Part shown: positions 1 through 64,000 of the stretch, in pieces
Position numbering within the stretch: position 1 is the first letter of the stretch
Layout: each line of letters begins with the position of its first letter
DNA from: Squalus acanthias
Taxonomy: Eukaryota
Length of the DNA: 64,000 bases
NCBI GenBank assembly: GCA_030390025.1
Contig: CM059432.1
Coordinates: forward strand, 93,498,001-93,562,000
Direction of reading: 5' to 3'
The notes under the pieces: model-generated
What the model was told of the DNA's origin: nothing
The model's input: only the letters and a program-made list of their open reading frames with translations
Database searches by the model: none
Made by a program: the position numbers and the translations under genes

Positions 1-207
1 TTGATGGTCTAACTCATCATACTTTTCGGAAATTATTATTTATATGTGCCACTTGAGATTTCCTTCCTCTGAATAAACTTACTTTTCTCTACAAAACAAC
101 AATGACTAAGCTTCAAAAATAATTCACTGGTTGTGAAGAGCTTTGGGAGTCCTGTGAATGGAAAAGGCACTTTATAAAAAGGTAGTGGAAATGACTGTGG
201 ATACTGG

Positions 208-370
208 GTTAATAAAAAGTTTCAAGACCTAGATCGATAAGATTGTTAGTTAAGGGTTTCAAGGAATATGGAGCTAAGGCGGGTAAATGGAGTTGAGGTG
301 CAGAACAGCCATAATCTAATTGAATGGCAAAACAGGTTCGAGGAGCTGAATGGCCTCCTCCTGTTCCTAT
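208..370 (+). mobile_element. CR1 LINE 3' end fragment
   Basis: Resembles the CR1 3' ends at 48660-48830 and 60920-61084 (aaatggagttgagg...cagccat...gaatggc...ttcgagg...gaatggcct). Confidence 0.7.
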
Positions 371-1342
371 CTTGGTGTATATATTTAAATTGTTTTTTTC
401 TTTTACTTCCTTCGTTTCATCGCTAGATACTACTCCAGCATTGCCTAGAGTCATCCATCCTAAACATCCGCTGGATAGATTTCTGTAAATGGCAGTTTGT
501 CACAATAAATACTTGAATCTTCCATCATTCTTTACAATTTTACTATAAACAGGAGGAGTCACTGAAACCAAGGCCTCCATGCAATTTAGTTACTTACTTC
601 ACTTCCATTTACCATGGCACTGAACACAAATATCATTAATAGCACGGGAAGAAATAAAAAGTGAAATCACAGGAGAGAACACAAAACTGACAGCTTTGTT
701 AAAATGACCCATGCATGACCAACAAGCAGATATAATTTGTACAGAATTCCAGCTGAATGGAAAATCAATCTTCACAAATCTAGGCAACAATTTTCATCAC
801 ATTGGATAAAGAGATGGCTAGGGTACAGAAAGCAAAGTGTAGGAGGCAAGTGGATGTTTTTCAGATTGACTGGATGTAGGTAGTGGAATGGGGATCTGTG
901 CCGGGACCTCATTTGTTTGAGTTTATAAAAATGACCAGGACATAGGCACAAAAAGAATGAAAGCAAAGTTTTCTGCTATCAAATTAGGGATGTGGCAGAA
1001 TGTAAGGATGAATGCAGGAGTTTGCTGACAGATTAGCAAAATGAGCAAATGGGTGGCACACACATTTCAATGCAGAGAAGTGTGAAATAGTACATTTGGG
1101 GGAAAGAAAGTATACCCTAAAAAGCAAGATTTTAAAATTAAAAGTAATTCAGACCCCATTTTAAAGTCATACCTTATGGCCTTATTTTGTTTAATACTTT
1201 GATTTTTAATTTATAGTTAAATAGCAAAACTGAGGACAATTTGGGAAGAAGAGAAGCCAAGTTGGTTGAAGCTGAGGAACAAGGAGGCAAAACTGAGGTT
1301 CTGAAGCATCATCACTGGGAAAAAGGTGTAATTACAACTTGA

Positions 1343-1620
1343 TGCGGAGATGCCGGTGTTGGACTGGGGTGGACAAAAATGAGAAGTCGCACAACACCAG
1401 GTTATAGTCCAACAGTTTTATTTGAAATCACAAGCTTTCGGAGCTGTTGCTCCTTCGTCGGGTGAAATAAAGAGATACAGAATCGCCAAAGCATATATAT
1501 ATGCTTTGGCGATTCTGTATCTCTTTACTTCACCCGACGAAGGAGCAACAGCTCCGAAAGCTTGTGATTTCAAATAAAACTGTTGGACTATAACCTGGTG
1601 TTGTGCGACTTCTCATTTTT
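1343..1620. mobile_element. Penelope-like 3' end arranged as a fold-back palindrome, flanked by a target-site duplication
   Basis: 1375-1497 and 1498-1620 are reverse complements with one mismatch (1467/1528). Direct repeat aattacaacttga at 1330-1342 and 1621-1633. Same sequence as the terminus of the GIY-YIG element at 19045-19170. Confidence 0.85.
1530..1567 (+). ncRNA. Minimal type I hammerhead ribozyme motif (variant core CCGACGA); mirror copy on - strand at 1428-1465
   Basis: tcac | CCGACGA | a-ggagc-aaca-gctcc | GAAA | gctt | gtga. Stem I tcac/gtga, stem II ggagc/gctcc, loopless palindromic stem III (AAGCTT), predicted triplet CUU. Confidence 0.65.
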
Positions 1621-1800
1621 AATTACAACTTGACAGGTTTACATAGGCAGTTTCTGTTATGAATGTGGACAGATATTTATAATTGGAAAGTTGTACAGGA
1701 AGTAAAATCTTCTAGGCAGGAAATACACACAGAAATACTATTGTTTCATATACAACAGATAAAATACTTCACTACAACTGGCTGTCAAGGCAAAGACATT

Positions 1801-2546
1801 GGGCCAGAAATTCGGCTCTCCGGCTTCCCACGGGTGCATGAATCGCGCACGTACCTACATACCGCGCCTGCCGTTGTGCTTCGGGCCCGCGTGGAATTCG
1901 GCTCCTGGGCCTCCTGCAGCTGCCGGTGCGCAGTGCTTGCAGGGGCGCAGTTAGTTCGAAGCGTCCCCTGGGATCACGTGGGCCATGGAGAGCCAATCGG
2001 AGCAGGGAATCTTCATTCATAGATTTGACAGGAAGACCTGTCAAATCTATGAATAGAGATCGGCCCCAAAACCTCACTAAAACTTCAAATAAATTTTAAA
2101 AAAAAATCAAATTTTTAAAATAACTATAAATTACATAAATTAACTACTTTAAACAAAAATTTAAATTTTTGAAAAAATTAATTACACTTTTTAACAGTGC
2201 TAAAAATAAACTTACCTTTCTTTAAAGTATGTAAAAAAGATAAACCTGTTGAAAAAATGTTTCAATTGTACTTAATTCACCACTTACCTTGTTAAAAGCA
2301 GGCCTTGCACCTCCTTTTTTCCCGCGCAGCTTCTCCGTACTTACCCTCACGGAGAAACCTGAAAAAAAAAACGAAGTTCGAGGTCTACGCGCTGCCTCTC
2401 CGGCGCACGCGTTCGACCTCTGAACCCCTTCCTTCAGGAGAACGGAAGTTCCGGTTTCCAGCGCATGCGCAAAACTGGCACTTTCGTCGGGTCGACGGGT
2501 GAGTACCCAGTGCGTACTCACCCGTGGAGACCCGAATTTCTGGCCC
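1801..2546. mobile_element. Harbinger-type MITE, family A
   Basis: TIR gggccagaaattcgg / ccgaatttctggccc; flanks att / aat; GC-rich ends around an AT-rich core; homologous to 45308-46013. Confidence 0.8.
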
Positions 2547-2644
2547 AATATCATTGAAAAGGGAATTGGATAAGTATTTGAAAAAGAATATAAAAGGGTA
2601 GGGAAATGGGTTTACAGTAGATCATTCATTCGAAGAGCTAGCAC

Positions 2645-2811
2645 CAATGTTCCTGGCAAGGTGCGTGGCCGTGCAGTAATCTCAAAGGTCCTGCACAGGC
2701 CGCTCACCGGTTTTTACATTTTAAATACTGCACATACGTAGAAATTGAAAGGGACCACGCATTAAAAGAAACAGGCTGTGCAGGACAAAGCGCAGCTTAC
2801 AGGGGACATTG
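2645..2811. mobile_element. Short hAT-like MITE
   Basis: Imperfect TIR caatgttcctggcaag / cttacaggggacattg; 8-bp flanks gctagcac / gttggcac (6 of 8 match). Confidence 0.55.
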
Positions 2812-3339
2812 GTTGGCACTGTGCCCAAATGCCTCTTTCTGCGCTACAATTTTATGATTTATTTAGGAATTCATTTTAAATGTAGAAAAATGCCATTTCA
2901 AGTGGAAGAACAAAATATAAGGAGTGAGCTACAAATTAGTAAATGAAAAAAATAATATCGTTAAGAAAAATATTCCCGAATGATTGTGGACAAATGCACT
3001 TGGGATGGTACTGAGCCTGACAGAGCAGGAAAGTTCCAGGTTCAATACCCGATTTATTGGAGTTCAGTTGGGTGGCAGTGAGGACACTATATTTGGCCTA
3101 TGTCTTTGGATTAGGGGTGAGGGTGAAATCAGAGAAGAAAAACAGCCAATAGTTATGCATTTGGAACCATAACCCCAGTAAAAGTCAGTTCCTTCAGGAG
3201 ATAAGGACACAAAGAATGGCAAAATAAAAGTGGATTCAGAGTAGCCCAGTTCAAAGAAATGGTATCCTTGTGACCCCATAGTCACCAAGGGTTTCACGGC
3301 ATGAGCCCTTCTGCGGAAAAATAAGGAGACTGCAGTAAC

Positions 3340-4635
3340 AAAACCAACCATTTATATCGTAACTTTAATGTAAAAAGCATCCCTGGGGGTTTCCCAAATA
3401 TGCATAATGAAAACAGACCCCGAGCCAGGAAGGAAGAAATTATAAAGGGTATCTGAAGGCTAGGTTGAAGAATTATGTCTTGAGAAGGTTTTTAAATGTG
3501 GAGAGAGAAGCGCAGAGTCCGAGAAGTTTAGGGAAAGGCTTCCAAAGTGGAGCAGCGAAGCAACTAAAGTCTCAACCACCAAAGGGAAAGGGATGTACAG
3601 AAGGCAGGAGTCAGAAGAATGCAGCATTTGTGGGGTACATAGGGTTGGAGGAGATTGCAAAGATAGGGTGGGCACAGTCCTGGAGAGATTTATAGACAAG
3701 GTCAATGATTTTAAATTGAATGTGTTGGAGAACAGCTTCCTAGAATAGGTCAGTGAGGACGGGGACAATGGGCAGAGTTGAAGTTTATGAAGAGCGAACG
3801 ATGAGTGGCCAACAAGGAAAGTGTTACTGTAGTCAAGTATGGAGGCATATGTATGAGTTTCAGCAGCAAAGGGGCTGAGGTAGGTAATGTTGCGAAACTG
3901 GAAGTAAGTTGTCTTGATGATGGATCAGATGTGGGCTTTAAAGCTTAGCACAGGGTTGAACAAGGTGCCAAGATTATAATGAGTCTTGTTGAGCCTGAGC
4001 ATGTGGCCGGGGAGGGTGATAGAGTCAGTGGCAAAGGAGCACAGTTGGTAGTGAGGGCCAAAGATAAAGGTTTCGGTCTTCTCAATTTTGAACTGCAGGA
4101 AGCTGCAACTCACCTATGACAATATCAGACAAGCAGTCTTACAACATAGAGGTTGTTCAGGGGTTGAGAAGTTTTGGAGAGATAGAAATCACGAGCATAT
4201 ATGTGATCTCTCACCCCATGACTGTGGATGATATGAATGATAACATATTGATATGGAAGAGGAGTGGAGTTAGGGACAGGTGACTGTGCGGGTAAGGGAA
4301 AAAAACATTGCTAGAGGTGGCCTAGCTGCATTCAGATAAGTTGGAATGGAACTATGCAAGAGAATTCCCATAGAGCTGGGTGATGAAAAAGGAGGTATTG
4401 GAGGAGGATGGTGTGGCCAACTATACTGAACACGATGGAAAAGTTGAAGAGGACAAGAAGAGATGGTGAACTATGGTTACAGATGATGCCATTCATGACT
4501 TTAGCTGTTTCAGTGCCGAGAAGGATGGAAGCTAGGCTGGAGACATTTGAACATGGAGTTTCGGGAGAGATGAGAACGGAGCTGACATGTTTGAGGACCT
4601 CAAGAGAGGAAAGAGATGTTAGAAATGGTAGTTAG
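3340..4635 (-). mobile_element. Decayed L2-clade LINE 3' portion
   Basis: Minus-strand MSCSFLQFKIEKTETFIFG resembles the L2 RT C-terminal motif; 3' tail similar to 53350-53590; similar to 7590-8350. Confidence 0.7.
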
Positions 4636-4639
4636 AGAA

Positions 4640-5520
4640 TCTCTCCTGCCTTCCATCCTATCACAGACTTTCCCTTTGTTCTTTCCTCCCTGCCCCTGCT
4701 TAATAATCTCTCTTCTCTAACCTTTTCCAGTTCTGATGAAGGGTCCGCGACTTGAAACATTGGGCTGGATTTTGATACTGGGGCGGGTTGGGGTCGTGTC
4801 ATCCGCTTTTCGTGTTATCCACCCAACTGCAATTGGATGTGGGAGATTGATGCAATTTTAACCTAATTGGGCAATTGAGTTCCAGCATGTGGGAACGCAT
4901 GAACTAATTAGTGATTTCAGTCTGAAAGTCGCCTCTGATGATGTCATCATTGCTGCTGCATTGAAGGTCAGAGACTGCCTGGCCTTTGCTGTGAGAGGAC
5001 CTGGTTGCAAAATGAGCGAGCGAGGAGCGAGAGAATTTTTTTTACACCACCATTCCCAGATATGGCTCCTCCATCCCAGATTCCTGCCAGCCCCAGTCAC
5101 TGATAGTCAGCTATCCAAATGTGCTCCCGCCAGGTTTCACAATCGTGTTTCAGAACAGGCGTGCTTCACGGAGAGCAAGGGTTAAAATCACAAAGGCCTT
5201 TCAAAATGGCATTATAGAGCCAATTTAGTGCTTGTTAAGAGCCTTAACAGCCTATCCCGTCTCTTAGAGGCGGGACGGAGTCGGGACCAGCAGACACGAT
5301 TTAATGGAAATTGCGTAGAGGCGGGATGGAGGCGGACTTGTGCCTGCCCGCCAGTTTTTGCAATTTTAACCCCCCACACGCCTCCAAACCCGCCTCCATG
5401 GGTCAATGAAAATCCAGCCCATTGACTCTGTTTCTCTCTCCTCAATGCTGCCTGACCTGCTGAGTGTTTCCAGCATTTTCTGTTGTTATTTCAGATTTTC
5501 AGCATCCGCAGTATTTTGCT
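4640..5520 (+). mobile_element. HHR-bearing repeat (probably Penelope-derived 3' end), split by a MITE
   Basis: 4640-4761 joined to 5424-5520 reconstructs the repeat seen uninterrupted at 42320-42560; HHR core agtt-CTGATGA-agggtccgcgactt-GAAAC-att at 4729-4761. Confidence 0.8.
4762..5420. mobile_element. Harbinger-type MITE, family B (659 bp)
   Basis: Perfect 12-bp TIR gggctggatttt / aaaatccagccc; 3-bp TSD att (4759-4761, 5421-5423). Confidence 0.9.
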
Positions 5521-7589
5521 ATTGTGTTGGAGAAGACAATTGGGGTGAGGTTTTTTTTTGAGATGGCGGGGGGGGGGGGGGGGTGGGGGCGGGGGAGATG
5601 ATGCCAGTTACGAAGGAGAGAGGGACAGTGCCTGAGGAAAGACAGCCATTGACAATAGAAGCTAGCATGGGATGGGGGGGGGGGGTTAATTGGTGAGGGG
5701 ATCATGGGAGCAGTAGATGGGTCTCATGGATAAGATGAACTTGGAGAGGGCAGGCAGAGATGGGGCGTGAAACTGCAAAGACAGGGATCCTCGGCTAGGG
5801 AGCACACATTCTGCTGATTTTTAATTCACAGATAGGGTCAGAGATTTGAGGTATCAAATCCTGAGGACTGCACAGTACGAAGTGGTTGCCAGGAGCAGAT
5901 GATAAGAGATGGGCTCCATGATTGTCCCACGGAAGAATCCCTAGGAAAGTGTAAAGGCAAGTCAGGGGCTTGTTTGAGGAATTCAAGCCTGGAAAAAGCA
6001 GTGATAGGAGGAAAGAGGGATTAAGGGAGGCATGGTCCTGGACAAGGGAGAGATGAAAGGTTTAATGACCGGTGAGAGGAAGAGGAGGAGCGAGGTGTGC
6101 AGGGCTCAAGTAAGGTTGATAAAGCAAATTAGGAGTAATACAGCCAATGTGCGCATGAAAATTGACACAGCAACATTTCATGTTTCAATAGCACTTTATC
6201 TTCACCATATGAAGAAATGAACTGGCCTTCAAAACCATAAATTCCAATTTTGGTATGCTAAGGATGAAACAGAAAATCATCATGTGCTTGTGAACAGTAT
6301 GGCCTAATGAGCTATTCTCATGGAATGACTAAATAACAGTACATTCCCAAAATCAGACGTGAAAATGATTTTCATGCGAAAATAGCCTGCTCTAGAGTTC
6401 CCAGCTTTGGATGAAAACACACTGCATAATATCCATGCACTTGAGGCAGAAGCAGCTGCTGTGCTGGTGCCCTGGAAAAGTACAGCATACTTTAATGAAT
6501 ATCTCATCCACAGGGATGCTATTTTCACTCTTGGGTCATATTTTTAAAAAAAAGCTACATTGAACACATTGTTTCTTGTTTGCTAGTTTGAGGAAGGAAA
6601 GGCCTGTGCAAAGAGTGAAAATGTTCTGCTTGATATGACTGTATATTCATGGTGGTAATAATGGCACAAACACTTGCTCCTTTTAGCTTCACACTGGAAT
6701 TTAGGTGTGGCTCTGTGCTAGTTGACAATATTGTGCTAGACAGGAGTAAAATTGTCATCTCTTGAATTGGTCATAGCATCACTGTCTTGGACTTCAAACT
6801 GAATAATGATTCCCTCTTCAATGAATTGTGCATTCTTGCCCACATTATAAAAGGAGTTTCTAAGTTTGCCATTCATGTTATTTTTAGGGAAAAAGTACTG
6901 AAAAGCACAAGTTACAGGATAGATTATTATGCCAAGACAGAAATGGCCCTGATGTGGAGGCGAATTGAATTGTTGCTTTGGAAATAGTTGCACCAGCAGC
7001 AATAAGATTCCTCACAGGAGTTCCCAATCATTATTGAGCGATTGATTAATTGGGTCAGACCTGGCCACAGAAAATCCTAACATACTTTAGGTCATTGGGA
7101 AATAAACTTATGAAGCCTCTAAACTCTATTAGCATACACCTTCAAAAATAAAGATCACATAGTAGGCAGGATGCCACAGTGAATTATCACAACTATCCTT
7201 TCACCTCTGAAATCTGGGTTTAAAAGTCTACCCTGTTTACTTATCGTCAGGAGCTACTATGAAATGAGTTTGCACAGTCCAAATTCAATTTAGCGGTCTT
7301 AAGGCTAGAGCACAAAATTGTTCGTAATTCAAAACATATTAGCACAGTTGTTCAGTCAGGCCATAGAACTGGCTGGTGTGAGAAGTGAAAAAAAATGCAC
7401 TGGTGGGTCAGGGAATTTTTCTCTAGGGGTTGAAGCAGAGTAGCAGACTCTACTCTAGACTTGCCCCATGCTATACCTGATGCGAGAACACTTGACATGG
7501 AATTATGGTACATTAATTAAAAAAAGATGAAAACCCACAATACCAGCAATTCCATTGCTTTTGCCCATGAAACTGCTCAATACTAAGTA

Positions 7590-8350
7590 GCAATCATGCA
7601 CTAGGGAGGCCGGCCAGGAGTGCATTGGAATAGTCAAGTCTAGAGGTGATAAAGGCATGGATGAAGGTTTCAGCAGCAGATAAGTTGAGGGAAGGCTGGA
7701 GACAGGCGATATTATGAAGGTAGAAATGGGCAGTCTTAGTGATAGAATGGATATGAGGTAGGAAGCTCAATTCATGATCAAATATGACACCAAGATTGCG
7801 AACAGACTTGATCAGCCTTAGAGAGTTCGAATCAGTGGAAAGGGAATGGAGTTTGTGGCATGAACCAAAGACAATGGCTTCAGTCTTCGATATTTAATTG
7901 GAGGAATTTTCTACTCATCCAGTGTTGGATGTTGGACAAGCAGTCTGATAGCATAGAGACGGTGGAGGGTTTGAGAGAGGTGCAGGAGAGGTAGAGCTGG
8001 GTATCATCAGCATACATGTGAAAACTCACGCTGTGTTGCCGGATGATGTCACCGAGGGGCAGCATGTAGATGAGAAATAGGAGCCGGACAAGGATAGATC
8101 CTTGGGGGACACCAGAGGTGACAGTGTGGGATCGGGAAGAGGAGCCATTACAGGTAATTCGAGGGCTACGGTTGGAAAAATAGGAATGGAACCAGACAAG
8201 TGCAGTCCCATCCAGCTGGACGACGGTGGAGAGGCGTTGGAGCAGAATTTTGTGGTCAACTGTGTCAAAGGCTGCAGACAGGTCCAGAAAGACGAGAAGG
8301 GACAGATTACTTTTCTCGCAGTCAATTAGGATGACATTTGTGACCTTGAT
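7590..8350 (-). mobile_element. L2-clade LINE reverse transcriptase fragment
   Basis: ORF 7880-8065 contains FHMYADDTQLYLS...WMSRKFLQLNI; upstream codons give LLDLSAAFDTVD and GVPQG-like motifs. Confidence 0.85.
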
Positions 8351-9084
8351 TTGTCATTTGAATCAGGTTATATTTGTTCAAATATTGAGAACTCAGTCTG
8401 AAGAATCTGTAATGAAGAAGCTCTCCCTGTGTTAATTAACTCTTAAAATAATTTTTACTTGTACTGAAAATGTAAAGTCAACTGGGGAAATTGGCTTGTA
8501 GAATTTTGCTCCCCATATTTCTTCTTTCAATCTGGTAATTCCAGGCCTGAAATATTCTTCTCGTTTAACAGTATTTAGTTATATAGCACCATATCACTTT
8601 GAAACATCTCAAAATGCACCGTACTGTAAGCTACATAAAGTGCAGTAACTGTTATATAGGAACTTCAGCAACAACGTCAGGCAGATAGCAATGAGATGAA
8701 TGACCAGTTAATTTGTTTCTGTGTGGTACTGGTTGAGGGAGAAATGCTGCCTAGGGCACCAGGAGAACTCTCTACTCTTCTTGAAAAAGTGCAACAGAAA
8801 AAGAATATGAAAAGAAAGACAGGCATTTATGGAGTGCCTTGTGTGTCTCAGATGTCTCAAGCCCTTGATGCAATGAATGGCTTTTGAGAGTGCAATGACT
8901 TTTATTTAGGCAAATGCAACAGCATTTTGCATACACCAAGATTCCATAGTAGTAGGATGATCAGTTCAGGGATGGATGCTGGCCGGGAGAGGAGGGCTCC
9001 CCCCTGCTCTTTATCAAAAAATGTCATGGGTTCTTTAACGTCTACCTAAAGCTCTGGCACAAGCAAACATTTCATCAAATGAAG

Positions 9085-10095
9085 GAAGAAAGAACTTAAA
9101 TGAAAACAGAAAACACTGGAAATTCTCAGCCAGCATCTGTGGAGAGAGAAACAGAGTTAACGGGCTGGATTTTGATACTGGGGTCGGGTTGGTGTCGTGA
9201 ATCCCACATTTTGGCTTGTAGACCCGCCTCCATCGAGATGTGGCCAACCCACTGTATTTTCCCTTGCTTGACCTTGTTGAGCCCGCCCAGTGGGCTCAGC
9301 AGGCCAATTAAGGGCCACCCGGCAACAGGTGACGTCACAGATTGACATTTCATCTGTCAAGAGCTTTTGACAGATGAAATATCAGCGTTTGACAGCTCTG
9401 TGAAGCTGTCAAACACTGACAATATGATTTCTAACTTGAGTCCTTCCTCTCAGGCTGAGTTAGAAATCATTCCACCACAGAAAACAGAAGGCTGCAGTTT
9501 TTGACAGTACCACGGCTTTTCTGCTTTCTGTGCCGGTGAGATTTCTGACTCCCGAGAACTGAAGGGCTGACACCTGCAGGAGGAAGTTAAGGAAAGTAAA
9601 ACTTTTTCCAACACTTAGCACTTACCTTACACACTTACCTCTGCACACATGCACCCATCACTCACCTGCCCACCAGACATATCGACCCCTCCAACCCCTG
9701 CAGACCCACGGTCCGCCCCGATAACTTGGCGTGGTTGCCACCTGTCGGGAAGCCCACATTTCACCTTTTAAAATAGGGATTAGGCAAAAAACTGCCTGTT
9801 AACTACCTGTTAACAGGCAGTTAATTGTCATTAATCCCTTCCCGCCTCGGGGAGTTGGGTCTCAGCACAGGTCGGGTACCCGCCGCCAGCGAAACTGACA
9901 TGGAGGCGGGTTGGAGGCGGGATGGGGTCGGGACCCCCGAATCTGCAACTTTAACCCCCCACACGCCTCCAAACCCGACTCCACGGGTCATTGAAAATCC
10001 AGCCCAACGTTTCAGATCGATGACCTTTCATCGAAACTGGAAGATGTTAGAGATGAACAGCTTTTAAGCAAGTGCAGAGCCAGGAAAATGGAGGA
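9085..10095 (-). mobile_element. HHR-bearing repeat (same family as 42223-42560), split by a MITE
   Basis: Minus strand reads ctctaacatcttccagtttcgatgaaaggtcatcgatctgaaacgtt [MITE] gttaactctgtttctctctccacagatgctg. Confidence 0.8.
9162..10005. mobile_element. Harbinger-type MITE, family B (844 bp)
   Basis: Perfect 12-bp TIR gggctggatttt / aaaatccagccc; TSD aac (9159-9161, 10006-10008); ends shared with 4762-5420, interior different. Confidence 0.9.
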
Positions 10096-13019
10096 AGAAG
10101 TGCAGGAAAGAAGAAAGGACTTAAATTGATGTAACGTCTTTCATACCTCAACATCCCAAAGCGCTTCACAGTCTATGAAGTATTTTGTAGTGTAGTTACT
10201 GCTGAAATATATAGAATCATAGAAATTTATGGCACAGAAGGAGGCCATTCGGCCCATCGTGTCTGTGCCAGCCGAAAAGAGCCAGTAGGTAGTCAGTTTG
10301 CGTACAGCAAGGGGCCACAAACAGAAATGAAATAAATCACCAGATAATCTCTTTGGGGGCGTTGTTTGAGCGATAAATCTTGGAGTAAACCAACGTTAAC
10401 TAACCAATTTTCTATTCCTTCTCTCATCGTTCCTCCTCACAACCCACCAAGCAATTTTGTTTACAAACATTCAACAGCTGAAATATAATCTTGTACATCT
10501 TGTTTAGGATTAAAATAGTCTTAGTAAATCATTGACCTGCATTTTTCCCTCCTTTGAATGCAAAAATCAGTTTTGACAGTAATTCACCTCAAAATGACAG
10601 TCATCACCAGAATTTCCTGTCTCTCTCTGCTAAAAATACTAATGAATGAAAATGAGTTACCAATTAAAATATAGGATAGACACAGGGCTTTAAATTAGTA
10701 CTGGTCTGATGGACGAAAACTAATTAATTTACCAAAGGCATCAGTGATGATATAGCATACTTGGTCCAATGGACCCCTGAATGTACTTGGACACGATGCT
10801 CAGAGTATTGTCCTCCCAGACACAAGAAGCTTCTTGTGTAAGCTGCTTTTCTTTTAATTGAACAAACTGCCTCCATGTGGTACACTTTTAGTTTTCAGTA
10901 CACTGGTGGACTGGAGTTTCTTTACAGTGGACTGGTGATTATCAATTTACTGGTTCTGCTGATTAATGATCCTGTGGCTTCAATTTTCAGCTCTGTATTC
11001 TTTTGGCTGCATTTCCAACAGTTAGATGGCGTTTGCTGCTTTAGAGCAATGGTTTTAAAACTTGTGTGTGAGGGACCGCTGACAATATTGACGCACTCCC
11101 AGGGACCACGTGTTAACTTCCGAAAGACTGTCAGCTTCCCAAAGGAAAACAGTAATACACTGCAAAATCAACTTACTTTGTTAGTTTGCAACAGAAATAA
11201 TGCTAGTAATGCTAATACAAAAAAACTCAAATCTGATGGCAGATGCAAAAGGTACCTGATGATGTCAGGGACGCGCTGTGATCCAGCGATCCTAGTCAAA
11301 GAGCTGTGCTTTAATTCTTAAGGTGCCATTGTACCAATTCTTCTTTAGGATTTATAATTAGGAGAAAAATATATATAAAAAGTGGCCTGTTTCAGGATTC
11401 CAAGAGTTATCTTCTAATTTATTTTGTACAAGTTGATGTTTTTGGGACTGCACAGAGCTAACACCTGCTACAATACATATCATAGGATACATATTTTCAC
11501 CAGCAATAACCCAGAGAGAGAGTTCCCAATCTAAAATGTGGTGTGGTGGGGAGGTACTGTGGAGACCACACTGACCACGATCAGCTAACTTAACAGACCT
11601 GAGATTGAACCCAAAACCTTCCAATTCTGTATGAATCAGCTATTCGCTGCCTTGAACAACTGGTCCAACATATGAAATAACTGTATGAACTGATCTGGTT
11701 TTGCTCTCAGCATCAGAGGCTTTGAATATGCTGCTGCCATATAAAATTCCCTCAGTCACTAGTTGGCCTCTAACCGCAAAAGGACTCTTTGCAATTAGCG
11801 AAAGATCCATTATTGTATCAAATGCTCAGTGGCAATTAGACAAACACATCACACATTCCTTAGACGTTGCAGAAAAATCTCAGTGCAAAATTAGGTTCCA
11901 TCCAACACACATCAAATTAATCAGTTAGTTTTATTTGGACATCCATTATTCAGCTAACTATTCATTGTAATTACTTTTCCATCTGTCTGCCTGGTGAGCA
12001 TTGACTATGAAAACCATAAGATATGCACTGAGAATGAATATAATGCCTCTGACTGAACCGGCTGCATAATAATATTAAACAAATAGGATTACAGAATGCA
12101 ATGAACTGAAACTAATGTGATTTTCTATACCATAATAGTCATTGAAGGAAGCAAGCTGTTCCCTGGAGATTCTTTGGAACTGTTCAAAGAGCCGACTGAA
12201 GCACAGCACAACAGTTTTCCACCATCACTGCACCAGAAGATTTTGTCAAGTAATATGTTGGTATAATGACTATGAACTGTATCTTCCCTACTCCACATGA
12301 ATTTCTTAATACAATACTTGATCACTTTCCATGCAACTGCATGTGTAGAAGTTTTAAAAAAGGCCCTCCAGATACAGAGTTATTATTATGACACACCTTT
12401 AAGTTAGAAGCTTTTTCAATAAAGATTGAAGTAATAATTAGTGACTGCTCATTATCAAGTGTTAATTGCCTTTGACTCCTTCATGAATTCTCTTCTTCTC
12501 CCAACATAAGTAAATTGCTGCATCCTCCACAGACCATTTTCAAAACTCTCACAATCATGCCAGAATGGAGGGAGAGTCAGCTGTACCTAGATGCTTCTAA
12601 CAAGTTCAGGTTGCTACAACAATTTTGATGAGTTCCACGGTGTAAAACCAGATCAAATTTATATTCTGGATGAATATATCACCATCGTGACCATATTAAG
12701 TGATATTTTCACAGCAATGTGAAGGCTCTGTTACTTGCACTATTTTCAAATAATGGCTATTTTCTTTTTCTAACTATAGCAGCAGTTTAATGAAATTGAA
12801 ATAAAAAAAATACAAAATTCCATCATGTGAAGTATCTTTAAATCCTGACAACTCTGATACAAACAGAAGATGGTTTTAGATTTCACTGATGGGGATGACC
12901 TACAGAATCATCCAAACCAGTAAAATTGGTATTAACACAGCCTCTCTTCCCAGTAACATGTTCACCATTTCTTTAAGAGTACACAAAGCTCTTCAATTTT
13001 TCCACATATTACTTGTACA

Positions 13020-13218
13020 AGAAGGGCTGTGGAGGCTCAGTCATTGGGTATATTCAAAACAGAAGTCGATAGATTTCGGACTAGTAAGGGCATCAAGGGA
13101 TATGGCGATAGGGCCGGTGAATGGAGTTGAGGCAGAAGATCAGCCATGATCTCATTGAATGGCGGAGCAGGCTCGAAGGGCCGAATGGCCTACTCCTGCT
13201 CCTATTTCTTATGTTCTT
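13020..13218 (+). mobile_element. CR1 LINE 3' end fragment
   Basis: Ends gaatggcggagcaggctcgaagggccgaatggcctactcctgctcctatttcttatgttctt, as in the CR1 tail at 48770-48830. Confidence 0.8.
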
Positions 13219-13464
13219 AAATAACAGTAGGCAGATTATGAAGAAATCCATGTAGTGGTTAAATGACCTGTGTTGTACACCAGGCAGAAGTCTCCCCCCC
13301 CCCCCCACCGCCCCAACACCTCATGCCAATACAACTAACCCTGGTTACATTGCTGGTATGTCCTAAACAAAGAGCCCACAGATTCTATTCTCATACAAAG
13401 ATTACCACAGGTTTTGTCCAGGAAAAAGAAAAAGAAAAAGAGAGGGGAAAAAAGAAAAAGGAGA

Positions 13465-13937
13465 GAGGAAGGAAGGAAGACTTGCATTTATATAGCGCCT
13501 TTCACGACCACCGGACGTCTCAAAGCGCTTCACAGCCAATGAAGTACTTTTGAAGTGGAGTCACTGTTGTAATGTGGGAAACGCAGCAGCCAATTTGCGC
13601 ACAGCAAACTCCCACAAACAGCAATGTGATAATGACCAGATAATCTGTTTTTGTTATGTTGTTTGAGGGATAAATATTGGCCAGGACACTGGGGATAACT
13701 CTCCTGCTCTTCTTCGAAATAGTACCATGGGATCTTTTATGTCCACCTGAGAGAGCAGACAGGGCCTCGGTTTAGCGTCTCATCCGAAAGACAGTACCTC
13801 TGACAGTGCAGCACTCCCTCAGCACTGCACTGGCGTGTCAGCCTAGCTTTATGTGCTCAAGTCCCTGGAGCGGGACTTGAACCCACAACCTTCTGACTCA
13901 GAGGCGAATGTGCTACCAACTGAGCCATAGCTGACAC
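13465..13937 (-). mobile_element. Full-length tRNA-derived DeuSINE (SacSINE1/AmnSINE1-related)
   Basis: Minus strand: A box tggctcagttgg, B box ggttcaagtcc, Deu-domain-like gtctttcggatgagacgctaaaccgagg...aaagatcccatgg...gtgtcctggccaa, L2-like tail aaggcgctatataaatgcaag. Confidence 0.8.
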
Positions 13938-15161
13938 TATAAGAACCTTCATCAAAAGCAGCAAAACATGAAATTGCTCAGAACTTCTCCAGAGCATCAA
14001 GTTATCCCCTCCAGGAAATATGCCAGAAGCAAGGGGATTTATGAAACTCTTGTGAAATCGTCCATGGTTCCAACCTTACAGCACTTTGCGAACCAGCTGC
14101 CAGAGGAGACTCCATTAGCCCATGGAAGGATGTAAATGAGAATTTAATTAAGATTAAAATGTAATCAAACACCAGAAACTTGTCGGCTCTAACCCAAGTT
14201 TTGTACTGAAAGTCAGCAATATTAGATTTGGCAGAGCTCCCCGTTTAGACAGCTAGCTCCCAGGACAACACTTTGATGGAACAATGTTTTTGTTTTGCAT
14301 ATATGCGAACACCACTCAATATGCCAACATTTCAACATTGTGAATGAAATAGCAGTGGCCATGAGAAGATAGGGTTATTTCAGCAATAAATATGCCAGCT
14401 ATTCACGCTGTACTGCTTTCAAAATAATTCTGGCACAAATCTGCCCACGGTAGGTTTACTGTATGGAGACAGATGCAGAACCTGGAAATCACAAAGACAG
14501 ATTCAGAACATAGCAATCATACCATCTATATGGTAATCAACAGATTAGATTTTGACAGACATTGGATGTGATCTGAATGTCACTTGCCTGTATGAAATTG
14601 TCAGAACTGCTGTAGATAAAACTGGATGTCATTGATATAGTTATAATGCACTGCCACCTGAACTTTAAAAAAAATCATAAAAATTGGATAAATAAAATCT
14701 TATTTATGTTTGGGCTCAAAACTGACAAAAGCTCTAGTTTATTATTTGTAAATAGGTTGAAATACAGCTGGTTGAGGCTTCAAGATAAGAAGCAAGCAAA
14801 ATTATCATTTAAGCTTGGGAACTGCTGTCAGCAAAGGATCTTTTGTAAGACATAGGGGGAAGAAATTGGCTAAATCCCCAAAAATATGCGAGGATCGCGG
14901 TACGCGATGAACCCACGCCCATTGATTGCATTGCAGGTAGCACGTTAAATTAGTGCTGCCTATTCTTTTAAATGATTGCTGCATGCAGCCAACGCTCCCC
15001 ACACTGGTCATTGGCTGTACGCATCAGCAGGGGGTCCGATATCGCAAGTGGCCAGCGCTACTTAAAGGCAGCCTACACCTCTTAAAGGGGAGGTGCATTG
15101 TGGCTGCAAGAAGTGGTGCGAGTTTTTTCAAAAGTCAATCTGAACTATGATACTTTGAGCA

Positions 15162-17610
15162 ATGGCTGAACATGCGAGAGAGCGAACACCAAGGTTTACA
15201 GACAATACACTGGAGGTCTTGGTGGAAGAGGTGGAAAGAAGCGGATACATCTTGTATCCGCAGCAGGGCAGGAAGCCCTCCAGACACAAGCTCAGGAGGC
15301 AGTAGGAACAAGTAACGGCGGAGGTCAATGCGAGGAGTGTTGCTCCAAGAACATGGATGCAGTGCAGGAAGAAGTTTAACAATCTCACACGAGTTGTGAA
15401 GGTGAGTGAGTTCATCTTCAAATGGCATACCCTACCAACTGCACCATTAGCCTCATCCATTGCTCAATTCTCTACACCCCCATCACCCACCTACAAATAA
15501 TCTCTCTTAATCCATACAACCCTAAAATTCATATGCTTTACCTCACCCTCACACACTTAGCACTGCTGCAAGCCTTGCACCCACAACTCACAGCTCGCAC
15601 ACACTGGCAGCTGTTCAACCATGACAGCCACATCACCCAAATGTATTGTAGGACACTCACTGACATACTTCCCTCTTACTTGCAAGAGAAGGTGGCGCAT
15701 AACAGCAGGAAAGAACTGGAGGAGGACAAGCACGCCTGCAGGTATTAACCAGAATGGAGGAGACAGTGCTGGCTATTATAGGAAGGAGCATCACTGAGGC
15801 CGTGGCCACTAGCGGGGCTGGAGGGATCGATTATGAGGGTATTTACATATCTAATACTCCTTCTCTCTTCCCACTTCTCCCTCATCCCACAATCTTTTCT
15901 GACTCACAAGCTGCAGATGGTGTAAGCACGCACTTCTTACTTTCTCCTCTCCCCTCACCACAACCCAATCCTTGTCCCTTTTTTATTTCAGATACCCAAG
16001 AACTGGAACCTTCCCAGTCAGTGGAGGAAGAGGAAGAAGACAGTGAAGATGAAGAGACACCGTCACTCGATCTTACACTTGCACCCATCAGCTCAGAGAC
16101 TTGCACTGCATGTATATTAGAGGCTAGGATAGAGGAGAGATCTGCATGTGGTGAGACACCAGGCACAAGTGCACAGGAGCCAGGGTGGGGGGAAAAGGAT
16201 AGCATAGGTGCCAGCTCACCAGAGGGCGAGGTCGCACATTAGTTCTGCTGCAGAAGAGTCAACTGAAGACTTCGATGGGCCAGGCTACAGAAGACTGATG
16301 GGTGTACATAACCAAATGCTTGGTGCACTGGAAAGCCCATCAGAAAGCCTGTGTTCAATGTCAAGGAGCACGGAGGAGGCCAGCACCAACTTGGCACAGG
16401 GCTTTGCACAGAGCTTGAAGCCAACATGGTACGGGTGGTCATCTCCATCAGCACACCTGTGGGACCCACCTTGATGCAACATCTGATGGCCAATGTCACA
16501 GCTTCCATTGCAGCAAAAACAACTTCCATCAAAGGCCTAAGTGCTGTCATCATGGCACTGGATACCATTGTTCAAAGGGGCTTCAAGAGTGTCAGAGCAG
16601 TCCATCAATCTGTTCTTCCACAGCTTACTAGGATTGCTGAGGTGCTGCCCTGGGAGAGTGGCAGTGCCTCCATGGAGCACGAACCTGCTGTCCTCTCTCA
16701 GGATGACAGCATTTCTGCTCCCACCCCTACCACTCTGCCAGTGACCTTGCTTTTTTTTTGTTCGTTTCTGGAATGCCCAATTGCCCTTGAGAAGATGGTG
16801 GTGAGCTGCCTTCTTGAATCGCTGCAGTCCGTGTGGTGAAGGTATTCCCACAGTGCTGTTAGGGAGGGAGTTCCAGGATTGCGACCCAGTGACGATGAAG
16901 GAACAGTGATATATTTCCAAGTCAAGACGATGTGTGACTAGGAGGGGAACTTGGAGGTGATGGTGTTCCCATGCGCCTGCTGCCCTTGTCCTTCTAGGAG
17001 GTAGAGGTTGCGGGTTTGGGAGGTGCTGTCGAAGAAGTCTTGGTGAGTTGCTGCAGTGCATCTTACACACGACAGCCACGGTGCGCCGGTGGTGGAGGGA
17101 GTAAGTGTTTAAGGTGGTGGATGGGGTATCAATCAAGTGGGCTGCTTTGTCCTGGATGGTGTCGCGCTTCTTGAGTGTTGTTGGAGCTGCACTCATCCAG
17201 GCGAGTGGAGAGTATTCCATCACACTCCTGACTTGTGCATTGTAGATGGTGGAAAGGCTTTGGGGAGTCAGGAGGTGAGACACTCGCCACAGAATACCCA
17301 GCCTCTGACCTGCTCTTGTAGCCATAGTATTTATGTGGCTGGTCCAATTAAGTTGTTGCTGCCCATCAGCCAGCCAGCCAGCTCAAACTGCTGCAGCCCA
17401 GGCCAAGATGGTGCAGTCTGAAGCTGGGCCTTCTAGGCCCAGAGCTGTTTGAGGTCACCCTTCAAAGCCATCTGTAGTCTCCTCAATTGAAGGTTAGCAG
17501 CCTTCCACCACCCATGCTGCAGCTACTGGGGAAGCACCTCGTAGAAGTACTAAGATAAGCAAAGGCACATGAAAGACAGGCACTAAGGGAATGCATAAGG
17601 GTGATTAGTT
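15162..17610 (+). pseudogene. Harbinger Myb/SANT-like DNA-binding protein gene, spliced, disrupted
   Basis: Exon 1 15162-15401: MAEHARERTPRFTDNTLEVLVEEV...Q*EQVTAEVNARSVAPRTWMQCRKKFNNLTRVVK then gtgagt. Exon 2 about 15686-15838 (EKVAHNSR; acceptor mutated). Exon 3 from 15992 with acidic tract. Confidence 0.8.
16751..17351 (-). mobile_element. 5'-truncated non-LTR retrotransposon (CR1/L2 group) inside the Myb gene
   Basis: ORF AGQRLGILWRVSHLLTPQSLSTIYNAQVRSVMEYSPLAWMS...SWNSLP; A-rich tail near 16751; same family as 51020-52335. Confidence 0.85.
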
Positions 17611-17759
17611 TATTTTTGTATGCATTGTGTCATGATTGATTTATAAAATTGGATTAAAATGTGAATTTTCTGACGATGCAGCGGTCAGTGATAGAGGAAA
17701 GGTAAGGAGCGTGGGACTGTTGGTGAACAGGGAGGTGTGATTGAGGTAACTCGTATCGC

Positions 17760-18360
17760 TCATGAATTATCTGATCACGTAGAGCATGGGCAGAATTGTA
17801 GCCTCCCTTCATCTTCCATGTTCCTCCACTTCCTGTTGCTCTTCCTCCTCCTCTTTGTCTCAGTGCCCCTGCTTCTCACCTGATAGGTGGTGGCAAGGGC
17901 TGTTCCCTTATAATGGCCAGGTTGTGTAGCATGCAGCATACTACCACAAATCTTGATACCCACTCAGCTGAGTACTGCAGGGCTCCAGTAGAAATGTTGC
18001 TTGAGGACCCCGATGGTCTGCTCTATAATATTCCTTGTGGCAGCATGGCTCTCACTGTAGGCCTGCTGTGGATGATTGCGTGGGTTCCGGACCGGAGCCA
18101 TGTCATGAGTGGATAACCCTTGTTGCCCAGTAGCAAGCCTTTGACTTGCCATGGTGGGTCAAATACAGGTGGCACAGAGGATTGCCACAGAATGAAGGAA
18201 TCGTGACTACTTCCAGGATAATAGGCATTCACCTGCATGATGCGCTGCCTGTGGTCACACACCAGTTGCACATTGAGGGAGTGGAATCCCTTCGGTTTAT
18301 GAAAATGGTTGAGTTCATATGAAGGCAATGTGCATTCAGTCAATGGCACCCTGCACCAGA
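17760..18360 (-). pseudogene. HARBI1-type DDE transposase remnant (C-terminal part)
   Basis: [35 protein letters not shown]...LLGNKGYPLMTWL and HAATRNIIEQTIGVLKQ across frameshifts. Confidence 0.85.
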
Positions 18361-19134
18361 AGAAGCCCTACCAGGCCACCCATGTCTGGAAGCAACTTGT
18401 TTCAGCACAAGCTTTTAAATCAACAAAAAAGTACTTCATCACCAGCCAGACCATTCAAACTTTAACCAAGTATAATCCAGCAACTAACCTGTAAGTAGTT
18501 CATGATCCCTTTAAAGAGCGCTGGTTGGGGGGGAAGTGAGCGGTCCAAATTTCGTTTAATGCTTGTTCAGCTGTGCGAGGTTAAGACAGGGCATAGGCTG
18601 CAGCGTGGCGTTTGAAAATGCCAGGGCTGGCATCAAATCAATGTTGCACACTGATTGACATCATAATCTGCCTGCTCTGCATGCTGCCGGCAGTCGTTAG
18701 GTGCGCGTATGCAAACCCCTCTACCAAGATGGCATCCAGTGCACTTTCCGCCGGAAGTGTGCGCACGCATCTCTGACCCTATTTTTGAGCATTAGGTGGC
18801 CGCTTAGCACCAAAAAAAGTGCGCTACACTGCCCAATTTCTCCCCCTGTAGCTTTCTGTTATGAGATTTGTCCCCAACTCCAGAGAATTCAGTAAGTGGC
18901 ACTCAGCATCATAAATGTTTAAGTATGTTGTTTTAAAGCATCCTATATTCTCTTTCCACAATGCATTTCTCAATTACTGTTATATCACATGGATGAGACA
19001 ACCTAAATGACATCATCTCACTCACGTTGGTCAGAGTTATACTATGATGTGGAGATGCCCGGCGTTGGACTGGGGTGGACAAAAATGAGAAGTCGCACAA
19101 CACCAGGTTATAGTCCAACAGATTTATTTAAAAT

Positions 19135-19170
19135 TACAAGCTTTCGGAGCTGTTGCTCCTTCCTCAGGTA
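19135..19170 (-). ncRNA. Minimal type I hammerhead ribozyme motif in Penelope terminus
   Basis: Minus strand: tac | CTGAGGA | a-ggagc-aaca-gctcc | GAAA | gctt | gta; canonical CUGANGA core. Confidence 0.75.
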
Positions 19171-19504
19171 GAGTAGCTGTGAGAGAATCTCCCAGAATTC
19201 ACAATATAAACACAGAAAAAATGTATTCAAATCTTTCCCTACATCAAAGACACACTAAGAGCACAGCCAAGACAATGAGATGTGTCCCAGGGGGTCCAAC
19301 GTGACAAAACACCTGCTGGCTGCATATCCTCTGCAGTTGACTTTGGTTCTTGTGTTAGTTTTTTTTTTTAAAAAAGGCTGGAAAGACCGGCCATGATGTC
19401 AAGTCACGTTCTGTATCGTGACATGAACCCGATATCGCGATTGAGGCCATCCTCATGAGTGCGGAACTTGGCTATCAGTTTCTGCTCTATGATTTTGCGC
19501 TGTC

Positions 19505-20062
19505 GTGTATCCCTACGTCGTCCAGTACTTCCCCGGAGCGGAAAAACTACGCCATGTTCTTCACAGCCTTCAACATGTCATCGATGACGACGAACACCTT
19601 GCTAAGGCCATCCCCACGCCTCCACTACTCGCCTTCAAGCAGCCGCCTAACCTCAAAAGTACCATCGTTCGCAGCAGATTACCCATCTTTCAGGAGAACA
19701 GCAACCACGACACCACACAACCCTGCCACGGCAACCTCTGCAAGACATGCCAGATCATGGACACAGATACCATCATCACACGTGAGGACACTACCCACCA
19801 GGTACATGGTACATACTCATGTGACTCGGCCAACGTTGTCTACCTGATACGTTGCAGTAAAGGATGCCCCAGAGCATGGTACATCGGCGAGACCATGCAG
19901 ACACTGAGACAACGTATGAACGGACACCGCGCAACAATCGCCAGGCAGGAGGGTTGCCTCCCAGTCGGGGAACTCTTCAGCAGTCAGGGGCATTCAGCCT
20001 CGGATCTGCGGGTAAGCATTCTCCAAGGCGGCCTTCGGGATACAGACAGCGCAAAATCATAG
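19505..20062 (+). pseudogene. Penelope GIY-YIG endonuclease domain fragment
   Basis: 185-aa ORF with Cys-rich linker and VVY...YIG motif; lacks RT and the true C-terminus. Confidence 0.85.
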
Positions 20063-21821
20063 ACCTGCATTGGACAGATAGATGTGGAACCATTAAAGTG
20101 TGAAACCGCAGAGATGGACCACAAGGAGAATGAAAGGCAGCAGAGAGATTGAGGCATCTGAATAGTGACAGTGCTCTTAATTAATTGTATCACAGGACAT
20201 TTATGATATTGACCAAGACATCTCGCTATTGTTGGTGCATCTGAAATAGGATTGGAGGGATTTGGGTAGTGACCTTCATGTAGACGACAACGTTGAAGCG
20301 GATTGGGAAAATTTTTTCAACCTTATGGAGGTTGGAAGAGTTGAGAGAAGCAGGGGCAGTTATACAGATAGCCTTGATCTTAGAAACAAGGGAGAATATC
20401 AGAAGAGACAGTGTGTGGTGGTAAAGAGGAGTTCAAGGTTGTTCTTGCTATTGAGACTGGCTCTGGATAAATGAAAGGATCATGCCAGAGCTGGCAATGG
20501 ACACCAAGGCTGCTTGGATGTCAGAATGAGGTTGTGGATGGGGAGTACGCAACTTAAAGGGCAACAGGCATTTTGTAGCATAATTCAGGAAAGGTACGCA
20601 ACAGGAGGTTCCATGATTGGGGGATGGGGCAGGGGGGAGTAAACACAGTAAAAAACAGAGATGGGATACAGAGAGTGGAATGTGAAGAAAGTTAATAAAG
20701 TTAACTCTGGGGATCACAGTGAACAGGGTAAACTTGTGATAGGGGAATGAAGCAGCTTGGGTGGCTGCTCAGAGAGCCAGTGGCCATGATGGGCACAGCT
20801 GAGGATGTCCTGGTAACAGCAAGGGAATCCTATGTGCCTGTCCCAGAGACACGAGTTTGGGACAACAGCAGGATAGATGTTCAGTGAGGGAATAACAATG
20901 GATAGGACAGGAAATTGCACTGCAACATTTATGTGCCATCAGGGAACGAGAATTTGAAATGACCCAGGGAGATCAAACAGGTAGACAGCAGCAGCAGCAG
21001 CAGCAACATGCAAGTGGGCCAGGAACAATTAGTACAACATTAGCAGTTTATACACCTGACTTAACTCAGCCATGTATTCTTAAATCTACTGAGATGCTCC
21101 TGGCCTTAGGTCAGTGAAACTCACGCCACTAAACAGACACAGTTGTTTTCACAAAGCACATTACCTCAGATTGGATTCCATTACTCTATATTAGAACACT
21201 TACACTGAATTCACACTTCACTGGCGTCAACATAGCATGAAAATACTAGTAGGACAAGAACTTTATTGCACTTACAGAAATAACTTACTTGAGCTTGGAA
21301 AAAGTCCCATTTCCTCCCCCCCTTTCACAATGTAGGCATCAGCTGAAAATATCACTTATAATTTATAAGGTCACTGGGATGCATCATAAGAATATTCAAT
21401 TGTTTCTTTTTCTTTGCATTGATGTCTTTTGAAGAAAGAGTCAAGTATCAACAGGTCTGTACAGTTTACTGGCTACTATTGAAGTTTGGAATAAAATCTG
21501 AAGTAACTAAAACGGCTTTGCTCTAAAATCGGTTTCTTTACAATCCAGGAACAATGCTGCATGGTGTGCACAAATTAACAGTGTATACTGTACCAGGATC
21601 ACGCTTTAGTTGCTGTGCTTCCGAGGTTCCACTAAAACAGAATTCCAGTTCCTCCCACTGTGCTGTTACTGAAGTGTGATTGGGTGGAACGAGTGCCAGA
21701 GGGAAACAAATTAACAGTCACATCCTGAAAGAGTAGAAACAATGATACCAATAAACAAAATGGATGACACAAGAAAACACTAAGAAAAAAGTAACAGAAA
21801 TGAAAGGAGAAACCAGACTAT

Positions 21822-22059
21822 TGTGGCGGATCGCCACCTAAAACGGGCATAATCCACTCTTCCGTCTGTGGACAAATTTCCAGCACCTTCCCTTTAAGGC
21901 ACCTTACCTTTAAGGAGAAGGGGGCGGGGCCTCAGGTTTTACCCAGAGAATTCTGGGAGCTTTTTCAGTCTGCCATTTTGTACCATGCTGTGATTAAAAA
22001 GTCTCTTGTTTAACACAAATGGATTCAGCCCTAATTCGTGTTTCGCGGCAGCCTCAACA
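21822..22059 (+). repeat. 5' LTR
   Basis: Reads identical to 25911-26148; contains GC box ggggcgggg and attaaa. Confidence 0.97.
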
Positions 22060-22060
22060 T

Positions 22061-22074
22061 TGGTGACCCCGACG
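22061..22074 (+). promoter_or_regulatory. Primer binding site complementary to tRNA-Trp
   Basis: tggtgaccccgacg just after the LTR, complementary to the tRNA-Trp 3' end (CGUCGGGGUCACCA). Confidence 0.85.
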
Positions 22075-22099
22075 CTCAGAACGTATTCCGAGCACTGCA

Positions 22100-23143
22100 A
22101 TGGCGGACACGAACGCAGTTTCCGTGAAACTGCCGGAGTTTTGGGAAAACCAGCCCGAAGCCTGGTTTCTCCAAGCTGAATCTCGCTTCCGGCTGTGAAA
22201 TATCACCACAGATGGGACGAAGTACGACTATCTCGTCACATCACTCGGTAGCGCCACAGTTTCCAAGGTTTGGACAACGCTGCAGAACCCACCAGAGGAA
22301 GGCAAGTACGCACATCTCAAAACAGCGCTCCTTAAAAAATTTACGGCCTCGGCATATCAGCGAAACTGCCACCTCCTCGACCTTCCAGGCCTCGGTGATG
22401 CCTCACCGTCAGACCTCCTCTCCCACATGCTCTCCCTCACCGACGAGAGCCCACCCGGATCCCTCTTCCGCACGCTGTTCATCCGCCCAGCGATCGTGGC
22501 GTCCGGCCTCACGAACCTGGAAGCCCTGGCCGATGAGGCCGACAAGCTGCTGTCCGCTCACTCCAGCCGCGACATCACTCCGGACCTGGCAGCCAATGCC
22601 TGGGCGCGCCCCTCACCATCCAGCACGCGGCCACAAGAGCCTGTCACCAGGCCCACGGGGCCTTCACGCTCCACTAACCCGGGCCACTGTTACTACCACG
22701 CACGGTACAGCGCCAGGGCACAACGGTGCACACCTCCCTGCTCTTTCAAGTCCGCCCCCGTACCAGCCCCCGCGATGGCCGTGGGCCACGCGGGCTCCCT
22801 GCTGTTCGTCACGGATGACAAAACCGGCCGCCGGTTCCTGTGCGACACTGGAGCCCAGCACAGCATCATCCCGGCCTCCTCCCTCGACATCCAAAAGGGC
22901 GAACGAGGACCGGCGCTGGCTGCTGCTAACGGCTCGGAAATCCGGACGTATGGCACCCGGACAGTCACCCTCGACCTCGCTGGTCACCGCTACCGATGGG
23001 AGTTCATCACTGCCAAGGTGCTCTCCCCCCTCATCGGCGCAGATTTCCTGTGCGCCCACGGCCTACTGGTAGACATCCCTCGTCATCGCCTCGTGGACAT
23101 GAACACCATGTCCCCCATCCTGGGCGCCATGGCCCCCCATTAA
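22100..23143 (+). pseudogene. gag: gag-protease region with in-frame stop
   Basis: MADTNAVSVKLPEFWENQPEAWFLQAESRFRL* (TGA 22196-22198), continuing in frame to C-X2-H-X9-C-X3-C (22688-22741) and protease LCDTGAQHSII; TAA at 23141-23143. Confidence 0.9.
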
Positions 23144-23152
23144 CCCGCCGAC

Positions 23153-25890
23153 ATGGCGTCACAGTGCCACGCCCGGGCCAAGGATGACTACTCGGCACTC
23201 CTGGCCGAATTCCCGGCCCTTACCAATCCGACCTTCTCCGCGGAGGCCGCCAAACACGGGGTGGAACACTTCATCCCCACCACAGGCCCCCCAGTGTACA
23301 CCCACACCCGCAGGCTGGACCCGGCCAAACTGGAGATCGCGCGGACCGAGTTTGCCACCATGGAACAGCTCAGCATCATCCGCCGCTCCAACAGTCCCTG
23401 GGCCTCCCCACTCCACATCGCCCCCAAACCAGGCAGAGGTTGGCGCCCTGCGGGGATTACCGCCGCCTCAATGACGCCACCACCCCTGATCGGTACCCCG
23501 TGCCGCACATTCAGGACTTCTCGGCTAGACTGGCCGGCCGCTCAGTCTTTTCCAAGTTCGACCTGGTGCGCGGCTACCACCAAGTCCCCGTCCACCCCGC
23601 GGACGTCCTCAAGACGGCCGTAATCACCCCCTTCGGCCTGTTCGAGTTCCTGCGGATGCCCTTCGGCCTCAAAAACGCGGCCCAGGCATTCCAACGGCTC
23701 ATGGACTCGGTCCTTCGGGACCTGAAGTTCCTGTTCGTCTACCTGGACGACATCCTGGTAGCCAGTTCCTCCAAGCAGGAACACCTCGAACACCTTCGCA
23801 TCCTGTTCGGGCGCCTCAGCGACCACGGGCTCATCCTCAGCCCAGCCAAATGCCAGTTCGGCCTGGACAAGATCGACTTCCTCGGCCACCACATCACCCA
23901 TGCTGGGGCCATTCCCCTGCCCACCAAGGTGCAGGCCGTCCAACAATTTCCCCGCCCCACCACCATCAAAGGCCTCCAGGAGTTCCTCGGGATGGTGAAT
24001 TTCTATAACCGCTTCATCCCCAAAGCAGCGTCCCTCATGAGGCCCCTGTATGAAGCCCTCCGGGGCAGGAGCGGCAAGATGGCGGTCGAATGGACGGCAG
24101 ACGCGTCCGCCGCCTTCGATTCCACCAAGACCGCGCTCGCCAACGCCACCCTGCTCGCGCACCCACGACCCAATGCCAGGGTAGCGCTCACCACGGACGC
24201 CTCCGACCACGCGGTCGGCGCCGTGTATGAGCAGTGGGTCGATGGCGCCTGGCAACCACTTGCCTTCTTCAGCCGCCAACTACGCCCCCCGGAGGTCAAG
24301 TACAGCACCTTCGACCGCGAGCTCCTCGCGCTGTTCCTGGCGGTCCGCCATTTCCGGTTTTTGCTTGAGGGCCACCCCTTCACTGCGTTTGTCGACCACA
24401 AGCCCCTGACATTCGCAATGGCAAAGACAACCGACCCCTGGTCCGCCAGGCAGCAGCGCCAGCTCGCAGCAGTGTCCGAGTTCACCACGGACATCCAACA
24501 CGTCTCCGGCCGAGACAATGTGGTAGCCGACTGCCTCTCCCGCCCCGCCATCCACGCTGCACAGCTAGCAGTCGACTACGCTCAACTCGCAGCAGACCAG
24601 ATCACCGACCCGGATCTGCTCTCCGCACCCACCAACCTACCAGGGCTACGCCTGGCCGATGTTGCCTGTGGCCCGACCGCAGTCACGGTCAAGTGCGACA
24701 TATCCCTATGTCAACCTCGGCCCATCGTCCCAGCATCCTGGCGCCGCCGGGTATTTGACATTCTCCACAACCTCTCCCACCCCGGCGCCCGCGCATCCAT
24801 CAAATTGGTAGCCAACCGCTTCGTCTGGCGCGGCCTTCGCAAGGATGTGCGTACTTGGGCCAACTCCTGCCTAGCCTGCCAACGGGCCAAGGTACAGCAA
24901 CACACGAAAGCACCCCTCGAGGAGTTTACCGTCCCCTCGCGGAGATTCGACCACATCCACGTGGACATCGTCGGGCCCCTGCTGCCGTCGCAAGGCCACA
25001 CGCACTTGCTGACCATCGTTGACCGCACCACACGCTGGCCTGAGGCAATTCCACTGACCTCTACCACCACCGCCGACATCGCCAGAGCCTTCGTCAGCAC
25101 CTGGATCGCACGATTCGGCGTCCCCTCCGACATGACGTCGGACAGAGGTCCGCAATTTACCTCTGAACTCTGGACCGCCGTCGCACGCAATCTCGGGGTG
25201 ACCAGTCACCGCACCACAGCGTACCACCCCCAAGCCAACGGACTGTGTGAGCGGTTCCACAGATCCTTGAAGGCATCTCTTCGAGCCAGCCTCCAAGACG
25301 GCGCCTGGACCGACCGACTTCCGTGGGTCCTCCTCGGCCTGCGCACCGCGGTTAAAGAAGACCTCCACGCATCGGCAGCAGAGCTCGTGTACGGTCAGCC
25401 GCTGCGCGTACCCGGCGAGTTCCTGCCCACCGCCACGACACCCTGGTCAGCCGCCCAGCAACGCCACGACTTCGCCTCACCGGCACTGCAGTTCGCCCCG
25501 GTGTCCATTGCCCGACACGGCGAATCCACCTCACACGTCCCACTAAGCCTGCACCAGGCACGGTTTGTTTTCGTCCGGCACGACGCCCACCACAGACCCC
25601 TTCAACCCCCATACGACGGGCCCTACAAGGTGCTACAGGCTGGGGACAAATTTTTCACCCTGCAAGTGGGCGACAGGACCGAAAAAGTTTCGGTTGACCG
25701 ACTCAAGCCAGCACACTCGGAGCCCGGTGAGCAGGTCCCTGTAGCTCGTCCACCTCCACGCGGCCGACCTGCCCTCAAGCCGGTTCACCCGGCTGCTCCA
25801 CGCCCGGCCGTTCCACGTCCACCGGCGTCCTACAAGAGCCGCTCCGGCCGGGCCAGCAGACCGCCGCACCGTCTCGTCCACACCTCCTAA
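23153..25890 (+). pseudogene. pol: pol: RT, RNase H, integrase; one frameshift near 23447
   Basis: SNSPWASP...GWRP / [18 protein letters not shown] RNase H; H-X3-H...C-X2-C zinc finger; D,D,E integrase; GPY module. 816-aa open frame 23440-25890. Confidence 0.95.
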
Positions 25891-25910
25891 GCAGATTCTG
25901 GGGGGAGCTG

Positions 25911-26148
25911 TGTGGCGGATCGCCACCTAAAACGGGCATAATCCACTCTTCCGTCTGTGGACAAATTTCCAGCACCTTCCCTTTAAGGCACCTTACCTTT
26001 AAGGAGAAGGGGGCGGGGCCTCAGGTTTTACCCAGAGAATTCTGGGAGCTTTTTCAGTCTGCCATTTTGTACCATGCTGTGATTAAAAAGTCTCTTGTTT
26101 AACACAAATGGATTCAGCCCTAATTCGTGTTTCGCGGCAGCCTCAACA
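25911..26148 (+). repeat. 3' LTR
   Basis: Reads identical to the 5' LTR; preceded by a polypurine tract and followed by TSD ctat. Confidence 0.97.
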
Positions 26149-26374
26149 CTATCGAAATTGCCACTCAGCCAACAATCCATCTCCACAAAGTGGTATTAAT
26201 TCAATTGTCTGCAGATTACTTATTGTACATTTATTGTGCCAGTTTCAAATTCTGACTGGCTTCAAAGTTTCTTGGGATGACATGAACAACCTGGGAACCA
26301 ACCAAACAGACTGCAGCATCTTTTCCAGTCTTGTTCTTTTCTATTTTCCCACATGACTCGATTGTACAGACAAT

Positions 26375-27074
26375 GGCTCACAAATTGCTGGAAAAATAAT
26401 GGCGAGTTCACGATGGCCACCATTATTAGTGCTAAAAAAACAGCAATTTGTGGCGAGGAAGAGATACGCCGTAAGTTGCGAATTGCCACAAATTGTTGTA
26501 CGATTTGCGCCACTCCGCTGTTAGCCTCGAAAAATGGGAGCTCGCTGTCAAATTGCCGGATTTGTGCAGTAAATACAAATAACTCTCACCATAGCCATTT
26601 AGGGCTGGTATTTTATGTCGTAAAGACCCTTTTATTGACATGATTTATGGTCCTGACATGAAACACAACCTTGGAGGCCCAGAAAGGGAACAATTGAAAC
26701 TGTGGAGTTTCACTCCTGCAGGTAGTAAATTGTTCCTAGAGGTTTTCCTAAATTTAAATTTTTTTTTTACTTTTCCTTTGTCTCTTTTTTCACTCTCGCT
26801 TAATCCAATTTTCCTTTCCCTCTCTGTATCTAATTTGACACTAATTCACCTAATTTCCTTCACCACTGTTCGCTCTGTTTCTTTCTCTATCTTAAAATTT
26901 CATTGGTTAGGGAGATAGACCATTGGACCAGATATTCACGGGGTCCCAGATGCACTGTTATCAATTCGCATTTCCAGCAACTTGTGGCGTAAAAATATGA
27001 TCTGAAGGGCGAGGTAAAAAAATCAAATTCACATCGCTCGCTGTGAGATGTGTCGCTCCAGCACTTTCTGGGCT
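26375..27074. mobile_element. Harbinger-type MITE, family C
   Basis: Imperfect TIR ggctcacaaattgctgg / ccagcactttctgggct; homologous along its length to 31861-32548. Confidence 0.7.
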
Positions 27075-27176
27075 ATTGAGCAGGTGTGAAAACAGAAGCA
27101 ACAATGTATCCCAGCATGAATCACTGCCTTTAGGAACAGAGGGGAGAGAATATAATGGGGAAGGGGTGGGGGTGTG

Positions 27177-27213
<37 letters not shown>

Positions 27214-27496
27214 AAAATAAAATGATAGCAAGGAAAAGCCAAGATCTTATTTATTTCAGTCTTCCATTTGCTTCAGCAAGGAGCAGAAAGCAGAATGCAA
27301 AACATAAACAAATTTGGATTTGTATGGTAGCAGAGCCAACAATCCCATGTTTTTAGGATCATTGGTATTGTAATCTGGAAAATAAAACACTGAAACAGCA
27401 GCAATTTCATTTATTGTTTGTGAACCAGCATGTGGGGGTCCAAGTTTTTTTTTTAGTTAAAAAGGGTCACTTTGGGTCAGATTGGCAAAACATAAT

Positions 27497-28327
27497 GGCC
27501 TGCATTTTGTGGTCAGCGGCAAAGGGAGGGCGCTCACTGCTGACCTTGAAGAAAGCTGTCCACAAAGATTTAGTGGGCTCTGTGGCGTCGATTTCCCCTA
27601 TTATGTCGTCAATTTCATTCTGGCGCCATCTATAGGGGATCTCTGACATCCAGGAACAGTGAAGTCAGCAAGCCGTCTGAGCAGCAAATCAAACTGAAGA
27701 ATTCTCACAGGCAGCAAGGCGGAGCAGGCTCGAGGGGCTGTATGGCCTACTCCTGCTCCTATTTCTTATGTTCTTATGTTCAAACCAGGAAGTAAAAAGC
27801 ACTGATTATCTTAACATTGAAATCATTTTACAGAGAGAGAAATAAAGATTGGGACATACACATGGGATTAAGGTATCATAAACAAACTTTAAAGAAAAAA
27901 ATCATTGTTATTATTCTAAAAATCTATGGAATTTTTTTATCATGGAATGGAGGGAATGTGACTCCAGAATTCCTAAATTCGTTTTTCAGGGCCAGAGAGG
28001 TTTTTCAGAAGTAATTATGACTTAGTACCCCATTAAAAACTCAGTTACACCTCATTCAACAAGGCTTAACTTTTTCAATGATTTTTACAGCGAGAATAGC
28101 ACGTAAAAAGTTGGAAGTTCACGTCAAATCGGAGATTCTGCGCTAAATGCATCTGCGAAGACTGCAACAGTGCACCCTGTGGAGGAGCAGGGTATCACTG
28201 ACAGCAACTTCTGGATTGCTGTGTTTAACTGCGTGTGTGCGGACACCAGAAGTTGCTGTCAGTTTCACACAGTAATGACGGCGAACACTGACAGTTTCGC
28301 CGTCATTATAACCGCAAATTCCGGGCC
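27497..28327. mobile_element. Harbinger-type MITE, family D, with a CR1 tail inserted at about 27718-27780
   Basis: TIR ggcctgcattttgtggt / accgcaaattccgggcc; possible TAA TSD if each end extends 1 nt; subterminal hairpins. Confidence 0.65.
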
Positions 28328-28599
28328 ATAATCAATACCACAGTTAAAGCCAAAATATTAGTTTGTACATTCTGTACCTTACTTGAATACTGCACACAAT
28401 AATCTTTTCCACATTAACAGTGAACATTAATGTGGAAAAAAAGTACATGTTCTTCCAGTATGCTTCACAGAATGGAAATATCACGTTAGACCAATTCTAG
28501 TACGGTGTAGCTGCATTCTAATGACTTAGGTAGGTCCCAAGAATGGCACCTGCTAGCAAGCATTACAGCTGTACATCATTCTAATTAGAACTGATCGAC

Positions 28600-29310
28600 A
28601 TTGTTACTTAAACCTGTCCCTTCTGAAGCTTACAGAAGCCTTTATTAAACCTTAATAAGACCTCAGTTAGATTAGTGTGTGCAGTATTGGGCTCCACACT
28701 ATAGGAAGGGTATTGAGACTTTTGAGAGGGTGCAACACATTCAGTAGGATGCTGCCTATTATGAGGAAATACAAATACAAAGAAAGAACAATGCATATTA
28801 CAGAGCGATATGATAGAAGTGTATAAAATTATGAAAGGATGGGACAGGGTGGATAGAAGCAGACTGTTTCCAGTAGTTATAAAAGAAAGAATTGCATTTA
28901 TTGTCTTTCACGACCTCAGGACGTCCCAAAGCGTTTTACAGCCAATGAAGTACTTTTTGAAGTGTAATCATTGTTGTAATGTAGGAAACACGGCAGCCAA
29001 TTTGCGCACAGCAGCTCCCACAAACAGCAATGTGATAATGACCGGATAATCTGTTTTTTTGTGATGCTGAGTGAGGGATAAATATTGACCAGTGTCAAGG
29101 ACGAGGGGCCATACATACAAGATTAAATGTAAGAGATTTAGAACAGAGAGGCAGAGAAACCTATTTTCAGAGAGAGTTGTGAGGCTATTGAATTCACTTG
29201 CAGGGTTAATGGTTTGGGCAAAAACCATGTTAACGTTCAAGATTAGTTTAGATAGGTGGAAGAAGAAAAAGGTGCTGAAGGGGATATGGGAACAGTGTGG
29301 GTAAATGTGA
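28600..29310 (+). mobile_element. Decayed CR1 3' fragment interrupted by a DeuSINE 3' fragment (28882-29090, -)
   Basis: MIEVYKIMKGWDRVDRSRLFP then SRTRGHTYKIKCKRFRTERQRNLFSERVVRLLNSL; the insert matches 13480-13685. Confidence 0.75.
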
Positions 29311-29321
29311 TTAGAACTATT

Positions 29322-29684
29322 AGGTGGCTCAGTGGTAGTACTTTCGCCCAAGTTAGAAGGTCATGGGATCAAGTCCCACTACAGAGGCTTGAGCATATAT
29401 TCCAGGCTAACACTTCAGTGCAGTACTGAAGGAACGCTGCGCTGCCAGAGGTGCCGTCTTTTGGATGAGAAATTAAATCGAGGTCCTGTCTACCCTCACA
29501 GGTCGATTCAAAAGATCCCATGGCACTATTCGAAGTAGAACAGGGGAGTCTTCCCAGTGTCCTGGCCAACATTTATCCCTTCAATAAACACCACTAAAGA
29601 ACAGATGATGTTGTGTACAAATTAGCTCCCACGTTTTGCCATATTAGTGACTACACTTCAAAAGTACTTCATTAGCTTTAAAAC
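29322..29684 (+). mobile_element. DeuSINE copy with internal deletion
   Basis: A box tggctcagtgg, B-box-like ggatcaagtcc, Deu-domain-like ggtgccgtcttttggatgag...aaagatcccatggcac. Confidence 0.75.
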
Positions 29685-31860
29685 AACATGTTTCCATGTT
29701 GTAACTTCTATGTATTTGTTATTATTACTCTCTGGTACTCAGATATAGATAAAGTACTTTAAAAAGTACATACAGATAAGATAAGCCATTTGGTCTATTC
29801 AGCCATTAAGTTTACCACAATATCTAACTTCCTTTTGGATGATTACCCCAGCAGAAATTGTGGAGGGGTTGGGGGCGGGAGCCAATCCTGGAAAGGATCG
29901 AGCACCGACTGGCAAAAGGCTACAGTATTTTTGAGAAGCCGTTAGGAGCACTCCCGCTCCTCCTGGCCACACAATGAGGTTTGTGGCCCTTTGTCCTTTT
30001 AAGGACCACTGGTTAGGCCGCTCACTGCCTGGTACAAATGAGCAGAGTGTGCATGCTCTGCTCATTTGCATTTAAAAATTGCAATTGGGTCTTACATCAG
30101 AGGTTTGTTTCCTTTCCAGTTTTGTCCCCTAATATCCTGAAGGTATTGTACTCTTGCAGGAGTAGGCTCCATAATTGTTGCAGCTCTCTGGTAGCTTATC
30201 AAAGGTACACAAGTCTAATGACGATTAGGATTATCCTTACGTACGGATGCATTCTTGGGGCACTAATTTAAAATAAAACACTTGGGCGTTCCCATAATTG
30301 TTTTCAATGATCAGATCAGATGCAAGGTCAGTGGCCCCAGTCCCTCTTTTGTGGCTTCTACTCGTGGGAACCACATCTGCGTTCCCCATTTTAGTTTGCA
30401 CATCCATAAACGTGCACAGTAATGTTCATGTTTCTCCACCCCCTTAAAATGTTCCACTCAGCCACGACCATGCTCATTCCCCATACTTCTTCACATTCCC
30501 AGTGCCCCTTCACTTTCTGCTGTGCATATTTCAGCAGCTTTCATACCACTTCTTCACACACGTGTCATCTCTAAACCAGTAAATGTTGGCTATAATCTTG
30601 CCGAGTACCTTGGGCATTAAAAAAGATGAGATAGAAACTTAGTTCATTTGTAAAGGAACATGCATTAGTAAGAGAGAGATTGGGTGACACACAGAAGAGA
30701 AAGGAGACACAAGGAAGAAGACTGAGAAACAATGAGGGAAACAAAAACAGAGATAGACACCACAATGAGAAAAGTAAGCCACAGCTGTATAGTGAGGAAA
30801 AGTGTAGAAGCCATAGAAAAAGCAACAAAGAGTAGGCAAGAATGAGACAACTGCAGGATGAGATTTTTTTCCTTATTTTCCAATGTCACAGAGATCAACT
30901 AGTTTCAGATTTTAACACTTGTGTTCAATGTAAACAATATTTTTATAAGCATGTTAATGTAAATTTTGATTTTATAGAAGCAAACTCGTCAGGCTTACAA
31001 TTTCTCAATCCACTATTGAAAACAAGGGGCGAAAACTCATCACTTGCACAACTGATTCACTGGCAACTCAATAGCCTGGAATTTCATGTTCAGCTGTAGC
31101 AAAAACAAGGTCAAATTTGTGATTGTGCATTCTCCCATTCTTGCCACATATTGATTTTTTCTGAGGGAAAAAAAGTTGAAAGTTAATGATTTTCTGTTTG
31201 CTTCACAATATCCTGATTCTTTCTTGGTTGTGTGCTGTGCCGAAGGCTCCCATCTCAACATTTCTCATTAAAGACAAGACAATCAGGCTCTCTTTAAACC
31301 AGATGGTTAAAGCTGTTCAATCCATCAACGAGAATCTAATCTTGAAGCAGAAGGACCTCACCAAGGAGTTTAATCTTGGTCAATTTTGAAAAATAAAGAA
31401 AACATGGAACAAACGAAAGGGATGCACGTAAAGTTTCCTCCTATTCAAGCACCCCTGCCCAGCCAAAGTGAGAGGCCTGGGATATGCTGGTCAAAATCAG
31501 AATTAGAGAACCTGAGGAATTAAATATTGCCTTTTTTGGTATATTTACCATCAGACAAAACCAGTACTAAGGAATATTTCCGTAACAGAATTACAAATTA
31601 TATACTTTAAATAATATGGCAACACTGTTATGTAGAATTTCCTTAAGAAAGCCGCTTGGTAATTTTTCCTGGCCGTTATATTGGCCAAATCTACGCAGCT
31701 CCTTCACTGGAAGGCAGAGTGGACAGCTCGATTCTGGGTCAATCATTTTATAGAAGCATCTAAGGACCAGGATTTGTTTTTTCCTTCCACCCACTACCCA
31801 TAGAAGAGAGTAGCTTCTGTAGCAATGCAATTAGGAACTTTTATTTATGCAAGAAATATT

Positions 31861-32548
31861 GACCCAGATTTTGCAGCCAAAATAATGGCAAGTTTAACAG
31901 CTCTTCCCATTAACATGTAAATCGGGCAGCAACTTGTGGAGAGGAAGAAATGCCCCATGAATTGTGAATTTCTACAAGTTGCTGGATGATTTACGCCACT
32001 CCAGTGTTAGCCTCACCAAAACAGCAGCTCGCCCTCAACCTCCCCACAAATTTCATGAAATTGCTGCATTTGCACATAAATTGATAATTAAACTCGCTGC
32101 AGAAATTTAGGAATGGAACTTAACAGCACAAGTACCATTTTAATGATGAGATTTATGTTCCTGCAATGCCACTCAACCTCTCTGGCCCAGAAAGGGAACA
32201 ATTTAAACCGTGAAGTCTCATTCCTACAGGTAGTAACTGTTGTTACAGATTTTAAATGTTTTTTTTAAACTTTTCCTTTTTTATTCCCTCTCTCTCTTAA
32301 TCCAATCTTTCTTTATTTCTCTTTCTGTACCTGATTTGACTCTAATTCACCCTCCTTCTCCGTTGTTCCTGTTTCTTTCTCAATCCTTAAATCTCATTGG
32401 TTAAGGAGATACACTGTTGGTCCTGCCATTCACTGAGGTCCCAGATGCCCTCGCTCGCATTTCCAGCAAGTTACGGCGCAAACATTTTTTGGAGCTGAAG
32501 GGTGCAGGACAAAGCCGTGAGATGCCCCATTCCAGCAAGATTTGAGCC
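31861..32548. mobile_element. Harbinger-type MITE, family C
   Basis: Imperfect TIR gacccagattttgc / gcaagatttgagcc; TSD att on both sides. Confidence 0.75.
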
Positions 32549-33793
32549 ATTGACCCATGTAAAATTCATAGTAAAAAAAAATACAATAGACATTTTATGA
32601 TTTAATGAAGCATGAAGCAGGACAGAATTCTGCTTGTGGCACAATGTGACTAGAGCATTCTTTTAACTTTTCTAGAGTGGGATAGGGTTCAACCTAACTC
32701 ACAGCTGGAGCTCCTGCTGGAACTCTGCTGTAGTCTGAAATAATTTTACAGTTTGACTCAATTATTCATGGAAAGATTATTCCTTCAGAATTCTAAAACC
32801 ACACAGATCACTTTGAAACTGCCGTTGCAAAGAGTGTAAACATGATTCCCATTATTGAAAGTAGTATGGTTCCACTACAAGACGATCATTTTCTTTCATC
32901 TGAGCTCTCATATTGTCATTCTCAAAATGCCATTAGCTTCTGTATGATCTATAGCTCACCAGTTAACTTATATTTGTAATTAATGTACTCAGCATGCATT
33001 CCACGCCCAGTAAATTAGCAAATAGAGACAGCTGCATAATAAACAGGCTCTGCTATGCCTGCGTGACAGGTCTACAAATTAACTTGTTCCGATAATGGGT
33101 CAAAGATCCACACTTCAATTGCAATCTAGCCTACACACACACAAAAAAATTCTGCTTCATTGCAATTCACAATTTTACATGCACACATCACAAGTTATCT
33201 TCTATGAACCATAATAATGATTACAATATACAACATTTCTGAATGTTCATTATGTTTCAACGGTAACAGGATTCTAAAAATATAGTTTCAAAATGTTAAC
33301 GGTAAATCTGCAGTAAAAGATGCTAGTAGTAATGCAGGGAGAATGGGAATTAAGGAGCATAAAATCAAATGACACCATGAATTTGTAAAATATACACAGC
33401 AATTAAAATCAATAGAATTAGGTTCCAATTTAGCTATTTATTCTTTATTTTAAATTCAAAACATTGTATGATGGTCCCAATTCATTGAGCAACAGTAACT
33501 GGGGAAAGGAGAGTTTAATTCCCTCACACTATGGCCTGCGATTTTCCGAGTGGAGGCGGGTTTGATGTTCAGCGGGTTCTGGTCCCGCTGCCACTTTAAG
33601 CCGCCCTGGAATTAAGATTTTTACTTAAGTGGCCTGATTAAGGCCACCGTGCGCACTACCCGGCCCAATCAGTGGGTTCGGGTCTGCTGCTCGCCTCTGC
33701 TGACCTCTGTCAGCCAGCTGCATTTAAGGGGCCCATGCAGCCTTGTTTTTCATCCATCCTTTCCTGCTGCTTCTCCGTGTACCACTTGTGAAA

Positions 33794-35713
33794 ATGACTG
33801 CTGCAAGACCCAAGGCATCTCCCAGATTTGATGACGACTCCCTCCATGCTCTTGTGGAGGGAGTGAGAGGACGCCAGGAGGTACTGTTCCCCTCAAACGG
33901 ACGGAGGAAGCCTCCTCAGCAAACCAAAGCAGCCTGACTGCAAATTGCTGAGGAGGTGAGCGCCAGGTCATTGTGTGGTCGCACATGGGTTCAGTGCAGG
34001 AAAAGGTTCAATGACCTGCTACGCACAGCAAAAACATCACACTTACCTTCAATCTGCTCCACATCTCCTCTCATCACCGGCACTCTGCATTGTCAACCTA
34101 CACCTGCACATCCCACTTTACCCTTACATCCCTTGCACCCTTAACCATCCCTCTCTCTCTATGTACAGAATCACTTCACCATTCTACTATGCACCCCTCA
34201 CACTCGCTATCACTGTAATGCAATGACAACAACTAACAACGCACAGGGAGGGCCCTTGGTACTGGCACCTCACTCCATCTTTGTCTCCCTCTAAGCATCC
34301 AAGCTATGAATTCTCTACACTCACTCCAACATCCTCACTCAAGCTCCATTTGTGTCCCTCATTGCAGGAAAAGAGAGCCCACAATAAGAGGGAGAGGGGT
34401 AGGACAGGAGGAGGGCCACCTTCCATTGCCCACTTGACCACCGCTGAGGAGACTGCTCTCGACATCGTCGGAGGTGCTGAGGATCTGGAAGTGGGGGACG
34501 GTCAGACGGGCACAGTAGAGCAAGCTGGTGACAGAATAGATTTGCAGCCCTCTCATTTAGATTGCATGAGTGGCTGATATGGCATCTGATGTTCATACAG
34601 ATTGAGTTCTGATCATCTGCACAAGTCGATGTGTCTGCTACGTTAATATCACATGTCTAACTCATGCCTTTACTCCCCCACAGGACCATCGAGAGGCCTC
34701 CTCCCCACTCTCCAGGAGGAGGAAGAGCCAGAAGACTCCTCAGAGGAAGCTGCAACCTCTGAGGGCGCAGTGTCAGCAGAATTCAGCGCACCCAGCAGCA
34801 GCACAGAGACGCACACCTCGGTGGGTCATTCGCGAGATAGAGTAGTGTTGTCACAGTGTATCACAGTGTATCACAGCTCACAAGTGAGCATCAGCAGATG
34901 GTGGAGACAGGGACAGCAGTGGAGAGTCCTCGTCGGAGGCCACAGGGCGCTCCTAGCTCTGCTCAGCTGCATGTAGACCCTGTGCCTCGAGGGCCATCCA
35001 GAAAGAGAGCGGTGCTGGAACTCCAGCAACAAGTGCAGGAGTCTCTTACAGGTTTTGCATCCAGGGTAACTGCGAGTGTGCAGAGAATGGAGGAGTCCAT
35101 CTCAAACATAAGCAATGCCATGTTGGAGGCAATGGCGCATGAACGTTCCACCATGGAAAGGGTGGCAACCGCCATGGAGGACATAAGTCGCCAGACTAAC
35201 GAAAACATGGTGACTCTTCAAAATAGATTGTCTGCTATGGAGGAGAGATGGGCATCTATTGAGGAGAGACACCAGAGCTTCATGGACGTCCTTGTTACGA
35301 GGACTGTCAGTACAGAGACGGGCCCTCATGGTCCCCCTGATGTGCAGCAAGGTGCTGTCCAGCCACTTGCTAGCACTGAAATGCGGCTGACCCATGAGAG
35401 GGATGTAGGTGGCAGGCAACAAGGAAGTGTGGACTCCTCTCCAAGTGCTCACACTCCCATGCCACTGCGGAGCCCTCGGTCAGAGCCCCACCAGATTCCT
35501 CACCCAACTGAGATGGGTGTCTCAGCCCCTGCACAGCCGCAGGAGGAGCAGACTATTGCCAAGCCCTCACAGGTTCGCAAACCCAGAGGACACCCGCCAA
35601 AGGTGTCGAAGCAGGAGCAGCATGAAAGTGAGCAAGGTGCCTCCACATCTGCTGAAGGCACAGGAGGAGCACCACATAGAAGGACGCATAAGAGAAAGTT
35701 AACACACAAATAG
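33794..35713 (+). pseudogene. Harbinger Myb/SANT-like protein gene, three exons, disrupted
   Basis: MTAARPKASPRFDDDSLHALVEGV...KAA*LQIAEEVSARSLCGRTWVQCRKRFNDL; exon 2 34368-34527 (ag...gt); exon 3 34684-35713 with coiled-coil-like region and a frameshift at a tcacagtgta tandem repeat near 34850. Confidence 0.85.
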
Positions 35714-35964
35714 TCACTTGGGTGTTTTGATGCAATACATATTTAAGATTATGATCGGCATTTCAATTGTAATAAAGAAATGCGATGGCAAACATTCAAA
35801 TAGTTGGCCTATGTGTGCCCAGAAATGGATGTGTCACAGTGAGGTGTCAGGGCGCCTTTCATCTGTAATGATGGTGGTGAGAGTGATGGGAACCCACAGT
35901 TTATTGTACAGATGTTGTACGGTGTGTTAAGAAGGTGGTAGCCACATGTGTTTGCTTCGTTAAC

Positions 35965-37151
35965 TTAAGCGAATCTGGCATGGATTAGTGCATCCCTTGC
36001 CCTCACGGTCAGCAATAAGCTCGCGTGCTGGTGGAACTGGCACATCCGCATCGACTTCCTCCTCCTCCTCCGAGGAGAAGGCTGTGCGCTGAGCCACTTG
36101 TTCCTCAGGCAGCGGTAAGCCTCGCTGCTGTGCGATGTGCAGTGCACAGCAGACCACGATGATTCTGGAGACCTTGGCTGGTGAGTACTGTAGGGCTCCA
36201 CCTGATCTGTTGAGGCATCTGAATCACATTTTGAGCAAGCCGATGGTTTGCTCGATGATGCCTCTGGTGGAAATGTGGCTCGCATTGTAGCGCTCCTCAG
36301 CTTCGTTTGATGGCCTCCTCAGCGGCGTCATTAGCCACGTCTTCAGGGGATAGCCCTTGTCTCCAAGTAGCCATCTGGAAAGTTGGGTTGGCGGATTGAA
36401 TAGCTGAGGCACAGTAGACTGCCGCAGGATGAACGAGTCATGGCAACTGCCAGGGAACTTGGCGCAAACATGCATAATGTTCTTCCTGTGGTTACACACC
36501 GGCTGGACATTAAGGGAGTGGAAGCCCTTGCGGTTGACAAATACAGCTGGGTTGTGATGGGGTGCCCTAATGGCCACATGTGTGCAGTCTACGATGCCCT
36601 GCACCCTTGGCAAGCCTGCCATATTTGCAAAGCCAACCGCACGCGCGGTTACACTTGCTTCATCCGTGGAGAAGTGGATGTAATTGTGCGCTTTTGCAAA
36701 GAGGGCATCGGTAACCTGCGTGATGCAAGTGTGTGCAGCTGACTGGGAGATGCCGCTGATGATCCCTGGAAGGACCCTGAAGCAAAAAAATTGAGGGTGG
36801 TGGTGATTTTGACAACCACTGGTAAGGAGTGTCCACCCGTTCCTCTGGGCTCCAGGTGTTGGTGCAGCATTGCGCAGATGTCAGCGATTACCTCTTGCGA
36901 AAGTCTCAGCCTCCTTTGGCACTGCTGCTCAGTTATGTTGAGGAAGCTCATCCTCTGCCTGTAAACCCTGTGTTGGGGGTATCTCCTGCGGCGAGGTGCA
37001 GCCCTGCACTGATGCCCTGTGCAGCATCAGGTGGGTGAGGAGGTTGACGCTCCTGTTGTTGCTGCTGCTGTTGTGCCTGGTTCTGCTGCTGCCGCGGCTG
37101 CTCTTCCTCCGATTCTGAGGACCAGGATGAGAGAGTATAAATGGTTCCCAT
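35965..37151 (-). pseudogene. HARBI1-type DDE transposase, full length but frameshifted
   Basis: MGTIY...polyQ...[10 protein letters not shown]...GIVDCTHV...[11 protein letters not shown]...GSCHDSFI...LLGDKGYPL...[18 protein letters not shown]. Confidence 0.92.
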
Positions 37152-37954
37152 TCCACTGGTATATATGTCAGTTGAGGAATAGATGTTATAAGCGCTCAAT
37201 GTGGGGAGAGGGTTTTCCAAGGAGGTCACAGTGTATATGGATCTCAGCTTCACCACTTACAAGCTCAATAGGCCTGCAAAAAGTGTTCCAACACCTCAAA
37301 AAACAAAGTTCTGTCATCTGAAAGTCAGCCATGTTACAGGTCCGCTTTTATGCTGCAGCTGTCAAGAATTCAGGTACTTGCTGAACCCGGCGCAATCCGC
37401 TGGTGTGTTTTGCGAACGGTGTGGAACACGCTGAAAATGTACTAAAATGGCAAGAGCCTGCTAAAATCGGATTATGTAGGCAGTTAACAAGCTGTTAACT
37501 GCCTTAAATGTCTCTCCCGCCGCTTGGTGGCGGGTCCGATCGGGACTCCCAGAGCTGGCACTTGGCAAAGTTGCGTGGACGCGGGTTGATGGCAGGGCTG
37601 GAACCCGCCGTCAATCAAAACAAATTTAACCTCTGACCCGCCTCCAAACCCGCCCTCTGAGCGCTGGCAAAATCACGGCCTATATGTTTCCCAACCTCAG
37701 CTGTGGTAGGAAATAGCTGGACAGTTAAGCTCAGTCATTTTTGTTAAATTTTACTAGCAGTATCATAAGTCTAGGTCCATGACCACCATTTTTGGCTACA
37801 GATGGCTCGGACACTGGAGAGAACACAGAAGTAAAAAAACTTAGAGAAAAAAGAATTTCAGACCATAACCTCTGCCCCTATTTTTTTTTTTCCACATGGC
37901 AGCTGTTGATGATTCTGCCATTCCCATTTACACCTTATCTTGCCTCATCTTTTT

Positions 37955-40900
37955 ACATAGGATATACGGCACAGAAACAGGCCATTCGGCCCAACCAGTC
38001 TATGCTGGCGTTTATGCTCCACACGAGCCTCCTCTCGTCTTTCCTCATCTAAATCTATCTGCGTAACCCTCGATTCCCTTTTCCCTCATATGCTTGTCTA
38101 CCCTCCCCTTAAGTGCATCCATATTATTCGCTTCAACCACTCTCTGTGGTAGCGAGTTCCACATTCTCACCACTCTTTGGGTAAAGAAGTTTCTTCTGAA
38201 TTCCCTATTGGATTTCTTGGTGCCTATCTTATATTGATGGCCTCTAGTTATGCTCTTCCCCACAAGTGGAAACATTCTCTCTGTATCCACTCTACCAAAA
38301 TGTTTCATAATTTTAAACTATGAGGTCACCCCTCAGCCTTCTTTTTTCAAAAGAAAAGAGACCCAGCCTGTTCACCTTTTCCTGATGGGTATACCCTTGC
38401 ATTTCTGGTATCATCCTTGTAAATCTTCTCTGCACCCTCTCTAGTGCCTCCATATCCTTTTTATAATATGGCGACCAGAAATGTACGCAGTACTCCAAGT
38501 GTGGTCTAACCAAGGTTCGATACAGGTTCAGCATAACTTCCCTACTTTTCAATTCTATCCCTCCAGAAATAAACCCTGGTGCTTGGTTTGCTTTTTTTAT
38601 GGCCTTGCTAACTAACCTGTTTCGCAACTTAGTGATTTGTGTATTTGTGCTCCTAGATCCCTTTGTTCTTCCACCCCAGAGACTCGCACCCTCCAAGTGA
38701 TGTGACCTCCCTATTCTTCCTACCAAAATGTAATACCTCACATTTATCTGTGTTGAACTTCATTTGCCAATTATATGCCCATTCTGCAAGTTTATTAATG
38801 TCCTCCTGTAACTTGTTGCAGTCTTCCTCAGTATTGACTATCCGCCCAATTTGGTGTCATCCGCAAATTTAGAAATTGTGTTTTAGATTCCCAAGTCTAA
38901 ATCATTAATATAAATTGTGAACAGCAGTGGTCCCAGCACTGATCCTTGTGGAACACCATGACCCACCTTCTGCCACTGTGAATAACTATCCTTTACTCCC
39001 ACTCTCTGCTTTCTGTCCTGAAGCCAGCCAGTAATCCATTCTGCTACTTGTCCCCTGACTCCGCATTCTCTAACCTTGTTCATCAGTCTATTATGGGAGT
39101 ACCTTATCGAAGGCGTTTTGAAAATCCAGATAAATTACATCTACTGCATTACCATTGTCTACTCTCTGTTACCTCTTCAAAAAATTCAATAAGGTTGGTC
39201 AAGCAAGACTTTCCCTTTTGAAATCCATGCTGACTATTCATTATTATATTTTTGGTTTCTAGATGTTCTTCTATTTTCTCCTTTAGTAGGGATTCCATTA
39301 TTTTTCCTACCACCGTTGTTAAGCTGACTGGTCTATAATTCCCTCGACATGTTCTATCCCCCTTCTTAAATATCGGTATTACGTTAGCTATCCGCTAGTC
39401 CTCTGGCACTATACCTTTTTCTAATGAATTATTAAATAAGTGTAGTAATGCCTCTGCTATCTCTTCCCTAGATTCTTTTAAAATGCGTGGATGCAATCCA
39501 TCCGGACCAGAATTTTATCCTCTTTGAGTTTGATTAGCTTATTTAATATATCCCCTTTTTTAATTTTAAATGTACTTATCTCATCATCCAATGTCATGAC
39601 TACCTGTTCTATCTCCCTTGTAAATACTGAAGCAAAATAATTATTTACATTTCTGCCATCTCTCTATTGTTACCTGTGGTATTATTAACCTGACCATCCC
39701 TTAATGGCCCTATTCCCTCCCAACCTTCCTTTTTTTATTGATGTGCCTATAAAATATTTTACTATTTTGTTTTATATTCCTTGATAATTTAATTTCATAG
39801 TTCCTCTTTGCCTCCCTAATTGGTTTTTTTTGACTTCTCTCCTAATCTTTTCATATTCTCTCATCATGCACTCCTTTTCTGTCCATGTACTTCATTTATG
39901 CCTCTTTCCTTACCCTCAATTGTTCCCTTATGGCTTTATTCATCTATGGAGTCTCATTAGTGCTTAGTTTGTTCTTTCCTTTTAGCGGAATATATTGTTC
40001 CTGCAGTCTCTTGAACACGGTTTTAAATATTTTCCATTGCTGTTCTACATCGTTTTTTGCCAATATTGTTACCCATTTTATTTTCCCAAGTTCTATTCTC
40101 AGCCCCTCAAAATCAGCTTTTCTCTAATCTATTACCCTGGTTTTCATCATACTTATGCCTTTCTCAATTATCATCTTAAAGCGTATTATATTATGGTCAT
40201 TATTGCCTAGATGTTCCCCTACTTTTACTTCTCTTCTTCTGCTCTGGTTCATTCCCCATTACTAGATCCAATATCGAATCCTCCCTTGTTGGGCTTTTTA
40301 CATATTGGGTTAGAAAGGAGACCTGTACACATTGTAGGAACTCCATTCCCTTATCCCCTTTACCTACCTCTTCTGTCCAATTAATATCGGGGTAGTTGAA
40401 ATCCCCCATGATTATTATTCTATGTTTTTTACTCATTTCCCTAATTGGTCTGCATATTTCTTCCTCAACCTCCCTTCCACTATTAGGTGGTCTGTAGACT
40501 ACGCCTATTAGTGTGATTGATCCTTTATTATCTTTTATCTCTATCCATATAGATTCTATTTTTGTCTTGCTAATATCTGCGTCACTTTTTTCTACTGCCA
40601 TTATGTTATCCCTAATAAGTACAGCTACTCCACCTCCCCTTTTTCCCCTCCCTATCTTTTCTAAATATGTTATACCCTGCAATGTTTAATTCCCAGTCCT
40701 GATTTTTCTGTAGCCATGTCTCAGTAATCCCTACTATGTCTGGTTCCTCGTAATGTATGATTGCCTCCAGCTCCCCTGTTTTATTACAGACACTGTGTGC
40801 ATTGCTGTACAGTCAGTTTAACTCCTTTTTCATAGGATTTCCTCTCATTTTATGTTTAACCATCTTTTTAGACTTCTGTTCTATAACTCTATTTATTCCC

Positions 40901-42190
40901 TTGCCATGAATGTCCTCCCTTACTTTATTATTTCCTGTGCTCTCTTTTCCTGTTTTGTTTATATTTAGGCTGGTTACGTTTCTTGTAGATCCCTCCCCCC
41001 TTATTACTAGTTTAAAGCCTTTGCCACTTCCCTATTTACCCTTTCCGCTAGGACACGGGTCCCATCCTGGTTCAGGTGGAGCCCATCCCATCGGTACAGC
41101 TCCGTCCTCTCCCAGAACTGGCGCCAGTGTCCCATGAAAAGGAACCCCTCTTTCCCACACCAGCCCTTTAACCACGTGTTAATTCTCCTGATCTGTCTGC
41201 TTCTATGCCAATTTGCACGTGGCTCGGGCAATAATCTAGAGATTATTACCCTCGAGGTCCTGCTTTTTAATTTAATCCTAACTCCAGATACTCTTTCAGC
41301 AGGACCTCCTCCCTGTTCCTACCTATGTCATTTGTTCCAACATGGACCACGACAACTGGATTTCCACCCTCCCTTTCCAAGTTCCTCTCCAGCCGCCGTG
41401 AGATATCCCTTACCCTGGCACCAGGTAGGCAACACACCCTTTGGGATTCTCGTTCTTGGCTGTAGAGGATGCTATCTATCCCCATAATTAGAGTTCCCTA
41501 TCACTACCACATTTCTATTCTGCTCTTTCCCCCTTGGACAGCCTTCTGAGCCACGGTGCCTTGGTCTGCATTGTGGCTGTCCTCCCTGCAGTCTTTCTCC
41601 TTGTTCTCACAGGTAGCGAGTGTATCGTACCTGTTGGACAGGACCAGTGTCTGCAGGACCTCCTTCTCAACCTCTCCTAAATCCCCGCTACCCGTCTCCC
41701 TAACAGTCACACCCTTCCTTTCCTGAACCTGTGCTTTCCTCTGGGGTGTGACTGTATTCTGGATAAAACTGTCCAGAAATTCCTCCCCCTCCTTTATGTG
41801 TCACAGTGTCTCCAACTCGCACTCCAGCTCAATGACTGAGCCAGAGAGATTCGAGATGGAGACATCTCCTGCAGATGTGTTCGCTTGGGACAATCTCGCT
41901 GTCCATAAGCTCCCACATACTGCAGTCCAGACACACAACCTGCCCTGCCATATCTTAGTCTAGCCTAATTTTATTTATTTAATTAGTTAAAGTCTTTAAT
42001 CAACAATTATTTATAGTTATATTAATTAGTTTAACTAGTTAAGCTATAAATTTAATGCAGTATGTTATAGTTTCCCGCTCCGAGTTTAAACCACTGTCCA
42101 AGATTAGAGAGAAAAAAAACCTTAATACTGACCAACCAATCACCTACCTGCTGTCCTGTGACGTCACACCTTGTTTTTTTTGGAAATCGT
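37955..42190 (-). mobile_element. Near full-length CR1 LINE (decayed)
   Basis: 5' region, ORF1, APE endonuclease (ORF 40200-40682: GVVYRPP, IMGDFN, LDLV), RT ([20 protein letters not shown]), C-terminal RPHLEYC and RVVRMWNSLP, 3' tail. Confidence 0.92.
41007..41951 (-). pseudogene. CR1 ORF1: Cys-rich N-terminus plus SGNH/GDSL esterase
   Basis: MAGQVVCLDCSMWEL...HICRRC; VCCLPGARVRDI...VVHVGTND; WDGLHLN. Confidence 0.85.
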
Positions 42191-42222
42191 GGAAGGTTCC
42201 GCCGCTGCTGATACCGCCTCCG

Positions 42223-42560
42223 ATTTTGTTTCTTAACTTGTCCCATTACCATCTCCTTTTGCCTTGCACCATCATCCCTTTTATCTTGCACCATCATCCC
42301 TTTTATCTTTTAATCATTCCTGCCTTCCGTCCTATCACAGATCTTCCCTTTTGTTCTTACCTCCCCTCCCCCCTTTCCCTGCCTCTGCACTTGCTTAAAA
42401 ATCTGTTACATCTCTAACTTTTTCCAGTTCTGAAGAAGGGTCATCGACCTGAAACGTTAACTCTGTTTCTCTCTCCACAGATGCTGCCTGACCTGCTGAG
42501 GATTTCCAGCATTTTCTGTTTTTATTTCAGATTTCCAGCATCCGGAGTATTTTGCTTTTG
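42223..42560 (+). mobile_element. Uninterrupted HHR-bearing repeat (probably Penelope-derived)
   Basis: Pyrimidine-rich leader, HHR, then ctctgtttctctctccacagatgctgcctgacctgctgag...gtattttgctttt; serves as the empty-site reference for the two MITE-split copies. Confidence 0.8.
42426..42462 (+). ncRNA. Minimal type I hammerhead ribozyme motif
   Basis: agtt | CTGAAGA | ag-ggtc-atc-gacc-t | GAAA | cgtt | aact. Stem I agtt/aact; palindromic loopless stem III (AACGTT); predicted triplet GUU at 42456-42458. Confidence 0.75.
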
Positions 42561-42695
42561 TAATAAAGAAAAAGATCTGCATTTCAAGTTCTTCTCAGGA
42601 AAAAGATTTGCGTAGCTACAGGTGCAAATAAAAGCAAAGAAATGTAGTGTAAGTATAGCAATGATTTTGTGATCAGGATTAACAATGTCCCATGC

Positions 42696-43134
42696 CATGG
42701 TCACGATACATGACGTGATCCGGACTCGAGTCGTCGTTGGCTTGTTCACAGATGTGATTCCCAGTAAAAAAGTAAAAATTTTCCCAGTAAAAAAGTAAAA
42801 ATTTTAAAGCTTATCGTTTTACATACAGACGGCAGCTTTTGACACGTTAGACCCCCTGCGACTCCACCTCATTGTCTCAGTTGTATCTTGCTATGTCTTT
42901 GATGTGGTACCTTCCTGGCTGACCTGATTAACTTTATCACACCTCGGCAGATAGTCAGGATGATTTAATTTAGTTGTCTGCAATTGTAAGGTACACATGC
43001 ATTGTTCTCTATCTATATATGCTTTGGCGATTCTGTATCTTTTTACTTCACCCGACGAAGGAGTAGTAAGCTCTGAAAGCTTGTGATTTCAAATAAAACT
43101 GTTGGACTATAACCTGGTGTTGTGCGACCTCTCA
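42696..43134 (+). mobile_element. Penelope-like 3' UTR and terminus with HHR motif at 43048-43086
   Basis: Starts catggtcacgatacatgacgtga, like the ORF end of the 19045 element; 43015-43134 matches the right arm of the 1375-1620 palindrome. Confidence 0.8.
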
Positions 43135-45307
43135 ATATGGTCAAAATAGCCCAACGTGTAATTAAGTGACAACGCATATTTTTCACAAAATGCAACTTTG
43201 GAAATTACTTATGGCTTGAAAAACAACTTGTATACCAAATACTTCAATATATAAACTGCATAAATCTCAATTTAAACATACTTTTATTGTTTGGTGGTTA
43301 AGTATAATAAAGTCCTGGCACACTGTAGCAATTTATACATAGAAATACATAGAAGTTACAACACGGAAACAGACATTTGACCCAACCAGTCCGTATCGGC
43401 AATCACCGTCCATGGGATCAAATAGTTCTAATCACAGTTAGCCACTTTGTTCCCATATCCCTTTCATCCAGCTATCCAACCTAATCTTGAATGTTGACAG
43501 TTTCTGCCTCAACCACTAACCCCAGAAATGAATTTCACAGCCTCACAACTGTGTGTGAGAAGAAGTTTCTCCTGTCCCCTGTTCTAAATCTCTTACATTT
43601 AATATTGTACCTATGGCCCCTAGTTCTTGACCCACCAACTATTGGAAACGACTCTGCTTCGATCTACTTTCATAATTTTAAACACTTCGATTATACTGCT
43701 CCGTAATCTGCGCGATTCTAAGAAAAAAAGCAGCGAGTTATGATGATCTGGAATGTACTGTCTGAAGGGACGGTGGATGCAGATTCAATGGTAACTTTCA
43801 AAAGTGAATTGGATATATACTTGAAAAGGAAAGAATTGCAGGGCTATTGGGGAAAGAGCAGGGCGTGGGACTAATTGGATAGCTCCTTCAAAGAACCGAT
43901 GGGCCAAATGACCTCCTTCTGTGCTGTATGATTCTATATTTACTATCCTGGTATCACCTGCAAAATTTTGACACCACTCCCTATAGGCCTATATCCAAGT
44001 TATTGATATGCACAGTGAACAGAAGTGGCTCCAGAACCCTAAGGGTCACCATTACCCACTTCCAACCATTCTTTTAAAAAGAAACTGTACTCAACTCCTA
44101 ATTTCTATTTTCTTTCTTCTAACCAATTTTTATTCCAATTGGGTTGCATTTAAACCATGGCCACTGTTCTGAAACTGGTACTGTGGGCTATGATGTGGAA
44201 GCAACAGTCACCTGGTTACACTGCACACTGATTGGAACCAATGTGGAATGACAGCTTCATGCAATTTAGACATTTATTCTTCAGTTTAAATTCAGAAAAT
44301 TGCAGAAGTGCAGTGAGCAACAGCAACTGGGGAAAAACAGTTTGATCCTCTCACTCTGCAATCCCAATGCCTAATTCTTAACCGCTAAGAGTGTCTACCC
44401 AGAGCATCCACTTCATCCTAACATGAACAATATTCCATACAAAGATTAAAAAGTCCACAGGAGGTCCAATGGATCACCTAGACACTTAAATTGCAGCTGA
44501 CCACCTAACTGTAATTATACTGCTGACAGTGCAAACTCAAATCCAACGTTATAGCTATTTTTCACGATGATGCACCAGCTGTTACAAAATGGATGTGAAA
44601 ATACAGCATTAATGCACCATTAAATTTGTAATCAGGAAGCTTTTAGAGGTTAGTTACTGATCCAGGTCTCCATCTCCTGTATTGGTCAATCCTCTAATCA
44701 TTAAGCTACATTTAAAATACAACATACTACAGTCTTGATTGAAACAGAAGTGGACAAATAAATACCAAGTGGACTAATTGAAAACCAACTTTAAAAACAA
44801 GAAAACAAATTGTACACTACTGCGATGACAGAAGCATATATTCCTGGTTGATTTTGAGCTGTAGTTTGATAAACAGACCCATTGAAAAACAGTATATATG
44901 GTACTGGGATAAATTGCAGTGCTTCGAACAAAGGAGTTTAACTAAATGGACTGTGAAATGAATCAGACGGGTGGTTGGGTAGAACAACAGTTTTTTTGGA
45001 ATGTTAATGTGATTAGATATACCGCGACAATTTTGGTTAGTTCTTATAATGTACATATATCATGTAGACTTCATAAATATGTACAGCATATTAAAATGGG
45101 GCTTAGGAAAGAAGCAGCTGTACTTAGTTATTTAATAGTTATCATTATACATTGAAAAAAATTAAAAGCAATATTTGAGCTGCCACATTTGCCTACATAA
45201 TAACAGTAAAATAAAGTAATTGATTGGCTGAGGTGTTTGGGACACCTTGAGTATAAGAGGAGGCACTACTAGTTGATCTCCAGTGGTGTTGCACACTGGG
45301 AGTCAAG

Positions 45308-46013
45308 GGCCCAGAAATTGATCTCGCTCTGTTCCCGCGGGGGTAAGGAGCAGGCGCGATCTCTCACCTCGCTTGTGCTTTTTCAGATCCAGCTCGCACG
45401 AACTTGATGTTCCAGACATCAGCTGGGCAGTGCTTGCGTATCCCACCGGCGTAGTGAATTCGTGCGAGCTGTGGGATCACGTGACTCAGTTAGAGCCAAT
45501 GGCAGCACACCATCTTCCATTCATAAGTTTCACATACGTGCTGTGAAATCTATGAATCTTACACCCCCCCAAAATAACAGCTAAACCTCAATTAAATTTT
45601 TTAAAAAACCATCACATTAATAAAATAAGTATAGTTAATTAAATTAACCATTTTAAATAAAAAATTAAATTTTTGAAAAAATTTAAAATCTTTTAAAAAT
45701 TTATAAAAATAAACTTACCTGTCTTTAAAGTCTCTAAAAAAGATATACCTGTTAAAAAAAATTCAAAAAAATACTTAATTCACTACTTACCTTCTTAAAA
45801 GTGGGTCTTACTCCTCCTTTTTCCATTTCTAAAATCTTCCGTACTTACCTGCGCGTCCAAAGCATGAAGTGCACAGCGTGCGCGCAGCCTGTAGATGCAC
45901 CGAGGAACCGCCCCCTTTTCAAAAGCAGGGCATGCAGAAAACCGGCAATTGGAGTGGGAATACGCGAGAGTACGCAGTGCGTACTCTCGCGTCGCGGGAT
46001 CAATTTCTGGGCC
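45308..46013. mobile_element. Harbinger-type MITE, family A
   Basis: Perfect 16-bp TIR ggcccagaaattgatc / gatcaatttctgggcc; TSD aag on both sides. Confidence 0.9.
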
Positions 46014-46479
46014 AAGACCAAGTGTATTCCTCAGGTGCAGTGGAGTTAGAGGCTGGTACAATACATTAAGCCTGGCCAGAGTGGAGCTGGGGGATACAAA
46101 GGGAAGTACAGAAAGATTAGAGGTCAGGGGCCGGGAAGGTAGAGCAGAGTTAGAGGTTGCGGGGTGGGGTTGGGGAGGCAGGGAATGAATGGTGGTACAA
46201 GAATAAAGCAGAAAGCCCAGAAGCAGCAGCCAGATGAACAGGAGCGGAGGCCCATGGGCAAAAGGCTGAATCTGGCTGCAGGCTGACTTGCGGGGTAGAA
46301 TTTATATAACTATCAGATCTCTCAGGAACTTTCCAAATTGCTTTGTGTGTAATGAATTACTTTGAAGACATTAATGTAGGTGAGTGGGTGTCGGCCATAA
46401 TTCTGGCAGTGGGAGTAATTTTCTTGGGAAAGTTAGAAATGAGAAAAGAGAAAAAAGAAAATGGAAAGAAAAGAAAGCA

Positions 46480-49180
46480 AACAAGAAATAGGATACAGAT
46501 TACTTAGTAGTGCCAGATGGACGAACTGGGAGGGGGATGTATTATTTTATGTGAAAGAGAACTTGATTATAACAGAGATAGAACTGATCCAGATAAAGAT
46601 AATGTAGAAATCCTGTGGATAGGGATGAGAGACATGAAGGGGAGTAAACTAACTTTGGGTGCTTGCCATAAACCACCAGGGCAGTAGGAGGGATTGAACT
46701 AACAAATACAGGAAGCTTGTTTAGGAACAGATGCAATTGTTATGGGTGACTTCAATTTACCAAGCATAGTTTGGGAAATACTATAGAGTGAAGAGTGGGT
46801 ACATACCATTGGGAAGAAAGGCAGCAGAGGAAGATCACCAACGTGAGCAACAATGGAATTAATGCAGTGAATGTCAATAAAAATTGGTGGCGCCCAAGTA
46901 TAAAGCTAGAGTTAGCACGATGGATCAAGACGAATATATAAACAAGATAAAAGGGGATGACTAAACTGGTTAGGAGAGCTAAAATAAAAAGTGAGGTTAG
47001 GATAGCAGAGAATATTAAAAGAAAGATTAGTCTTTCCCATCTACATATTTGCAGCAAGCAGGTGAAAAAAGATAGTGGGGCCATTGAAAGATTCCAAAAG
47101 TGACCCAAGGACAGCAAATATATTAAATTAATTCCTCATTTGTGTTCACAGATGAGACCATAGCATTCTCCCAGCACAGAATTTGAATTTACGGAGGGGG
47201 AGGGAGGCAAGGGGAATGTGAGGAAGAGGAAGTATTAAAAAAAGAGAATTCAGCTAAGTAAAAGTCTCAAGCAGTTAAAGACAAGACACCATCCCAGATA
47301 GATTTCACACAATGGTATTTCAAGTGGCCAGTGAGTTCGATTTTTTTTTTTAGGGAATCAGTAAAAACTGAAGTAGTCCCAGAGAGCAAATGTAACACCG
47401 CTATTCAAGAAAGGAGGGAAGAGAAAAAACAGGGAACTACAGGCCAGTTAGCCTGACATCAGTCGTTGGGAAAATGCTGGAATCCATAGTTAAGGAAGTG
47501 ATATCAAGTCACTTAGAAAATCATAACATGATTAGGCAGAGTCAACATGGTTTTATGAAAGGGAAATCGTGTTTGACAAATTTATTAGAGTTTTTTGAGG
47601 ATGTAACTAGTAGGGTAGATAAAGGGGTACCAGTGGATGTAGTATATTTGGATTTCCAAAAGGCATTCAATAAGGTGCCACATAAAAGCTTATTACACAT
47701 GATTAGGGCTCATGGGGTTGGGGGTAATATAGTAGCATGGATAGAGGATTGGTTAATGGACAGAAAACAGAGAGTAGGGATAAACGGATCTTTTTCAGGT
47801 TGGCAGGCTGTAAATAGTGGGGTGCCGCAAGGATTAGGGTTGGGGCCTCAGCTATTTACAATCTATATTAATGACCTAGATGAAGGGACCGAGTGTAATG
47901 TATCCAAGTTTGCTGATGATACAAAGCTAGGTGGGACAGTAGGCTGTGAGGAGAACACAAAGAGTCTGCAAAGGGATATAAATAGACTAAGTGAGTGGGC
48001 AGTAAGGTGGCAAATGGAGTATAATGTAGGGAAATGTGAGGTTATTCATTTAGGAAGAATAGAAAAACAGAATATTTTTGAAATGGTGAGAAACTTTCAA
48101 ATGTTGGTGTTCAGAGAGATTTGGGTGTCCTCGTGCAAGAAACACAGAATGCTAGCATGCAGGTACAGCAAGCAATAAGGAAGGCAAATGGCATGTTGGC
48201 CTTTATTACAAGGGGGTTGGAGTATAAGAGTAAGGAAGTCTTGCTACAATTGTACAGGGCCTTGGTGAGACCACACCTGGAGTACTGTGCACAGTTTTGG
48301 TCTCCTTATCCAAGGAAGGATATACTTGCCTTGGAGGCGGTGCAACGAAGGTTCACTAGATTGATTCCTGGGATGAGAGGGCTGTCCTATGATGAGAGGT
48401 TGTGTAGAATGGGCCTATACTCTCTGGAGTTTAGAAGAACGAGAGGTGATCTCATTGAAACATACAAGATTCTGAAGGGGATTGACAGGGTAGATGCTGA
48501 GAGGTTGTTTCCCCTGGCTGGTGTGTCTAGAACTAGGGAGCATAGTCTCAGGATAAGGGGTAGGCCATTTAAGACTGCGATGAGGAGGAATTTCTTCACT
48601 CAGAGGGCTGTGAATCTTTGGAATTCTCTGCCCCAGAGGGCCGTGAATGCAGAGTCTTTGAGTATATTCAAGGCTGAGATAGATAGATTTTTGGTCTCTA
48701 GGGGAATCAAGGGATATGGAGATCGGGCGGGAAAGTGGAATTGAGGTCGATGATCAGCCATGATCTTATTGAATGGCGGAGCAGGCTCGAGGGGCCGTAT
48801 GGCCTACTCCTGCTCTTATTCCTTATGTTCTTAGAACTGGTAAGCAGCTAACGCAACATCAATCTTTAAAAAGGAGCATAGGGATCCAGGAAAGTACAGA
48901 CCAGTGAGCCCACTATCTGTTGTGAGTGAAGTATCAGAAACCATCCTGGTATAGTATGTCAATGGGTAGTCCACATGAATTTACAGGGGGTGGGCGGGGG
49001 GGTCTTTCCCAACAAATTTGCCAGAGTTCTGAGGAAATGACGGATCTTGTGGATAACAAAAATTCTGTATTCAGGTTTCAGCAAAGCTTTTGTTACTGTA
49101 TCAAACAAGCAATTAGTCCATTAGGAAGAACAACATGAAATAGGAGGCAAGCTTCTGACATGGTTTGAAAACTTGTTAAA
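46480..49180 (+). mobile_element. Old, heavily decayed CR1 ORF2 hosting a younger CR1
   Basis: Remnants gttatgggtgacttcaat (VMGDFN) near 46740; gtcccagag (about 47385) resumes as aactgg...aagtacagaccagtgagc after 48833. Confidence 0.6.
47385..48832 (+). mobile_element. Younger 5'-truncated CR1 (RT domain plus 3' UTR)
   Basis: ORFs 47474-48178 (QHGFMKGKSCLTNL, YLDFQKAF, GVPQG, FADDTKL) and 48121-48744 (RPHLEYC, WNSLP), separated by a frameshift. Confidence 0.93.
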
Positions 49181-51019
49181 ATAACCCCTTTAACTTACAG
49201 AATCTTAAAATGATACAGCTCAGAAGGAGGAGGTCCATCGCGCCTGCGCCAGCTCTTTGAAAGAGCTATCCCATTCGTCCCACTCCCCCTGCTCTTTCCC
49301 CAAAGGCCTGCAAATTTTTCCATTTCAAGTATTTATCCAATTATTGAATCTGCTTCCACCACCCTTTCAGTCAGTGCACTCCTGATCATAACAATTCTCT
49401 GCATAATTTTTATTTTCCCTCATGTCGCCTCTGGTTCTTTTGCCAATTACTTTAAATCTGTGCCTTTGGTTACCGACCCTTCTGTGAGTGGAAACAGTTT
49501 CTCCTTATTTACTCTATCAAAACCATTCCTGATTTTGAACACTTCTATCAAATCTTCCCATAACCTTCTCTGTTCTAAGGTAAACAACTCCAGTTTCTCT
49601 CGTCTCTAGTAACTGAAGCCTTTCACCTCGTACCATTCTGGTAAATCTCCTCTACACCCTCTCTATGGCCTTAACATCCTTCCTAAAGTGTGATGGCCAG
49701 AATTGGGCACAATACACCAACTGGAGCCTATCCAGTGTTTTGTAAAAGGTTTAATAGAACTTCCTTACTTTTGCACTCTATGCCTCGAGTTATAAAGCTA
49801 AGGATACCGTATGCCTCTTTAACAGCTTTCTCAACTTGTCCTGCCACCTTCGAAGATTTGTGTACGCCACCACCAGGTCTCTGTTCCTGCACCCCCTTTA
49901 AAATTGTACCATTTGGCTTATATTGCCTCTCTTCATTCTTCCTACCAAAATGAACCACTTCACACTTCTCTGCATTAAATTTCATTTGCCATGTATCTCC
50001 CATTTCACCAGTCTGTCTATGTCCTCCTGGAGTCTGTTACTATCCTCCTCACTGTTTACTACATTTCTGAGTTTTGTGTCATCTGCAACCTTTGAAATTA
50101 TGCCCAGCAAATCCAAGTCCAGATCAGTAATATATATCAAAAAGAGCAGTGGTCCCAACACCGCCCCCTGGGGGACACTACTGCACACTTCCCTCCAGTC
50201 TGAAAAAAAGCATTCATCACGACTCTCTGCCCCTTATCCAATTTTGTATCCATGCAGCCACTGCCCCTTCAATCCTATGGGCTTCAATTTTGCTAACAAG
50301 TCTATTGTGTGATACTTTCTCAAATGCCTTTTGAAAGTCCATATACACAACATTAACCGTACTACCATCATCAATCCTCTTCGTTACTTCATCAAAGAAC
50401 TCAATTAAGTTAGTCAAACACGATTTGCATTTTACAAATCCGTGCTGGCTTTCAGTTATTAACACATATTTTTCCAAGTGCAAATTCATTTTATCCTGGA
50501 TTAATGTCTCTAAAAATTTCCCCACCACCGACATTAGGCTAACTAGCCTGTAGTTGCCGGGTTTATCACTCTCCCCTTTTTTGAACAGGGGTGTAACATT
50601 TTCAATCCTCCAGTCCTCTGGCATCAGAGGAGGATTGGAAGATTGTGGCCAGAGTCTCCGCAATTTCCACCCTTACTTCCCTCAGCAACCTAGGAATTAT
50701 CCCATCCGGACCTGGTGACTTTTCTAGTTTGAGCGCTGCCAACATTTATCTTTTTTTATCCTATCCAATTTATCAACTACCTCCTCCTTTACTGTAACAT
50801 TGGCAGCATCTTCTTCCTCAGTGAAGGCAGATGCAAAGTACTCATTTAGTACCTCAGCCATGCCCTTTGCCTCGACAAGAAGATCGCCTTTTTGGCCCCT
50901 AATCTACCCCACCCTACCTTACAATTTATAAGTTTATAAAAGACATTTGGTTTCCCTTTTATGTTACCAGCTGATCTATTCTCACACACTCTCTTTGCCC
51001 CTCTTATTTCCTTTTTCAG

Positions 51020-52335
51020 TTGGTGAGAGTGACTGCCCTTGACATCAAGGCAGCATTTGACCGAGTGTGGCACCAAGGAGCCCTAATAAAATCGAAGACA
51101 ATGGGGATCAGGGGGAAACCTTTCCACTGGCTGGAGTCATACCTAGCACAAAGGAAGATGGTTGTAGTTTTTGGAGGCCAATCATCTCAGCCCCAGGGTA
51201 TTGCTGTAGGAGTTCCTCAGGGCAGTATCCTTGGCCCAACCATCTTCAACTGCTTCATCAATGACCATCCCCCCATCATAAGCTCAGAATTGGGGATATT
51301 TGCTGATGATTACAGTGTTCAGTTCCATTCGTAATTCCTCAGATAATGAAGCAGACCGTGCCCGCATGCAGCAAGACCTGGACAAGATCCAGGTTTGGGC
51401 TGATAAGTGACAAGTAATATTCGCGCCACACAAGGCCATTCAATGTCAAGGGGAGGGGTTTCGACTCCCTCTAGTGGAGATGGTCATTGCCTGGTGGTAC
51501 AGGCTGCTTGATTGGCACACCATCCACCACCTTAAACATTCACTCTCTCCAACAGTGGTGCAACATGGTTGCAGTGTGTACCATCATCTCCAACTAGAGG
51601 GAGTCTAGACGCCTCCCCTTGACATTCACTGGCATTACCATCATCAAATCCCCCACCATCAACATCCTGGGGGGTCACCATGAACCAGAAACTTAATTGG
51701 ACCAGCCACATAAATACTTTTGCTACAAGAGCAAGTCAGAGGCAGGGTATTCTGCGGCGAGTGTCTCACCTCCTGACTCCCCAAAGCCTTTCCACCATCT
51801 ACAAGGCACAAGTAAGGAGTGTGATGGAATACTCTCCACTTGCCTGGATGAGTGCAACTCTAACAGCACTCAAGAAACTTGACACTATCCAGGACAAAGC
51901 AGCCTGCTTGATTGGCACCCATCCACCACCTTAAACATTCACTCCCTCCACCACCAGCGCACCGTGGCTGCAGTGTGTACCACATACAAGATGCACAACA
52001 GCAACTCGCCAAGGCTTCTTCGATAGCACCTCCCAAAACACGTGATCTCTACCACCTAGAAAGAAGAGGGCAGCAGGCTCATGGGAACACCATCTCCAAG
52101 TTCCCCTCTAATTCACACACCATCCTGACTTGGAAATATATCGCCATTCCTTCACCATCGCTCGGTCAAAATCCTGGAACTCCCAACTGAACATCACTGT
52201 GGGAGTACCTTCATCATACAGACTACAGCGGTTCAAGGTGGCCGCTCACCACAACCTTCTCAAGGGCAATTAGGGATGGGCAACAATTGCTGACCTTGCC
52301 AGTGAGGCCCACATCCTGTGAATAAATACATTTTT
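51020..52335 (+). mobile_element. 5'-truncated non-LTR retrotransposon (same family as 16751-17351)
   Basis: ALDIKAAFDRVWH, GVPQGSILGPTIF, FADD, TPQSLSTIYKAQVRSVMEYSPLAWMS; 3' aataaa. Confidence 0.88.
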
Positions 52336-53349
52336 AAAAATGTTCTCCCCTGCACTTTTTGTATTCAGCTTGGTTCTCCACTGAATTATGAACCCAACAT
52401 TTATCAGAAGTCTCATTTTTCTGTTTCACTTTAATCTCAATATCTTTAGTCATCCAAGGAGCTCTAGCTTTGGACGGTCTTGTTTCCCCCCTTGTCGGAA
52501 TGTGTCTAGTCTGCACCCAAACTATCTCCTCTTAAAAGGCTTCCCATTGCCCACTTACTGTTTTAGCTGCCAATCTTCGATTTCAATCCATCCCTTTCCA
52601 ACTCACTGAAATTAGACTCCCTCCAGTTGAGTATTTTCACATTTTACTTTCCTCGTCCTTTTCCATAACTATTCTAAACCTAATGATATTGGAATCACTA
52701 TTTCCCAAATGCTCTCCCACTGAAACATGCTCCACTTCATTTTACAGCACTTCAGATCCAGCATGGCTTCTTTTCCTCATTAGGCTGGAAACAACTGATC
52801 AAGGAAGTTCTCTTGTATACATTTCAGAAATTCTTCCCCTTCTTTGCCCTTTACACTGTTATTTTCCCAGTCTGTATTCGAATAAGAAGACCCCGTCACT
52901 ACTCTAACGCTCTTGCATCTTTCTGTAATTTGCCTGCAAAGTTGCTCCTCTATTTCTTTCCTATTATTTGGTGGCCTATAGTACACACCCAATAGCGTGA
53001 TAGCTCCTCTATTGTTCCTTAATTTTAACCAAATAGGTTCTGCCTTTGAATCCTCATGTACATCATCCTTTTCTAGTGCTATTAACAGTATCTTTGATCA
53101 ATACTGCCACCCTCCTCCTTTTTTTCCTTCACTATCTTTTCTGAATACATTGTAGCCCGATATATTAAGTGCCAATTCCTCCCGTTTTTGAGCTTGGTTT
53201 CCGTTATTGCTACTATATCATAATCCCATGTAGCTACTTGTGCCTGCAGTTCACCAACCTTATTTACCACTCCGTACATGTATGCACATGCACTCTAAAC
53301 CCATCTCAGTCTGCCTTGCAATTCCCCCATCTGATCCTTCCTATTTCTG

Positions 53350-53590
53350 AACAACAACAACTACTTGTATTTATATAGCACCTTTAAACGTAGTAAAACG
53401 TCCCAAGGCTCTTCACAGGGTGTTATAAAACAAAATTTGACACCGAGCCACATGAGGAGAAATTAGGGCAGAGGACCAAAAGCTTGGTCAAAGAGGTAGG
53501 TTTTAAGGAGCGTCTTAAAAGGAGGAGAGAGAGGTAGAGAGGCGGAGAGGTTTAGGGAGGGAATTCCAGAGCTTAGGGCCGAGGCAGCTG
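53350..53590 (-). mobile_element. L2 LINE 3' end fragment
   Basis: Minus-strand tail aaaggtgctatataaatacaag followed by (gtt)n; LWNSLP-like coding end. Confidence 0.7.
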
Positions 53591-53949
53591 CACTTTATTT
53601 TATCTATCTCTTTGGCCTAGAAATTGGATATAGCCACAAAACGGGCTGTGTTAATGCCCAACGATGTTAAGTTGCGCCACCTCAAAATGGTCTAGGTAAC
53701 ACACAAAATTCATGCTCACTCCTCATTAACATGATTTCCGCAATAAAACTGCTGCTGTTTGGCTTAACATTCAACAGGTGGACCAATATCGGGGCCAGTC
53801 TAATTCCCAGTCACGTGTGCCACAGGCTTTTTCAACCTACTTAAAGGGGAGGTACATTGAGGCTACAGCACCTCATTGTCAAGGCAGTTACAACTGCAGC
53901 TGCCACAACAAGAAGCAGAAGCAGAAGCAAGAGTTGGAGGTCCAAAGCA

Positions 53950-55267
53950 ATGGCAGAGCGTCCTAATAGGGAGAGAGCCAGGAGGTTTTCGGACAAAGCT
54001 GTGGAGGCACTCGTTGTGGCCATGGAGAGGAGGCGGATGGTCCTCTTTCCCCAAACTGGCAGGAAGCCCTTTCCATACATCTCCCGTACGATGTGCCTGG
54101 AGATAGCCGCCTACGTGACAGCGAGCACCGTGGTGCCAAGGTCGGCCATCCAGTGCAGAAAGAAGTTTAATGACCTCACACGGGTGGTCAAGGTGTGACA
54201 GCTTCAGCAAATGCCATATCCCACCATCTGCACCACAAGCCTCACACAGTGCTCAATGCACCACACCCCCATGCCAGCAACCTCTAGCTATCACCACTCA
54301 CACCTCACAACTTAAGTCAGAGCTTCACTCCACCCTCACAACCTTACCACTGCTGCAACACTCTCACCCACATCTCACAATTTGCACCCACTGACAGTTA
54401 TTCAACTATGGCGGACACAAACACATTGCGCCACACTCACTCACACACTTCCCTTTCCTCTGCAGGCCAAAGTCGCAGATAATCGCCAGGAGCAGCAGCA
54501 GACAGGCGGGGGCAGGCTGAAATGCACCACCTCAGCCAGCTCGAGAAGAGAGTTCTGTGGCTCATTGGGTGGCACATCGTAAAGGCCATGGCAACTGGTG
54601 AGGTTGAATCCCTTGGGGACAACAATGGTATGGTCATTTCTAATCCTCCTTCTCACATCCCATTCCCCCTCCGCCCACAATCTCAATCACTTTCAAGCTA
54701 CGGATGCATGCACATCTGGTATTCCTGCCCCCTCCTCCAACCCCCGCTCCCCTCACCATAACCCGACTTTTGTGCCTTTCTGCTTTCATATAATCAACAA
54801 GCACTGGACCAGCCTGTCTAGGAGGTGATGATACCCAAGTTCAGACAGATGCTATCGTGGTTGGGTTTACCACGGTCGACTGGGCTTGCAGGATGTGCGC
54901 CAACAGATTGTTAGGGATGCTGAGGTGCTGTTCCGGGGGAGTGGCAGTGGGTCAGAACCCTGCTGTCCTCTCTCAGGATGACAGCATTCCTATTCCCACC
55001 CCTGCCACTCCGCCATTGCCCTTGCCGCTGCCTGTCACAGCCAGCCAGCCCAGACTGCTGCCGTCAATGCCGAGGTGGTGCAGTCTGCAGCCGGGCCCTT
55101 CTAGGGCAAGAGCTGCTCAAGGTCATCCTGTAAGGACATCTGAAGTCTCCCCCATAGAAACTCAGCAGCCTTCCAGCAGCCATGCTGCAGCCATGGGGGA
55201 GCACTTCATAGGACTACTAAAGTACGAAAAGGCACACAAACGGCAGGGATTGCACAAGCATGATTAG
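53950..55267 (+). pseudogene. Harbinger Myb/SANT-like gene; exon 1 open
   Basis: Exon 1 53950-54192 MAERPNRERARRFSDKAVEALVVAMERRRMVLFP...IQCRKKFNDLTRVVK then gt; exon 2 54466-54627 (AKVADNRQE, frameshifted); exon 3 partly deleted. Confidence 0.82.
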
Positions 55268-55425
55268 ATCTTATTTTTGCTGTAGATATGTGTCGTGATT
55301 TTCGATAAATTTATAAATTTTGTTTGGAATGTTTTGTGGTATCTCTCATTTCAGCTTTGTGCCCAGGAGGATGCTGTGATATTCCATGACAGAGGGATGG
55401 TATGATGGGGATGTGGCCCCAATAG

Positions 55426-56107
55426 GTCCCTGAAGGTGGCAGGACATATTGAGAGAGTGGTTAGCAAAGCATATGGGATCTTGGGCTTCATAAATAGAGG
55501 TATTGAGTACAAAAGTAGAGAAGTTATGCTGAACCTTTATAAAGCGCTGGTTAGGCCACAACTGGAGTATTGCTTCCAGTTCTGGTCACCACACTTAGGA
55601 AGGATGTGAAGGCCCTTGAGAGGATGCAGAGGAGATTTACCAGAATGGTTCCGGGGATGGGGGATGGGGGATCTTGGCTACAAGGACAGGTTGGAGAAGC
55701 TGAATTTGTTTTCATTAGAGCAAAGGAGGTTGAGGGGTGATTTGATAGAGGTGTACAAGATTATGACGGGTTTGGATAGGCTAGACGGGGAAAGGCTGTT
55801 CCCACTAGTTGATGGTACAAGGACTAGGGGACACAAATTTCAGGTTTTGGGCAAGAGATACAGGGGGGATGTGAGGGAAAAACTTTTTTACGCAGCGAGT
55901 GGTGAGGACCTGGAACTCACTGCCGACGGAAGTGGTGGAAGCGGACACACAATATTTTCAAGGGGAGACTGGATAGGCACTTGAGGGAAATAAGCTTGCA
56001 GGGCTACAGGGATAGAGAGGGGGAATGGGACTGACTGGATTGCTCTAGAGAGCCGGCACGGACTCGATGGGCCGAATGGCCTCCTTCTGTGCTGTTATGA
56101 CTCTATG
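55426..56107 (+). mobile_element. CR1 3' fragment nested in Harbinger 3
   Basis: LYKALVRPQLEYC; RRLRGDLIEVYKIM; tail ctcgatgggccgaatggcctccttctgtgctg. Confidence 0.88.
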
Positions 56108-56129
56108 GTGAGCAACAGGGATCTGGGGT

Positions 56130-57247
56130 TTCATTCATTGGAATCGGAGTCTGATGAGCCGTTAACTGACAGCCCGTCCGGAAGGGAGATTGGCTGCCTG
56201 CTTCCTCCCTTCCTCCTCTCCCTCATCCTCCTCCTCCCCCTCATCCTCTTCCTGCTCTCCCTCATCCTCCTCCTGAGGTGGTCCTGCAATCCCTGCGCCC
56301 TCATGATGGCCAAGTTATGAAGCATGCAGCAGACCATCACGAAATGGGACACCCGCTCCGCTGAGTACAGGAGGGCTCCTCACGAGCGGTCAAGGCAGCG
56401 GAACCATTGCTTCAGTAGCCCGATGCTCTGCTGGATGATGTTCCTGGTGGAAGCATGAGTGCTGGGCACAAGTGATGGGGTTGCGGAGGGGAGTCATGAG
56501 CCAGGTGGAGAGCGGATAGCCCTCATCTCCAAGCAGTCACCCTCGAGTTTGCTGTGGTGGCTAACACAGGGGATTAAGGCATCACTGCTACTGCAGGATA
56601 GCCGGCATTGACCATCAGGAAGCACTGGGCGTGGTCGCACACCAACTGCACATTAAGTGAGCCTTTGCAGTTATGAAAGATCTCAGGATTGTTATACGGT
56701 GCCCGCAAAGCCACGTGTGTGCAGTTGATGGCGCCCTGCACCATGGGGATGCCTGCTATTCTGGTAAAGCCACATGCGCACTCCTCCTGCTTCTCTCTGC
56801 TCCGAGAGAAGACAACGTAGTCCCTTCTCCTGGTGTAGAGAGCCTCAGTGACCTCCCGGATGCAGTGATGGACGGCGAACTGTACAATGTTAGCTAGGTC
56901 TCCTGCTGCAGACTGGAAGGATCCTCTGGCAAAGAAATTGAGGGGCACGGTGACCTTGACTGCCACTGGAGAGCCGCGTTCGCCCCGCTCTCAGGCTGCA
57001 GCTCTGGTTGCAGGAGATGGCAGAGTTCTGTGGCCACCTCCTTGGTGAAGCATAGCCTCCTAAGACACTGCTCGTCACTTAAATGTATATAAGAGAAGTG
57101 CTCTCTGAAGACCCTAGGTGAGTAAGACCTCCTGTTGAGAGCCCTCCTCCTCCTCCCTCTGCGCGCATTTTCTCACCTTCTTTGCTGCCTCCACTCCCTC
57201 TGCCGAAGATCCTGGAGCGTGAGGGGGACTGCCAGTAGAGACCCCAT
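56130..57247 (-). pseudogene. HARBI1-type DDE transposase, disrupted
   Basis: AVKVTVPLNFFARGSFQSAAGDL...VQGAINCTHVALRAP...SLNVQLVCDH; VMVCCMLHNLAIMR. Confidence 0.88.
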
Positions 57248-57811
57248 GGCTGTGAGCAAGTGGTGTGAGCAGAAGCCTTTAAATAAGAATGAAGGTGTTC
57301 TTCACTTGCCCCAACACTCCCTGTTACCATAGAACCTTGCAATAAGTTAATAAAGCTGCTGGAGTTTCAGAAAGTTGCACAGAGCCAGTCAAACTGCAGA
57401 ATCATGTGAGGAGCAAGTTGTTGCTGATGATCCCTTTAAATATTACTGCTGGAGCCTCCTTCCTGCTTCTCAACGCTTGCTCAGCTCATCGTAGTTAAGG
57501 TACGCCGGTAAGTGGAGCAGCAAAGTCCAATGGAGCAGATCGGGTGTCAAATCAGCATTGCACACTCACTGATGTCACGATCTGCTTAATTTCAATGATT
57601 CCCGCGATCGTTGCTATCGGCAGCGCTGCCATCCGTGTGACCCGCCGCCAGCTTACTTAAGCGCGGCGGCCGCCTTTTTTTCACCCAATTATGGCGTTGA
57701 TGGGTGGCAATAAACCATCCAATTTCTCTTTATGTCTGTTATCTGTGCACCTTCTATCTCCTCTCTAATGCTTCATTCTGGTGCCCCTCCCCCAACCAAA
57801 TTAGTTTAAAT

Positions 57812-60800
57812 TTTGTGGTATTTGTGGAGAGCATTGTGATCCCGGACAACCACGTTTGCAGTAAGTGCTTGCATTTTGAGGAACTTCAGCTCAGAGTTTT
57901 TGAGCTGGAGTCTGAGATGCAGACATTGCGGGGCATCAGGGATGGGGAGAGTTACCTGGACACTTTGATCCAGGGGACAGTCACACCCCTTAGGTTAGGT
58001 AGTGGTACAGGTCTGGTTAGTGGTCAGGGACAGGAGGGTGTGACTGCAACTCAGGCAGGTAAGGGGACCCCAGGTGCAGTGCTGGAGGAGCCTCAGCCTT
58101 TGTCCTTGTCCAATAGGTATGAGGTTCTTGCTGCCTGTGTGGATGAGGGAAAAGCCTGCAGACTAGATGAGCAAGATGACCATGGCGTAGGAGGCCATTC
58201 AAGTGGGGGGAGTGAAAGGAGTGGTAGGAGACAGTATAGTCAGGGGGATAAATACTGTTCTCTGGAGCCGTGACCAAGGGTTCCAAATGTTGTGTTGCCT
58301 GCCCGGTGCCAGGGTTAAAGACATCTCCTCGTGGCTGGAGGAAAACTTGGAGTGGGAGGGGGAGGATCCAATTGTCGTGATCCACATAGGAACCAACAAC
58401 ATAGGTAGAACTAGGAATTAGGTTCTGCTGAGGGAGTTTTAGGAGCTAGGATCCAAATTAAAAAGCAAAACCTCAAAGGTAATAATCTCTGGATTGTTAC
58501 CTGAGCCACGCGCAAATTGGCATAGGGACAAACAGATTAGAGGTTTAAATGTGTGGCTCAAAGAGTGGTGTGGGAGGAAGGGGTTTCTGTTCATGGGGTA
58601 CTGGCACCAGTACTGGGGAAAGAGGGAGCTGTTCCATTGGGACGGGCTCCACTTAAACCGGGCTGGGACCAGTGTCCTGGCGAACCGAATAACTAGGGCA
58701 ATAGACAGGGGGGGTGGGAGGATTCAGGAAAGAGTAAATTTAAAAGCAGCGAGAGAAATGTCACTGCTCTAGAGCAGAGTAGAGTTTTGGGTAAAAAATA
58801 AGCAGAGTGGGTCAGGAAGGGACAGAGAGAGTAACAAAAGGTAATAAGGCATCAGTGACTAAGGTGACATCAGGGAAAAATAGAAATAAGTCAGTCAAAG
58901 CTAAAGGCACTATATCTGAATGTGCCAAGCATTTGCAACAAAATAGATGAATTAATAGCGCAGATAGAAATTAACAGGTTTGATCTAATAGCCATTACGG
59001 AGACGTAGTTGCAAAGTGGCCAAGGTTGGGAACTAAATATTCCAGGATACTTAACTTTTAGAAGAGATAGGCAAAGAGGAAAAGGAGGAGGGGTAGCCCT
59101 GATAATAAAGGATGGGACAAAGACAGTAGAAAGAAAGGATCTTAGCTCCGAAAATCAAGAAGTAGAATCCATTTGGGTGGAGCTAAGAAACAGCAAGGGG
59201 CAGAAAACATTGGTGGGAATTGTTTATAGGCCCCCAAATAGTAGTTGTAATGTAGGGCAGAGTAGAAATCAGGAAACTAGAGGCACATGTAGCAAGGGTA
59301 ATACAGTAATCATGGGGGACTTTAATCTACATATAGACTGGGCAAACCAAATTTGCAGTAATAGTGTGGAGGACAAATTCATGGAATGTATACAAGATAA
59401 TTTTCTAGATCAGTATGTTGAGGAACCAACTAGGGAACAGGCTATTTTAGATCTAGTATTGTGCAATGAGAAAGGGTTAATTAATAACCTTGTAGTAAAG
59501 GGGCCTTAAGGGAAGAGTGACAATAATATGATAGAATTTTATATTGAGTTTGAAAGTGATTTAGTTAAATCCAAAACTAGGGTCTTCAATCTAAACAAAG
59601 CAAACTACGTAGGTATGAGGGGCGAGTTGGCCAAGGTAGATTGGAAAACTGCATTAAAAAAGTTATGACGGTAGACAAGCAACGGCTAGCATTTAAAGAA
59701 ATAATACATAATTTACAACAAATATACATTCCTTTAAGGCACAAAAACCCCACAGGAAAAGTGGTCCAACCATGGCTAACAAGAGAAGTTAAAGATAGAA
59801 TTAGATCAAAGGAAGAGGTTTATAATGTTGCCAAAAAGAGTAGTAAGCCTGAGGATTGGGAGGATTTTAGAATTCAGCAAAGGAGGATCAAGAAATTGAT
59901 AAGGAAAGAGAAAAAAGAATATGGGAGTAAATTAGCAAGAGATATAAAAATAGACTGTAAAAGCTTCTATAGGTATATAAATAGGAAGAGATTAGTGAAA
60001 GTAAACGTGGGCCTATTAGAGGCAGAGACAGGAGAAATTATAATGGGCAATAAGGAAATGGCCGAGACATTAAACAAATACTTTGTACCTGTCTTCACGA
60101 TAGAAGACACAAAAAACATTCCGGAAGTAATGGGGAACCGAAGGTCTGGAGAGAATGAGGAACTTAAAAAAATCAGTATAAGTAACGACATAGTACTGGA
60201 GAAATTAATGGGACTAAGTGGACCTGATGACCTGCATCCTAGGGTTTTAAAAGAGGTAGCTGCAGAGATAGTGGATGAACTGGTATTAATCTTCCAGAAT
60301 TCCCTAGATTCTAGAACAGTCCCCAAGGATTGAAAGGTAGTAAACATAACCCCGCTATTTAAGAAAGGAGGAAGAGAAAAAAACGAGGAACTATAGGCCA
60401 GTTAGCCTGACAGCAGTAGTAGACAAAATGCTAGAATCTATTATTAGGGACGTGGTAACAGGGCACTTAGAAAATCATAATATGATTAGGCAGAGTCAAC
60501 ATGGTTTTATGAAAGGGAAATCGTGTTTGATAAATCTGTCAGAATTTTTTGAAGATGTAACGATTAGGATGGATAAGAGGGAACCAGTGGATGTAGTGTT
60601 TTTGGATTTTCAAAAAGCATTCAATAAGGTGCCACACAAGAGGTTATTACACAAAATTAGGACTCATGGGATTGGAGGTAATATATTAGCATGGATTGAG
60701 GATTGGTTAATGGACAGAAAACAGAGAGTAGGAATAAACGGGACTTTTTTGGGTTGGCAGGCTGTAACTAGTGGGGTACAGTCTAGAACACGGGGTCACA

Positions 60801-61084
60801 GTCACATAATAAGGGGTAGGCCATTTAGGACTGAAATGTGGAGAAATTTCTTCACTCAAAGGGTTGTGAATCTTTGGAATTCTCTACCCCAGGAGAGCTG
60901 TGGATGCTCAGTCCTTCAGTATATTCAAGACAGAGGTTGATAAATTTTTGGGAACGAAGAGAATTAGGGATATAGGGATAGTACGAGAAGGTGGAGTTGA
61001 GGTAGAAGATCAGCCATGATCTTGTTGAATGGCGGAGCAGACTCGAAGGGCCAAATGGCCTACTCCAGCTTCTATTATGTTCTT
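57812..61084 (+). mobile_element. CR1 LINE with ORF1 esterase, APE and N-terminal RT; RT core deleted near 60780
   Basis: HVCSKC, CCLPGARVKDI, HIGTNN, WDGLHLN; GIVYRPP, IMGDFN; QHGFMKGKSCL; sequence jumps from VTSGV directly to SRTRGH. Confidence 0.92.
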
Positions 61085-62039
61085 GTGAGATCTGCTACTT
61101 AATCTTTTCTTTCAAGGGGCAACATGAAAGGTATATGTGCAATTGTGGCAGAACAAAAAAAATAACCAACTATGTAGGACAGTGATCTGGTGCAGAATCA
61201 ATTCTTTGTTAGGAAGGGATCCCTCAGAGATTTTGTAAGATAACAAATTATATTTTCACTGTAGAACACCACAGTTATTTCACCAAAATGACACTGCGTG
61301 GTGTAGAAATAGGCTCTTCTATTTTGAATTGGGCTTATGTTAATTTATCTGCTTTTCAATCCAGCCAACAGTCACACCTGATAAATCTCGTCAATAACAC
61401 CTATATTAAAGACATTGCTTCCTGTCGAGGTGATTCATTTGCAGCTTCAATTGAAAGATGCAGCTGTATGTTGCTGATATCCACACTTACTCATATATAC
61501 TCTATTACATGTATGGCAAAATAATTCCTGCCATGAGGTTTGACTTCATGATGTATAGATTTATTTTATTTTTTAAAGTAGATCAGGAAGAGGATAAAAG
61601 TAAATAGAAAAGACACAAAACCATGTGAAAATTTTACATAGGCAGTAATTGAATTCTTACCTTTTTTGTATTCTAAACTGAGTTTTTAATATATGCAAAC
61701 ATAAAATTCACTTCAACATACCCAAGACTCATAATACTTGAATTTTTTTTTTTAAATCTCAATTTTAATATGATTTTAATCTAAAAACAACAGCACGGCA
61801 TTTTCGTTTCCTTTGAAAATAGGTAGAAGTTTCTGTAGGTCGAATTATTTTATTGGTCAATTTTTGCACAGAACACGTTACCAATATTTGGAGATACCTG
61901 TACAACCAAAACGATAAAAGTGCTAAGATATACAAATGATTACACTATGGATTGAAAAGTTAAAAAGCATTATGCTGTACTTTTAACTGAAATAAGGAGA
62001 TTAAAACTAAAATTATTGGGTAATTCATAAATATATTAC

Positions 62040-62420
62040 TCTGTTCCAGAGGGAGAGAAGGAAAAACTGGGTAACCATAGACCAGTTAATACAGTATCAG
62101 TTGTGGACAAATTTCTAGAATCCAAAAGTTGAGATAAAATTAATGAGCACTTAGAAATGCATGGGTTAATCAAGCTCAATCAGCATAGATTTGTTTAAGG
62201 CAAGTCATTTTTGAAGAAGAGACCAATTGGACAGGTAAAGGGAATGCAGTAGATGCAGCATATATGGATTTTCAGAAGGCATACAAGATGGCTCAAAGAA
62301 GGCTCATTCCAAAATTGAGACTTATGGTACAAGAAAATGTAACAGCATGGATATTAAGTTGTTTGACAGACCTGAAACAAATTGTCATGATGTTGGGTGT
62401 TCCTCGGACCGGCGTCGGAT
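62040..62420 (+). mobile_element. Old CR1 RT fragment
   Basis: Remnants resembling NHRP, QHRFV.GKS and YMDFQKA. Confidence 0.6.
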
Positions 62421-62439
62421 GCCCTCCGAGCCCACCCTT

Positions 62440-64000
62440 CCAATACCCTCTCCTCCTCCCCTCCGATACCTTCTCCGATCTCCTCTACCCCCCGATACCC
62501 TCTCCTCTCCCCCCCCCGCCCGATACCCTCTCCCCCCCCATCCCCGCTCCTCTCCCCCCCCATTCCCTCTCCACTGCCCCCATCCCCTCTCCCCCCCATC
62601 CCCTCCCCTCTCCTCTCCCACCCCTCCCCTCTTCCCCCCATCCCCTCCCCTCTCCTCTCCCCCCCCTCCCCTCTCCCCCCCCTCCCCTCTCCTCTCCCCC
62701 CCTCCCCTCTTCCCCCCCATCCCCTCCCCTCTCCTCTCCCCCCCCTCCCCTCTTCCCCCCCATCCCCTCCCCTCTCCTCTCCCCCCCCTCCCCTCTTCCC
62801 CCCCATCCCCTCCCCTCTCCTCTCCCCCCCCTCCCCTCTTCCCCCCCATCCCCTCCCCTCTCCTCTCCCCCCCCTCCCCTCTTCCCCCCCATCCCCTCCC
62901 CTCTCCTCTCCCCCCCCTCCCCTCTTCCCCCCATCCCCTCTCCTCTCCCCCCCCATCCCCTCTCCTCTCCCCCCCATCCCCTCTCCTCTCCCCCCCATCC
63001 CCTCTCCTCTCCCCCCCCCATCCCCTCTCCTCTCCCCCCCCCATCCCCTCTCCTCTCCCCCCCCCATCCCCTCTCCTCTCCCCCCCCCCATCCCCTCTCC
63101 TCTTCCCCCCCCCATCCCCTCTCCTCTCCCCCCCCCATCCCCTCTCCTCTCCCCCCCCCATCCCCTCTCCTCTCCCCCCCCATCCCCTCTCCTCTCCCCC
63201 CCCATCCCCTCTCCTCTCCCCCCCCCATCCCCTCTCCTCTCCCCCCCATCCCCTCTCCTCTCCCCCCCATCCCCTCTCCTCTCCCCCCCATCCCCTCTCC
63301 TCTCCCCCCCATCCCCTCTCCTCTCCCCCCCATCCCCTCTCCTCTCCCCCCCATCCCCTCTCCTCTCCCCTCTCCTCTCCACACCCCCCCATCCCCTCTC
63401 CTCTCCCCTCTCCTCTCCACACCCCCCCATCCCCTCTCCTCTCCACACCCCCCCATCCCCTCTCCTCTCCCCCCCCCATCCCCTCTCCTCTCCCCCCCCC
63501 ATCCCCTCTCCTCTCCCCCCCCCATCCCCTCTCCTCTCCCCCCCCATCCCCTCTCCTCTCCCCCCCCCATCCCCTCTCCTCTCCCCCCCATCCCCTCTCC
63601 TCTCCCCCCCATCCCCTCTCCTCTCCCCCCCATCCCCTCTCCTCTCCCCCCCATCCCCTCTCCACACCCCCCCATCCCCTCTCCTCTCCCCTCTCCTCTC
63701 CACACCCCCCCATCCCCTCTCCTCTCCACACCCCCCCATCCCCTCTCCTCTCCACACCCCCCCATCCCCTCTCCTCTCCACACCCCCCCATCCCCTCTCC
63801 TCTCCACACCCCCCCATCCCCTCTCCTCTCCACACCCCCCCATCCCCTCTCCTCTCCACACCCCCCCATCCCCTCTCCTCTCCACACCCCCCCATCCCCT
63901 CTCCTCTCCACACCCCCCCATCCCCTCTCCTCTCCACACCCCCCCATCCCCTCTCCTCTCCACACCCCCCCATCCCCTCTCCTCTCCACACCCCCCCCAT
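62440..64000. repeat. C-rich polypyrimidine minisatellite (core atcccctctcctctcc), running off the window
   Basis: Tandem units of about 21-26 bp; the last ~340 bp are a regular 26-mer catcccctctcctctccacacccccc. Confidence 0.95.

Follow-up and report, generated by a model that had tools for sequence, protein, structure and literature searches.

Nested insertion of Harbinger MITEs at the hammerhead-like triplet of a Penelope-like repeat in Squalus acanthias

In the window, that is, the whole stretch of 64,000 nucleotides of Squalus acanthias DNA that was analysed (contig CM059432.1, positions 93,498,001 to 93,562,000), two copies of a Penelope-like terminal repeat are each interrupted by a MITE at the NUH triplet of a hammerhead-like motif. 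These composites are ordinary nested insertions at a sequence hot spot: very probably, the two Harbinger MITEs landed on the triplet in separate events because the DNA there partly matches the general target of their family and is part of an abundant repeat.

The two composites

The composites and an uninterrupted copy of the host repeat (family A) comprise the following features.

4638..4761 (+): host copy 1, 5' part, Penelope-like terminal repeat, 73% to 42312-42458
4729-4761 (+): hammerhead-like core of host copy 1, AGTT-CTGATGA-A-GGGTC-CGC-GACTT-GAAAC-ATT, where AGTT is the 5' strand of stem I
4759-4761 (+): left duplication ATT of copy 1, ending the 5' host part
4762..5420 (+): MITE 1 (Harbinger), 659 bp, termini GGGCTGGATTTT...AAAATCCAGCCC
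5421..5525 (+): host copy 1, 3' part, 91% to 42457-42561, with the stem I 3' strand GACT
5421-5423 (+): right duplication ATT of copy 1, followed by GACTCTG
9095..9161 (-): host copy 2, 3' part, ending in the duplication GTT (AAC on the forward strand at 9159-9161)
9162..10005 (+): MITE 2 (Harbinger, second subfamily), 844 bp, opposite to its host
10006..10116 (-): host copy 2, 5' part, 81% to 42458-42350, with GAAAC, stem II and a degenerate core
10008-10006 (-): the other duplication GTT of copy 2 (AAC on the forward strand at 10006-10008)
10034-10028 (-): core TCGATGA of host copy 2, degenerate
42312..42561 (+): uninterrupted family A copy, hammerhead-like motif at 42426-42462, with CTGAAGA at 42430, the triplet GTT at 42456-42458 and AACT at 42459-42462

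The coordinates of the MITEs, duplications and repeat in the initial annotation all hold, and its placement of both MITEs at the NUH triplet, with the duplications ATT and GTT, is confirmed in the sequence, as is the separation of the core from the stem I 3' strand by the insertion. Two details were absent from it: the ATT in host copy 1 disrupts the C15.2-G16.2 pair, and the core of host copy 2 is TCGATGA, not CTGATGA.

As annotated, the two MITEs share terminal repeats and differ in length and interior, and they run in the same direction on the forward strand, opposite to each other relative to their hosts. Sequence common to both is limited to the first ~38 bp (95%) and the last ~104 bp (83%); the interiors do not align. 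Among the copies inserted in the hammerhead repeat, MITE 1 and MITE 2 fall into different clusters of 46 and 9 members, respectively, the members of the latter being 802-849 bp long. The composites are 3.7 kb apart, and two of them within 5 kb would be expected 0.03-0.12 times when the subfamily is considered alone. This proximity and the common terminal repeats would fit descent of both composites from a single insertion event, followed by duplication and by inversion through these repeats, but such an origin is extremely improbable. The lengths (659 versus 844 bp), the clusters and the duplications (ATT/ATT versus GTT/GTT) all differ, the hosts are distinct in core, loop and extent, each subfamily is found at the site in both orientations on many chromosomes, and the unrelated interiors refute a single insertion followed by inversion. 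The earlier claim of two separate events is thus borne out by the interiors, clusters and duplications.

Identity of the MITE family and of its host repeat

Both MITEs have perfect 12-bp terminal inverted repeats, GGGCTGGATTTT; Harbinger terminal repeats start with GGG, and so do those of the shark family. Among the copies with both ends, 62 of 89 show a perfect 3-bp duplication, and none shows one of 4 or 5 bp. A transposase was found in 7 of the 18 long candidates that share the left end, these candidates being copies without a near right end and the source of the transposase-bearing partner. One of these, L294 (4,719 bp, duplication AAT/AAT), matches DDE_Tnp_4 (E 3.9e-38) and Myb_DNA-bind_5 (E 3.8e-09). 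MITE 1 aligns with its first 208 bp (86%) and last 321 bp (89%), and the transposase frame falls between these two segments; MITE 2 shares with it just the ends, ~50 and ~105 bp. The MITE ends were absent within 3.5 kb of the best 30 DDE_Tnp_4 loci in the genome. Judged by the ends shared with DDE/Myb-bearing elements and by the 3-bp duplications, MITE 1 and MITE 2 are PIF/Harbinger MITEs, in agreement with the initial annotation. The non-CpG divergence of the MITE is 2.3%.

Seven long copies of the host repeat translate to ...LLYIGETKRRLGDRFAEH..., ending ~270 bp before the motif, and Pfam GIY-YIG matches the host translation with an E-value of 6e-4, below the curated cut-off. For these host loci, covered ~1 kb upstream, the Penelope-like label rests on GIY-YIG and the repeat layout. 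The 5' ends of the host copies are variable, and many copies occur in pairs, a minus copy being followed by a plus copy at a distance of tens to hundreds of bases. The position ~270 bp after the GIY-YIG frame and the inverted 5' copies are as in the metazoan Penelope min-HHRs (Cervera and De la Pena 2014, PMC4209133), and so are the CUGANGA and GAAA boxes, the extra base before stem II, the 4-bp stem I, the palindromic 15.2-16.2 and the lack of loop 3; family A also shows the NUH. Unlike these min-HHRs, family A, which is known from sequence, has R10.1-U11.1 (A-U in 13/20, G-U in 7/20) in place of the usual G-C, a pair that is highly conserved in min-HHRs and lies outside the descriptor (PMC4209133).

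By motif and context, family A is likely to be a hammerhead. At E <= 1, the Rfam models matched no hammerhead in the window, just mir-3149 on a palindrome, and monomer folding of family A recovered stem II alone (z 0.4), with no hammerhead fold. Min-HHR motifs of this kind show little cleavage in vitro and none as monomers, and have been proposed to work as dimers (PMC4209133). A second Penelope-like hammerhead family (B), used below as a negative control, has four copies in the window.

1529..1572 (+): family B hammerhead copy
1423-1466 (-): family B hammerhead copy
19129-19172 (-): family B hammerhead copy
43048-43091 (+): family B hammerhead copy

A GIY-YIG frame lies upstream of family B copies in 8 of 27 stretches, and 700 kb of random DNA contain 21 copies of family B and 18 of family A. 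The copies of both families were picked by the hammerhead motif, so that the invariance of their cores is circular. Within family A, 95% of the cells pair; two-sided changes are absent, and pairing does not exceed that of shuffles. When families A and B are compared, stem I (AGTT/AACT versus TCAC/GTGA or TTAC/GTAA), stem II (RGGTC/GACCT versus GGAGC/GCTCC) and the third stem (CG versus GC) differ and pair in each case; the 10.1-11.1 pair of family B is G-C.

Recurrent use of the triplet

Recurrent independent landing on the exact triplet, which the initial annotation had proposed, is real. Of 9,736 exact left ends, 71 adjoin the triplet in one orientation and 67 in the other (138 in all, from patterns that each match one flank exactly), so orientation is balanced. 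With inexact copies included, the family may number 20,000-30,000. Both site flanks were present at 20 of 30 loci per orientation; scaled to 71 + 67, this gives an estimated ~92 of the 9,736 copies, against 65,898 empty sites. Use of the triplet is ~500-fold above the uniform expectation, at least 55 distinct loci have both host flanks at the NUH triplet, and both MITE subfamilies occur there in both orientations, across many chromosomes. The hosts of 40 occupied sites lean towards the old subfamily, with 28 from it, 6 from the young one and 6 unassigned.

The triplet itself is unevenly used. ATT/ATT is found at 20 and GTT/GTT at 17 of the 40 occupied sites, compared with 6,669 ATT and 59,229 GTT among the empty sites, a preference for ATT with an odds ratio of 10 (p = 4e-11). 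CpG decay after insertion is ruled out as the origin of ATT/ATT: just 3 of the 40 duplication pairs are GTT/ATT-discordant, and therefore ATT preceded the insertion. Host age does not account for the excess either: no difference in divergence separates the groups, and within the older subfamily of hosts ATT is again over-represented (14:12, against a share of 12%; p = 4e-7).

Target sequence and alternative explanations

A set of 100 copies taken without selection, the first 100 along one chromosome, includes 62 sites with a perfect duplication; the family target derived from these sites is palindromic, ~(C)ARA[CG][AT]C-WWW-G[AT][GC]TCT(G). At the host site, CTGAAAC-GTT-AACTCTG, the right half is near-consensus and the left half is partial, the latter match coming from the conserved GAAAC; the G of GTT is disfavoured by the family target. 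A target matrix trained without the hammerhead sites predicts ATT over GTT 8.6-fold.

The Penelope-like repeat would offer tens of thousands of such partial matches to a DDE transposase and a Myb/SANT-like protein that, as the shared ends suggest, mobilised the MITEs in trans. Both proteins presumably read the flanks as double-stranded DNA and cut with a 3-base stagger, which would duplicate a triplet that is also, coincidentally, the NUH of the RNA motif. Conversion of GTT to ATT by CpG decay would improve the target match and therefore increase the hit rate. By parting the core from the stem I 3' strand, the insertion is predicted to disable the motif, probably as a by-product that would affect ~0.15-0.4% of the copies, mostly short fragments.

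Only 3 of the 100 unselected copies lie in the Penelope hammerhead repeat, compared with 9 at a LINE coding site, 10 in a LINE-tail repeat, 3-4 at each of three further repeat sites and 4 in the family itself. Thus, the family does not have most of its copies at one multicopy landing site, as a target-specific transposon would. Per copy and in one orientation, the LINE site, which has no ribozyme, is used 14 times more than the hammerhead site (142/9,563, or 1.5%, versus 71/65,898, or 0.11%). The earlier view of the hammerhead retroelement as the landing site of the family is not supported.

The exact NUH coincidence in at least 55 loci and the ~500-fold excess would also be expected if the family specifically targeted the hammerhead core, as RNA, an R-loop or conserved catalytic sequence, and inactivated it. 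This is, however, very unlikely: 97 of the 100 unselected copies are elsewhere, there is no strand bias (71 versus 67), the canonical GTT is disfavoured 10-fold, and intact cores are not enriched in occupied hosts (17/40 versus 33/56 among empties, p = 0.15). In addition, no insertions were found within 5 bases past the GAAAGC of family B in the one orientation searched; the matrix score of family B is 0.5 versus 83 for family A. Specific targeting of the core, which the initial annotation had favoured, is largely refuted by the ATT and core counts and by the zero in family B. The non-CpG divergence of family B, 2.3%, equals that of the MITE, and part of this family may post-date the MITE burst.

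The matrix, which treats positions independently, predicts 27-42 insertions at the hammerhead site (bootstrap upper limits 63-92) compared with the ~92 seen, a ~3-fold shortfall that is alike for the GTT and ATT forms. It predicts 7-32 for the LINE control in both orientations versus 142 seen in one; as it under-predicts this control too, the matrix is good only to about an order of magnitude. The outcome that the initial annotation had set against targeting, namely, insertions no more frequent than a short motif gives, agrees with these counts within the approximately tenfold accuracy of the motif model, although not exactly. Within the host, the position 8 bp downstream of the triplet scores 100, compared with 83 for the triplet itself, yet it has 2 insertions versus 71, so that the exact position is not explained by the matrix alone.

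The ~3-fold excess in both forms and this neighbouring site are what would be seen if a modest extra pull, from wider flanks, DNA shape, the stem II inverted repeat or chromatin, added to the general motif, with the Penelope tail as a mildly favoured safe haven. Such a pull is improbable: the excess over the matrix is larger still at the LINE site, which has no ribozyme, the CTGANGA half is gone from many occupied hosts (the intact core is missing in 23 of 40), and some hosts start within stem II. The narrower version, in which the family prefers the hammerhead-bearing Penelope tail for its structure or context beyond the motif (~3-fold, or 35-fold against the neighbour) and the tail is a shared safe-haven landing pad, is slightly less probable still. 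Should the remaining excess turn out to depend on structure, the family would be an example of a DNA transposon that reads a ribozyme-coding hairpin.

With partial motif matching as the preferred explanation, the composites are a worked example of how a soft target of 15-17 bp turns any abundant repeat with a partial match to it into a hot spot at one exact position. Such hot spots can mimic functional targeting; in this case, one half-site is provided in part by the conserved GAAAC of the hammerhead. With tens of thousands of identical targets, in GTT and ATT forms, the repeat is a natural record of which targets Harbinger prefers and of how its 3-bp duplications form.

Literature listings searched for hammerheads or Penelope elements interrupted by a Harbinger element or MITE showed nothing on point. 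Among the closest known systems, zebrafish Harbinger3_DR has the palindromic target AAACAC-CWG-GTCTTT, as excerpted from PMC3016246 (citing Sinzelle et al. 2008). The shark family is similar in the 3-bp duplication inside a palindromic target of ~15-17 bp, in the flanks (ARA[CG][AT]C...G[AT][GC]TCT versus AAACAC/GTCTTT) and in the DDE transposase and Myb-like gene of its long copies; compared by target and gene content with that excerpt (PMC3016246), it differs in the central triplet, WWW rather than CWG, and in a looser target. Like the Tourist-type mPing of rice, as described in part of PMC4561436, the shark MITEs are short and non-autonomous, with ends as in PIF/Harbinger masters and an A/T-rich 3-bp duplication. 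By the same partial description (PMC4561436), mPing prefers TAA/TTA, whereas the shark family accepts any WWW and, unlike mPing, has most of its target information in the 7 bases that flank the triplet to the left and to the right.

Two MITE insertions and their host repeat

The window contains two Harbinger MITEs, each inserted in a copy of a Penelope-like terminal repeat with a hammerhead-like motif (family A). A second such family (family B) serves as a control.

Features in the window sequence (forward-strand positions)
4762-5420: MITE 1, 659 bp, in host copy 1; flanked by GAAAC-ATT on the left and ATT-GACTCTG on the right
9162-10005: MITE 2, 844 bp, in host copy 2 on the minus strand; GTT on either side
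42456-42458: triplet GTT of the uninterrupted repeat
1375-1620, 19045-19175 and 43011-43142: family B, Penelope-like, with its own minimal-hammerhead motif

The MITE positions, duplications and intact repeat described in the initial annotation were confirmed, and in a self-comparison of the window, the flanks of both MITEs match 42312-42561. The two MITEs have ~38 bp in common at the left end and ~104 bp at the right end, with no similarity between the interiors, so that they represent two separate insertion events, as originally proposed. The core of host copy 2 is degenerate (TCGATGA), and in copy 1, ATT disrupts the C15.2-G16.2 pair. Reckoned for the MITE subfamily alone, the expected number of composite pairs lying no more than 5 kb apart is 0.03-0.12; the wider family has 2-3 times as many members, and the pair was chosen by eye.

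The empty-site 16-mer TGAAACRTYRACTCTG has 65,898 exact matches in the 3.71 Gb genome, and common upstream sequence extends to ~1 kb in the longest of 57 empty-site loci. Seven translated family A copies contain a GIY-YIG frame that ends ~270 bp upstream of the motif, with a Pfam match (E 6e-4) short of the cut-off. The 5' ends vary and inverted partner copies are present, which is consistent with Penelope-like elements (PMC8557442). Like the minimal hammerheads described from the terminal repeats of Penelope elements (PMC4209133), the motif has an extra base before stem II, a short stem I and a palindromic 15.2-16.2. Family B shows the same architecture with stems of other sequence that still pair, and GIY-YIG in 8 of 27 upstream stretches. 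The Rfam search of the window gave no hammerhead match, monomer folding of the motif did not produce the hammerhead fold, no compensatory changes were found in 20 family A copies, and pair 10.1-11.1 is R-U, not G-C. Weighing the motif fit and the pairing stems of family B against these observations, the family A motif is likely, judging from sequence, to be a hammerhead ribozyme.

The family B segment at 1375-1620 is an inverted pair (99%), the center of which causes a spurious mir-3149 Rfam match; CCGACGA replaces CTGACGA in three of the four family B copies in the window.

The MITE family and its targets

The 22 bp left end of the MITE has 9,736 exact matches in the genome. Among the first 100 copies on one chromosome, taken as an unselected sample, 89 have the right end close by; 62 of these 89 are flanked by a perfect 3-bp duplication and none by one of 4 or 5 bp. 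A Harbinger-type transposase was detected in 7 of 18 copies without a nearby right end. One element, L294 (4,719 bp, AAT/AAT duplication), encodes DDE_Tnp_4 and Myb_DNA-bind_5, and MITE 1 aligns with the first 208 bp and the last 321 bp of this element at 86-89%. The transposase-bearing L301 and the 3,154-bp L299 (GTT/GTT) are themselves inserted in the hammerhead site.

The long Harbinger elements with the MITE's left end (L288, L293, L294, L296, L300 and L301) measure 3.9-6.2 kb in those cases with a located right end, and their transposase and Myb-like frames are convergent; L293 retains an open transposase frame of 370 aa. A genome search for DDE_Tnp_4 gave 63,886 first-look candidates, 150 of which were scored. 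A related Harbinger transposase family (locus G000), with ~50% identity to the MITE's partner transposase, is present as a very large number of open copies of 391 aa that are nearly identical, and likely underwent a recent burst.

The 62 perfect-duplication sites yield a palindromic target, ~(C)ARA[CG][AT]C-WWW-G[AT][GC]TCT(G), resembling AAACAC-CWG-GTCTTT of Harbinger3_DR (PMC3016246). Exact one-flank patterns retrieve 71 copies at the hammerhead triplet in one orientation and another 67 in the opposite one, bearing out the suggested recurrent use of this exact triplet. Both host flanks are present in 20 of 30 fetched loci in each orientation set, and insertions with both flanks number ~92 in all, ~500-fold above the uniform expectation. 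Given these pattern counts and 3/100 unselected copies (by a looser criterion), the hammerhead site accounts for 1.4-3% of the MITE family; ~0.15-0.4% of the host copies are occupied. Seven recurrent repeat sites take 36 of the 100 unselected copies, and the hammerhead site ranks below both a coding site in a LINE that we take to be CR1-like (9/100) and a LINE-tail repeat (10/100). Four of the 100 copies (L014, L127, L143 and L174) sit in sequence resembling the internal part of MITEs from the 844-bp subfamily, a self-nesting hot spot.

Sequence hot spot versus ribozyme targeting

The composites are genuine and arose by repeated, independent insertion at a sequence hot spot; targeting of the ribozyme, as put forward in the initial annotation, was not borne out. 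Per copy, in one orientation, the LINE site is used 14 times as often as the hammerhead site (142/9,563 vs 71/65,898). The CpG-decayed triplet ATT is found in 6,669 of 65,898 empty sites vs 20 of the 37 occupied sites with concordant duplications (odds ratio 10, p = 4e-11), and the duplication pairs are discordant in only 3 of 40 occupied sites, so the triplet change preceded insertion. The ATT excess persists inside the older host subfamily, and an independent-position weight matrix of target sites, trained without hammerhead sites, predicts an 8.6-fold preference for ATT over GTT, in the direction observed. Intact cores are present in 17 of 40 occupied vs 33 of 56 empty hosts (p = 0.15). Family B is represented by 21 copies in 70 random 10-kb stretches, compared with 18 for family A, and has a matrix score of 0.5, compared with 83; in the one orientation searched, no MITE left end lies within 5 bases past TCCGAAAGC of family B vs 70 for a comparable family A pattern. 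Non-CpG divergence is 2.3% for family B and 2.3% for the MITE, so some family B copies may be too young as targets.

The matrix predicts 27-42 insertions at the hammerhead site (bootstrap 9-92, three training sets) vs the ~92 seen. With a matrix score of 100, vs 83 for the hammerhead site, a position 8 bp farther downstream received 2 insertions vs 71, and the LINE control exceeded the matrix prediction by even more (7-32 predicted, 142 observed in one orientation). By these mismatches, the matrix is accurate to an order of magnitude, and the hammerhead site falls mid-range within its spread of error; there may be a small extra preference for this site beyond the matrix.

Starting from the observed target motif, duplication length, partner genes and counts, and from knowledge of PIF/Harbinger, the transposase and the Myb-like protein would work in trans, reading the target flanks as double-stranded DNA, with cleavage staggered by 3 bases; staggered cleavage at the duplication in mPing excision (PMC4561436) is the model. 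The left half-site comes partly from the hammerhead GAAAC and the right one almost wholly from the stem I strand AACTCTG, so that the target center coincides with the NUH triplet. Insertion is predicted to inactivate the motif, an effect that would matter little. Penelope hammerheads, nested MITEs and the target preference of Harbinger elements are each already known in kind; no report of Harbinger insertion at a Penelope hammerhead was found in searches of mainly open-access literature.

Duplication mismatches and other repeats

The two sides of the 3-bp duplication differ at one base in 17 of 89 copies, with an A/T swap in 9 of the 17 (loci L001-L030 and L121-L190, the 100 unselected copies). 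For the right terminal repeat, the per-base difference is 1.3%, a low-biased value because matching allowed up to 2 mismatches. At the hammerhead site, whose original triplet is known and for which loci L228-L287 were also used, several junctions (L124, L179, L241, L272 and L085) have G changed to T or A on one side. These disagreements may reflect donor-site bases carried along. A degenerate tandem array of short units occupies 62431-64000 and extends past the window end. A 238-bp direct repeat (21822-22059 and 25911-26148; 100% identity, 4.1 kb apart) could be the terminal repeats of a young element.
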